Position numbers and translations under genes: made by a program | The notes under the pieces: generated by a model | Told to the model about the DNA's origin: nothing | What the model saw: the letters and a program-made list of their open reading frames with translations, nothing else | Database searches by the model: none | From: an uncultured archaeon | GTDB taxonomy: Archaea > Iainarchaeota > Iainarchaeia > Iainarchaeales > CSSED10-239 | Assembly (NCBI GenBank): GCA_964463155.1 | Contig: CAYXAY010000010.1 | Coordinates: 1-21,949, forward strand | Length of the DNA stretch: 21,949 bases | Direction: 5' to 3' | Shown here: positions 1-21,949 of the stretch, in pieces | Layout: each line of letters opens with the position of its first letter | Position numbering within the stretch: the first letter of the stretch is position 1

Positions 1-302
1 AGCTTTTCTGTTCTTTTGTAGATTCTCTCTGTTTTCTTGTCTATTCCCTGAACAACAAGCTTTACTTTTTCTAGGTCTTTTGCAAGACTGTCGCTTTTCT
101 GGTGAGAGACATGAAGAGTAGATATCCTTGAGAACTGGATGTCAAGCTTATTGTATTTTGCCTCAATGTCTGATAGCCTGTCATCAGTAGCATCTATTCT
201 CTCCTTAAACTTGTTTGCTACAAATCTAATAAAAAACACAAAAATAATTAATAAGAACAGAGAATTAACCAAAAGAATAAACAACAGTTCTGTATAGGTC
301 AT
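1..302 (-). CDS. Small single-pass membrane plus coiled-coil protein, paralog of 305..637. Its 3' end runs off the left window edge (partial). Not in the supplied ORF track.
   Basis: ATG at 302..300 on the minus strand, preceded by GAGGT five nt upstream and lying 2 nt after the stop of 305..637. My hand translation is open to the window edge: MTYTELLFILLVNSLFLLIIFVFFIRFVANKFKERIDATDDRLSDIEAKYNKLDIQFSRISTLHVSHQKSDSLAKDLEKVKLVVQGIDKKTERIYKRTEKL. It aligns with the 305..637 product: both start MT, then a hydrophobic helix, and share a KDLEKVK.V.QGIDKKTE.I.KRTEKL tail. Nucleotides 1..100 are visibly similar to 321..420. Confidence 0.6.
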   Translation of the reverse strand, partial: MTYTELLFILLVNSLFLLIIFVFFIRFVANKFKERIDATDDRLSDIEAKYNKLDIQFSRISTLHVSHQKSDSLAKDLEKVKLVVQGIDKKTERIYKRTEK

Positions 303-304
303 TT

Positions 305-637
305 TTACCTCTTATTATATAGTTTTTCTGTTCTTTTAAATATCTTTTCTGTTTTCTTGTCTATGCCTTGGATAACGAACTTTACCTTCTCTAGGTCCTT
401 TGAAAGACTGCTTTGATGATTTGTTGTCTTGTCTGAAACCCTAGAAAAATTGCAATCCATCTTTTCTATCTTGTTTTCAACAAACTTACAACGCTCTTCA
501 AGGTTTTTTATCTTGTCGTGATTGTCCTCTATTTGTTCATTAAATCTTTCAGAAACATGTCTTATAATAAATATCACAATTATTATTGTAATTATGAAAT
601 TAATAAGTAATATTAGTATTAAATCTCCACCTGTCAA
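305..637 (-). CDS. Small (110 aa) single-pass membrane protein with a charged helical, probably coiled-coil, C-terminal part. Function unknown.
   Basis: ORF track. N-terminal hydrophobic helix LILILLINFIITIIIVIFII, followed by R and a K/E-rich helical segment. The start is TTG at 637, one nt after the TAA of the giant gene, suggesting translational coupling. A paralog lies immediately downstream. Confidence 0.6.
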   Translation of the reverse strand: MTGGDLILILLINFIITIIIVIFIIRHVSERFNEQIEDNHDKIKNLEERCKFVENKIEKMDCNFSRVSDKTTNHQSSLSKDLEKVKFVIQGIDKKTEKIFKRTEKLYNKR

Positions 638-638
638 A

Positions 639-3600
639 TTATCTCAACCCCACAATCCTATCAAATATACTATTATTATAACCTAGAGGTTTATATTTTT
701 TTCTGCGTCTTGACCCTGCAACATAGCCAACAATAAACAATACAAGGATTACAACTGAAGCGCCTATGTAAATGTTTGTTGGGTGGTACATAATAAAACC
801 GCGAGTATTTTCTCTTGTATTAACCACCACAAGAATTTCTTTGTATAACTTGTCTTCCGTTGTTCCAGAGAAGTTTGTTCCTTTGTTGTTTTTAACAACC
901 AAAACCAAATTTTGCACGCCACTTCTATAAGAGGTCATTACCTTAAATATTATTTTTTTTGTTTCGCCTTTCTTAAATGTAAATTTATATTCGTCTATGT
1001 CGATTGACCAATCTTTTGGGGCCAATAATGATACAGAAATGTTTTGCTCGTCGTTACTTGTGTTTTGCAAAATACATTCTATTTCTCCTGAGCTGTTGAT
1101 GTAAAGTTTTGAAACCCTTATGTCATCAAACTTTATTTCAGCTAATGACTTTTCTAGGATTCTAGAAACGCTATCAACGCTTACAAGACCGCCTTTTGTT
1201 TTTATTATAAAGGAGATTAATGTGTCTCCGATTTTAGCATCCTCTGGGATTCTTAGTTTTATTATAACATTTGCTTCTTCATAAGGCAATAGATTTGTCT
1301 TATCTATCTCAATAGTATACCATTCTTTTGGTATGTTTCTTAGAGTTATCTCTAGGTCTTTAAGGACATCGTCGCCTGTGTTTTTGATTTTTAGGACATA
1401 GAACTCTATGTCTCCTTGCTTTACAACCATCTCGCTAGGGTATTCAAACAAAGATATCTGCCCGCCGTCTATTGGCATATTGATAAAACCGGTTATTCCG
1501 CCTGAAGAACCACCACTAGCTGAGCCACCACCACCCCCGGAACCTCCGCCGCCTTGGTTTGTGTCTTGATTGATAGCAACAAACATCTTTGATGCTGCAC
1601 TCATTTCTATTCCATAATATACTTTTACTTTAAACCAATATGTTCCAACATTTTGAGTCAACAAAGTAAGATTTGTTGTCCAGGATTGGCCTGGAGAAAT
1701 CAATTTTGCTCCACTTGAATAATCAATATCATCATTGCCACCACATTGGTTTGTTTGATCAAAAACTATACAGTATTCATATTGGTATTCTTGTGTTGTG
1801 GTTCCTTCGTTTGTTATTAGGACATTTGCAGTGATTGTTGGAACAGTGACATCAGTCATTGCTATAATCTTAACCTCCGGAGGATTTCCTGTTAGTTCCC
1901 AGAAATCACTTGGCTTTGTTGTTACTCCTTTTACTGTTGTTGTAGCTATTGCCTCCCAAACCCCAGCTATCTGCCCTGTTGTAGAAGTGAAATTATAAGT
2001 GTATATTCCTGTTTCAGATAAAGTCATTGGTACATTATTGACAACCAAGTTTCTTGACGGATCGTATAAGGTTATTGTTGGAACAGCATCTGCGTTTCTT
2101 GGAGAACCGTTATGGTCAAACGCCCAAAGCTTTGCGCGATAAATGCTTCCAGGAGCTAATCTATCAAAGTCGCTTAAGACAACAGTAAATTTACTAAGTT
2201 CATTAATATAAATGTTGTTTGTTGTGTCATTAATGTCAGCAAGAAGTGCTTGCATTTGAAGAAGAGCTGCAGAAATGCTTGATTGACTTGCATTAATGTC
2301 CTTTAATGTGTTGTTAATATCAATTATGCCACCGCTTATGCTTGAAACAGAAGAACTTATGTTTGAAACCGCGTTGTTGGTCTGGCCAATAGTGGTGTTT
2401 GTATCTGTTACTGTTTTATTAATATCAGTTACTTTGCTGTTAATATCTGTTAGTCTTTGGTTTATTGTTTTTATGTTATTTGAAGTTGTTGTAAGATTTG
2501 TGTTTATTCCTTGGATGCTTGAAGTTATTGTGCTTGTTGAATTATTTAAATCCGAAATTGTTAAGAAAGTGTTTGTGCTTATAGAATTGATGTCTAGCAC
2601 ATTATTTCCAATAACATTCATTGCTTGATTTAAATCAAGGACGCTTGCGCCTAAGTTATTTGTGCTACCTATTATTGTTTGAAGGCTTATGCATATGTTA
2701 CTATCGGGATTGCCTGCGCAATTTAGGTTATTGTATATTAAAGAAAGATTACCATCTATTGTCAATTGGTTGCTTTGTATTGTGCTTAGAGAAGTTAATA
2801 TGTTTAATAATGATAGATTGTTTGAAAGATTGACATCTGTCAGGTTTTGAGAAAGATTATTTAAAAGATTGACAAGGTTATTGTTTGTAGCGGTAACCAT
2901 TGTTTGAGTGGTTAATATTTCCGACTTAATCTGAGTAACATCTGTGGCTAAATAGTTGACGTTTTTTGTTAAATCAGTTAAGCTTGTAAGGCTTGCGGTT
3001 GTTGTGCTATCAATATTGTTTATTGTGTTACTTACTTGGTTCATTGTAGCATTTAAATCCACTATTCCGGAATCTAAACTATTTATTGAAGAAAATAAAC
3101 TATTTATTAATAAAGTAATTTCGTTTATGTTTGCACATAGTGGTAATACATTTTCATCAGCACAACTTAAATTATTCAAATCAGATATTATCCCTGACAG
3201 ACTTAGTTGTATTGATCCTTGATTGTATTCCAAGGTTGAAAGAAAATTTGTTATTCCTAATAGAGATAATTGGGTTCCTACATTTACATCAGAAATCAAA
3301 GAACTAATATTTGACAAATTATTACAAACACTGTGTTGAAGGGAGTTGTTTGCACAATTTAGCGATGTTTGAATATTTAAAATCTCTGTTTGTATGGTTT
3401 GAGTGTCTGTTTCTATGCCTGTTACTTTTGCTAAAATAAATTTACTGGTTGTATTTATGTCTGTAACTGTTGAATATATGTTTCCGGCTGTGTCATTTAA
3501 ATCATTTACTGTTTGGGTGATTGTTAATGTTGTAGAGTCAATATTGTTTATTGTTGAACTCATTCCAAGAAGAGTATTGTTCATATCTTGCAAGTCGTTA

Positions 3601-6600
3601 TACAGGCTCGCTAATTGATTGCACACCCCGCCGGCTGGAGCAGAAGAACAGGTGTTTATTATTTCTTGGATGTTTGAGGTTGCTGTGTTTATATAATTTA
3701 CATTATTATCAATGTTTGTTAAAGTTGAAGAAATCAAATGCAGTTGAGCTTCTGAAGAAGTTACTGTGCTATTTATGTCTTGAGAATAATTTAAGATTGA
3801 TTGTAATGTTGAATCTAAGGAGGCTATGTCTCCGGTGCTTGCCATATTTCCTTTTATGTAACTAACATTTGAATCTATGTTTAATATTGTTAAATTTATT
3901 GAAGCAACATTAGAATTTATGGTGTTTAATGTATTATTCATCGTTGATAATGTGGTGTTGATTGTTGAAATGTTTTGGTTTATGTCTTGGTTGATTGCTA
4001 AGATTTGTTGCAACAAGGCATTTTGGTCAATTATTGCTTGATTGATATTTGAAACAACTATATTAAGATTTATCAATCTGTCACAAACACTGTTTTCCGG
4101 AGATGTTGAACAACTAAGAAGATCTTCAAGGGATGAAATATTGGTCTTTAGGCTTTGGATGTTGCCATCTATTAAAGACAATTTGGAATTTAGGAGATTG
4201 CTTGTGGAGTTGATTGTTGTAACTGTTGAATAAATGTTGTTTGTGACATTGTTTAAATCAATTATGTTTTGACTTATTATGTTGTTTGTAGAGTTAATTG
4301 TTTGGGTTGTTGAATTGATGTTGTTTAAAACTGCATTCATGTCTGAAAGATTTGTTGTTAAACCATTAAGTTTTCCACAAATGCTTGCTTGAGGACTACT
4401 TTCACAAGTGTTTATGGTTCTGTTGATGTCTATTGCTGTTGTTCTTATTGAATTAATTGTTGAGTTTATATCAAGCAGGCTTGCTTGAAGTTGAGATAGT
4501 GTGTTTGAGGAACTGTGTACTTGAGAATTAATTTCCATTGAATAATTAAGTATTGATTGAATGTTTGTGTTAAGAGCAGAAATGTTTGCCGAAGTTGCCA
4601 TGTTTGTTTTGATATAATTAACATTGGAATCGATGCTGCTTACAATTGTGTTGATTACATTTACATTTGTGTTAATGGTGTTTACTGTGCTATTGATGTT
4701 ATTAACTGTGCTGTTAATTGTGTTTACTGTTCCATTGATTGAATTTATCATTGAATTAATGTCTAATGCTAAGAAATAAATCATATAAAGTGTCTGGTTT
4801 TGATCGGTTGTTAACCCACCGCCTCCCCCTCCAATAACAGAACTTGTTGCTTGATTGACATCAAAGGAAGCTGCACACAAAAACCTGTTTGTGCCTATGT
4901 TTTGATCAATCTTAAGATTATATCCTCCGCCTGTGCTTGGAGCAGTAAATGATTTGTAGTACCAGCCACCTCCAAATTCTGTTAAGTTATAATTGTTTAG
5001 CAGATTGTGATCATAATCATATAGTTTTACTATTGGCGACAAACTCGTCACTGGCGTGTTTGAAGGCCCAATCATTAAAGCCGTTAACGAAACAGTAGAA
5101 TTAAGTGACCAAGTCCCTGGCACAAATATCTGACAACGAGCTTGATTGGTTGCAATAGAACGCAAACTATTTAATCTTATTAAATATTGTTGAAGCGTGT
5201 TTTGGGTTAATATCTTTAAATCATAATATCGACCTGCTGTTGTTGCGGTTTGGGCCTGGGAATAATAACTGTTTATACTTGTTAAATAAGAGTTTGCATA
5301 ATTACAATCGCTTTGTGAGGCCGGCGCTAGAAGAACAAGACAATATCCTGCAAGCTCAGAAGAATAATTATTTGCGGAATTATAATCTGTTTGAATATCT
5401 TTAAAGTATTTGTTTGTACCTACAATCTTTAGTGCTTTTGATTCGTTTGTTACAAAATTTTGCTTAATATAAATTATTGGTTTGTTTTGAGAATTTGTGT
5501 GTATTAGATAATTGCTGGAGTTCAAATCCAAGTAATTTGTTGTTGAAGTTAATAGAGAATTATTTAAGAGAACAGTTACTGGTTGAGTTCTATCTATCCC
5601 CTCAGAAACTTCTGCGCTCACTATGTAATTGGATAAATTATTTGCAATAACATTTTGAAGAGTTATGTTTTGAGTTATTGTAGTTGTATTGGCATCAGAA
5701 AATGAGTGGTTATTTGTTATTAATATTTCGCTTACTGCAGAGCTTACAACAAAGGAACCAATTATTGTTCCTGTGTTGTTTGAGGTCATAGCAATTATCT
5801 CTAAAACATAGGTTCCGTTTGTTGTGTTACTGTCTAATATGAAGTTGTGTGTATAGGTTCCATTATTGTTATTTGTCATTGGAGTAGTCAATAATACATT
5901 GCCACTTGGACCAATTAATCTTAAGGATAATATTGCATTAGTTATTAAACTGCCTATAATTGCATCAGTTACCGTCGCATTCACTATCACTTGATTTCCT
6001 GCAACAAACGCTGTTTGGTTTAAAGAAAGATTAATTGCAAGAGAAGAAATCTTAAAAGAGGTTGTTCCTGTGATTTCTCCATTGTTGTAAGTTGCTTTAA
6101 AGAAATAAAGACCGGCTTGAGCCGTTGTGGGTATGTTATAATCATAGATAAAATTCCCATTTGCATCAGTTGTTGTCTGAAAGGTAGTTAATGGGACTGT
6201 TGGTGCTGAATTTTTAAAAACCTGAACAATTATTGGAGCATTTGCAAGATTGTCGCTATTTTTCATCATAAATCCATTAACTCTTATTGTATTTCCACGA
6301 AGATATTCTCTACTATCTCCTCCTGAGAGAATCATAAATGCTGTGTTTTTCCAATCTCTTAAAAGGAATTGATTTTGATATAATGCATCTTGAAGTCGTG
6401 GAAATACTCTACTCATTAGCTGGTTGTAATCATCAGGATTATTGCTCGTATAAAGAGTATCAAAAGTAAACTCTGAACCACTAAGCATAGGGTTGATTAA
6501 AATTTCGGTCATGAAATCGTTTGTTGGCTGCATCGCGGCAGTATTAAACCACACATTGTGTAAATAGTTTCTAAGCCTATTATATTCCCTGTTAGATTGA

Positions 6601-9600
6601 TAATAAGCAGACCATGGTTGAGAGGCTGTTAATGCTCCCGCAAAAAAGGTAAATATTAATGTTGATGTAGTTGCTGGGACTAAACAGAAAGACCTAGAAT
6701 CAAATCTTGAAAAATCACATTGCCACGGCTGTATGTTTTTGTGTTTTGTGCCTTCGTTTAATTGATCGTGAGAATCAATTATTTGGGTATAGTCCGTATA
6801 GTGTTTGTAATCCCATAAGGAGTTATGTCTTGTATATAGTGCAGCATCAATCCCGAGATCTGGAAGGGTTGTAACTTTGTTTGGTCTTCCATCTATAACA
6901 TTTTCTATTGCTGTGCTTAGTGATCCTGATGTTGGGTAAAGAGAGGCAACTGATGGTCTAAAAGAACTGTATTGTTCTTTATTGTCTTCTCTTCTTGGAC
7001 AAATTGTTCCTTGTTGGGTTGTTGAAAAGTTTTTTATCCAACCGGGTCCTAAATCTAGATCACCAAACGGATTTGCTCCTATATTCCAATTACATGGAGA
7101 TTGAAGATAGGTTAGATTTGAATCCTCTTTGTTCCAAATCTTTGTTTCAGAATATGCTTTTTTATTATATGCAAAACTTGGAGCCCATGCATATCTTGTA
7201 AATCCACTTAATTGTTCTGCGCCTGTTGTTGCATAACCGCTAATTACCATAGGATCAGAGCTTGAAGTAAAAAACCATTTGCCATAGAATTGAGCGCCTC
7301 TTTGTGTTTCTGTGTAATCAAGAACACCATTTATATTTAGAATATTATTAATATAAAGATTAGAAGGATATGGTCTTTCTGGTTTTGCATTTTCAGCAAC
7401 AACAACATTTACATCTCTTTGGAATAATAAATATCTACCAATTGAACCAACACTTGTACTAAATATTACAACTGATGTTGCACAAGGAATATTATTTCTG
7501 CTTGTTTCTACCTTTCTGGTTGAGGAGTTAGAAATTAAATTTTCTAAATCCATTAAAAAATCATCATAGCCTTTGTAACCATACTCTTCAGTTGGGCAAA
7601 CATCTAAAATAAATGTTGATAATTTTGCGGTGGTGTTGTATTGGGAACTAAGAGACAAAGGAGGCATCCATCTGTTTTCTCTGTTGTCTGGAATATAGAG
7701 ATTTGGTTTTAGATAAAATTTTGCTATAGCATTTGGATCAACATATCTGTTATGCGCAGTACGATAGATTGATTCTTTAGGGAATGCATTGACATAACCT
7801 AGATTTCCAACATCCGGAATTACAGAACTTAGATTGGAATCACAAGAAATAAAATCTGTTGTATATGCTGTTGCAAAAGTTGCTGCGTTTGTTGTGTCTG
7901 TTGGAGAGTTTGGTCTCCATGAAAAGTAAGGCCATACTTTGTGAACTGTACAACCTTTACCTGTTTTTCCTATTGCTGAAGAAACATTTGAAAAGGTGTT
8001 GTTATAATCTATAGTGAATTGAAGGGGCAATGGACTTGCTGTTAATGTTGCAGTTTTCTTGTCTGGCGAATATACTGCCGGAATAAAAGCATCCATTAGT
8101 TCTTTTCTTCCAGACCAATCAACATAATTATTGTTTGCAACGGTTGCTGTTCCTTGAGGGATTAATGCGAAAACTGCAATAAAATAATATGGAGGATAAT
8201 TCTGGGAAATTCCTGTTGTCATAATGGGAAGAGGAGAATTAAGTTTTGACATCATTCTTATCCTTCCAGTGTTATTAAAGAAATACCAGCGAGTCATTAT
8301 GATTCTTGTTTGGGGAGAGGTGGCATTTGGATTCCCGGGGGTTGGAGAATGTGGAGAAACCGTGAAGTTTCCTGTGTTCATGTCTATTCTTGTAAATATT
8401 TTGTCCCGGTTATAACTTCTTTGATAACATCTTGAGGCAAAGGTTGCTTGTGCTGCGCCAGTGGTGTTTGTTGTTAAACCAAGACCTGTTCCTGTGCTTT
8501 GTGAATTTAAGTAACCTATGTTTAATGAATATCTTGTTGTTGCGTGATTAAACCAAGTTGCAGCATAGCCGCCAAAATTAAATGCAAATTGGTTGCTTGC
8601 AGTTGCACCAACACCTGGTTGTGACCATTTGTACCAATTGGTGCTATTAATGTCTATTATGTCTGTTCCTGCACCGCAAGTCCCTGAGACAAAAGTAACA
8701 ATTAAATCTGTTTGACCAGTTGGAGAAATTGCGGCGGTTAAAGAGTTGTAATATAGACGATATTGTTTTGTTTGACTTAAAGAAAAATTATCTTGGATAA
8801 ACAAAGTATAGTTGTTGTCAGGAGCACAAACCTCTGAGTCTAATTGGAAAAGACCTATTGGAGTATTAGTGTGGTCTGTTACAATCAAATCAGAACAATT
8901 TGATTTTATTCCGTTTGTAAAATTAACATCAAACCAAAAAGGTTCGTTTGTTCTTGAGATTATCCCTGGTTCTGTTGCAATAAAATCAATTCTGTTTGAA
9001 TAAATGTTTGTGCCGATTACAAAACTTCCGCTTTGATTTTGACCTTGAGAAACAATAATTGGGTGTGCTATTTTTTTGGTGTCCTCATCAATGTAATTCC
9101 AATGCCTATTACCATCGGTTCCTGCCCCAAGGGGTTTTGTAAGGAAATAAGATTCGTTCCAAGAATCAATTGAAGCATCAAAAAAATCCTGTATTGAATT
9201 TTTAGCAGCGTCATTTGCAAAAACGGTTGATTGACCTAATTGATTTGACCATAAATTGTTGTTTTTTCCAAACCTTGTTGCATAACCTAAAATCTGATTA
9301 TTGGTTGGATTATGACTTGATATCCAGGCCCATTTATCTTCGCCATAGGTTTTTGTTATAGGATAATCGCTCCAGCTTTTTGGATTAACTAAAAAATAGT
9401 TTGCAATTGAAGCAAGTTTGACGCCGTTTTGAGTATGTAAAAGATTTGTGCTTACCGGCATATTTTCATATAAACAATATCTATTGTTTATGTGCCAACC
9501 AAACAACTTGTCAGGATATGTTGCTGTTTGACAGAATATTCCACTATCAAATTCATCAAACATGAATTTCAGATTATTGAAAGGAGTTGGATTAGGAAGA

Positions 9601-11267
9601 GTTGCTGCTGTTGAATAGGTTGTCATTATTCTCGGGTCCATTAGTTGGGACGATGCGGTTTCTGTTGCTGTGAATTCTTTGTAAGCATTAATTATACCAA
9701 ATCGCAAATATGAAGTGTTAAATCTGTTGTCATCAGTGTTTAAATATTGACCATTACTGTCTGCTACTTTAAAAGTGAATTTTGGAGTCTCATTACTATA
9801 GAACACATTTTTTGTTGGGTTCATTACAAAATGATAAAGATTTGGATTACTTCTGATCCAAAGATTTGTGTCATAAAAAGTTTCAACACTGACGTCATTC
9901 TTTGCAAGTTTTTGTATTCTTCCTGTTGAATAAACTGGATAGATGTATCCGTTTTCCTCTGAATCAACCCACAAGTCGATAGGGCTTGCTTGAACTGAAC
10001 CTGTGCCGTATGCTGCTGTGCTTGCGGGAAGCCAAGATCTCCAGTTTACCCAGCCTATTGTTCCATCTGATTTTTTTATTTGAATTATTGGTCCGCCATT
10101 TATTCCTGCACCGCCAAGAGTTGGAGACTGGACAGCAATATAACAATTTACTGAATCGCACATTATCTTATTGTATTGTCCATAAACATAATGGTCGTCT
10201 ATTCTTTGACTTCTCCATACTAACACTCCTGTAGCAGAATCTAAAGCAAAAGCATAACCGCCAAAAAACGGACCAAGGACTGTGTTGTTAAGCCCTTTTG
10301 CAACAAACACTCTTGAATTATCACAAGCTATTCCGTTTGCTGATTGAGTGACAGAATCATCTGGATCTGAATTCCAAAGAGTTGCGCCAGTTGTGTAATC
10401 ATAAGCTAGAATATTTCCGTCAGCATAAGCAACAAAAACCCTTGTATTATCGGGGCTTATACAAATGTCGTTAGCAATTGATGCTCTTGCTGTGGGCGCG
10501 AATGCAGAAACTAGAGACGGTGTTGTTGTTAGATTTTGATATTTTCTTGGAGCTGTGCTTGCTGCATAACCAATAAATGCAAAACCACTTGAAATCGCAA
10601 TAGTTTGCGCATTGGCTGCTGCAGTAGTAAACGCGGTTGTTCCTGTACAATTGGACATTAATGTTCTTCTAAGGTTGTTTGATGTTGCTGCATAAGTTGT
10701 ATAAATAAATGTTCCGTCTGTTGCTATGCCATTGCCTGTGATTGCTACACCAATATTTACATTACAATCTCTTGCACCAGTTGACATATTGAATTTTTCA
10801 ATACCCCCTGTTGTTGTTGTTGATGTTGAAATTACATAACAAGAGGTGCCATCACAAAAAATCTTATTTTTAGAAGTTGCATAATCACCGCCAGCATTCC
10901 AATACATTGTTGCAGAAATATTGTTTGCTACAGAAAAGTATTGTTTTCCAGGGGACAATCTAAAATCATAAGGAACGGTCCAATTAAATGTAAAATTACC
11001 ATCTGCATTTGTTGTAACTAATCTTGGAAACCCCCATTGTTCATTGTAACCATCCCACCATGCAGTATTTGGTTCTAAATTGTTTTGTAAAACTAAGGTT
11101 GTGCTTGGAGAAAACCCTGTTCCTGTGATTACTACGGTGTCACCTATATGGGTTTCGTTTTTATCAATAGAAAGATTTCCTGCAAAAACAAAATTTGAAA
11201 AAAATATAAAAAATAAAACCCCAGTTATAATTTTATAAAATAAATTTAGACTAATTTTTGAATGCAT
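639..11267 (-). CDS. Giant (about 3540 aa) secreted cell-surface protein with a C-terminal membrane anchor (adhesin or S-layer-like fibre).
   Basis: Uninterrupted ORF 639..11303. I prefer the ATG at 11267, which gives MHSKISLNLFYKIITGVLFFIFFSNFVFA, a canonical signal peptide, over the upstream TTG at 11303. Domain order by eye: Ig-like, beta-propeller repeats, long unassigned W/Y/F/N-rich region, Ig-like sandwiches, heptad stalk, CARDB/NEW3-like sandwiches, TM helix plus SRRRKK. N-x-S/T sequons are very frequent throughout. Confidence 0.9.
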   Translation of the reverse strand: MHSKISLNLFYKIITGVLFFIFFSNFVFAGNLSIDKNETHIGDTVVITGTGFSPSTTLVLQNNLEPNTAWWDGYNEQWGFPRLVTTNADGNFTFNWTVPYDFRLSPGKQYFSVANNISATMYWNAGGDYATSKNKIFCDGTSCYVISTSTTTTGGIEKFNMSTGARDCNVNIGVAITGNGIATDGTFIYTTYAATSNNLRRTLMSNCTGTTAFTTAAANAQTIAISSGFAFIGYAASTAPRKYQNLTTTPSLVSAFAPTARASIANDICISPDNTRVFVAYADGNILAYDYTTGATLWNSDPDDSVTQSANGIACDNSRVFVAKGLNNTVLGPFFGGYAFALDSATGVLVWRSQRIDDHYVYGQYNKIMCDSVNCYIAVQSPTLGGAGINGGPIIQIKKSDGTIGWVNWRSWLPASTAAYGTGSVQASPIDLWVDSEENGYIYPVYSTGRIQKLAKNDVSVETFYDTNLWIRSNPNLYHFVMNPTKNVFYSNETPKFTFKVADSNGQYLNTDDNRFNTSYLRFGIINAYKEFTATETASSQLMDPRIMTTYSTAATLPNPTPFNNLKFMFDEFDSGIFCQTATYPDKLFGWHINNRYCLYENMPVSTNLLHTQNGVKLASIANYFLVNPKSWSDYPITKTYGEDKWAWISSHNPTNNQILGYATRFGKNNNLWSNQLGQSTVFANDAAKNSIQDFFDASIDSWNESYFLTKPLGAGTDGNRHWNYIDEDTKKIAHPIIVSQGQNQSGSFVIGTNIYSNRIDFIATEPGIISRTNEPFWFDVNFTNGIKSNCSDLIVTDHTNTPIGLFQLDSEVCAPDNNYTLFIQDNFSLSQTKQYRLYYNSLTAAISPTGQTDLIVTFVSGTCGAGTDIIDINSTNWYKWSQPGVGATASNQFAFNFGGYAATWFNHATTRYSLNIGYLNSQSTGTGLGLTTNTTGAAQATFASRCYQRSYNRDKIFTRIDMNTGNFTVSPHSPTPGNPNATSPQTRIIMTRWYFFNNTGRIRMMSKLNSPLPIMTTGISQNYPPYYFIAVFALIPQGTATVANNNYVDWSGRKELMDAFIPAVYSPDKKTATLTASPLPLQFTIDYNNTFSNVSSAIGKTGKGCTVHKVWPYFSWRPNSPTDTTNAATFATAYTTDFISCDSNLSSVIPDVGNLGYVNAFPKESIYRTAHNRYVDPNAIAKFYLKPNLYIPDNRENRWMPPLSLSSQYNTTAKLSTFILDVCPTEEYGYKGYDDFLMDLENLISNSSTRKVETSRNNIPCATSVVIFSTSVGSIGRYLLFQRDVNVVVAENAKPERPYPSNLYINNILNINGVLDYTETQRGAQFYGKWFFTSSSDPMVISGYATTGAEQLSGFTRYAWAPSFAYNKKAYSETKIWNKEDSNLTYLQSPCNWNIGANPFGDLDLGPGWIKNFSTTQQGTICPRREDNKEQYSSFRPSVASLYPTSGSLSTAIENVIDGRPNKVTTLPDLGIDAALYTRHNSLWDYKHYTDYTQIIDSHDQLNEGTKHKNIQPWQCDFSRFDSRSFCLVPATTSTLIFTFFAGALTASQPWSAYYQSNREYNRLRNYLHNVWFNTAAMQPTNDFMTEILINPMLSGSEFTFDTLYTSNNPDDYNQLMSRVFPRLQDALYQNQFLLRDWKNTAFMILSGGDSREYLRGNTIRVNGFMMKNSDNLANAPIIVQVFKNSAPTVPLTTFQTTTDANGNFIYDYNIPTTAQAGLYFFKATYNNGEITGTTSFKISSLAINLSLNQTAFVAGNQVIVNATVTDAIIGSLITNAILSLRLIGPSGNVLLTTPMTNNNNGTYTHNFILDSNTTNGTYVLEIIAMTSNNTGTIIGSFVVSSAVSEILITNNHSFSDANTTTITQNITLQNVIANNLSNYIVSAEVSEGIDRTQPVTVLLNNSLLTSTTNYLDLNSSNYLIHTNSQNKPIIYIKQNFVTNESKALKIVGTNKYFKDIQTDYNSANNYSSELAGYCLVLLAPASQSDCNYANSYLTSINSYYSQAQTATTAGRYYDLKILTQNTLQQYLIRLNSLRSIATNQARCQIFVPGTWSLNSTVSLTALMIGPSNTPVTSLSPIVKLYDYDHNLLNNYNLTEFGGGWYYKSFTAPSTGGGYNLKIDQNIGTNRFLCAASFDVNQATSSVIGGGGGGLTTDQNQTLYMIYFLALDINSMINSINGTVNTINSTVNNINSTVNTINTNVNVINTIVSSIDSNVNYIKTNMATSANISALNTNIQSILNYSMEINSQVHSSSNTLSQLQASLLDINSTINSIRTTAIDINRTINTCESSPQASICGKLNGLTTNLSDMNAVLNNINSTTQTINSTNNIISQNIIDLNNVTNNIYSTVTTINSTSNLLNSKLSLIDGNIQSLKTNISSLEDLLSCSTSPENSVCDRLINLNIVVSNINQAIIDQNALLQQILAINQDINQNISTINTTLSTMNNTLNTINSNVASINLTILNIDSNVSYIKGNMASTGDIASLDSTLQSILNYSQDINSTVTSSEAQLHLISSTLTNIDNNVNYINTATSNIQEIINTCSSAPAGGVCNQLASLYNDLQDMNNTLLGMSSTINNIDSTTLTITQTVNDLNDTAGNIYSTVTDINTTSKFILAKVTGIETDTQTIQTEILNIQTSLNCANNSLQHSVCNNLSNISSLISDVNVGTQLSLLGITNFLSTLEYNQGSIQLSLSGIISDLNNLSCADENVLPLCANINEITLLINSLFSSINSLDSGIVDLNATMNQVSNTINNIDSTTTASLTSLTDLTKNVNYLATDVTQIKSEILTTQTMVTATNNNLVNLLNNLSQNLTDVNLSNNLSLLNILTSLSTIQSNQLTIDGNLSLIYNNLNCAGNPDSNICISLQTIIGSTNNLGASVLDLNQAMNVIGNNVLDINSISTNTFLTISDLNNSTSTITSSIQGINTNLTTTSNNIKTINQRLTDINSKVTDINKTVTDTNTTIGQTNNAVSNISSSVSSISGGIIDINNTLKDINASQSSISAALLQMQALLADINDTTNNIYINELSKFTVVLSDFDRLAPGSIYRAKLWAFDHNGSPRNADAVPTITLYDPSRNLVVNNVPMTLSETGIYTYNFTSTTGQIAGVWEAIATTTVKGVTTKPSDFWELTGNPPEVKIIAMTDVTVPTITANVLITNEGTTTQEYQYEYCIVFDQTNQCGGNDDIDYSSGAKLISPGQSWTTNLTLLTQNVGTYWFKVKVYYGIEMSAASKMFVAINQDTNQGGGGSGGGGGSASGGSSGGITGFINMPIDGGQISLFEYPSEMVVKQGDIEFYVLKIKNTGDDVLKDLEITLRNIPKEWYTIEIDKTNLLPYEEANVIIKLRIPEDAKIGDTLISFIIKTKGGLVSVDSVSRILEKSLAEIKFDDIRVSKLYINSSGEIECILQNTSNDEQNISVSLLAPKDWSIDIDEYKFTFKKGETKKIIFKVMTSYRSGVQNLVLVVKNNKGTNFSGTTEDKLYKEILVVVNTRENTRGFIMYHPTNIYIGASVVILVLFIVGYVAGSRRRKKYKPLGYNNSIFDRIVGLR
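714..773 (-). other. C-terminal transmembrane anchor followed by a basic cytoplasmic tail.
   Basis: IYIGASVVILVLFIVGYVAG, then SRRRKKYKPLGYNNSIFDRIVGLR. I saw no LPXTG or PGF motif before it. Confidence 0.8.
800..1490 (-). other. Two tandem CARDB/NEW3-like (COG1470-type) beta-sandwich domains next to the membrane anchor.
   Basis: GDIEFYVLKIKNTGDDVLKDLEITLRNIPKEWYTIEIDKTNLLPYEEANVIIKLRIPEDAKIGDTLISFIIKT and GEIECILQNTSNDEQNISVSLLAPKDWSIDIDEYKFTFKKGETKKIIFKVMTSYRSGVQNLVLVV. Each shows the typical pattern v-N-t-G-...-l-...-v-p-.-g-W-...-l-.-p-G-e-...-v-.-v-.-v-P. Confidence 0.5.
1497..1553 (-). other. Gly/Ser-rich flexible linker (GGGGSGGGGGSASGGSSGG).
   Basis: Read directly from codons 1497..1553. 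This is locally the most GC-rich stretch I noticed in the window. Confidence 0.85.
1890..2189 (-). other. Ig-like domain immediately after the stalk.
   Basis: FTVVLSDFDRLAPGSIYRAKLWAFDHNGSPRNADAVPTITLYDPSRNLVVNNVPMTLSETGIYTYNFTSTTGQIAGVWEAIATTTV. Confidence 0.45.
2190..4800 (-). repeat. About 870-aa Asn/Ile/Ser/Thr/Leu-rich heptad-repeat (coiled-coil-like) stalk with a large internal duplication and six Cys-loop interruptions.
   Basis: Heptads such as INSTVNT INSTVNN INSTVNT INTNVNV INTIVSS. Anchor motif IDSNVNYIKTNMA (I codon 4632..4634) recurs as IDSNVSYIKGNMA (I codon 3876..3878), an offset of 756 nt or 252 aa. The following about 250 aa align by eye. Cys pairs lie at 4377..4406, 4083..4112, 3621..3650, 3324..3356, 3135..3164 and 2691..2720. 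Confidence 0.75.
4615..4765 (-). repeat. Imperfect 21-nt (one heptad) tandem repeats within coding sequence.
   Basis: The minus strand reads ATC AAT GGA ACA GTA AAC ACA / ATT AAC AGC ACA GTT AAT AAC / ATC AAT AGC ACA GTA AAC ACC / ATT AAC ACA AAT GTA AAT GTA / ATC AAC ACA ATT GTA AGC AGC / ATC GAT TCC AAT GTT AAT TAT. Confidence 0.75.
4815..4832 (-). other. Hexaglycine hinge at the N-terminal boundary of the stalk.
   Basis: Codons ccc acc gcc tcc ccc tcc on the plus strand encode GGGGGG on the minus strand (VIGGGGGGLTT). Confidence 0.85.
4850..5140 (-). other. Ig-like domain immediately before the stalk, homologous to the one after the stalk.
   Basis: SPIVKLYDYDHNLLNNYNLTEFGGGWYYKSFTAPSTGGGYNLKI parallels PTITLYDPSRNLVVNNVPMTLSETGIYTYNFTSTTGQIAGVWEAI at 1890..2189. 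Confidence 0.45.
5740..6310 (-). other. Two tandem Ig-like or carboxypeptidase-regulatory-like beta-sandwich domains.
   Basis: PIIVQVFKNS...TTDANGNFIYDYNIPTTAQAGLYFFKATYNNGEITGTTSFKISS, then NQVIVNATVTD...LRLIGPSGNVLLTTPMTNNNNGTYTHNFILDSNTTNGTYVLEIIA. These have the alternating beta-strand pattern typical of such folds. Confidence 0.5.
8745..8945 (-). other. Possible DUF2341-like beta-sandwich segment inside the unassigned central region.
   Basis: FWFDVNFTNGIKSNCSDLIVTDHTNTPIGLFQLDSEVCAPDNNYTLFIQDNFSLSQTKQYRLYYNS resembles my memory of the DUF2341 pattern (D-i-r-f-t-D ... l-p-y-e-i-e ... v-W-V ... i-y-l-Y-Y-G-N). Memory-based only. Confidence 0.25.
9900..10880 (-). other. Beta-propeller region (PQQ/BamB-like blade repeats). 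Boundaries approximate.
   Basis: Recurrent blade-like motifs: IFCDGTSCYVIS, IATDGTFIYTTY, ISPDNTRVFVAYADGNILAYDYTTGATLWNS, IACDNSRVFVAKG...GGYAFALDSATGVLVWRS, IMCDSVNCYIAV...IIQIKKSDGTIGW, GYIYPVYSTGRIQKL. Confidence 0.55.
11178..11267 (-). other. Signal peptide of the giant protein.
   Basis: MHSK n-region, hydrophobic core ITGVLFFIFFSNFVF, and an A-G boundary (VFA/GNLS). Confidence 0.7.
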
Positions 11268-11309
11268 ATTATTCCAAATTAAAGATTTAAATTTTAATAC
11301 CAATAATTG

Positions 11310-11330
11310 GTTTATTTAACTTAAATAAAC
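11310..11330. promoter_or_regulatory. Perfect 21-bp palindrome GTTTATTTAA-C-TTAAATAAAC in the divergent intergenic region upstream of the giant gene.
   Basis: Arms 11310..11319 and 11321..11330 are exact reverse complements. The centre lies 53 nt upstream of the ATG at 11267. A TTTAAAT box (minus strand, 11292..11286) lies about 22 nt upstream of that ATG. The structure is certain; its function is inferred. Confidence 0.45.
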
Positions 11331-11424
11331 TTATATATTATGTTATTAGGTATTTATAAATATATTTTATCTATTATTTTAATATGTGTATTTATAGCAA
11401 TAACTAATAGTAACTGGAAAAATT

Positions 11425-12096
11425 ATGAACTCTATTGAAAAAATATATAACCGATTGTTAACAGATTATGGGAGACAAGGCTGGTGGCCATTATCTGATA
11501 TTGGTTATCATCCTGGAAAATATTATTTGATTAAAACACATGCACAAATATTTGAAATATATGCTGGGGCAATATTAACACAAAGTGCTTCTTGGAAAAA
11601 TGTCGAAAAAGCAATCTATAATCTTAAAAAAAATGATTTGCTTAATCCTAAAGCAATAATTGAAAAAGACCAAGAAACAATAAAACATGCAATTAAATCT
11701 GTTGGCTATTATAATCAAAAATATCAAAGACTCGTTGATATTTCTAAATTTTATTTATCTTTAAAAGATAGAATGCCTACAAGATCTGAACTTCTTTCTG
11801 TTAAAGGAATTGGAAAAGAAACAGCGGATTCTATTCTTTTATATGGTCATAGAGAACCAATCTTTGTTGTTGATGCTTATACAATAAGAATACTATTAAA
11901 TCTTAAAATTATCAAGAAAAATGCAAAATACGAAGAAATACAGAAATTATTTGTGGATAACCTTCCAAGAGATTTCAAGATTTATCAAGAATATCATGCT
12001 CTTTTAGTAGAACATGCAAAAAGATATTATACTAAACGCACAATTAAAGAAAAAAAGAATAAAAAGATAATTGATCCCTTAATTGAAATTATCTAA
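11425..12096 (+). CDS. HhH-GPD superfamily DNA glycosylase, endonuclease III-related (COG2231-like). It has no C-terminal Fe-S cysteine cluster.
   Basis: Helix-hairpin-helix LLSVKGIGKETADSILLYG followed by PIFVVDAYTIRIL (Asp codon 11872..11874). WW motif YGRQGWWP near the N-terminus. The product contains no cysteine at all. Confidence 0.8.
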   Translation: MNSIEKIYNRLLTDYGRQGWWPLSDIGYHPGKYYLIKTHAQIFEIYAGAILTQSASWKNVEKAIYNLKKNDLLNPKAIIEKDQETIKHAIKSVGYYNQKYQRLVDISKFYLSLKDRMPTRSELLSVKGIGKETADSILLYGHREPIFVVDAYTIRILLNLKIIKKNAKYEEIQKLFVDNLPRDFKIYQEYHALLVEHAKRYYTKRTIKEKKNKKIIDPLIEII

Positions 12097-15000
12097 CTTT
12101 ATTATAAAATTCATTAAAATTATCTAATAATTTGGTGTGATAATTAGGATCTTCTGCCCATGTTCTTGCAACCTCTCTAACAGTCAGTCCTTTATAATGC
12201 TTGGTTCTTACTAAATTAACTAATGTTGCTTCAAAACCAGCATGTAATGTTGGATAAGTACAAAAGTCGCTATTTCTTACTTTGTAACCGCCACATGCAC
12301 AACCAGCATAAGACTTAATTCCTGTCGGATTATTATTTAAAACTAATGCTCCATTTTTATAATTCCCTGATAACACATTATACATTGATTTTTCATTTTT
12401 AAATTTAGCTAATACAAATATTGGGTCTACTCCATAAATAGCACATAAATTATATAATGTAGGAATTGCGGTCGTAAATTTTTCATGTGCGCGATATCTA
12501 TTTGGAATAGGTTGAGAAATTTTTATAATATCTTGATAAGACAGAGATGGTGTGCTTAGAACAATAACACTATCTAGATTTCGTCTAATATTTCTTGCTG
12601 TTGCTAAATTAAGATTTCCAGAACTTAATTTTCTAAGTGATTCTGCATTTGTTGTATAACAATTATCTGTTCCAGTTTTTAAACTTGCAATCACCTGTAG
12701 AGGGGCTTTTTGTTGTGGAGATCTTTGTTGATTGTTTTGTGACCTTTTAGTTTTAAGTGTCATCACATTAGGCAATTTTCCTAAAACAAATTGCTCTGTA
12801 TTTTTTTCCTGTAAATCTAATAATTGAGAATAACTTGTTTTTGAATTATAGATATAAACATAAGTTCCGTTTTGTACATTGTTAAACAAATTAATAATAT
12901 CATTATTTAACATTCTTATACATCCATGAGATTTTTGTTGGCCCATTGAATTTTCATAATTTGTTCCATGTATGTATGTTCCTCTGTAAATTGTATTTCT
13001 ATTCCCACTATCACAACCAACACCTAAATTCTCTTTTTCTAAACCGTCAAGAACAAGTTTTCGTGTAACGATTTTTGCAGTTCCTGAATTTAAACTTGCA
13101 AATACTGGAAAACCGTTATTTGTTTCAGGCCCATTTGCCCCAATTACTTGCAATGGAACTGCATTTTGACCGGATTTTTGTATAACTCTAAATAATCCCA
13201 AAGGTGTTTTTAAACTACCAGTTTCACATCCAAATCCATTAACTCCCGTAGATATTGGATATTCAGAAATAATTTGTGTTTGATTATTTAATTTTTTTAC
13301 TAAAAATATTCTTTTATATTTTCCTAATATTATTATCATTGGATCTTGAGAAACTAATCTAATTCTTTCATTAATTTCTGACATTGAATTAGTATAATTG
13401 GTTTTATAATATATATTAAATTCTTTTTGTAAGATCCTATCATAAACTTCATTTAATTCTCCATACATATTGTCATTTAATACCGTTCTTTGAGTTGAAG
13501 AAGCCAGTTCAAAAGAATTATAATAATCTAAAATATAATCTGGCAAAATTGTATTATTTACCTCCATAGACCCAAAATAAATAGATCGCTCTCTTGCTTT
13601 TGCTCTTAATTTTTGATATAGATTATTAGAAATAATAACTTCTTTTATTTGTCCATCTTCATAATATCCACAAGCATTCTTTCCTCTTGCTGTTGTTTTT
13701 AAGAAAACATCTAATTTTTCTATTTTTAATGTGCTTCCCCAAGAGTGTATAATATAATGATTAGAACCAATTTTTCCTAGATAAACAACAACATGACTAT
13801 ATTCTTTATTCCAATAACTTGTGTTGTTATGTTTTATACCAAGAATAGAACCCGGAACTAAAGAATCATAATAACTTTTATTTAAAGTTCCAACTGTTGT
13901 TTTCCAGATACTTTTGTTATTTGGTTGCATTGCTAAATCCCACGCATTTGCAGAATCAAATCTATATCCAAAAAAATAATTATTGAAATTTTTAATAAAT
14001 GCAGAACAGGAATTAACTCTTGGATTAGACCAATAGCTTACACAGTTTGTGGGGGTGTTTGGAACACAAGTTGTATTAAATCTGGAATAAAATCCGCCGT
14101 TTGGTGTTTGCGCGGTTTTTGAAACTTGACAAATTAAAGATTCGTTACAATTAAACAAATCTATAAATTCTTTATTTAGATTTGGTTCAGCCTTTAATAA
14201 TTCCTTGTATGCAAGCCCATAATTTCTAAAAACATCTAAATTACGAATTTCAATTTGATTTTGTAATTGAGTATTTACTAAATTCATTTTTTCATATAAT
14301 TCGTTTCCATTTTCTGTGTAAATCGCAAGGCTTGTGTTTACCTGAGAACCTGTATTTTGTGTTAATTGATTAGATAAAGAATTACTTTCATTAATTACTT
14401 TATTAAATTCATTATATGCTATAGATTTAATAGAATCCAATTCTACAGCTATATTTTTCCAAACACTAAAACTATCTTGCGAAACTAAAAAACAAAATTC
14501 TCTATTTGATATTCCATTAATTAATTCTGATAAATTAAAATTTATTTCCGGAACAATAATTTTGTAAAGATAAAGATTATCAACTACAGAATAATTTAAA
14601 TGCTCTAAATTAAATAACAATAAATTTGTTGATTCAATAATTAACGGATAATCTCTAAATATGGGTTTTGGGGGATAAATAATTAAGGTGTCTCTTGTTT
14701 GATCTTCTATATAAATTACAGAAATATTTTGCAAATCTATAGGCACATATTCTTTTCCGTTATAATTTTTTATTGTAATTTCGGTGTCTTGTTCTTTAGT
14801 TATTATCACCGGGCTAGTATAGTTGATTGAAATATTTGAATTTAAAACAAAAAGTTTTCCATTTTGCAAATCATTGGTTGTATCTATTTGATTAATATTT
14901 TTAGATTTTATTGAATCTGTTTGACTTAAAAAATCAGAATTAAAATTATAGCTAATTGGATTTATTGATTTATAAAATAATGGATTATATGAATAATATC

Positions 15001-17347
15001 TATTAGATTCTAAATAGCTTAAATATAGAGGTGTACTTGGTTCTTCTAATTTAATTATTGCATTTCGCCAATTTATATTTATTTCTTCAATGTTTACAAC
15101 TACGGTTTTTGGGCTAATAATGTCTTCTGTATTTGTAAGGGTCAATTCCCAATAATTTCTTAAAAACCTATTGTATTGATTTTTTAATATGTGTTTGGTT
15201 TCTCCGGTTATATCTAAAAATGGTTTAAGATTATATATAAAATAATTTAAAGATTCTGAAAAATAAATATTGGAATAACCTCGTGTCTTGTTTTCTAAAC
15301 TAAATAACAATTTAGAATAAATGTCGTTAGTTGATCTTGGAATTTTAAAATAATTAATTGAAGAAATATATTTCTCTACAGTTATTTGATAGTGTGTGTG
15401 ATAATCTGTATATTTATAATACTCTGTAGGATTAACTAATATTTCTTGCATTATTCTTTGAAATTCTTGTTCGCTTACTTCTGGTTCATTATTTACTAAA
15501 TCAAGTATTGTTAGTTTTTGATATTCTCTTGGAATTTGATTTAAAACAGCTATTGAATGATTAAAAGAATCATCAATTGAGGCATTTGACGAATTTGCAG
15601 TATATTCATTCAAATCGTGCTCTATATACGTACCAACTTTAGAGATTAAATTATTTCTTGCTTTTTTGTATTTTATATCTCCAAGTTGAATAACATTATT
15701 ACTATTAATATTATCTAACTTTTTAGAAATTGCAATCCTAAACTGATCTTGATCTATATAATATTCCCCATAATCAAATAAATCAGAAGTTATTTTTAGA
15801 TCATCCCATTCAAAATACATTCTATCTAATCCAAATATTTGCAAAGCTTCATTTGTAAATCCAGATATTCGCGAGCCATCTGGTAAAAGACAAACATTTT
15901 CTTTTGCTTTTAAATGTTCTGTAATTGACTTTTTATCTTTTTCAAAAATGGATTTACCACAAGCTGAAAAACTATTTTCATTAAGTCCATAATCTTTTAA
16001 TCGACAATAAGGACAATAGAATTCTATAATGTTTTTATTAATTTGAAATAAAGCATATTTATTAAAATTATTATAATCCATTTGCAAAAGATTTGTACTG
16101 TAAATTCCAGTTACTTTCTGATGTACATCTAATTCAATTATTTGTATAGAAATATTCTCTATGTTTGGTTTAATGTTTAATATTAACTTGTTATTTGTTA
16201 ATGATGGTCGATTAAATTTAAGATATCTGGGGCTACTATTTAATAATTCAATTGTTGGATTATTACTTAAAACAAACAGATTCATATTTGGTAAAATAGG
16301 AGATTGAGCACGATCTATAGCAACATATATTTCTTTGGTTGTGCTTGAAAGGATCAGATTTAAATCAACTAATTTGTCTTGTCTGATTTCTTCTAAAGAA
16401 TTGTTTATAACATGTGTTCTCCCTTGATTATACACATAAATTCTTTTTCTAATATTTCTATTGTGAGCCAAAGAATAACTAGAAATATTTAAATATTTAT
16501 AATTTATTTGAGAATTTAATACAAACGAATTATTTAACTCATTTTCTGAGAAATTAGAGAAAATATTAGAAAATTCGTCTGTCTCTATAGATTCTGGTAT
16601 TTGTTGATTTTCTAGATTAATGTCTAAATCTCCTTCATTACTTGTATTTGGAAGAGGAAATATTATATCTGATTGTAAATCCGTTACCTCTAATCTAAAT
16701 TCAAAGATAGATTTTGTAGTTTCTAAATTTTCAGAATCAAACATAAATTGTTTTTTTAAATATCTATTTCCAAATATGTCTTTAGTGTATTTTTCTTGAT
16801 TACTAGAGAAATTGCTCTTGTCAACTAAAGATGCTTTATTTTCTCTATTAAATATTGTTTTACCAAGATCATACCTTGCAATAAATATTGTAATATTTAC
16901 ATCAGATGCAATATTTGAAATTGCACTAAATCCTTCCTGTTGAGAACAAACTGAACAATTTAAATCTAATATAATATAAGATTCATTATCTTCTGTTAAA
17001 TTAAAATAAAAAACACCATAATTATTTGAATATTTTTGATCTATCTGGAAAGAATTAAAAAATTGGCTTCTTGAAGAAGAGAGATTTTGTTTAATTAAAT
17101 CTAGATCATACATTATTTTGCTTGCATCTTGTATTGTTCTGTTTTCTGAAATGTCGTTGTTAATTGCATAAAATACAACAATTTCTTTATTTAATAGAGA
17201 CGGTCCAGTATCGGCGAATCTCACTTCTAAATATCTGTTCTCAATAACACCAGTGTCTGTTATTATTAATCCCTTTTCTAAAGCTAACAATGATGGCAAA
17301 GAAAATATCATAAATGTAATAAAAAAGATTATTTGTTTTTGATTCAT
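12089..17347 (-). CDS. Large (1752 aa) secreted multidomain peptidoglycan-active protein: orphan N-terminal region, then NlpC/P60-like, YkuD L,D-transpeptidase and GH73 glucosaminidase-like modules.
   Basis: ATG at 17347. Signal peptide MNQKQIIFFITFMIFSLPSLLA. Catalytic-motif matches are listed in the sub-features. The stop at 12089..12091 overlaps the convergent glycosylase gene by 8 nt. Confidence 0.9.
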   Translation of the reverse strand: MNQKQIIFFITFMIFSLPSLLALEKGLIITDTGVIENRYLEVRFADTGPSLLNKEIVVFYAINNDISENRTIQDASKIMYDLDLIKQNLSSSRSQFFNSFQIDQKYSNNYGVFYFNLTEDNESYIILDLNCSVCSQQEGFSAISNIASDVNITIFIARYDLGKTIFNRENKASLVDKSNFSSNQEKYTKDIFGNRYLKKQFMFDSENLETTKSIFEFRLEVTDLQSDIIFPLPNTSNEGDLDINLENQQIPESIETDEFSNIFSNFSENELNNSFVLNSQINYKYLNISSYSLAHNRNIRKRIYVYNQGRTHVINNSLEEIRQDKLVDLNLILSSTTKEIYVAIDRAQSPILPNMNLFVLSNNPTIELLNSSPRYLKFNRPSLTNNKLILNIKPNIENISIQIIELDVHQKVTGIYSTNLLQMDYNNFNKYALFQINKNIIEFYCPYCRLKDYGLNENSFSACGKSIFEKDKKSITEHLKAKENVCLLPDGSRISGFTNEALQIFGLDRMYFEWDDLKITSDLFDYGEYYIDQDQFRIAISKKLDNINSNNVIQLGDIKYKKARNNLISKVGTYIEHDLNEYTANSSNASIDDSFNHSIAVLNQIPREYQKLTILDLVNNEPEVSEQEFQRIMQEILVNPTEYYKYTDYHTHYQITVEKYISSINYFKIPRSTNDIYSKLLFSLENKTRGYSNIYFSESLNYFIYNLKPFLDITGETKHILKNQYNRFLRNYWELTLTNTEDIISPKTVVVNIEEININWRNAIIKLEEPSTPLYLSYLESNRYYSYNPLFYKSINPISYNFNSDFLSQTDSIKSKNINQIDTTNDLQNGKLFVLNSNISINYTSPVIITKEQDTEITIKNYNGKEYVPIDLQNISVIYIEDQTRDTLIIYPPKPIFRDYPLIIESTNLLLFNLEHLNYSVVDNLYLYKIIVPEINFNLSELINGISNREFCFLVSQDSFSVWKNIAVELDSIKSIAYNEFNKVINESNSLSNQLTQNTGSQVNTSLAIYTENGNELYEKMNLVNTQLQNQIEIRNLDVFRNYGLAYKELLKAEPNLNKEFIDLFNCNESLICQVSKTAQTPNGGFYSRFNTTCVPNTPTNCVSYWSNPRVNSCSAFIKNFNNYFFGYRFDSANAWDLAMQPNNKSIWKTTVGTLNKSYYDSLVPGSILGIKHNNTSYWNKEYSHVVVYLGKIGSNHYIIHSWGSTLKIEKLDVFLKTTARGKNACGYYEDGQIKEVIISNNLYQKLRAKARERSIYFGSMEVNNTILPDYILDYYNSFELASSTQRTVLNDNMYGELNEVYDRILQKEFNIYYKTNYTNSMSEINERIRLVSQDPMIIILGKYKRIFLVKKLNNQTQIISEYPISTGVNGFGCETGSLKTPLGLFRVIQKSGQNAVPLQVIGANGPETNNGFPVFASLNSGTAKIVTRKLVLDGLEKENLGVGCDSGNRNTIYRGTYIHGTNYENSMGQQKSHGCIRMLNNDIINLFNNVQNGTYVYIYNSKTSYSQLLDLQEKNTEQFVLGKLPNVMTLKTKRSQNNQQRSPQQKAPLQVIASLKTGTDNCYTTNAESLRKLSSGNLNLATARNIRRNLDSVIVLSTPSLSYQDIIKISQPIPNRYRAHEKFTTAIPTLYNLCAIYGVDPIFVLAKFKNEKSMYNVLSGNYKNGALVLNNNPTGIKSYAGCACGGYKVRNSDFCTYPTLHAGFEATLVNLVRTKHYKGLTVREVARTWAEDPNYHTKLLDNFNEFYNKVR
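12095..12460 (-). other. GH73 (mannosyl-glycoprotein endo-beta-N-acetylglucosaminidase-like) domain.
   Basis: YGVDPIFVLAKFKNEKSMY (candidate catalytic Glu codon 12392..12394), NNPTGIK, FCTYPTLHAGFEATLVNLV and WAEDPNYHTKLLDNF. These follow the family pattern AQ-ES-G, N-N-l-F-G-i-K, F-r-.-Y-.-s-.-.-.-S-.-.-D-y, Y-A-t-D-p-.-Y. Confidence 0.7.
12845..13345 (-). other. YkuD-type L,D-transpeptidase catalytic domain.
   Basis: YPISTGVNGFGCETGSLKTPLGLFRV ... YIHGTNYENSMGQQKSHGCIRMLNNDIINLFN. The hallmark is H-G-x(n)-S-H-G-C-I-R-M, with the Cys codon at 12920..12922. Confidence 0.85.
13700..14060 (-). other. NlpC/P60-like (papain-fold cysteine peptidase) module.
   Basis: Candidate nucleophile in NSCSAFIKNF (Cys codon 14006..14008). 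PGSILGIK...YSHVVVYLGKIGSNHYIIHSWG supplies His codons 13793..13795 and 13745..13747. This follows the C...pGd-l......H-V-.-i-Y-l-G.....i-H order of NlpC/P60 enzymes. Confidence 0.6.
17282..17347 (-). other. Signal peptide of the 1752-aa protein.
   Basis: MNQKQ n-region, hydrophobic core IIFFITFMIFSLPSLL, and A-L-E at the boundary. Confidence 0.7.
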
Positions 17348-17439
17348 AATTGTTCACTAGTTTAGATAATATAACACATTATATCAAAAGATATAAAAAT
17401 CTGTGCCATAGTAATCAAAAATTGTAGAAGAAACAAGCA

Positions 17440-17475
17440 TTTCCGGTTATTTCCAGTAAGTTTCGGTAAGTTTCG
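17440..17475 (+). promoter_or_regulatory. Helically phased array of four TTTC(C/G) motifs upstream of a TATA-like box. Copy 2 (18873..18898) has three.
   Basis: TTTCC at 17440 and 17450, TTTCG at 17461 and 17471, giving spacings of 10, 11 and 10 nt. The last motif lies 14 nt before TTTAAATA in both copies. Confidence 0.4.
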
Positions 17476-17484
17476 CTAAAAGTA

Positions 17485-17492
17485 TTTAAATA
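17485..17492 (+). promoter_or_regulatory. TATA-box-like TTTAAATA with a purine-rich (BRE-like) AAAAG upstream. The equivalent in copy 2 is at 18908..18915.
   Basis: Identical in both leader copies. It lies 96 nt upstream of the start codon, implying a leader of roughly 70 nt if it is used as an archaeal promoter. Confidence 0.35.
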
Positions 17493-17522
17493 GAAAGAAT
17501 TATAAGTTTTGTATAAGTAAAC

Positions 17523-17547
17523 GATTTAATGAAAATGTCATTAAATC
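17523..17547 (+). promoter_or_regulatory. Perfect 10-bp-stem, 5-nt-loop inverted repeat GATTTAATGA-AAATG-TCATTAAATC in the leader. Copy 2 is at 18946..18970.
   Basis: The arms are exact reverse complements and identical in both copies. The repeat is located between the TATA-like box and the SD. Confidence 0.5.
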
Positions 17548-17587
17548 CCCTTTAGGAATAAAACTAAAAATTTAAGGAGGAAAAAGA

Positions 17588-18859
17588 ATGAACGAAAAAA
17601 AAATAATTAACTATATAGTTACAATATTTGCATTGACAATCTTTGCACTAGCGATTGCACCAAACATTTTTGCAGAACACTACTCTATTGACGAAGGCGG
17701 TTTAAAAAAAATTACTCTTGGTAGATCAAATGCTTCCATTACAATTTCTGGGATCTATAAAGAATTAATTGATTTAAGCAATAATGAAATACTTAGCAAA
17801 ACTCCAATTACTGCGACTTATGAAAATCCAATTTATTTAAATCCAAATAAAGAATATAAAATAAATGTTTATTTCACATCATCTGCTGATATTTCAAAAG
17901 ATGTAACAATCGGGTCATATCTTGGCATACTTGCAAGAAATAAAGATGGATATTTAGATCCTTCCACTTATGAAGATAGAAAAGAAACTCTAACAAATAT
18001 AAAAATTAGTAAAATTAATTTTTACGGTACAGAAAAATATAAATATGTTTATTCATATATAATTGATAAAACAATATTTGATAAAATAGGAACAATATCA
18101 AATAGCTATTCTTCAAAACCAGATGGCCACGATATTTCTTTAACACAATGGTTAAGATTTGATAGACATAATCAAACACAAAATGACACGGTTGGTTTTA
18201 ATTCAAATTCTATACCAATAATTATAACAACAGAAACACCGACAAACAATAATGCAATAGCATATAGACTAAATATACCTTGTGCAATAGACAGAACACA
18301 AATTGTTGTGCCTGTACATTTTGATCAAGATTATTCTGGACAATATAAATCCAGATGTAATTCTGGTGCTTATTTTAATTCTGAAACTAATACCTATCAT
18401 TTAAAGAAAAATGAAGGATATTATTTAGATTTAGAGTTGTTGCCTACAACGAATACAAAAACAGTTAATCTTTCAGAAATAGAATTAGTAGTTCTTGAGA
18501 TTTTTACAGACGGTCAAGAACAAGCCTGTTTCACAAGAAAATTAACTAAAAGCTCAACAGATTCTTTATTTCATGGGAAAATCGGTTATATAAAAGGCAA
18601 TGATTCAGAAGAATATACACCCGAAAATATGACTGGATTTATTAATTCTTGTGGAGTAGATAAATTACTTAAATTTAAAACCACAATCAAATTAAATGAT
18701 GGAACAGAAATTCAGGGAAATAATATTGGAGATATACAGCACTTGAAAATTGATTCAGATAATTTCAATATGGTTGCAGAAAATGCCAGAGCAAAAAATC
18801 AAATACAAGCAAACTCTAATGCACAAAATTCTAAACCAAATAAAAATCAAAAATTGTAG
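17588..18859 (+). CDS. Secreted protein of unknown function (423 aa) with a C-terminal four-Cys domain shared with 19011..20591.
   Basis: AAGGAGG at 17574..17580, 7 nt before the ATG. Signal peptide MNEKKIINYIVTIFALTIFALAIAPNIFA. Asn/Lys-rich low-complexity tail. Confidence 0.85.
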   Translation: MNEKKIINYIVTIFALTIFALAIAPNIFAEHYSIDEGGLKKITLGRSNASITISGIYKELIDLSNNEILSKTPITATYENPIYLNPNKEYKINVYFTSSADISKDVTIGSYLGILARNKDGYLDPSTYEDRKETLTNIKISKINFYGTEKYKYVYSYIIDKTIFDKIGTISNSYSSKPDGHDISLTQWLRFDRHNQTQNDTVGFNSNSIPIIITTETPTNNNAIAYRLNIPCAIDRTQIVVPVHFDQDYSGQYKSRCNSGAYFNSETNTYHLKKNEGYYLDLELLPTTNTKTVNLSEIELVVLEIFTDGQEQACFTRKLTKSSTDSLFHGKIGYIKGNDSEEYTPENMTGFINSCGVDKLLKFKTTIKLNDGTEIQGNNIGDIQHLKIDSDNFNMVAENARAKNQIQANSNAQNSKPNKNQKL

Positions 18860-19022
18860 AAGAAACAAGCATTTTCCTGTTATTTCCAGTAAGTTTCGCG
18901 AAAAGTATTTAAATAGAAAGAATTATAAGGTTTGTATAAGTAAACGATTTAATGAAAATGTCATTAAATCCCCTTTAGGAATAAAACTAAAAATTTAAGG
19001 AGAAAAGAAAATGAATGAAAAA
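18845..19022 (+). repeat. Leader repeat copy 2.
   Basis: See copy 1. It overlaps the last 15 nt of CDS 17588..18859 and runs through ATGAATGAAAAA of CDS 19011..20591. Confidence 0.9.
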
Positions 19023-20591
19023 TTAACAAAATCAATTAACATTGGTGTTATTGCTATTGTTCTTGTATTTTTAGCATTAATAGTGACACCAAAGATTTCT
19101 GCAACCGAAACAGGAAATGTACCGGCAAATAATGCGGAACAAATAACTAGTGTTTTTCCAACAACCGGTGTTTGGGTTGTTGTTACTGAATCTGGAAAAC
19201 CATTAAATAACAGAAGTGTAAAGTTCATTGAACCAAACAACGGTGAACCAGAATATGTGCCTAGAGAATACAAAACCAATGAATTGGGAGTAATATATTT
19301 GAGATTAGGCACTAATCTGGAATTCAAAATAGCAGACACAAAAACAGGCATTGCTAAAATTATTAACACTGGTTTTGTAGGACCAATACTAATAAATTTA
19401 GATGTAACTAACTACGGAACTCAAAATAACGACTATCCGGAAGGAATTTTTGATTTAAAAGTAAGTGTAAAAGATAAGCACACTAATAAACCAATATCAT
19501 CTGCAAGAGTGTCAATACAAAGTGAAGATTACACTTCAACTCAAAGAACATTTTTTACAAACGATGAGGGCGTTACAATTATTGAATATTTACCAACCGG
19601 TATATATTCTTTCAGAATTTCAGCAACTAATTATGTTGAACAAAATGTAAAAAATTATTTCTTTGGTTCAACCAGCAATTTAAATATTGACTTGCGTACT
19701 GCAAATTTTGAGCAAAACCCATTAGATGGTCGCACTAATCATTTAATCTCTTTTGAAAAATGTGCAGTAGACAAATTAAAAACAATTATTTCAAAAGAAG
19801 CAGTCACATCAAGAAGTGAAGTTAAACACTACAATGTTTGCGAAGCTAAAGGATTTATTGACTACCACAAAAAAATATATTATATGTCTAAAGATGAAAG
19901 CTATATTTCTAGGGTTACTTTAAACAATTTAGATTTAACTAAATATACACAAAAACAAACACCAAAAGCAAAATTAATATTTTCAACAGACTCTGGAAAT
20001 AAATGTTATGAAAAAGAATTAATGTTATTAAAATCTGTGCCAGAGCAAGGGGCTTATAAATTTATAACAACATTAATTAAAGAAGATCTTCTTGAAACAC
20101 AAAAATCAGACATTGGTTATCTTAGTGCAAATTGTGGAATAGGAAAGATAATTAAACTATCTGTTGAAATATATGATGTAGACAATAACCCTATCTTTTC
20201 TATAGAGGATGTTTCTTCAATAACAAGAATAATGATTTTCTCAAATAAAGAAGAAGATATGGCTATAGCAAATCAAGAAAATAACCAGAGAGTGACTAGC
20301 GATATAATTCAAAGAGAAAGAACTGAAATTTCAAATATTAAAGAACATCAAATTTCTAGAGAATCTGAAATCTTTGTAAATATTGGTAATGAAAAAAGAA
20401 AAGTCGTTTCAATAGAAAATATTTTAGAAGAAAGAAATATCAATCCAAACAAAATCATCAGTGACATAAAACTAGAAGAGACAGAATATGTTTTTGATGT
20501 TAAAGAAAAAAAGAGACTTTTGGGGTTCATTCCTTTTGGAGAAAAGATAGTTGAAAAAAGAATATCTGCCATAAGAGAAATTAGAGAGTAA
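19011..20591 (+). CDS. Secreted protein (526 aa): carboxypeptidase-regulatory-like beta-sandwiches, the shared four-Cys domain and a charged C-terminal extension.
   Basis: GGAG at 18999..19002. Signal peptide MNEKLTKSINIGVIAIVLVFLALIVTPKISA. DLKVSVKDKHTNKPISSARVSIQSEDYTSTQRTFFTNDEGVTIIEYLPTGIYSFRISATNYVEQ (about 19441..19680) fits the CarboxypepD_reg-like pattern. Confidence 0.85.
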   Translation: MNEKLTKSINIGVIAIVLVFLALIVTPKISATETGNVPANNAEQITSVFPTTGVWVVVTESGKPLNNRSVKFIEPNNGEPEYVPREYKTNELGVIYLRLGTNLEFKIADTKTGIAKIINTGFVGPILINLDVTNYGTQNNDYPEGIFDLKVSVKDKHTNKPISSARVSIQSEDYTSTQRTFFTNDEGVTIIEYLPTGIYSFRISATNYVEQNVKNYFFGSTSNLNIDLRTANFEQNPLDGRTNHLISFEKCAVDKLKTIISKEAVTSRSEVKHYNVCEAKGFIDYHKKIYYMSKDESYISRVTLNNLDLTKYTQKQTPKAKLIFSTDSGNKCYEKELMLLKSVPEQGAYKFITTLIKEDLLETQKSDIGYLSANCGIGKIIKLSVEIYDVDNNPIFSIEDVSSITRIMIFSNKEEDMAIANQENNQRVTSDIIQRERTEISNIKEHQISRESEIFVNIGNEKRKVVSIENILEERNINPNKIISDIKLEETEYVFDVKEKKRLLGFIPFGEKIVEKRISAIREIRE

Positions 20592-20626
20592 TTTCTCTTC
20601 TTTCTTTATTTTTTTAAAAAAAGTAA
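20592..20626 (+). terminator. T-rich tract after the 526-aa gene; possible oligo-T terminator.
   Basis: TAATTTCTCTTCTTTCTTTATTTTTTT directly follows the stop codon. There is no strong GC hairpin. Confidence 0.3.
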
Positions 20627-20627
20627 C

Positions 20628-20635
20628 TTTAAATA
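20628..20635 (+). promoter_or_regulatory. TATA-box-like TTTAAATA preceded by an A-rich BRE-like tract, upstream of the wHTH gene.
   Basis: AAAAAAAGTAACTTTAAATATATAA. The box centre lies about 36 nt before the ATG at 20667, and no SD lies between, consistent with a short leader. Confidence 0.35.
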
Positions 20636-20666
20636 TATAATTATAATATAACATTATTGAACAATT

Positions 20667-21539
20667 ATGATTAAGAAACAAATATTGATACTCTTTGTTT
20701 TTCTAGCAATCATTAATTATAATTATGCCCACAGTGTTGTTTCTCAAGACACAGAAATATTTGCAGATAAGTTTGATAGTTATAAGGTTTCCGAAAAATT
20801 AACAATTACAGATATTAATTCTCAAAAATTAGAATTTCCTATTGTTCCAAGTTATGACCTTGTTGTTAAGGTTAACAATCAGAGATATTCAAATATAACC
20901 TACACTAGTGATTTATTAATTATTAATTTAAATAATATTCCAGAAACACTTAATCTGGAAATAATTTATCTTACGGATTATTATACAAACAAAAATAACG
21001 GGATTTGGAACATCAAATATAAATCCAGACATTCAGAAAGTCTAAATACTTTAAAAATAACTCTACCAAGAAATGCAGAAATAACAGAAACACTAATCTC
21101 TTCTCCTGTTCAAGTAATCAATGAACAAATTGTTATTTCTTTTAAAGATATCACAGAAATAAATATTAATTATTATTTAAGAAATGTTGAATATAAGAAC
21201 AATTATTATTATTATTTATTAATAATTCCATTTGTTTTTGTTGGTGGGTATCTATTAATTAAAAATAAACCGAAAATTAAAAAAGAAATAAAAACTATAG
21301 AAAAGGATTTACTTTTTGGATTAAATGAGAATGAACAAAAGATTATGAATATAATTATTGAAAATGAAGGACAATCTCAAAAAATGATAACTGCCAAAAG
21401 TTTCTTACCTAAAGGAACAGTTTCAAGAAATATACAAAAACTTGTAGATAAAGGATATATCCATATAAAAAAATATGGAGTAAGCAATAAACTTTTCCTT
21501 GGAGAAGTATTTAAAAAAGGTGAAAAAAATGCTAAATAA
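20667..21539 (+). CDS. Membrane-tethered winged-helix (MarR/TrmB-like) transcriptional regulator with an extracytoplasmic N-terminal domain.
   Basis: N-terminal signal or anchor MIKKQILILFVFLAIINYNYA. About 160-aa outside domain. TM YYYYLLIIPFVFVGGYLLI (about 21200..21260). Then KIKKEIK and LNENEQKIMNIIIENEGQSQKMITAKSFLPKGTVSRNIQKLVDKGYIHIKKYG (about 21310..21480), a typical wHTH. Confidence 0.75.
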   Translation: MIKKQILILFVFLAIINYNYAHSVVSQDTEIFADKFDSYKVSEKLTITDINSQKLEFPIVPSYDLVVKVNNQRYSNITYTSDLLIINLNNIPETLNLEIIYLTDYYTNKNNGIWNIKYKSRHSESLNTLKITLPRNAEITETLISSPVQVINEQIVISFKDITEININYYLRNVEYKNNYYYYLLIIPFVFVGGYLLIKNKPKIKKEIKTIEKDLLFGLNENEQKIMNIIIENEGQSQKMITAKSFLPKGTVSRNIQKLVDKGYIHIKKYGVSNKLFLGEVFKKGEKNAK

Positions 21540-21909
21540 AAGAATAATAATCGGAATAATTATGGCAATTGTTTTTGTTTCGGGATTAGTTATTGGGTTT
21601 CTAATCTTTTCTGAAAAAAATACAACAGAGATTGCAAATCCGGCGTCTGCTTATTGTAAAAATCTTGGAGGAACATTAAATATTGTATCTTCAAAACAAG
21701 GAGAATATGGAATATGCACATTTGAAGATGGATCTCAATGTGAAGAATGGAAACTTTATAGAAAAGGGTGCTTTAAAGGACAATATCCTCCAACAGGAGG
21801 TAAAGTTTGTACAATGGAATACAAACCTGTTTGTGGAGTTAATGGGGTTACTTATGGGAATGCATGTGCTGCAGACAGTGTTCCAATACTAAAAGAAGGA
21901 GAATGTTAA
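21529..21909 (+). CDS. Membrane-anchored or secreted DUF333-like plus Kazal-like (serine protease inhibitor fold) protein.
   Basis: I prefer the ATG at 21529, with AGGTGA at 21518..21523, over the track's TTG at 21499. It overlaps the preceding gene by 11 nt. Hydrophobic helix IIIGIIMAIVFVSGLVIGFLIF. NPASAYCKNLGGTLNIVSSKQGEYGICTFEDGSQCEEWKLYRKGC matches the DUF333 pattern. CTMEYKPVCGVNGVTYGNAC...GEC (21808..21906) matches the Kazal core C-x7-C-x10-C with PVCG.nG.TY.N.C. Confidence 0.75.
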   Translation: MLNKRIIIGIIMAIVFVSGLVIGFLIFSEKNTTEIANPASAYCKNLGGTLNIVSSKQGEYGICTFEDGSQCEEWKLYRKGCFKGQYPPTGGKVCTMEYKPVCGVNGVTYGNACAADSVPILKEGEC

Positions 21910-21949
21910 TTATATCTTTTATTTTAATGATTCTGTAGAAATCCTTTTA

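Follow-up and report, generated by a model that had tools for sequence, protein, structure and literature searches.

A giant archaeal protein with an orphan head, a heptad stalk and a membrane anchor as a candidate fibre for partner contact

A single gene fills nearly half of the window (the whole stretch of 21,949 bases analysed here), and it raises the question of what such a protein might do on the surface of an archaeal cell. An earlier note on this DNA had described the product as a surface protein of about 3.5 kaa, built like a mast, which may hold a binding or enzymatic head far from the membrane. The minus-strand ORF is open without interruption across 639..11303 of the window. Starting from the ATG at 11267, it yields a product of 3,542 aa (639..11267, minus strand), and the gene accounts for 10,629 of the 21,949 bases (48%). 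Both the size and the proportion given earlier are thereby borne out. From the N-terminus, the protein comprises a signal peptide, an Ig-like tip, a 7-bladed PQQ/BamB-like propeller, an orphan core and MG2-type Ig domains. These are followed by a hexaglycine (G6) hinge, the heptad stalk, two beta-sandwiches, a Gly/Ser hinge, NEW3-type sandwiches and a TM helix with the tail RRRKK (Table 1). The ORF is real, and the domain order proposed before, from the anchor outward to the distal head, holds almost point for point.

Table 1. Features of the giant protein and their positions in the window
Feature	Window position (strand)	Residues	Basis
Start codon and signal peptide	11181..11267 (-)	1-29, ...FVFA then GN	read directly from sequence
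N-terminal Ig-like tip	10878..11180 (-)	30-130	weak TIG, neocarzinostatin and CarboxypepD_reg matches
Putative seven-bladed PQQ/BamB-like beta-propeller	9873..10877 (-)	131-465	PQQ_2 match, blade recurrence
Orphan head core	6303..9872 (-)	466-1655	non-repetitive, aromatic-rich, no database match
MG2-type/Ig-like domain array with short helical insert	4833..6302 (-)	1656-2145	MG2 match
Hexaglycine hinge	4815..4832 (-)	2146-2151, GGGGGG	read directly from sequence
Heptad coiled-coil stalk	2208..4814 (-)	2152-3020	heptad periodicity
Diverged tandem duplication in stalk	3309..4805 (-)	2155-2400 (nt 4068-4805) and 2414-2653 (nt 3309-4028)	segment-wise BLASTP
Six C-x8-9-C loops along stalk	2691..4406 (-)		cysteine positions
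C-x8-9-C loops 1-3	4377-4406, 4083-4112, 3621-3650 (-)	2288-2297, 2386-2395, 2540-2549	
C-x8-9-C loops 4-6	3324-3356, 3135-3164, 2691-2720 (-)	2638-2648, 2702-2711, 2850-2859	
Post-stalk module	1554..2207 (-)	3021-3238, MG2-like sandwich and second sandwich with C3166-C3175	AlphaFold, homology
Gly/Ser hinge	1497..1553 (-)	3239-3257	read directly; pLDDT <50
Two membrane-proximal sandwiches	783..1496 (-)	3258-3495	first, NEW3/NPCBM_assoc; second, weak FixG_C match
TM helix, basic cytoplasmic tail RRRKKYKPLGYNNSIFDRIVGLR and stop	639..782 (-)	helix 3496-3519	hydropathy scan

The earlier note had itself allowed for an assembly artefact. A chimera, a repeat that was collapsed or expanded, or a fault of gene calling might be behind an ORF of this length, and the stalk, being of low complexity and internally duplicated, gives some reason for suspicion. 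However, the duplication is old (40-48% amino-acid identity), and no long near-identical DNA repeats exist within the gene. Furthermore, collinear full-length homologues of 3,164-3,562 aa are found in independent NCBI, JGI and ENA assemblies, and one further homologue sits on a 757-kb contig. More distant homologues reach 4,387 aa. On these comparisons the artefact reading is effectively refuted, and we regard it as hardly credible.

The product starts with a typical signal peptide, MHSKISLNLFYKIITGVLFFIFFSNFVFA, followed by GN, and a hydrophobic N-terminal stretch is present in every homologue. For the odd N-terminus of the homologue P0009, a PHROG match was absent. PHROGs and IMG/VR viral scans of the giant protein returned no match, so that a viral receptor-binding origin is unsupported. 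The protein contains 97 sequons, about the number predicted from its composition (z = 0.5 for the stalk). Some of these may be glycosylated, but heavy N-glycosylation was rejected as a special feature because the sequons are no more frequent than composition predicts. We found no paper in the literature on this protein family.

The N-terminal Ig-like tip claimed before can be placed with weak support (TIG and CarboxypepD_reg at E 0.07-0.09). It matches an MG-type domain near residue 1700 with an hhalign probability of 73%, and its column identity across the family is 55-63%. For the propeller, PQQ_2 (PF13360) gave a marginal match at residues 272-353, with 29.1 bits in a segment scan against a cut-off of 27.6 and 24.1 bits in the whole-protein scan; BamB (TIGR03300) matches the region weakly. 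A unit of about 45 aa recurs seven times, the blades matching one another by hhalign with probabilities of 40-48%, in agreement with the propeller recognised earlier. When the first 533 aa were searched as a profile, two distant PQQ_2 proteins were the only matches, and the protein's own family was not among them. At the other end of the head, where Ig-like domains had been expected between the orphan sequence and the hinge, MG2 (PF01835) reaches 63.5 bits over the whole protein (cut-off 32.8) and 46 bits at residues 1752-1838. Conservation drops to 0.23-0.41 over this array. Despite its MG domains, an identity as alpha-2-macroglobulin or thioester protein was rejected because the thioester motif C.EQ occurs nowhere in the giant protein. 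A2M and TED Pfam matches are absent from it, too.

Between propeller and MG2 array lies the stretch of about 1200 aa that the earlier note had left unassigned, and Pfam gave nothing on residues 500-1700 even at E<=5. This orphan core (124 kDa, in a head of about 235 kDa) has no match in Pfam, NCBIfam or PHROGs, a PDB sequence search was empty at E<=10, and no internal repeats were found. A resemblance of residues 739-839 to DUF2341, seen by eye, has no Pfam backing at E<=5. In the exhaustive profile search, for which residues 570-1650 were used, 10 proteins matched among 1.84 billion representatives, all of them from the own family. The giant-protein family is small, and by this search the relatives of its core are confined to it. 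Over 1,000 residues of the core thus have no detectable relatives elsewhere. For residues 480-1679, AlphaFold2 with an alignment of 7 family sequences gave no usable fold (mean pLDDT 29.5). The head contains 20 family-invariant cysteines, 14 in the orphan core and six in the propeller. They are arranged as neighbouring pairs, which may form disulfides, as would fit an extracellular globular head.

The hexaglycine run announced by the earlier note is present and may act as a hinge. It is followed by a motif, LT.[DE]QNQTLY, which recurs in the homologue P0020. The 870-aa heptad stalk described before stands out clearly. Its mean local power at a period of 3.5 residues is 1.65, whereas 500 shuffles gave 0.22 +/- 0.04 (at most 0.36) and the head gave 0.15. 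An 11-residue repeat would give a period of 3.67, at which the power was low (mostly 0.1-0.8, versus 1-2.6 at 3.5, residues 2157-3020). Position a is occupied by L/V/I, d by Ile (62 of about 110), e by Asn and g by Thr; charged residues are almost absent and a and d are the only hydrophobic core positions. Core rules relating the a/d residues to the oligomer state reportedly go back to Harbury et al. 1993. An Ile-rich d combined with L/V/I at a, as the only two hydrophobic positions, would disfavour dimers and suit parallel trimers or tetramers. The stalk is thus probably a parallel trimer or tetramer, judging from its core residues, and could measure about 128 nm if fully extended. For the stalk, Pfam and NCBIfam gave generic coiled-coil matches only, and so did PDB among the best 60 of 146 matches of the family profile. 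Segment-wise BLASTP detected a tandem duplication of 252 aa (40-48% identity, E down to 6e-23), which is visible in the DNA only as short patches spaced 756 nt apart.

Six C-x8-9-C loops interrupt the stalk. They contain proline, and loops of the same type occur in the stalks of the homologues. Alternatively it might be that the helices reverse at these putative disulfide loops, forming a compact antiparallel bundle that would keep the head near the cell instead of on a mast. This would fit the way in which the loops cut the helices into segments of 53-160 aa, and also the heptad register, which is often shifted at the loops. However, the segments are of very unequal length (about 130, 88, 144, 88, 53, 138 and 160 aa), lengths that hardly suit paired hairpins, and bundles need broader hydrophobic faces than a and d alone. 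When the whole-family profile was compared with PDB chains, the hairpin bundle of a methyl-accepting chemotaxis protein (MCP) was among the best 60 of 146 matches, but only as one of many compositional coiled-coil matches, such as myosin and SMC. The register shifts follow no consistent phase rule across the loops, so the heptad phase does not tell whether the stalk is extended or folded into hairpins. Taken together, we consider the compact bundle very unlikely.

Two further beta-sandwiches had been claimed behind the stalk, and AlphaFold models them at residues 3029-3239 with pLDDT values of about 90-98. The second contains the cysteine pair within EYQYEYCIV...QCGG.DD.DY. Foldseek with this model retrieved generic MG/Ig arrays (C3, A2M, ECAM) at TM-scores below 0.25. 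MG2 matches occur on both sides of the stalk, the post-stalk one being weak, and pairwise BLASTP gave E = 0.002 and 1e-4 over about 33 residues. Of the earlier statement that homologous Ig-like domains and glycine hinges flank the stalk, the hinges could be read directly, the predicted Gly/Ser hinge included, and the relatedness of the Ig-like domains is modestly supported. The "two CARDB/NEW3-like domains" expected next to the membrane stand in part: NEW3/NPCBM_assoc (PF10633) matches at residues 3283-3353 with 28.6 bits, above the gathering cut-off of 24.4 (26.3 bits in another scan), whereas CARDB (PF07705) has no match at E<=5 in residues 3250-3500 or anywhere else in the protein. The second of these sandwiches is weakly supported; AlphaFold modelled residues 3261-3371 with pLDDT values of 66-92, and residues 3383-3482 with 30-58 only. 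As predicted earlier, one TM helix precedes the RRRKK tail. AlphaFold places a helix at 3497-3518, and the tail motif is kept in the homologue P0027 and in the family consensus. Anchoring by archaeosortase (PGF-CTERM) or sortase was considered and rejected, since the motifs are missing and PGF occurs nowhere in the giant protein.

The post-stalk module has a second life in smaller proteins. It gave 45 matches among them, from archaeal and CPR-labelled sources, with 37-56% identity and E-values of 1e-30 to 1e-168, and the alignment contains ten invariant columns including the cysteine pair. These MG2/beta-sandwich proteins carry a true homologue of residues 3021-3238 (E down to 1e-69 for dockerin-bearing members), and, as in the window protein, the module stands after helical repeats and before a glycine-rich linker. 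Unlike the window protein, however, they are only 300-870 aa long and have neither the head nor an extended heptad stalk. A type I dockerin (Dockerin_1) forms the C-terminus in 36 of the 46 aligned sequences; the window protein has none and carries NEW3 domains and a TM helix in its place. One dockerin-bearing relative, P0036, is encoded on the closed Nomurabacteria (CPR) genome CP064958.1, and the module is also carried by P0030, which is labelled Woesearchaeota. A base module held in common with CPR bacteria points to an exchange of surface-display parts between two ultra-small groups.

Within the giant-protein family, head and stalk behave very differently. The heads of the seven full-length homologues are 35-66% identical. 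Column identity is 0.5-0.69 over residues 50-1750 compared to 0.12-0.39, with many gaps, in the stalk. The heptad region comprises 826 aa in the window protein, 833 in P0003, 546 in P0005, 455 in P0002 and about 100 in P0012, and is missing in P0009. Stalk length thus differs about two-fold among close relatives and shrinks to about 0-100 aa in divergent members. The base is variable, too: P0020 has a PGF-pre-PGF domain without counterpart in the window protein, and P0010 and P0018 show extra TM helices and a C-terminal stretch that looks PRC-barrel-like by eye. A conserved head combined with a variable stalk strengthens the idea of a head on a spacer. We propose from this pattern that the head may be the conserved working part, the stalk an evolvable spacer, and base and anchor exchangeable modules. 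Homologues with labels are annotated as Woesearchaeota or merely as 'archaeon'; the locus of one relative contains TBP, MCM, RFC and eIF genes.

Our preferred reading, to which we assign a probability of roughly 0.55, is that the protein is a type-I-like adhesin fibre with a C-terminal membrane anchor by which a DPANN archaeon of Woesearchaeota type, with a small genome, contacts its host or partner. After export via the signal peptide, the single TM helix with its positive-inside tail would tether the protein to the cell. The four Ig-like beta-sandwiches and the Gly/Ser hinge would provide a flexible foot, and the spacer would be the segmented coiled coil, some 865 residues that probably assemble as parallel trimer or tetramer and would span about 128 nm when fully extended. 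The G6 hinge would link it to the putatively disulfide-rich head of about 235 kDa, made up of MG2-type Ig domains, the non-repetitive 124-kDa orphan core, the predicted 7-bladed propeller and the Ig-like tip. This head would most likely bind a ligand on another cell or surface, thereby establishing the contact. Every DPANN archaeon in cultivation is a contact-dependent ectosymbiont (PMC11291902, PMC11329633).

Alternatively, the protein might form the S-layer of its lineage, with the stalk as a pillar under a lattice-forming head, as in tetrabrachion. The signal peptide, the very large size, the C-terminal TM anchor and the Ig-rich regions are in line with stalked archaeal S-layer proteins, known examples being the 70 nm tetrameric coiled coil of tetrabrachion, SlaB with about 30 nm and the 2,667-aa Pyrobaculum SLP with 37 nm; 'largest secreted, anchored protein' has been used as a criterion for S-layer candidates (bioRxiv 10.64898/2026.08.21.746120). 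However, stalks of about 0 to about 830 aa below heads of 35-66% identity would imply canopy heights ill-suited to a single envelope plan, and two flexible glycine hinges would be more natural in a fibre that swings than in a rigid pillar. Moreover, with a depth of about 130 nm, the pseudo-periplasm would be comparable in size to a DPANN cell itself. A role as canopy and pillar is therefore rather unlikely in our view. A head that is chiefly an enzyme, for instance one degrading envelope glycan, peptidoglycan or protein, which the stalk would present at a distance so as to attack or process the surface of a host or prey, with binding as a secondary property, we consider quite unlikely. The non-repetitive core with its many invariant polar and aromatic residues (NRENR 1195-1199, EEYGYKGYDDF 1227-1237, RHNSLWDYKHY 1480-1490) would suit it, but searches of Pfam, NCBIfam and PDB brought up no catalytic family. 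Next to the giant gene lies one for a secreted protein of 1,752 aa that has glucosaminidase-like and YkuD L,D-transpeptidase domains, and the homologue P0002 is paired with such a neighbour as well. However, such a neighbour is missing from the loci of the more distant homologues: across six homologous loci there is no conserved operon partner, and the neighbourhood is conserved no further than the closest relative.

If the partner-contact fibre is the correct reading, the family offers a concrete and testable candidate for the way in which DPANN archaea contact their partners, and the natural range of its stalks (about 0 to about 830 residues) already amounts to an experiment on what the spacer does. 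To our knowledge no host-contact structure of Woesearchaeota has been characterised, and the means by which uncultivated DPANN locate their partners and keep hold of them are little understood. A further-reaching version, which we find doubtful, would see in the core a new fold for host capture or processing in a Woesearchaeota lineage, carried on a stalk of about 130 nm that is tuned to the partner envelope. The foot module would then stem from a toolkit exchanged between DPANN and CPR, and the peptidoglycan-active neighbour would hint at a bacterial partner. If true, few of the single-chain coiled-coil stalks known from prokaryotic surfaces would be longer. Should the protein turn out to be no more than the pillar of an S-layer, or an adhesin of a generic kind, it would remain a large and new variation on the head-stalk-anchor theme of archaea, with no new principle.

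The S-layer protein tetrabrachion of Staphylothermus marinus is comparable in that a single chain likewise unites a signal peptide and a membrane anchor at the C-terminus with a coiled-coil stalk of great length and a distal part rich in beta structure. Its parallel stalk follows an 11-residue right-handed repeat, whereas the window protein has the canonical 3.5-residue heptad, and it measures 70 nm in contrast to the potential 128 nm, which include putative disulfide loops and are flanked by glycine hinges. Instead of lattice arms, the window protein has a predicted globular head of 235 kDa. No relationship to tetrabrachion was seen among the best 60 of 146 PDB-chain matches of the family profile. 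SlaB of the Sulfolobales shares N-terminal Ig-like sandwiches, a coiled coil and a C-terminal TM anchor and forms an oligomeric stalk standing on the membrane. It is, however, several-fold smaller, lacks the large head and is partnered with a separate lattice protein, SlaA; homology to it was not detected. The Pyrobaculum protein (PySLP) and the SPEARE proteins resemble the window protein as largest-in-genome, secreted, anchored, multi-domain surface proteins of archaea, but the PySLP stalk is built of Ig domains, not of a coiled coil. SPEARE proteins are giant proteins of Nanohaloarchaeota with serine protease and restriction-endonuclease domains, and giant proteins of DPANN have been proposed to function in host contact. 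Pfam and NCBIfam detected no such protease or nuclease domains in the window protein. The trimeric autotransporter adhesins YadA and BadA are lollipops of head, stalk and anchor with a conserved binding head and a stalk of widely variable length. They end in a C-terminal beta-barrel in the bacterial outer membrane instead of a single TM helix in an archaeal membrane, no YadA-type domain was matched by Pfam in the giant protein, and the two are evolutionarily unrelated; what they have in common is the head-stalk-anchor logic, with a conserved head on a variable coiled-coil stalk.

The giant gene, described in the earlier note as a surface-protein gene filling nearly half of the window, is a single unbroken frame from 11303 to 639 on the minus strand. 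Its first ATG at 11267 yields a product of 3,542 residues, and it makes up 48% of the window. All DNA repeats seen inside it are short (21-nt arrays and 26-41-nt patches; Tandem Repeats Finder and a repeat finder), and collinear homologues of 3,164-3,562 aa are present in separate NCBI, JGI and ENA assemblies. Remoter relatives run up to 4,315-4,387 aa, one of them on a 757-kb contig. The ORF is a genuine gene; these checks exclude an assembly artefact, a reading with a vanishingly small chance. The GC content is 0.30-0.39 in the giant gene compared to 0.24-0.30 elsewhere in the window, and the gene exhibits a strong strand skew. This contrast probably reflects the Asn/Thr/Ser/Gly-rich composition, or possibly a foreign origin.

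Features of the giant protein (minus-strand gene)
Feature	Residues	Evidence or remark
Signal peptide	N-terminus, MHSKISLNLFYKIITGVLFFIFFSNFVFA/GN	textbook type, read from sequence
Ig-like tip	N-terminal to propeller	weakly supported
Propeller	131-465	PQQ_2 29.1 vs cut-off 27.6 (segment scan); seven blades, ~45 aa each
Head core, unassigned	466-1655	orphan
MG2-type Ig domains	1656-2145	MG2 63.5 bits
GGGGGG hinge, stalk-to-head joint	2146-2151	
Stalk	2152-3020	heptad periodicity
Two post-stalk beta-sandwiches	3029-3239	AlphaFold2 pLDDT about 90-98
Gly/Ser hinge, 19 residues	3239-3257	
Membrane-proximal sandwiches: NEW3/NPCBM_assoc and a weaker second	3258-3495	Pfam 28.6 vs gathering score 24.4 (first)
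Single TM helix	3496-3519	hydropathy scan; then RRRKK and short tail

The mast-like order that had been proposed, from the membrane anchor with its RRRKK tail through the Gly/Ser hinge, two further sandwiches, heptad stalk, hexaglycine hinge and Ig-like domains to an unassigned stretch, was recovered throughout. At the base the NEW3 assignment held, less firmly for the second sandwich, and CARDB had no Pfam match; at the distal end the propeller stood with a marginal PQQ_2 score and the tip less securely. The mature protein has a computed mass of ~385 kDa, the head of ~235 kDa. The cytoplasmic tail (window 642-710, minus strand) carries a conserved motif, K..GY.NSIFD[RK][IL].GLR, which recurs in the family consensus and in P0027, a fragment; a cytoplasmic partner may dock there.

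In Pfam (E<=5), NCBIfam and PHROGs there were no matches to residues about 500-1700, nor did PDB chains match the core family profile (E<=10), and core relatives were not found among IMG/VR viral contigs. A HMMER profile of residues 570-1650 retrieved ten proteins from 1.84 billion representatives, all members of the protein's own family with the core in unchanged position. In a profile-profile self-comparison the blades of the propeller matched one another and the tip matched an MG-type domain, with no other repeats; since none was found inside the core, it is not a string of Ig modules. Twenty head cysteines are invariant across all seven aligned homologues and arranged as neighbouring pairs, suggesting ten disulfides. 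The domain-wise structure prediction proposed earlier succeeded for the post-stalk sandwiches, and AlphaFold2 gave no usable fold for the core with a 7-sequence alignment (pLDDT 29.5). For the foot, modelled on a 46-sequence alignment, pLDDT was 66-92 in the first NEW3 domain and only 30-58 in the second. Foldseek matched this model to complement C3, alpha-2-macroglobulin, SbsC and titin, generic tandem Ig/MG arrays with low TM-scores throughout, indicating a predicted "beads on a string" arrangement and no more than that.

Named family members are labelled "Candidatus Woesearchaeota archaeon" or "archaeon", with a few short contigs binned elsewhere: L005, L007 and L008 as Woesebacteria (KKQ98159.1), Methanosarcinales and Diapherotrites. 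These outliers are probably binning errors, because longer contigs combine Woesearchaeota assignment with archaeal context. The locus of the homologue P0020 contains TBP, MCM, RFC and eIF genes, which places the giant gene on an archaeal (DPANN) chromosome. In the family alignment, column identity in the head is 0.5-0.69 and even across residues 50 to 1750, falls to 0.12-0.39 in the gap-rich stalk and is back up at 0.53-0.67 in the post-stalk module. The heptad region comprises 826 aa in the window protein, 833 aa in P0003, 546 aa in P0005 and 455 aa in P0002, the head of which is 66% identical; P0012 has a single Cys loop in a helical part of about 100 residues, and in P0009 heptads are missing, the Ig domains being followed directly by the hinge. 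Some members contain additional Ig domains and beta-helix-like regions (by eye), and the foot of P0020 has a PGF-pre-PGF domain. Cytoplasmic tails are longer in some members, with PRC-barrel-looking ends (by eye) in P0010 and P0018; Pfam PRC was matched in 2 of 46 aligned foot-module proteins. Across the family, the pattern is that the head is fixed, the spacer evolvable, and foot and anchor exchangeable.

P0009 (L012 10001-16675) is a 2,224-aa member lacking the heptad stalk, the signal peptide, the tip and most of the propeller. It begins with ~340 unrelated aa, for which a PHROG search gave no match, and is surrounded by many small unannotated ORFs; it may be a real variant, or else chimeric or called from the wrong start. 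At the locus of the divergent member P0012 (L010 3586-9999), a second giant gene (2,137 aa, Laminin_G_3) and one for a transglutaminase-core protein lie directly upstream, a Rce1-like protease gene follows, and an integrase is nearby.

A search with residues 3030-3542 retrieved 45 proteins, two of them fragments of family members and the others 300-870 aa long. These others have a single region of ~200 aa in common, the post-stalk module (window 1554-2207, minus strand; 37-56% identity), the Cys pair of which lies in the motif EYQYEYCIV...QCGG.DD.DY. A C-terminal type I dockerin occurs in 36 of the 46 aligned proteins and MG2 in 26. One of them, P0036 (L011 6001-7920), belongs to a Candidatus Nomurabacteria bacterium whose genome, CP064958.1, is closed and 808 kb in size. 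Read directly, P0036 and P0041 show "W.Y..R.LT" helical repeats before the module, which in both, as in P0044, is followed by a glycine-rich linker. The module has the same place in the giant protein, where a TM helix serves as anchor and not a dockerin. The presence of the module in the Nomurabacteria genome suggests that surface-display parts were exchanged between archaea and bacteria.

Directly downstream of the giant gene lies a 110-aa ORF (305-637, minus strand), the product of which starts with a TM helix, has a charged tail of coiled-coil type and may be a membrane partner of the giant protein; P0002 is followed in the same place by a counterpart of 111 aa. The gene on the other side (12089-17347, minus strand) encodes a protein of 1,752 aa, secreted or anchored, in which a YkuD L,D-transpeptidase domain scores 58.9 bits. 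Its C-terminal region is weakly glucosaminidase-like, and one stretch resembles NlpC/P60 by eye. All three are peptidoglycan-active types, here encoded by an archaeon. In the P0002 contigs, too, this gene stands next to the giant one; it is absent from remoter loci. Further surface or secreted proteins are encoded at 19011-20591 (plus strand; 526 aa, CarboxypepD_reg and Big_1) and 21499-21909 (plus strand; small, DUF333 and a Kazal-type protease-inhibitor domain).

The stalk is strongly heptad-periodic: at 3.5 residues its local power averages 1.65 vs 0.15 in the head and 0.22 +/- 0.04 (maximum 0.36) in 500 shuffles; at 3.67 it is low. Position a is L/V/I, while Ile predominates at d, Asn at e and Thr at g; charged residues are nearly absent, and the pI is 4.05. 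The stalk contains a diverged tandem duplication of ~252 aa (2155-2400 vs 2414-2653, 40-48% identity) and is interrupted by six C-x8-9-C loops. With 0.1485 nm for each residue, it would measure ~128 nm if fully extended. MG2-like domains flank it on both sides, in line with the flanking Ig-like domains claimed earlier, with weak mutual likeness (E = 0.002 and 1e-4). According to the Harbury rules, dimers are reportedly disfavoured when position d is occupied by beta-branched Ile and position a by L/V/I, so the chains would form a parallel trimer or tetramer. That the stalk is instead a folded-back helical bundle seems improbable to us, hydrophobic residues at a and d alone disfavouring broad-faced antiparallel bundles.

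With its secretion and anchoring signals, its domain order and an orphan head conserved above a variable coiled coil, the giant protein is most economically read as a head-stalk-anchor adhesin (probability about 0.55). Of the articulated fibre proposed earlier the architecture stands, and extension and function are what we infer. The glycine runs at each end of the rod would leave the head free to swing. Such an adhesin would enable a small contact-dependent DPANN cell to get to a partner or substrate and keep hold of it; the passages on cultivated DPANN in PMC11291902 and PMC11329633 describe all of them as ectosymbionts needing cell contact. The greatly differing stalk lengths of the relatives and the glycine hinges make a tetrabrachion-like S-layer pillar and canopy unlikely. 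A displayed enzyme, suggested by the adjoining YkuD/glucosaminidase giant gene, is more doubtful still, as this neighbour is syntenic in the closest relative alone.

Giant DPANN surface proteins are already known as a class, and the function given here is putative. Noteworthy to specialists are the orphan 124-kDa core, a polar coiled coil that bears disulfide loops and could extend over 130 nm, stalk lengths that form a natural series, and the foot module common to DPANN and CPR. The giant protein would work like tetrabrachion and SlaB, archaeal coiled-coil stalks anchored C-terminally, and like the bacterial trimeric autotransporter adhesins, head-stalk-anchor proteins with variable stalks. 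However, tetrabrachion has undecad instead of heptad periodicity, and the YadA anchor of the adhesins is missing here. PGF-CTERM is likewise absent from the giant protein, as is a thioester despite the MG2 domains. By sequence it would thus belong to none of these groups; its true memberships appear to lie at the domain level (MG2, NEW3, marginally PQQ_2) and in the unnamed dockerin-linked foot-module family.

Follow-up and report, generated by a model that had tools for sequence, protein, structure and literature searches.

The 3554-aa product of a giant ORF on the minus strand of the window (the whole 21,949-nt stretch of DNA analysed) is a predicted type-I membrane-anchored surface protein from an archaeon of DPANN type, in which an 861-aa, almost charge-free, Asn/Ser/Thr-rich predicted coiled coil is interrupted by six two-cysteine loops. 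We favour, with about even confidence, a parallel and probably trimeric stalk with a head of about 2100 aa above it and a pair of MG/Ig-like domains below, the Cys loops being disulfide-closed insertions that preserve the register. Translation placed nt 2190-4802 at aa 2168-3038 of the ORF. From the N-terminus, a predicted signal peptide is followed by the head, for which profile searches gave a weak PQQ/beta-propeller match and MG2 domains, and by a Gly6 linker and the stalk; a tandem beta-sandwich, a Gly/Ser linker, more beta-rich domains, a predicted TM helix and a basic tail complete the protein (Table 1). An orthologue of 3560 aa (P0002) shows 60% identity across aa 2100-3299.

Table 1. 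Features of the giant ORF, its stalk and the neighbouring gene (positions in the window).
Feature	Position (nt)	Strand	Details
Giant ORF	639..11303	minus	3554 aa
Signal peptide hydrophobic core	11178..11255	minus	aa 17-42, ISLNLFYKIITGVLFFIFFSNFVFAG; predicted from the translation
Gly6 linker	4815..4832	minus	aa 2158-2163; head/stalk boundary
Heptad stalk	2196..4778	minus	aa 2176-3036, 861 aa, about 800 helical
Module A	4011..4766	minus	aa 2180-2431
21-nt (one-heptad) tandem DNA repeat, about 3 copies	4670..4741	minus	stalk start
Hexad MATSAN	4584..4601	minus	aa 2235-2240; beta-layer-like insertion, heptad phase +6
Cys loop 1, CESSPQASIC	4377..4406	minus	aa 2300-2309; type 1 (I-N-T-C...I-C), phase +1
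Cys loop 2, CSTSPENSVC	4083..4112	minus	aa 2398-2407; type 2, C1 at c, C2 at e, phase 0
Module B	3255..4010	minus	aa 2432-2683; tandem duplicate of A, 756-nt offset
Hexad MASTGD	3828..3845	minus	aa 2487-2492; second beta-layer-like insertion, equivalent site in module B
Cys loop 3, CSSAPAGGVC	3621..3650	minus	aa 2552-2561; type 1
Cys loop 4, CANNSLQHSVC	3324..3356	minus	aa 2650-2660; type 2 plus one extra residue, phase +1
Diverged third part of stalk	2196..3254	minus	aa 2684-3036
Cys loop 5, CADENVLPLC	3135..3164	minus	aa 2714-2723; phase +3 (orthologue: phase 0)
Cys loop 6, CAGNPDSNIC	2691..2720	minus	aa 2862-2871; type 2, phase 0
Second tandem DNA repeat	2402-2452
Membrane-proximal domain, two tandem beta-sandwiches	1554..2198	minus	aa 3036-3250; pLDDT 92.9
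C-terminal TM helix, then basic tail SRRRKKYK	714..773	minus	aa 3511-3530; predicted from sequence
Downstream 110-aa ORF	305..637	minus	N-terminal TM helix and charged coiled coil

Heptads with a 4-3 hydrophobic spacing, as claimed in the original prediction, were confirmed by autocorrelation. The hydrophobic signal in the stalk reached 0.35 at lags of 7, 14 and 21 residues (z=10.2 at lag 7 relative to 2000 shuffles, none of them above 0.13), compared with -0.06 at lag 7 in the head of the same protein, and the periodicity of 3.45-3.5 is that of heptads. Position a was occupied by Leu (31%), Ile (23%) and Val (21%), together 75%, and position d by Ile (63%) and Leu (21%), together 84%, Val being reduced to 3% at d; K+R+D+E made up 8.6% of the stalk and Lys 1.6%. 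Aligned with the 60%-identical orthologue, the register was gapless across 525 aa. The asymmetry between a and d fits a parallel bundle, in which the two positions form different layers. Under the GCN4 rules, the beta-branched Ile residues at d speak against a dimeric stalk; the a/d composition does not discriminate between trimer and tetramer.

In the part of the stalk modelled as a monomer by AlphaFold2, helices without any strands were predicted throughout, breaking exactly at M-A-T (aa 2235-2237), M-A-S (aa 2487-2489) and loops 1-3, and by a single residue at loop 4, in a low-confidence region. Confidence of this model, which drew on 2 sequences only, was low (pLDDT 60.7, pTM 0.49), and a Foldseek search with it returned long helical hairpins as the nearest folds, e.g. 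chemoreceptor 2ch7 and SMC, with no match at E<=0.001. When AlphaFold2 models an oligomeric coiled coil as a monomer, it tends to double the helices over, and the pTM and the hairpin matches suggest that this happened here. Profile searches with the stalk matched coiled coils only, the best PDB matches being the trimeric stalks of SadA (2wpr, E=5e-5) and SlaB (8qox_B, E=1e-4); reovirus sigma-1 matched with E=8e-4 and Nup49_C weakly. Both approaches support the helical stalk originally proposed, and the structure prediction gave helices where a beta-solenoid or disorder would have spoken against it.

The N-x-S/T sequons had been said to recur in nearly every heptad. They are present within the repeat, at 42-43 in about 115 heptads, a frequency lower than claimed and equal to that expected from composition (40.7±4.9 in plain shuffles; 36.9±4.3 with heptad position preserved, p=0.2). 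The reversed motif [ST]-x-N was just as frequent (43), and neither this comparison nor the two shuffles gave evidence for selection or use of the sequons. Asn stood at 0% at d, 4/118 at a and 40% at e, and occurred also at b and g; with a core of Ile, Leu and Val, this distribution contradicts the Asn-ladder core that had been suggested.

Self-comparison of the stalk ranked an offset of 252 aa (756 nt) first among internal repeats, in agreement with the two duplicate modules of about 252 aa and the diverged third part described before. Module A shares 42% identity with module B across 234 aa (E=3e-49), and the third part, which carries loops 5 and 6 and three 4-residue stutters and is devoid of an M-A-T hexad, is weakly related to them (E about 1e-4). 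In seven module copies of 37-59% identity the module was gapless across about 220 columns, a feature also compatible with a folded intramolecular bundle. Stalk length evolves via duplication of the 252-aa module and via heptad/hendecad indels.

Both +6 phase shifts of the stalk fall at the two hexads, MATSAN having the register d-e-f-g / M-A-T / e-f-g-a. The element around the hexad, with the pattern V-x-[YW]-[IL]-x-x-N-[MVI]-A-[TS]-x-x-[DENQ]-[IM], was kept in P0002, L004, L005, P0011, P0020, P0026 and P0147, and the module HMM (E=0.019 against PDB 5apz) aligned the MAT hexad, without gaps on either side, on the MATKDD of two trimers of known crystal structure, Tcar0761 and T6. Of the five sequence features given for beta-layers, the hexads showed four; beta-layers are short beta-strand crossings described from trimeric coiled coils only, the catalogued proteins being all homotrimers except for one monomeric domain of pseudo-threefold symmetry (Hartmann et al., 2016; PMC4786415). 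As judged from sequence, the M-A-T/S-x-x-D/N hexads match beta-layers in register and residue pattern: like the MATKDD beta-layers of Tcar0761, they are six-residue heptad insertions (d-e-f-g / b1-b2-b3 / e-f-g-a) with an aliphatic b1, Ala at b2, Thr or Ser at b3 and Asp/Glu/Gln(/Asn) at g, preceded by Asn as in 'IANMATKDD'. They differ from known beta-layers in that K/R at position e, 'broadly conserved' there, was absent in 11/11 hexads, in that they occur singly, one per 252-aa module, and not in nonad arrays, and in that they are known from sequence and prediction in an extracellular, archaeal protein.

The six Cys loops were found exactly as quoted in the original prediction, at aa 2300-2871, and their spacings of 98, 154, 98, 64 and 148 aa show the alternation of long and short intervals noted there. 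All 12 Cys residues of the stalk lie within these C-x8/9-C loops; shuffled stalks contained on average 0.4 such pairs and never reached six in 20,000. Conservation in homologues and occurrence in other genomes, on which the loops had been staked, were both observed: P0002 kept 6/6 loops, all four Cys were invariant in the seven module copies while the loop interiors varied, the inter-loop distance was exactly 98 aa in 7/7 copies, and the loop type recurred with fixed register in archaeal relatives farther removed. The loops of the stalk have the general form [IL]-x-(x)-C-x3-P-x3-[IVL]-C. Across 30 loops taken from 13 proteins, C1 occupied c (or one residue further) and C2 occupied e after a hydrophobic d, and the phase shift followed loop length (5 for x6, 6 for x7, 0 for x8 and 1 for x9). 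This fixed register may merely reflect common descent of all loops from a single ancestral motif; a closing a-d' layer in an antiparallel hairpin would yield it as well. Cys at c and e do not share a helical face, and a disulfide between them would therefore require local unwinding. Many DPANN archaea inhabit anoxic water, which makes extracellular disulfides less certain.

In the favoured reading, about 800 of the 861 stalk residues would build an alpha-helical coiled coil that is parallel, in register and probably trimeric; as a single unbroken rod with 0.148 nm per residue, it would measure about 118-120 nm. The core consists of Ile, Leu and Val and the flanking and outer positions nearly entirely of Asn, Ser and Thr, so that polar contacts would take the place of the usual salt bridges. 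Each Cys loop would form an outward bulge of 6-8 residues between c and d, closed by an intrachain disulfide, after which the heptad frame would continue as though uninterrupted; the loops could thus act as stapled joints, possibly hinges. Standing on a base of the MG/Ig-like beta-sandwich pair, beta domains and TM helix, the stalk would hold the head off the cell, and the protein would probably serve to reach and bind a host cell or surface.

Whether the loops are staples or hairpin turns had been left undecided, and the evidence leans towards the in-line staple. Were they disulfide-braced hairpin turns, with the chain folded into long antiparallel three- to five-helix bundles, the stalk would be an intramolecular zig-zag rod, spectrin-like but with bundles 2-3 times longer, possibly monomeric, and would measure about 40 nm, not about 120 nm; we consider this possible, though rather unlikely. 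The helical arms, of 124, 88, 144, 88, 53, 138 and 164 aa, do not match in length, markedly so in the third part (the last three), and differ independently among orthologues (around loop 6 by -7 and by +11 aa; last arm 164-279 aa). Some relatives have one loop in a stalk of about 500 aa, one arm having about 485 aa and the other about 35 aa, and other, Cys-free relatives have stretches of 250-395 aa without Pro or Cys, which would need partner chains. The strong a/d asymmetry is likewise more typical of parallel packing, and c-to-e' is an unnatural disulfide site in antiparallel pairs. A zig-zag would also fit the constant 98-aa distance in gapless module copies and the near match of helix 2 (88 aa) to helix 3 plus hexad (85 aa), which speaks against an in-line rod; by geometric reasoning, the hexad of one long helix would then lie about level with loop 1 in the preceding module. 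Disulfide loops serve as chain reversals in class I viral fusion proteins, and the AlphaFold2 monomer with its hairpin-like folds counts for the zig-zag and against a trimer, although the back-folding tendency of such models and the lack of significant fold matches weaken this point.

The parallel stalk could instead be an in-line tetramer resembling tetrabrachion, or a dimer, with the hexads as ordinary skips and not beta-layers, which we regard as unlikely. The Leu-rich a and Ile-rich d positions resemble the 'LI' core pattern, which gives tetramers in GCN4 variants, and the missing K/R at e counts in the same direction; the alignment of the hexads on MATKDD, the trimers among the best profile matches, the almost exclusively homotrimeric beta-layer catalogue and, for a dimer, Ile at d count against it. 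Tetrabrachion is right-handed, with an 11-residue periodicity and a very hydrophobic core; the stalk has a periodicity of 7 (not 11/3), and no sequence match between the two was found. Tetrabrachion of Staphylothermus marinus does provide an archaeal precedent as a tetramer, with a very long (about 70 nm) coiled-coil stalk and a distal functional part in one polypeptide (bioRxiv 10.64898/2026.08.21.746120).

A further alternative touches only loop chemistry and could hold under any of the architectures considered above. The Cys pairs could bind metal such as Zn or Fe, with six thiolates per trimer level or two per chain, or form interchain disulfide rings like those that bound the coiled coils of fibrinogen. 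This seems improbable, since the module-copy alignment showed no conserved His, Asp or extra Cys ligands near the loops and local pairing at 6-9 residues with Pro/Gly is typical of small disulfide loops; an invariant pair within the beta-sandwich domain (C143/C152) has the same C-x8-C spacing and would ordinarily be read as a local disulfide. In its favour are the strict invariance of Cys amid variable interiors, their awkward placement at c and e, and the source of the relatives, metagenome-assembled genomes of groundwater and sediment type, whose habitats may be reducing. That the region is an AT-biased Asn/Ile/Ser/Thr low-complexity stretch, disordered or a beta-solenoid with only apparent heptads, is very improbable: the G+C of 25-38% in the window favours Asn and Ile codons and AlphaFold2 confidence was modest, but Lys, likewise AT-favoured, is scarce, the helices are predicted without strands, and the clean a/d register extends over 860 aa (z=10), is absent in the head and is kept in the orthologue.

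The stalk belongs among known archaeal and viral coiled-coil stalks and is no novel fibre type. The original statement that no characterised fibre is known to combine sequon-bearing heptads with Cys knuckles fails for the sequons; no such two-Cys loop was found in characterised stalks. [quoted passage not shown] Its helix, however, has 132 aa compared with 861 aa and enters the membrane directly, with the beta-sandwiches distal, whereas in the giant protein these lie between stalk and membrane and the 2100-aa head forms the distal part; Cys loops and hexads are absent from the aligned stretch of SlaB, and the similarity may be compositional and limited to the coiled coil. Trimeric autotransporter adhesins (SadA 2wpr, EibD 2xzr) also carry an adhesive head on long, polar, Asn/Thr-rich trimeric stalks, broken but not terminated by small conserved inserts; they sit in the bacterial outer membrane, anchored by a C-terminal beta-barrel, and have Asn at core d (N@d), unlike the giant protein with its TM-helix anchor and archaeal origin. 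Coronavirus spike, whose HR1 was a weaker profile match (E 0.004-0.1), shares trimeric coiled-coil segments in a glycosylated surface protein, a weak similarity that is compositional; its HR2 stalk bears N-glycans and flexible joints. In retroviral and filoviral fusion proteins a disulfide-closed loop adjoins the heptad repeats, reversing the chain between length-matched repeats, in contrast to the unmatched arms seen here. Coiled-coil proteins of the DPANN lineage (Woesearchaeota, Pacearchaeota, Nanoarchaeota), for which host contact was proposed, show sigma-1 and Nup49_C matches of the kinds obtained with our stalk (sigma-1 tail 6gaj), homology not being implied; they are encoded in type IV pilus-like loci, and neither beta-layer hexads nor Cys loops are described for them in the accessible text of that report (Hamm et al., 2024; PMC11291902). 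No type IV pilus-like genes were found within the window.

The membrane-proximal domain, with the invariant motif EY.YEYC..N.CGG.DD (CIVFDQTNQC), is common to more than 300 proteins and constitutes the family-defining part; its structural matches were the MG domains of TEP1/A2M/C3, and RbmA. The downstream 110-aa ORF is syntenic with the gene downstream of the orthologue (39% identity, E=3e-27), and its product is a possible partner of the giant protein.

The repeat region lies within a single minus-strand ORF of 3554 codons, whose product (the giant protein) was found on translation to begin with an N-terminal signal-type hydrophobic segment, followed by a mostly unannotated 'head' of ~2100 aa containing a weak PQQ-propeller match and three MG2 stretches. 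A Gly6 linker leads into the repeat region, here called the stalk, and beyond it lie a conserved beta-rich domain, a Gly/Ser linker, further beta-rich domains and finally a C-terminal TM helix followed by SRRRKKYK. The signal-type segment and the TM helix, as read from the translation, show a predicted type-I topology. An archaeal setting is indicated by an Lrs14/Sta1-type and DUF7343 HTH protein encoded in the window, and by the aEF-1alpha, S10, RtcB and MJ0043/MJ0538-family genes on the contig of P0002, a 60%-identical orthologue. PHROG matches were weak and of unknown function, and provided no evidence of a phage origin. The G+C content of the giant gene is 30–39% versus 24–30% elsewhere in the window (1–11000 versus 11000–21949), and along the stalk the plus-strand GC skew is positive (about +0.2 from 2001 to 5000). 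Amino-acid composition may account for this, or it may reflect foreign origin.

Features of the giant gene and of its neighbours in the window
Feature	Window position (strand)	Residues	Remark
Giant-protein ORF	639..11303 (-)	1-3554
Repeat region	2190-4802 (-)	2168-3038
Stalk		2176-3036	a/d pattern nearly unbroken
Module A		2180-2431	252 aa
Hexad of module A		2235-2240	MATSAN
Module B		2432-2683	252 aa
Hexad of module B		2487-2492	MASTGD
Third part		2684-3036	diverged
Tandem beta-sandwich domain	1554-2198 (-)	3036-3250	directly after stalk
C-x8-C of that domain	1743-1772 (-)	3178-3187	CIVFDQTNQC
21-nt tandem repeats	4670-4741, 2402-2452		2.4-3 copies
110-aa ORF	305-637 (-)		directly downstream of giant gene
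1752-aa protein	12089-17347 (-)		neighbour of giant gene
Small ORF	21499-21909 (+)		DUF333 and Kazal-type domains

The stalk had been predicted to consist of heptads, and the hydrophobic autocorrelation of 0.35 at lags 7, 14 and 21 confirmed this periodicity, with a lag-7 signal (z=10.2 versus shuffles) that is missing from the head of the same protein. The core is apolar, with L/I/V at 75% of positions a (L31/I23/V21 %) and I/L at 84% of positions d (I63/L21 %), and is flanked by Asn (40 %) at e and by T28/N22 % at g; K, R, D and E together make up 8.6 % of the residues. Rather than the beta-solenoid or disordered state considered as alternatives, the AF2 model of the stalk gave helices, at moderate confidence (pLDDT 60.7, two-sequence alignment), with breaks at the two-cysteine loops and the six-residue insertions (hexads) described below, and two more in low-confidence stretches. 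That the stalk is a coiled coil is well supported. Its Pfam and NCBIfam matches (DUF1664, Laminin_II, SMC, Rad50, SpiroCoCo, arcadin-4, Nup49_C) were rejected as far below the family cut-offs or composition-driven; the match to DUF1664, presumably a coiled-coil family from plants, nominally exceeded its cut-off (43.7 versus 34.6 bits) and was treated as compositional.

The best internal repeat offset of the stalk is 252 aa (756 nt), and the proposed duplication into two modules was borne out, modules A and B being 42 % identical (E=3e-49) and the third part only faintly related to them. Two other elements of the original prediction did not hold. Sequons do not recur in nearly every heptad: 42–43 N-x-S/T motifs occur in about 115 heptads, which is the number expected from composition (40.7±4.9 in plain shuffles; 36.9±4.3, p=0.2, in shuffles within heptad positions) and equals the count of the reversed motif [ST]-x-N (43), so that selection for sequons in this stalk was rejected by all three comparisons. 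In the wider archaeal family N-x-S/T is found at 3.1 versus 1.2 per 100 aa for the reversed motif. Nor is there an Asn-ladder core, since Asn is rare at a and occupies none of the 107 d positions, which also rules out N@d layers. Twenty-four of the sequons have their Asn at position e, where glycosylation is conceivable. The tandem DNA repeats within the stalk gene have a unit of exactly one heptad and could offer a slippage route to changes of stalk length by whole heptads; the orthologues differ in the third part by 7- and 11-residue indels.

All six two-cysteine loops (C-x8/9-C) of the original prediction are present and account for 12 of the 12 stalk cysteines, at spacings of 98/154/98/64/148 aa, whereas shuffled stalks contained 0.4 such pairs on average and never reached six. 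The loops are also conserved in homologues. P0002 retains six of six, and in seven module copies (37–59 % identity) neither the four Cys nor the Pro of loop 1 ever changes, whereas residues inside the loops do. Loops of this type were found in proteins from the sequence search (P0009, P0011, P0013, P0015, P0020, P0056, P0108, P0137, P0147 with five loops, and P0150) and at genomic loci of relatives (L003–L005, L011, L020), and all genome-derived carriers are archaeal; the stalks of bacterial relatives are Ser/Thr-rich (35–45%) and Cys-free. Across the relatives the first Cys falls at c, or one residue later ('I-N-T-C' type), and the second at e, preceded by a hydrophobic d. The heptad phase shift tracks loop length (5 for x6, 6 for x7, 0 for x8 and 1 for x9), and deletion of the 6–8 inserted residues leaves an uninterrupted a-b-c|d-e-f-g frame. 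In the AF2 model the helix is interrupted from roughly two residues ahead of the first Cys until three to four residues ahead of the second. We did not accept the fixed c/e register as many independent proofs that the rod continues in line, since all of them may descend from a single motif, and closure by an antiparallel a-d' layer would produce this register too. The conserved beta-sandwich domain carries an invariant C-x8-C of its own (C143/C152 in the domain alignment), spaced like the cysteines of the stalk loops.

The stalk contains just two +6 phase shifts, which read 'KTN-MATSAN-I' and 'KGN-MASTGD-I', and the AF2 monomer breaks its helix for three residues exactly at M-A-T and M-A-S. 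Beta-layers are defined by the insertion of 6 or 2 residues in the register d-e-f-g/b1-b2-b3/e-f-g, with hydrophobic residues at b1 and b2 (the latter small, A/V), D/N/T/S at b3, D/E/Q at g and K/R 'broadly conserved' at e, the family consensus being [aliphatic]-A-T-K-[polar]-[DE] (Hartmann et al., PMC4786415). The hexads have the register of such an insertion, I(d)-K-T-N / M-A-T / S-A-N-I(a), and belong to a conserved element, V-x-[YW]-[IL]-x-x-N-[MVI]-A-[TS]-x-x-[DENQ]-[IM], also found in P0002 (twice), L004, L005, P0011, P0020 (twice), P0026 and P0147. In this element [MVI]-A-[TS] was seen in 11 of 11 instances from eight proteins, and position g is mostly D, E or Q, with N in the module A hexad and in P0020; position e holds S, T, V, A or Q and never K/R, and the hexad site of L003 reads L-I-T. 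The hexads show all sequence features of beta-layers but K/R at e. When an HMM of the module was aligned to the crystallised Tcar0761 and T6 constructs, its MAT fell on their MATKDD and the flanks needed no gaps; a PDB profile search returned 5apz (E=0.019). The catalogued beta-layer proteins are all homotrimers, except for one monomeric domain with pseudo-threefold symmetry (PMC4786415).

A homology search with the stalk alone yielded a single weak match, the word index being saturated by low-complexity words. An exhaustive HMMER search with aa 2100–3299, covering the stalk and the flanking domain, gave 345 representative proteins at E<1e-3, among them one full-length orthologue, P0002 (3560 aa). 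In most of the others the common part was limited to the ~215-aa domain directly after the stalk, usually behind an N/S/T-rich heptad region of their own; heptad runs of 100 aa or more were present in 104 of 152 sequences of the family. This domain, for which no Pfam model was found, has an invariant EY.YEYC..N.CGG.DD motif and 26 invariant columns, and was confidently modelled by AF2 (pLDDT 92.9) as two tandem beta-sandwiches resembling the MG domains of TEP1, alpha-2-macroglobulin and C3, and also RbmA. It has 219 relatives in reference genomes, the closest (59–70% identity) from DPANN archaea, and most of the 80 loci kept are from CPR/Patescibacteria (42–50 % identity). The nearest genomic relatives are from uncultured archaea, Iainarchaeum, Micrarchaeota, Pacearchaeota, Woesearchaeota and Nanoarchaeota. 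Database names of relatives include 'hypothetical protein', 'PGF-pre-PGF domain-containing protein' and 'archaellum component FlaC', the last being spurious and driven by the coiled coil. Some family members end in a dockerin-like CVDINGDNKVDSIDFSILL in place of the TM helix. Two full-length homologues (52–57 % identity), L003 (CAYHBD010000008.1) and L004 (DAOOON010000008.1), carry only a single 252-aa module with three loops, so that module duplication has altered the length of the stalk (460 versus 860 aa). The duplication appears to be confined to the lineage comprising the window and P0002. Another sequon-bearing heptad stalk was seen in an archaeal surface protein unrelated to this family (P0001, JGI, 1020 aa), in which about 600 aa consist of the 14-residue repeat I-x-T-D-I-x-x-I-N-A/G-T-L-x-S-I-E-G with INAT/INGT sequons and the C-terminus is a TM helix.

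How the chains are arranged is best accounted for by a parallel, in-line and probably trimeric stalk, a reading that we consider an even call. In favour of parallel chains running in line, a and d are asymmetric (Val 21 % at a versus 3 % at d, where Ile reaches 63 %), the arms between the loops are of unmatched length (124/88/144/88/53/138/164 aa) and vary independently among orthologues (−7 and +11 aa around loop 6, the last arm 164–279 aa), and some relatives have one loop in a stalk of ~500 aa. Moreover, Cys-free relatives contain stretches of 250–395 aa devoid of Pro and Cys, whose seams a single chain could not bury. A trimer is suggested by the beta-layer match, the Ile at d and the best PDB profile matches, which are trimeric stalks: SadA 2wpr (5e-5), SlaB 8qox_B (1e-4, confirmed as SlaB), EibD, spike HR1 and sigma-1. 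Counted against the in-line trimer was the AF2 monomer (two sequences, pLDDT 60.7, pTM 0.49), whose nearest folds were long hairpins with insignificant scores; Foldseek of this model against the PDB gave no match at E≤0.001, only generic long hairpins, and was uninformative on the oligomer state. A spectrin-like zig-zag, in which the chain would fold back at the Cys loops, is a real rival because helix 2 (88 aa) is almost as long as helix 3 with its hexad (85 aa) and seven copies of the module align without gaps; set beside the unmatched arms, it seems unlikely. A parallel oligomer of another order would keep the parallel chains and depart from the pointers to a trimer, and we hold it to be rather improbable.

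Among known stalks, SlaB has N-terminal beta-sandwiches and then a C-terminal coiled coil running into a TM helix, whereas in the giant protein the head is followed by the stalk, and this in turn by beta-sandwiches, a linker, beta domains and the TM helix; the PDB profile match to SlaB is confined to the coiled coil, and no gene resembling SlaA, its lattice partner, was recognised among the ORFs scanned in the window. Trimeric autotransporter adhesins have N@d layers and a YadA-type C-terminal beta-barrel anchor, and no such anchor domain was found by Pfam search in the giant protein, which ends in a TM helix. Tetrabrachion is a right-handed tetramer with 11-residue (hendecad) periodicity, while the stalk has dominant periods of 3.45–3.5 and 7.0 with only isolated 4-residue stutters. 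Polar coiled-coil stalks with N-x-S/T motifs, as in SlaB, are already known, as are beta-layers and DPANN coiled-coil proteins; Hamm et al. (PMC11291902) describe sigma-1-like coiled-coil proteins across DPANN, with a proposed role in host contact. Our literature search turned up neither this protein family nor archaeal coiled-coil stalks with Cys loops, and likewise no account of such extreme stalk length with low charge or of registered two-cysteine loops.

If the stalk is an in-line trimer, three chains would come together as a rod some 118 nm long (800 helical residues x 0.148 nm), with adjacent helices in contact through Asn(e) and Thr/Asn(g) instead of salt bridges. The beta-layers, one per module, would turn the chains by 120 degrees and lock their register, and each Cys pair would close a short Pro/Gly-containing bulge beyond which the rod carries on in register, stapled against unzipping and perhaps slightly flexible. 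Such a rod would hold the head far from the cell, like SlaB, tetrabrachion, the stalks of trimeric autotransporter adhesins and reovirus sigma-1. We tentatively propose that the loops ('knuckles') form an undescribed class of coiled-coil discontinuity beside stutters, stammers and beta-layers, namely a disulfide-closed outward loop of 6–8 residues between c and d that keeps the register of a trimeric rod, and that they are set with beta-layer hexads at fixed intervals on ~120-nm, nearly charge-free DPANN fibres reaching for the host. Their function might be that of hinges with a covalent staple, or of docking marks.

The cells of DPANN archaea and CPR bacteria are tiny, and the rod would span a sizeable fraction of such a cell. 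Cultivated DPANN archaea need physical contact with a host cell (PMC11291902), and a membrane-anchored rod of ~120 nm with a 2100-aa head is a concrete candidate for an attachment fibre, its membrane-proximal module being present in both the DPANN and the CPR radiations, across the divide between archaea and bacteria. The stalk is also an extreme natural case of a coiled coil, with few charges, Asn at e and two conserved, precisely registered types of interruption, one matching the beta-layer motif of trimers and the other, the Cys knuckle, having no described counterpart that we could find. Should the in-line arrangement be true, designers could insert loops into long coiled coils with the register kept, and the sequence would predict a ruler for cryo-ET, on which knuckles recur at intervals of about 14 and 23 nm.

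Three further ORFs of the window deserve mention. The 110-aa ORF encodes a TM helix and a charged coiled coil and has a counterpart at the same position beside the orthologue (39% identity, E=3e-27); its product may be a candidate partner of the giant protein. In the 1752-aa protein, which is secreted or anchored, the C-terminal domain is of the YkuD / ElsL-like L,D-transpeptidase or carboxypeptidase type, and a glucosaminidase domain is weakly matched. Both are enzymes directed at peptidoglycan; in a genome that appears to be archaeal, their presence might hint at a bacterial host or prey. Finally, the small plus-strand ORF joins DUF333 to a Kazal-type serine-protease-inhibitor domain, a combination that seemed unusual in an archaeal genome.

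Follow-up and report, generated by a model that had tools for sequence, protein, structure and literature searches.

A large archaeal protein, predicted to be exported, carries three C-terminal modules resembling peptidoglycan-active enzymes

Why would an archaeon encode modules that resemble enzymes of the bacterial cell wall? The question is raised by a 21,949-nucleotide contig of an uncultured archaeon (here, the window), in which a sequence-only reading had seen three peptidoglycan-active catalytic modules, labeled NlpC/P60-like, YkuD and GH73, fused in one secreted polypeptide. The span that it named, positions 12089 to 14060, corresponds to residues 1096 to 1752 of a 1752-aa protein. Three separate catalytic-type modules do lie there, in that order, on a single polypeptide predicted to be exported; every motif quoted was recovered in its place, and the residues picked out as catalytic are those conserved in the family alignment and among homologs. 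To our knowledge, archaea have no murein, so the target of such modules, if it is murein, must be the wall of another organism. Because the organism is an archaeon, murein housekeeping is ruled out, which strengthens the proposal that this is a tool against walls rather than a housekeeping enzyme, as a prediction of either wall attack or scavenging.

The 1752-aa open reading frame is a real gene. Full-length homologs with 44 to 60% identity occur in archaeal metagenome-assembled genome (MAG) contigs and metagenomes, and homologs with the same architecture and intact catalytic motifs recur on at least 15 independent contigs. The gene also resides on an archaeal chromosome. All six GTDB matches from an alignment-based scan are archaeon MAGs, with contigs of up to 142 kb (an earlier GTDB scan with the single protein gave no match), and the flanking genes are 50 to 91% identical to those of MAG contigs, with their order kept. 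At least seven contigs share the order tRNA-Leu, winged-helix (wHTH) membrane protein, secreted proteins, 1752-aa-type gene and HhH-GPD glycosylase, with tRNA-Val also present in three. The organism is a low-GC archaeon; from GC content, the giant surface proteins and the literature, we take it to be probably a DPANN-type episymbiont of sludge-like habitats.

This conservation bears on whether the gene could be a phage or virus lysin, the cargo of a mobile element or bacterial contamination of the bin. A lysin with several catalytic modules is typical of a phage, a phage endolysin was the best fold match in a viral library, and a tblastn search of a phage collection found, as its sole match, a YkuD domain with 36% identity in an Acinetobacter jumbo phage. 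Against these resemblances stand the shared gene order, a syntenic contig that carries archaeal SRP RNA, and a homolog contig of 287 kb. In addition, neither phage structural nor integrase families occur in the window, PHROG matches are negligible, and tRNA or Rfam features that would mark a mobile element are absent. Such an origin is highly improbable and, because of the synteny and the archaeal SRP RNA, we reject it.

The features of the gene and its product are listed in Table 1. In a hydropathy scan of the 1752-aa protein, KD19 exceeds 1.6 solely at residues 4 to 7, leaving no other transmembrane segment, and homologs have an N-terminal hydrophobic stretch in common; signal cleavage and export are thus predicted from the sequence. 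The long region that follows is conserved, but it varies more among family members than any other part of the protein. N-terminal parts are 18 to 46% identical to those of relatives overall (30 to 46% for residues 701 to 1070), compared with 47 to 79% for the first enzyme module and 60 to 80% for YkuD, the enzyme modules being the most conserved parts. Summarized over the enzyme modules, identity to relatives is 58 to 80%. Residues 24 to 250 are largely unaligned, and apparently missing, in several homologs. We consider these approximately 1,050 residues a candidate spacer or target-recognition part. The linker between the second and third modules also aligns poorly among homologs.

Table 1 Features of the gene for the 1752-aa protein in the window (strand and positions as in the window; residues as in the protein)
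Feature	Positions	Strand	Residues	Basis or remark
Whole gene, multidomain protein predicted to be exported	12089..17347	-	1-1752	Single intact ORF
Stop codon	12089-12091	-		
Predicted signal peptide or signal anchor, MNQKQIIFFITFMIFSLPSLLAL	17279..17347	-	1-23	N-terminal; only hydrophobic segment
N-terminal region, fold not assigned	14138..17278	-	24-1070	No Pfam or NCBIfam match in profile searches
Papain-like Cys/His amidase or peptidase module (predicted)	13562..14068	-	~1094-1262	HMMER family, AF2, Foldseek
YkuD (L,D-transpeptidase fold) module	12839..13342	-	~1336-1503	Pfam PF03734
Linker with Q/K/S-rich stretch KTKRSQNNQQRSPQQK	12581..12838	-	1504-1589	Between YkuD and GH73-like modules; read from sequence
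GH73-like (N-acetylglucosaminidase family) module	12092..12580	-	1590-1752	Pfam match 1631-1747

Assigning the C-terminal region with Pfam, suggested earlier as a check, gave a graded answer: YkuD alone among the three modules passes its threshold, while the GH73-like module falls just below and the first module has no Pfam family. The YkuD match (PF03734) scores 58.9 bits against a GA of 23.4 over residues 1354 to 1499, and that of homolog P0004 scores 59.7 bits. The motifs YIHGTN at 1458 (His1460) and SHGCIRM at 1473 to 1479 (Cys1476) provide the complete catalytic motif of the family, H-x(12-17)-[ST]-x-G-C-x-[RN], here as H-x12-SHGCIR (IHGTNYENSMGQQKSHGCIRM). Every homolog retains His1460 and Cys1476, and the HGT...SHGC motif aligns with PDB structures of Bacillus subtilis YkuD and of Ldt enzymes. 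On these sequence features, we regard the assignment as certain.

What this module would do is suggested by its relatives. The bond on which YkuD enzymes act is an L,D peptide bond (mDAP/Lys-D-Ala). Among curated models, that of the L,D-carboxypeptidase ElsL (NF040925; 85.2 bits, profile positions 24 to 162 of 164) comes nearest, and because this score lies far below the NCBIfam equivalog cutoff of 270, the archaeal module is not an ElsL ortholog. It shares a minimal YkuD domain with HGT...SHGC with ElsL (PMC8649774), Csd6 (PMC4599014) and Tlde1a (PMC9638812). Unlike ElsL, a cytoplasmic enzyme, and Tlde1a, which a type VI secretion system (T6SS) injects, the archaeal domain is embedded in a giant protein predicted to be exported. 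In the T6SS effector Tlde1a, the fold is used for attack, with L,D-carboxypeptidase and D-amino-acid exchange activity (PMC9638812). We infer that the archaeal module is most likely hydrolytic (L,D-carboxypeptidase or endopeptidase) or a D-amino-acid exchanger and less likely builds cross-links, and the role of stem-peptide editor suggested for it at the outset as one possibility fits both Tlde1a and ElsL, its closest curated relative. Given this precedent for hydrolase and toxin use of the fold, a YkuD module between two hydrolases is less unusual than the sequence-only reading had held. With this protein, the YkuD fold gains an archaeal example, probably in offensive use.

The last module is a probable remote homolog of GH73. 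For PF01832, the score is 21.3 bits when the whole protein is searched and 28.0 bits (E 3.9e-6) with the isolated domain; both lie just below the GA of 30.2, as do the scores of homologs, at 29.8, 23.7 and 22.1 bits. The family is nevertheless the only one matched in each of the four homologs scanned separately, P0003, P0048 and P0006 among them (E 1e-6 to 3e-4), and the match covers profile positions 3 to 121 of 123. The module has KNEKS at 1650 to 1654 (Glu1652, in the place of the catalytic general acid), NNPTGIK at 1672 and WAEDPNY at 1730, the last two corresponding to the family motifs NxFGIK and YATDPxY. Glu1652 and Glu181 of Escherichia coli FlgJ both fall at profile position 25, and WAEDP and the YATDP of FlgJ both fall at about position 104. 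The Glu is invariant in all GH73-type homologs; the Tyr has become Trp, the WAEDP motif is degenerate in some homologs, and no second catalytic carboxylate was identified in the module. Since direct comparison with FlgJ was not significant (Smith-Waterman z 1.6; hhalign E 0.07), the GH73 call rests on the Pfam profile and the motif register.

Structure prediction, also suggested as a check, was informative for the first module, as described below, but not for this one. Single-sequence searches with the C-terminal 672 aa and with the GH73-like segment against 5.8 billion proteins returned only close ortholog fragments, and thus too few sequences for a good alignment. The AF2 model from a four-sequence alignment has a pLDDT of 45.5, too poor for use; its Foldseek matches had E>3, and this nonsignificant list included g-type lysozyme, MltE and the GH73 enzyme Auto. 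PDB sequence searches with the domain gave no match. In some homologs, the place of the GH73-like module is taken by an unrelated domain of about 310 aa (QESG...GIAQIEK), which showed no relation to the GH73-like domain by hhalign. Its QES...GIAQI motif suggested an SLT/GH23-like domain, a candidate that was unsupported: the best Pfam match was Phage_lysozyme2 (E 0.083), and the PDB matches were spurious hits to JAK2.

The first module appears, from its sequence and AF2 model, to be papain-like, a divergent Cys/His domain that belongs to the NlpC/P60-LRAT-CHAP clan (Peptidase_CA) but to no curated Pfam family. Its earlier label would hold for the clan but not for the family: in a Pfam search, the window domain has no match to NlpC/P60 (PF00877, MEROPS C40) even at E<=1. 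An exhaustive HMMER search found 45 relatives (clusters) at E<1e-3. Within a 40-sequence family alignment, two members match NLPC_P60 weakly (best E 5e-4), and equally weak matches are made to LRAT (two), Peptidase_C92 (two) and CHAP (one). The motifs are NSCSAF at 1112 to 1117 (Cys1114), SHVVVYLG at 1184 to 1191 (His1185) and IIHS at 1199 to 1202 (His1201). Across the 40 sequences, the His is invariant, the Cys is at least 90% conserved, and the third position is H, E, Q, N or D. The model (pLDDT 88.4) has papain topology, with Cys44 (1114) starting helix 44-56, His115 (1185) starting strand 115-123 and His131 (1201) within strand 126-133, so that both His residues are on adjacent strands. 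The order that marks the papain-like superfamily, Cys at a helix N terminus, His on a strand and a polar residue on the next strand, is thus present in the model and conserved in the family.

Fold comparisons place this module near CHAP domains and type VI amidases, at a distance. The top Foldseek matches in the PDB were the CHAP domain of Gsp amidase, Ly7917, Tae2 and PlyC; the first of these was best (E 0.027, probability 0.93 to 0.97, TM 0.34 to 0.37), and nothing in the PDB reached E<1e-3. In BFVD, one phage CHAP endolysin was found at E 7.9e-4, along with many CHAP proteins at probability 0.7 to 0.99 and TM 0.3 to 0.38. The sole PDB sequence-profile matches were the peptidoglycan amidases Tae2 and Tse1 and one NlpC/P60 protein, all weak (E 0.026 to 0.5). 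Tae2, Tse1 and the CHAP domains of E. coli Gsp amidase, Ly7917 and PlyC are papain-like Cys-His amidases, as the archaeal module is predicted to be, with weak matches at TM of about 0.35; the archaeal module carries, beyond what they have, a Cys-rich stretch at its N terminus and a helix at its C terminus. The approximately 45 clusters define an uncurated papain-like family.

Most members of this family carry an N-terminal hydrophobic segment, and the two small stand-alone members whose contigs were examined are archaeal, predicted to be exported and encoded beside AsnC/Lrp regulators. Because these small relatives are exported archaeal proteins, peptidoglycan specificity is for this module an inference, and the native substrate of the family may be something else. 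One alternative is that the whole cassette acts on an archaeal wall polymer, either the pseudomurein of a methanogen host or a surface glycoprotein or polymer of the archaeon itself or of a host archaeon, for attachment or remodeling. The small exported-type proteins are found in archaeal genomes that lack murein synthesis, at least one homolog contig comes from activated sludge, where methanogens are common, and the papain-like and GH73-like modules are too divergent for substrate assignment. However, the nearest characterized relatives of all three modules are peptidoglycan enzymes. YkuD enzymes, moreover, act at an L,D bond, and the stem peptides of pseudomurein contain, as far as we know, only L-amino acids. 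The beta-1,3 linkages of pseudomurein withstand enzymes of the lysozyme type, and PeiW and PeiP, the endoisopeptidases known to cut this polymer, belong to a different fold family. We judge an archaeal target to be improbable.

On balance, we think it probable that the C-terminal cassette comprises three enzymes directed at bacterial peptidoglycan, which would breach or take apart the sacculus of a bacterium that serves as host or prey. The protein would be exported by Sec and not anchored, its long, fast-evolving N-terminal region carrying the cassette. The papain-like amidase or endopeptidase (Cys1114/His1185/His1201) would cut within the stem peptide or at its base, the YkuD-fold enzyme (His1460/Cys1476) would act on tetrapeptide stems and 3-3 cross-links, and the GH73-like glycosidase (Glu1652) would cut the glycan strand. 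Opening of the sacculus may then allow attachment and access, or the scavenging of amino sugars and amino acids. The ecological role, like the substrate of the papain-like module, is suggested by these assignments.

Might the protein instead be mainly an adhesin, whose modules bind or tether peptidoglycan with little or no turnover, for example through a covalent YkuD acyl-enzyme or a transpeptidation link? A Pfam search found no recognized cell-wall-binding domain in the 1752 residues, and because a classical one is absent, binding must come from something else. E. coli YkuD enzymes attach Braun lipoprotein covalently to peptidoglycan. Furthermore, two homologs have Ser in place of the papain Cys and Gly in place of the SHGC His, so the architecture persists with altered active sites, and a gene for a 3554-aa surface protein adjoins the 1752-aa gene both in the window and in L004. 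Yet the catalytic residues are all intact in the window protein and in most homologs, conservation is highest in the enzyme modules, and the protein does not end in a conserved Lys that might serve as acceptor. An adhesin with little turnover seems unlikely.

A more elaborate variant combines cutting and tethering: the protein would be a dedicated tool with which a DPANN archaeon docks on bacterial hosts and enters them. Host recognition would fall to the variable N-terminal region and opening of the sacculus to the papain-like and GH73-like modules, and YkuD transpeptidation would link the protein covalently to host stem peptides, as an inter-domain "grappling hook," or reseal the wall at the contact site. 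The recent swap of the C-terminal glycosidase between close relatives would be an adaptation to another host glycan chemistry, and the papain-like module would stand for exported amidases of a new family spread across the archaea. We regard this scheme as speculative and, taken as a whole, rather improbable.

The reading that we prefer, a cassette against bacterial peptidoglycan, can be set beside known systems. Phage and bacterial lysins or autolysins that combine CHAP with glucosaminidase or amidase domains (PlyC, LambdaSa2-like, Atl-like) have 250 to 1,300 aa and SH3b, LysM or CBD binding modules. Like these multi-catalytic proteins, the archaeal protein pairs a predicted cysteine amidase/endopeptidase with a probable GH73-type glucosaminidase, for a joint attack on stem peptide and glycan; unlike them, it has YkuD between the two, an archaeal producer and an N-terminal region of some 1,050 aa whose fold is unassigned.

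Archaeal peptidoglycan hydrolases and large Woesearchaeal transglycosylases have already been published, and the three-module protein is a variant of such proteins. Modular archaeal peptidoglycan hydrolases kill bacteria, are enriched in Nanoarchaeota and have been interpreted as antibacterial weapons (Strock et al. 2025, PLoS Biol, PMC12352652). They share with our protein (predicted) secretion by an archaeon, bacterial-type wall-cleaving domains and domain shuffling, seen here as the swap of the C-terminal module. In that study, a modular hydrolase had to combine one catalytic and one wall-binding domain, both from Pfam, with YkuD absent from the S10 list (PMC12352652). The 1752-aa protein lies outside this definition, since it lacks a binding domain and none of the listed catalytic domains scores above threshold in it; it differs further in its length, its three catalytic-type modules and in that only YkuD exceeds its Pfam threshold. 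The screen would have missed it. In Woesearchaeota (AR20), a "large lytic murein transglycosylase" (GH23) was read as evidence of a lifestyle that is predatory or "vampiristic" toward bacteria (Vigneron et al. 2022, PMC9723730). This is likewise a very large protein with a glycan-strand-cleaving module (predicted in our case) from a DPANN archaeon (probably so in our case), whereas the glycosidase here is GH73-like and is accompanied by papain-like and YkuD modules.

Host and lifestyle are known for only a minority of DPANN-type archaea, and three probably murein-directed modules on a conserved protein point to bacterial, not archaeal, partners or prey for this sludge-associated lineage. Screens for archaeal peptidoglycan hydrolases that depend on Pfam thresholds overlook divergent multi-catalytic proteins of this kind. 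Should they prove active, the cassette and the modules within it could be of use as novel lytic enzymes.

The wall-degrading gene is a single unbroken open reading frame of 1,752 aa, and the three C-terminal modules occupy its final 657 codons. All motifs that the sequence-only reading had quoted for NlpC/P60-like, YkuD and GH73 modules are found in it (see table). Since its sole hydrophobic segment spans residues 4 to 25, the product is probably exported and without a C-terminal anchor.

Coordinates of features in the window, in the 1,752-aa protein and in related loci (L numbers)
Feature	Position	Strand	Remarks
3,554-aa surface protein	639..11303	-	N-terminal signal; PQQ-like beta-propeller and MG2 (alpha-2-macroglobulin-type); C-terminal TM anchor
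HhH-GPD glycosylase	11425..12096	+	convergent with wall-degrading gene
Wall-degrading protein	12089..17347	-	1,752 aa
NSCSAF	residues 1112-1117		papain-like
SHVVVYLG	residues 1184-1191		papain-like
IIHS	residues 1199-1202		papain-like
YIHGTN	residue 1458		YkuD
SHGCIRM	residues 1473-1479		YkuD
KNEKS	residues 1650-1654		GH73-like
NNPTGIK	residue 1672		GH73-like
WAEDPNY	residue 1730		GH73-like
Secreted protein, 423 aa	17588..18859	+	C-terminal domain homologous to that of 526-aa neighbor
Secreted protein, 526 aa	19011..20591	+	second copy; CarboxypepD_reg-like Ig domain
TrmB/DUF7343 winged-helix membrane protein	20667..21539		end overlaps start of DUF333-Kazal gene
Small exported DUF333-Kazal protein	21499..21909	+	Kazal-type serine-protease-inhibitor domain
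Homologues with ~310-aa C-terminal domain	L005 9878-14908; L006 9431-15277
GGACT/AIG2-like gamma-glutamyl cyclotransferase, ~180-200 aa	L001 11724-12266; L005 15590-16177; L006 15991-16590; L007 13478-14020
Small papain-like members	L010 4348-5480; L011 1229-2336; L012; L013		directly downstream of AsnC/Lrp-type regulator

PF03734 matches residues 1354 to 1499 at 58.9 bits (gathering score, 23.4), and the true YkuD domain starts near residue 1336 (PMIIILGKYK...). The IHGTN-x9-SHGCIRM motif aligns to Ldt structures, including B. subtilis YkuD, and His1460 and Cys1476 vary in no homologue. The nearest curated model, that of the L,D-carboxypeptidase ElsL, scores 85.2 bits, far below its equivalog cutoff of 270. 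A YkuD domain between two hydrolases had been thought unusual; the placement is as described but less odd than proposed, since YkuD-fold hydrolases and toxins are documented, among them ElsL (PMC8649774), Csd6 (PMC4599014), and the T6SS effector Tlde1a (PMC9638812). The role of the module is most likely hydrolytic or stem-editing.

The papain-like module matches no Pfam, NCBIfam, or PHROG model. We searched 1.84 billion representatives exhaustively with HMMER, starting from a two-sequence profile, and identified 45 relatives at E<1e-3. Across the family alignment, the histidine equivalent to His1185 is invariant and the cysteine equivalent to Cys1114 nearly so; the position of His1201 is polar (H/E/Q/N/D), and PG.ILG and Y.G are further motifs. 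Single-domain scans returned NLPC_P60 weakly in 2 of 40 (best E 5e-4), with sporadic weak matches to LRAT (2), Peptidase_C92 (2), and CHAP (1), all families of one common papain-like clan. Among PDB sequences, the profile found only Tae2, Tse1, and one NlpC/P60 C40 peptidase (E 0.026-0.55). AF2 modeling from a 40-sequence alignment was confident (pLDDT 88.4, pTM 0.82) and places the cysteine at a helix N terminus and both histidines on consecutive strands, a papain-like topology. Foldseek matches of this model in the PDB are weak (best E 0.027, TM ~0.35), led by the E. coli Gsp amidase CHAP domain (prob 0.93-0.97) and followed by Ly7917, Tae2, PlyC, and NlpC/P60 proteins; among viral models, a Lactococcus phage endolysin ranks first (E 7.9e-4), ahead of many CHAP proteins. 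The first module is a divergent Cys/His amidase-type domain of an uncurated family, so that the name NlpC/P60 holds for its superfamily (NlpC/P60-CHAP) and topology but not for membership of Pfam NLPC_P60.

Most small (~200 aa) members of this family have an N-terminal membrane segment. The two that were inspected adjoin AsnC/Lrp regulators, and their contigs are archaeal, carrying genes for histone, Hef helicase-nuclease, and FtsZ; this suggests a conserved two-gene unit in archaea making no murein. Because small relatives adjoin these regulators on archaeal contigs, we infer peptidoglycan specificity of the module only from its fusion partners.

For the GH73-like module, PF01832 gives 21.3 bits on the whole protein (E 4.4e-4) and 28.0 bits on the isolated domain (E 3.9e-6), short of strict membership at the gathering score of 30.2. 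It is the sole meaningful family in the homologous proteins P0003 (29.8 bits), P0048 (23.7 bits), and P0006 (C terminus, 22.1 bits), covering profile positions ~3 to 121 of 123; E. coli FlgJ, the positive control, scores 120.5 bits (residues 160-295 on profile 4-122). Glu1652, kept in all GH73-type homologues, shares profile position 25 with Glu181 of the FlgJ catalytic motif (ALESGWG), and WAEDP and the YATDP of FlgJ both map near position 104. Comparison with FlgJ alone, pairwise or by hhalign, reached no significance. AF2 modeling gave a pLDDT of 45.5 and the fold search no informative match, because the alignment holds just four sequences. The module is probably a remote GH73 relative: the catalytic glutamate and YATDP-like motif keep the FlgJ register, although the profile score does not reach family threshold.

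Taken together, these sequence features are best supported as those of an exported wall-dismantling protein. The papain-like amidase/endopeptidase would cleave the stem peptide; YkuD, as an L,D-carboxy/endopeptidase or D-amino-acid exchanger, would act on tetrapeptides and 3-3 links; and the GH73-like glucosaminidase would attack the glycan. The long variable N-terminal part would deliver all three and may recognize the target. Archaea are not known to have murein, and the substrate should therefore be a bacterial wall, which could be breached to gain access and attach, or used as a source of nutrients; an archaeal wall or pseudomurein as the target is improbable.

Phages are the classical source of multi-catalytic lysins. 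In archaea, bacteria-killing peptidoglycan hydrolases, enriched in Nanoarchaeota, were reported in 2025 (PMC12352652), and "large lytic murein transglycosylases" had been noted in Woesearchaeota (PMC9723730). The domain list of the 2025 study does not include YkuD and the 1,752-aa protein has no binding domain, which is why Pfam-based screens would miss it. Besides this escape, what is new is the combination, in one archaeal protein, of three catalytic modules with YkuD embedded among them; further novelties are the papain-like family, which is uncurated, and a C-terminal module swap between close relatives.

Conservation is highest in the enzyme modules (papain-like 79% and YkuD 80% identical to the nearest relative, L005). 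Residues 701 to 1070 are 30 to 46% identical across homologues, and residues 24 to 250 mostly fail to align in several of them, where they are apparently missing. The C-terminal module can be exchanged: it is GH73-like in the window, P0003, P0006, P0048, L004, L007, and L014 to L018; an unrelated ~310-aa domain in P0002/L001, P0004, L005, and L006; and absent from P0005. The alternative domain has the conserved sequence QESGTSTN...GKPAxGIAQIEK...KYKYTG...LANYLAFKKEYY and no Pfam, PDB-sequence, or hhalign relation to anything tested; an SLT-like identity was a guess that these comparisons did not support. As L005 is closest to the window by flanking genes yet carries this domain, the swap is recent. 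In full-length P0005 and P0006, the papain-like catalytic Cys is Ser and the YkuD SHGC is (S/T)GGC, with other conserved residues retained; these may be altered-mechanism or binding-only variants. For the 1,752-aa protein, a mainly adhesive or tethering role is unlikely. Five more metagenome contigs, one labeled activated sludge and one of 287 kb, share the architecture; in four, the three modules are all present and no catalytic motif is disrupted, and the incomplete fifth shows YkuD and GH73 motifs only.

The GC content of the window is 25 to 38%, and we infer a "DPANN-like" organism. Scanning GTDB representatives identified six loci, all titled "archaeon" MAGs and one with an archaeal SRP RNA (122 bits), in which the flanking genes keep their order at 50 to 91% identity, ruling out bacterial contamination. 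A tRNA-Leu lies upstream in 7/7 related contigs (with tRNA-Ser in 3), and tRNA-Val downstream in 3. An origin in a virus or mobile element is very unlikely given these MAG loci, SRP RNA, gene order, and tRNAs.

At its stop region, the wall-degrading gene shares 8 bases with the 3' end of the HhH-GPD gene (12089..12096). Identity to L005 is 91% for the glycosylase versus ~60% for the wall-degrading protein, which thus evolves much faster than its neighbors. The next gene after the glycosylase in L001, L005, L006, and L007 encodes a GGACT/AIG2-like protein with an N-terminal hydrophobic segment (assigned by Pfam, in L006 by similar C-terminal sequence alone). Such an exported cyclotransferase, encoded beside a murein-degrading protein, could act on stem peptides that contain gamma-D-Glu. 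Among the window ORFs scanned, none matched this family; the surface protein stands there instead, with long Asn/Ser/Thr-rich coiled-coil-like repeats (INSTVNTIN...), a Gly-rich stretch, and a basic tail after its terminal anchor. Its orthologue holds the same position in L004 (60% identity), with none in L005 to L007 within the sequence covered, and it may work together with the 1,752-aa protein in contacts between cells. The place of the secreted proteins, immediately upstream of the wall-degrading gene, is conserved; both secreted proteins map to one same gene in L001 and L004 to L008, indicating tandem duplication in the window. The DUF333-Kazal protein is kept in four related loci (L003, L005, L006, and L008) at 51 to 89% identity.

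Follow-up and report, generated by a model that had tools for sequence, protein, structure and literature searches.

Displacement arrays have been attributed to homology-facilitated illegitimate recombination, examples being the T6SS effector-immunity clusters of Vibrio cholerae and Rhs/CDI C-terminal displacement, which leaves "orphan" arrays (PMC5361080). The locus described here lies in a window of 21,949 nucleotides (the whole stretch of archaeal DNA analysed) and resembles these arrays in several respects: a conserved flank would act as homologous anchor and the incoming module appears to have been joined illegitimately, the resident gene is partly displaced and stands as a truncated remnant in tandem with the newcomer, and the modules found at this site differ between close relatives. 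It differs from them in its archaeal host, in a variable part that is N-terminal and central with the anchor at the 3' end, and in the absence of detectable toxin or immunity domains. Moreover, the truncated gene still has a copy of the promoter to itself and an intact ORF of 423 codons, and a single stacked case is known.

In the variable surface lipoprotein families of Mycoplasma (vsp, vlp and vsa), divergent coding regions follow a 5' non-coding region and a signal peptide that are both conserved. These families have many copies per genome, and switching proceeds by site-specific inversion or through a hypermutable tract. The present locus shares with them a near-identical upstream region, together with the first codons or signal peptide, ahead of strongly divergent secreted genes in tandem. 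Unlike those families, it occurs in one copy in relatives, and we found neither a recombinase (no such domain in the six ORFs scanned) nor a hypermutable tract.

Archaeal upstream activator sites and operators include the Ptr2 sites of Methanocaldococcus, the ArnR boxes of the Sulfolobus archaellin promoter and the operators of the TrmB family. Like such promoters, the leader described below carries helically phased short motifs directly upstream of BRE/TATA and a palindrome past the predicted start, and, as with ArnR, the adjacent winged-helix regulator is membrane-anchored. The palindrome spacing, at 6, 7 and 17 nt, is variable and so more in keeping with an RNA stem than with a dimer operator. 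We know of no described site that matches the motif consensus, TAAGTTTCRC.

The locus and its repeated leader

In 12 related archaeal contigs the locus has one order: a giant YkuD protein on the minus strand, the leader, a small ORF of 39-41 aa, a variable secreted gene (the slot gene), a membrane winged-helix (wHTH) regulator and DUF333. The leader, the mini-ORF and the slot gene are each present once in every one of these 12 loci (among the relatives L001-L020). In the window, the giant secreted protein (12089..17347, minus strand; YkuD L,D-transpeptidase and glucosaminidase domains) is divergently transcribed and shares its intergenic region with leader copy 1. The regulator (20667..21539, plus strand), which consists of a signal/ectodomain part, a transmembrane helix and an HTH_24/MarR/DUF7343 region, adjoins the slot as it does in every relative. 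Between these genes stand two leaders and two slot genes, a tandem state unique to this contig among the loci compared. A 30-nt inverted repeat (17330-17359 / 20655-20684) was rejected as a pair of inversion sites; both arms are gene starts that resemble each other in their weak Shine-Dalgarno-like context and in their first codons, this translation-start context is also seen in relatives, and the repeat is probably coincidental.

The two leaders form a direct repeat (17408-17606 and 18840-19029, both on the plus strand) with 178 matches over 189 aligned bases, 11 mismatches and 11 gap columns, the latter made up of one 10-nt unit (GTAAGTTTCG) and a 1-nt indel. A sequence-only reading had reported a near-perfect duplication of about 180 nt whose copies differ by one 10-nt unit and a few substitutions; we confirmed both points, with slightly wider limits and the additional indel. 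Copy 1 runs from a spacer tail through phased units, BRE/TATA and the 5' UTR into the first ~6 codons of gene 1; copy 2 has the same parts minus one 10-nt unit. Apart from the single-base indel, that unit is the only length variation between the copies, and no homopolymer tract is present. The longest identical run is 72 nt, and clustered differences flank this core. A 34-nt leader core occurs exactly twice in the window (0 expected from 100 shuffles). Leader copy 1 is orthologous to the single leader of L001-L020; the start of copy 2 falls within the last codons of gene 1.

The identity between the copies is not confined to conserved sequence. Their spacer part (17408-17442 in copy 1) is identical at 33/35 positions (94%) and only ~50-70% identical to relatives. 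Both copies also share one small-ORF deletion junction, at ~17554-17556 in copy 1 and within 18979-19002 in copy 2; a 39-41 aa ORF occupies this position in all relatives, the deletion is lineage-specific, and tblastn detected no small ORF elsewhere in the window. Because the copies share both this deletion and a spacer that relatives do not conserve, their near-identity suggests a recent common origin or gene conversion, and exceptional constraint is unneeded to account for it. Gene conversion, one of the options proposed earlier, is compatible with the near-identity; the identity of the non-conserved spacer points to recency or conversion.

The same earlier reading took the far better conservation of non-coding than of coding sequence as a sign of strong constraint. 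This holds in part. The leader carries conserved elements that are probably functional, and its core is slightly better conserved than the neighbouring wHTH gene (92/86/86/73% versus 86/78/77/71% nucleotide identity); conservation of the core across genomes most likely reflects ordinary promoter and UTR function. The large contrast, however, arises mainly because the two coding regions compared are non-orthologous versions of the slot gene.

The repeat could also be a mobile or dispersed cassette, made up of a gene end and the leader and present at other sites of the genome too, as the earlier reading suggested. A direct repeat does flank a gene here, and it starts with an apparent gene end. 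This "gene end", however, is spacer, and a 25-nt leader core was found once per genome in three GTDB MAGs, once per locus in the 12 relatives, always at the syntenic site, and in no viral contig. Multiple leader-preceded genes per genome were thus not found, the source genome being represented by this contig only. Nor did we see terminal inverted repeats, a target duplication, an integrase or an attC-like site. We consider such a cassette extremely improbable. A MITE-, integron- or IS-type unit was likewise rejected after repeat analysis and Pfam scans, which showed no terminal repeats, integrase or transposase, attC, target-site duplication or dispersed copies. An exact 20-mer from the hairpin region had no match in GTDB species-representative genomes, and the source genome and near-identical relatives are therefore absent from that collection.

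Probable promoter and 5' UTR elements of the leader

Copy 1 carries four 10-bp-phased units (TTTCCGGTTA, TTTCCAGTAA, GTTTCGGTAA and GTTTCGCTAA; 17440..17479, plus strand) that abut the BRE, and copy 2 carries three (about 18872-18899). Across leaders there are two to four units in 10-bp phase, and at least two of the form (T/A)AGTTTC(G/A)C stand at the same position in every relative. They are followed by a BRE-like AAAAGTA and the TATA box TTTAAATA (17478..17492, plus strand; 18901-18915 in copy 2). The combined BRE/TATA element reads AAAAGTATTTAAATA, and AAGTTTC.C.AAAAGTATTTAAATA is invariant in leader alignment A3. AAAAGTA-TTTAAATA is also invariant in the relatives retrieved by protein (L001-L006 and L018-L020), with AAAGGTACTTAAATA in L017; L007-L016 were retrieved with the BRE/TATA pattern itself, so that they match by construction and were given no weight. 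Over 14 orthologous leader sequences, the phased units and BRE/TATA are invariant or nearly so.

The TATA octamer agrees with TTTAWATA, has an A-rich BRE directly upstream and is kept in orthologues. The host is archaeal, and no bacterial-type promoter accounts for the site: a sigma-70 scan returned 10 sites against 13.3 expected, which is no enrichment, with none in the leader, and a scan for intrinsic terminators found nothing in the leader. A similar BRE/TATA-type motif lies upstream of the wHTH gene. The repeated leader thus probably serves, in our judgement, as an ordinary promoter and 5' UTR for a single slot that holds a secreted-protein gene. Transcription is predicted to start ~25-30 nt past the TATA box, at about 17513-17516 and 18936-18939.

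The units are a candidate transcription-factor binding array, and the wHTH protein is a candidate regulator of the leader. It matches the archaeal-type families DUF7343 and Sta1/Lrs14, below their curated cut-offs. In a regulon search of ~200 kb of related DNA, paired units (GTTTC-N5-GTTTC) occurred only in leaders, barring one isolated match in L005-L007 and L016. In the same DNA, the palindrome pattern TAATG-N5-18-CATTA gave a few scattered extras, all lacking both the flanking arm bases and TCCCC. The TTCCAGT within the units resembles an ORB half-site; a replication origin was nevertheless rejected, as a dyad or inverted pair is missing, no orc1/cdc6 gene lies close by, and relatives do not conserve the motif.

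Within the 5' UTR, a hairpin or palindrome (GATTTAATGA-AAATG-TCATTAAATC; 17523..17547, plus strand; 18946-18970 in copy 2) begins ~8 nt downstream of the predicted transcription start and is followed by a conserved TCCCCT (17546-17551; 18969-18974). Next, at 17556..17580 (plus strand), what is left of the final small-ORF codons (GAATAAAACTAAAAATTTAA) is fused with the Shine-Dalgarno sequence AAGGAGG. The leader core sequence is AAGTTTCNCNAAAAGTATTTAAATA. In order, the units are followed by BRE/TATA, a predicted start ~30 nt further on, a stem-loop close to where the RNA would begin and TCCCC(T). In all relatives, a membrane mini-ORF of 39-41 aa, presumably translationally coupled, then precedes the Shine-Dalgarno sequence of the slot gene.

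The hairpin may have a role of its own, and it raises the question of whether the leader acts as a structured regulatory RNA, in the manner of a riboswitch or as a small RNA, the near-identity of the copies then being due to selection on the fold. Most relatives have a stem of 9-10 bp in the corresponding position, built from three different sequences and with one G-U pair in L018, although the sequences are few. TCCCC is invariant save in L018 (TCTCC), RNAfold pairs it with the Shine-Dalgarno site, and the 89-nt 5' UTR of the window taken alone folds with z about -3 (-1 to -2 in close relatives). Against these local signals, the UTRs of distant relatives have z >= 0 (+0.3 to +0.8), both whole leaders fold no better than shuffles (z -0.06 and -1.5), and 6/7 distinct group-B stem sequences contain a mismatch. 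A permissive Rfam scan of 17000-19400 gave no family; its best hit (E 6.8, 19.3 bits) fell far short of the gathering score, which is 49.9. The best-conserved block (phased units and BRE/TATA) lies upstream of the predicted transcript, and the non-conserved spacer is equally identical between the copies. The hairpin evidence is descriptive, as MAFFT cannot register the shifted 5' arm of distant relatives for covariation. We conclude that the structured RNA leader envisaged by the sequence-only reading, of which one local hairpin is what we recovered, is very improbable, and we retain the ordinary promoter and 5' UTR.

Two slot-gene versions and the origin of the tandem

Gene 1 (17588..18859, plus strand, 423 aa) encodes a type-1 slot protein truncated after ...SKPNK, and gene 2 (19011..20591, plus strand, 526 aa) a complete type-2 slot protein with a signal peptide, a CarboxypepD_reg Ig-like domain, a four-cysteine domain and a C-terminal domain. 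At the nucleotide level, gene 1 is ~85% identical to the gene of L002 and gene 2 ~80% to that of L001. BLASTP between the two proteins gave 19% identity over 146 aa (E 0.006), and comparison of type 1 and type 2 profiles by hhalign showed that they are homologous (probability 99.8%, E 1.6e-28). Common to both are a four-cysteine beta-sandwich domain and similar signal peptides. The earlier statement that the proteins can be aligned only in their C-terminal domains has to be amended: the shared part is the four-cysteine domain with the signal peptides, and gene 1 lacks the C-terminal domain of the family.

The slot protein exists in strongly divergent, modular versions, and we judge the two genes of the window likely to be alternative versions of one slot gene. 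In the search for a function, type 1 matched no Pfam or NCBIfam entry, an AlphaFold model was of moderate quality (pLDDT 67), and the Foldseek hits were limited to beta-sandwich folds of a generic Ig/p53-like kind, all with TM below 0.4. A PepSY-like nature of the C-terminal domain was rejected, with no Pfam support even at E <= 10.

All 20 of 20 gene 1 homologues run ~100 residues beyond its NQKL-stop (alignment A4), and past ...SKPNK each has a linker and a C-terminal domain of ~80 aa, neither of which is present in gene 1. The DNA homology of gene 1 to its L002 orthologue ends at ...CCAAATAAA, exactly where leader copy 2 begins, and the following bases match the spacer of copy 1. Its last four codons and stop (18845-18859; NQKL-stop) are spacer sequence: AATCAAAAATTGTAG, which starts both leader copies and forms these codons in copy 2, is ordinary spacer beside the divergently transcribed gene in copy 1. 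Since the homologues continue, the homology to L002 stops and the copy 1 bases are spacer, gene 1 is truncated and reads into spacer. The earlier interpretation of AATCAAAAATTGTAG as the scar of a propagated gene end therefore noted a real identity and reversed its polarity; gene 1 reads into the spacer, and no gene end was propagated. No second C-terminal-domain coding sequence was found elsewhere in the window.

By alignment to the L002 orthologue and to copy 1, the putative illegitimate recombination junction lies at 18844..18845, where the body of gene 1 is joined to spacer and leader with microhomology of at most 1-3 nt in a single assembly; it truncates the resident gene, of which the remnant is kept. 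A second discontinuity lies near the end of gene 2. In sliding-identity comparisons the closest relative switches at 20470..20480 from the type-2 locus L001 (85-96% over 20341-20461) to the backbone relatives L002/L005/L013 (80-95% thereafter). The switch at ~20475 is a candidate homologous crossover in the conserved C-terminal-domain coding region; it could merely mark the end of type-specific sequence, there being only one other type-2 sequence for comparison.

Most likely, a single recombination event, illegitimate at one end and homologous at the other, stacked the two versions. DNA from a closely related strain, consisting of spacer tail, leader and type-2 gene, would have been anchored at its right end through homologous exchange, either in the conserved sequence for the C-terminal domain or farther downstream, and its left end would have been joined illegitimately inside the resident gene 1, by homology-facilitated illegitimate recombination or an equivalent unequal crossover. 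Gene 1 would thereby have lost ~100 codons at its 3' end and come to read through four codons of imported spacer. A two-step variant would fit the same data: tandem duplication of 17413-18844, followed by gene replacement in the second copy. The one-step path would require a donor strain with the same small-ORF deletion. Horizontal import of gene 2 is consistent with the data; its divergence from the L001 gene, the only other of type 2, about equals that of the backbones (~78% identity). Taken together, we give a probability of roughly two in three to the full model, in which the leader is the promoter and UTR of one syntenic slot and one recombination event produced the tandem.

The same divergences would also suit vertical descent. 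Gene 1 and gene 2 lie near the backbone values (86% and 78%) in their similarity to L002 and L001, as expected if they were old tandem paralogues whose leaders were kept alike by gene conversion, whose relatives lost one member, and of which gene 1 was later truncated by a deletion from the linker to the second spacer. The 72-nt identical core with its clustered flanking differences resembles a conversion tract, and one member could easily be lost between direct repeats of 190 nt. However, two genes or two leaders occur in none of the 12 related loci, so that repeated independent losses and an extra deletion are needed, and conversion would have to reach non-functional spacer and spread the small-ORF deletion. 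We therefore regard an old tandem as unlikely and prefer the recent stacking of two versions.

The tandem arrangement is known from one assembly and the junction from contig sequence, which raises the matter of an assembly artefact joining two co-occurring strains with different slot versions. The contig is metagenome-derived, neither protein was found in a second assembly, and the leader copies differ by ~6%, as strain variants would. A graph assembler, however, needs a shared k-mer, and the short microhomology at the junction, which lies outside any repeat common to both versions, does not provide one. A strain bubble normally collapses or breaks the contig, and serialization of both branches would be unexpected. 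We consider an artefact improbable and retain recombination as the source of the tandem.

Implications for secreted-protein evolution in archaea

The analysis reveals neither a new RNA class nor a mobile element. It offers a model of the locus in which one conserved archaeal promoter and 5' UTR stands between two hypervariable secreted-protein genes, with a membrane-anchored regulator adjoining, and it provides a well-defined promoter with candidate regulatory motifs in uncultured low-GC archaea. It also documents a case of mosaic, module-swapping evolution of secreted proteins, with a junction that illegitimate recombination probably made, a process for which there are few records in archaea.

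More speculatively, this may be a natural cassette-exchange locus, with the conserved leader as its left homology arm and the conserved region of the C-terminal domain and regulator as its right one. Stacked arrays would then be its intermediates or reservoirs, and the units, the wHTH regulator and the hairpin would form a dedicated control circuit. We hold this possibility only tentatively. If true, strains of this host-dependent-looking archaeal lineage would use it to exchange modular forms of a secreted protein as well as N-terminal modules of the giant YkuD protein; the stacked arrays would be the equivalent in archaea of the orphan arrays known from T6SS, Rhs and CDI loci, with a previously undescribed control circuit for whichever version fills the slot.

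A conserved locus with a second leader and slot gene

The window, a complete contig of 21,949 nt at NCBI with a GC content of ~25-38%, carries a minus-strand gene for a secreted protein of 3554 aa (639-11303), an HhH-GPD glycosylase gene on the plus strand and a minus-strand gene for a secreted protein of 1752 aa with domain matches to YkuD and glucosaminidase (12089-17347). Then follow gene 1 (423 aa, 17588-18859, without Pfam match), gene 2 (526 aa, 19011-20591, with a CarboxypepD_reg domain), a gene for a membrane protein bearing a winged helix at its C terminus (wHTH; 20667-21539; HTH_24, MarR and DUF7343) and a gene for a DUF333-Kazal protein. The 3554-aa protein contains long stretches of degenerate INSTVN/NxT-rich repeats, ends in a transmembrane anchor and is probably a giant surface protein. 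A 90-nt direct repeat at the contig start (1-90 and 321-410; 81% identity, 320 nt spacing) overlaps a 110-aa minus-strand ORF (305-637) and may mark tandem small paralogous genes.

A leader precedes both gene 1 (copy 1, 17408-17606) and gene 2 (copy 2, 18840-19029). The copies align with 178 matches and 11 mismatches; a 10-nt unit (GTAAGTTTCG) and a single base make up the 11 gap columns. They are identical over as many as 72 consecutive nt, and a 34-nt core occurred exactly twice in the window versus never in 100 shuffles. The duplication and its one-unit difference, both noted in the sequence-only reading, are therefore real, over a slightly wider extent than was described there.

Among 5.8 billion proteins, only P0002 (65% identity) proved homologous to gene 2; gene 1 had 20 homologues. 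The contigs of these homologues, together with a scan for the invariant 25-mer AAGTTTCNCNAAAAGTATTTAAATA, yielded 12 distinct related loci (numbered within L001-L020), which, where named, stem from MAGs of 'archaeon' or 'uncultured archaeon'. Gene order is identical in all 12: the giant YkuD gene (minus strand), the leader region, a small ORF, one slot gene for a variable secreted protein (331-615 aa), the wHTH gene and the DUF333 gene, with a single leader in the ~350 nt of intergenic DNA after the YkuD gene. The window alone has two leaders and two slot genes, and it alone lacks the small ORF. Three GTDB genomes contain the 25-mer, at one copy apiece, and viral contigs have none; the suggestion that more cassettes may exist elsewhere in the genome thus finds no support in these relatives. 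The data also speak against a dispersed cassette or mobile element and against a multicopy phase-variable gene family. In L020, the wHTH and YkuD genes seem broken into several ORFs (6185-7047 and 1-4648), which may be pseudogenes or assembly errors.

A 30-nt inverted repeat (17330-17359 and 20655-20684, 87%) brackets the two-gene array. Its arms, both reading TGAACAATT-ATGAWT.A.AAACAAATA, cover the start codons of the YkuD gene (minus strand) and the wHTH gene (plus strand). Since the start context in relatives is similar (AGTGAA..ATT-ATG), the repeat is probably a shared translation-start context, and we doubt that its arms are inversion sites.

Proposed promoter, predicted hairpin and loss of the small ORF

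Five conserved features were read from an alignment of orthologous leaders. The first is a run of two to four units, (T/A)AGTTTC(G/A)C or a degenerate TTTC form, that recur at exactly 10 bp and abut a promoter motif, AAAAGTA-TTTAAATA, which agrees with the archaeal BRE/TATA consensus; a sigma-70 scan found no site in the leader. Copy 1 has four units (17440-17479) and copy 2 three, so that the 10-nt indel equals one unit and one helical turn. The predicted transcription start, near 17513-17516, is ~30 nt past the first base of the TATA box, and a stem-loop comes next. In the window, L001, L002, L005, L008, L013 and L014 the stem is GATTTAATG(A)/(T)CATTAAATC and encloses a free loop of 5-7 nt; in L003, L009, L015 and L018-L020 it is (TTA)TAATGTG/CACATTA(TAA) around a 13-nt loop (one mismatch in several, a G-U pair in L018); and in L017 it is AGGTT/AACCT. 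Directly 3' of the stem, TCCCC(T) is kept in all relatives but one (L018, TCTCC), and by RNAfold it pairs weakly with the downstream Shine-Dalgarno site.

Of the structured RNA leader that had been proposed, one 5'-proximal stem is left: an Rfam search of the leader gave no match, which led us to reject an Rfam RNA, and the whole leader folded no better than shuffles. We infer a regulated archaeal promoter followed by a short 5' UTR with this stem. The leader is a member of an ordinary class, archaeal BRE/TATA promoters with a 5' UTR; its phased-unit motif and 5' stem are not known to have been described. The phased units likely form an array for factor binding; the obvious candidate to bind them is the membrane wHTH protein, encoded next to the slot throughout, which has weak Sta1/Lrs14-family matches.

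Downstream of gene 2, in the region 20592-20640, lies a T-rich tract (TTTCTCTTCTTTCTTTATTTTTTT), a likely archaeal terminator. After this tract, 39 nt before its ATG, the wHTH gene has its own BRE/TATA-like motif (AAAAAGTAAC-TTTAAATA, 20618-20635), which resembles the leader promoter. No comparable T-run lies between gene 1 and leader copy 2, so that transcription from copy 1 may continue into gene 2.

In all 12 related loci the small ORF encodes a hydrophobic peptide of 39-41 aa (MKKLxCPxxKxRQ... and a transmembrane helix). The ORF sits after the hairpin and before the slot gene (e.g. L001 9870-9989, L002 5870-5989), whose Shine-Dalgarno site overlaps the stop codon of the ORF. Both window copies carry the same ~120-130 nt deletion (17552-17580, 18975-19002), with the last six codons remaining and an identical junction, CCCCTTTA|GGAATAAAAC; in relatives, the six bases TAAGAA border the deleted segment on both sides. 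No other copy of the ORF was found in the contig. A window-specific spacer segment is identical at 33 of 35 positions between the copies, versus about 50-70% to relatives. Neither the shared deletion nor the shared spacer is functionally conserved, which indicates that the copies have a recent common origin or have been homogenised. An old tandem pair kept alike by gene conversion is possible, but would require many independent losses in the relatives.

Slot gene versions and the truncation of gene 1

According to the slot-protein alignment (A4), the family is modular: a signal peptide is followed by optional or alternative N-terminal domains, a beta-sandwich domain marked by four invariant cysteines, then a low-complexity linker and a conserved C-terminal domain of ~80 aa terminating in ...GFIPFGEKIVEKRISAIREIKE. 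An hhalign comparison of types 1 and 2, represented by gene 1 and gene 2, shows homology (probability 99.8%, E 1.6e-28) at an identity of only ~19-28%. At the nucleotide level gene 1 is ~85% identical to the L002 gene and gene 2 ~80% to the L001 gene; in the wHTH and DUF333 backbone, L002, L005 and L013 are nearer (85-88%) than L001 (78%). Judged by sequence, gene 1 and gene 2 represent two alternative forms of the same slot gene. It is mainly because these coding regions are non-orthologous that the leaders seemed so strikingly better conserved than the genes behind them; across genomes the leader core is modestly better kept (92/86/86/73%) than neighbouring coding DNA (86/78/77/71%), and to this extent the claim of higher non-coding conservation stands.

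The slot proteins P0004 (L002 6001-7572, 523 aa) and P0024 (L013/L016, 332 aa) fall into one 90%-identity cluster and differ by the presence versus absence of a whole N-terminal domain of ~190 aa, which shows that even very closely related loci gain or lose whole domains. The YkuD/glucosaminidase protein is likewise mosaic: its first ~220-275 residues (about 16520-17347) have no counterpart in the closer L001 and L002 but are shared with the more distant L003, to whose protein the alignment extends from residue 17 on (51% identity along the full length). The conserved promoter region is thus flanked on both sides by modular, variable genes.

Past ...AQNSKPNK, every homologue of gene 1 runs on into the linker and C-terminal domain, whereas gene 1 ends in NQKL-stop. 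DNA homology of L002 to gene 1 stops at ...CCAAATAAA, and the bases that follow, AATCAAAAATTGTAGAAGAAACAAGC..., correspond to spacer sequence 5' of leader copy 1. The only C-terminal-domain coding sequence in the window is that of gene 2. We conclude that gene 1 is truncated at 18844/18845 and reads into spacer. The sequence-only reading had taken the start of copy 1 for a scar of the end of the gene preceding copy 2, but the polarity is the reverse: the copy 1 spacer adjoins the divergently transcribed YkuD gene, and no gene precedes it on this strand.

Likely origin of the stacked array

A single recombination event most likely explains these data. Donor DNA, taken from a sibling strain or from another copy of the chromosome, would have brought in a spacer tail, the deleted leader and the type-2 gene, its right end anchored by homology and its left end joined illegitimately inside gene 1. 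At about 20470-20480, within the C-terminal-domain coding region, the nearest relative changes from L001 (85-96% over 20341-20461) to L002/L005/L013 (80-95%). Taken with the junction, this identity switch would fit homology-facilitated illegitimate recombination, a mechanism of homologous anchoring plus illegitimate joining that has been put forward to explain displacement arrays at T6SS and Rhs loci (PMC5361080). Tandem duplication of 17413-18844 and subsequent replacement of the downstream gene would give the same product. An assembly chimera is unlikely, as the junction has no k-mer in common with either path.

The two-gene arrangement, too, belongs to an ordinary class, and reads as a stacked array that recombination produced at a polymorphic locus. 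The interest of the locus lies in its conserved regulatory core between hypervariable, mosaic secreted-protein genes.
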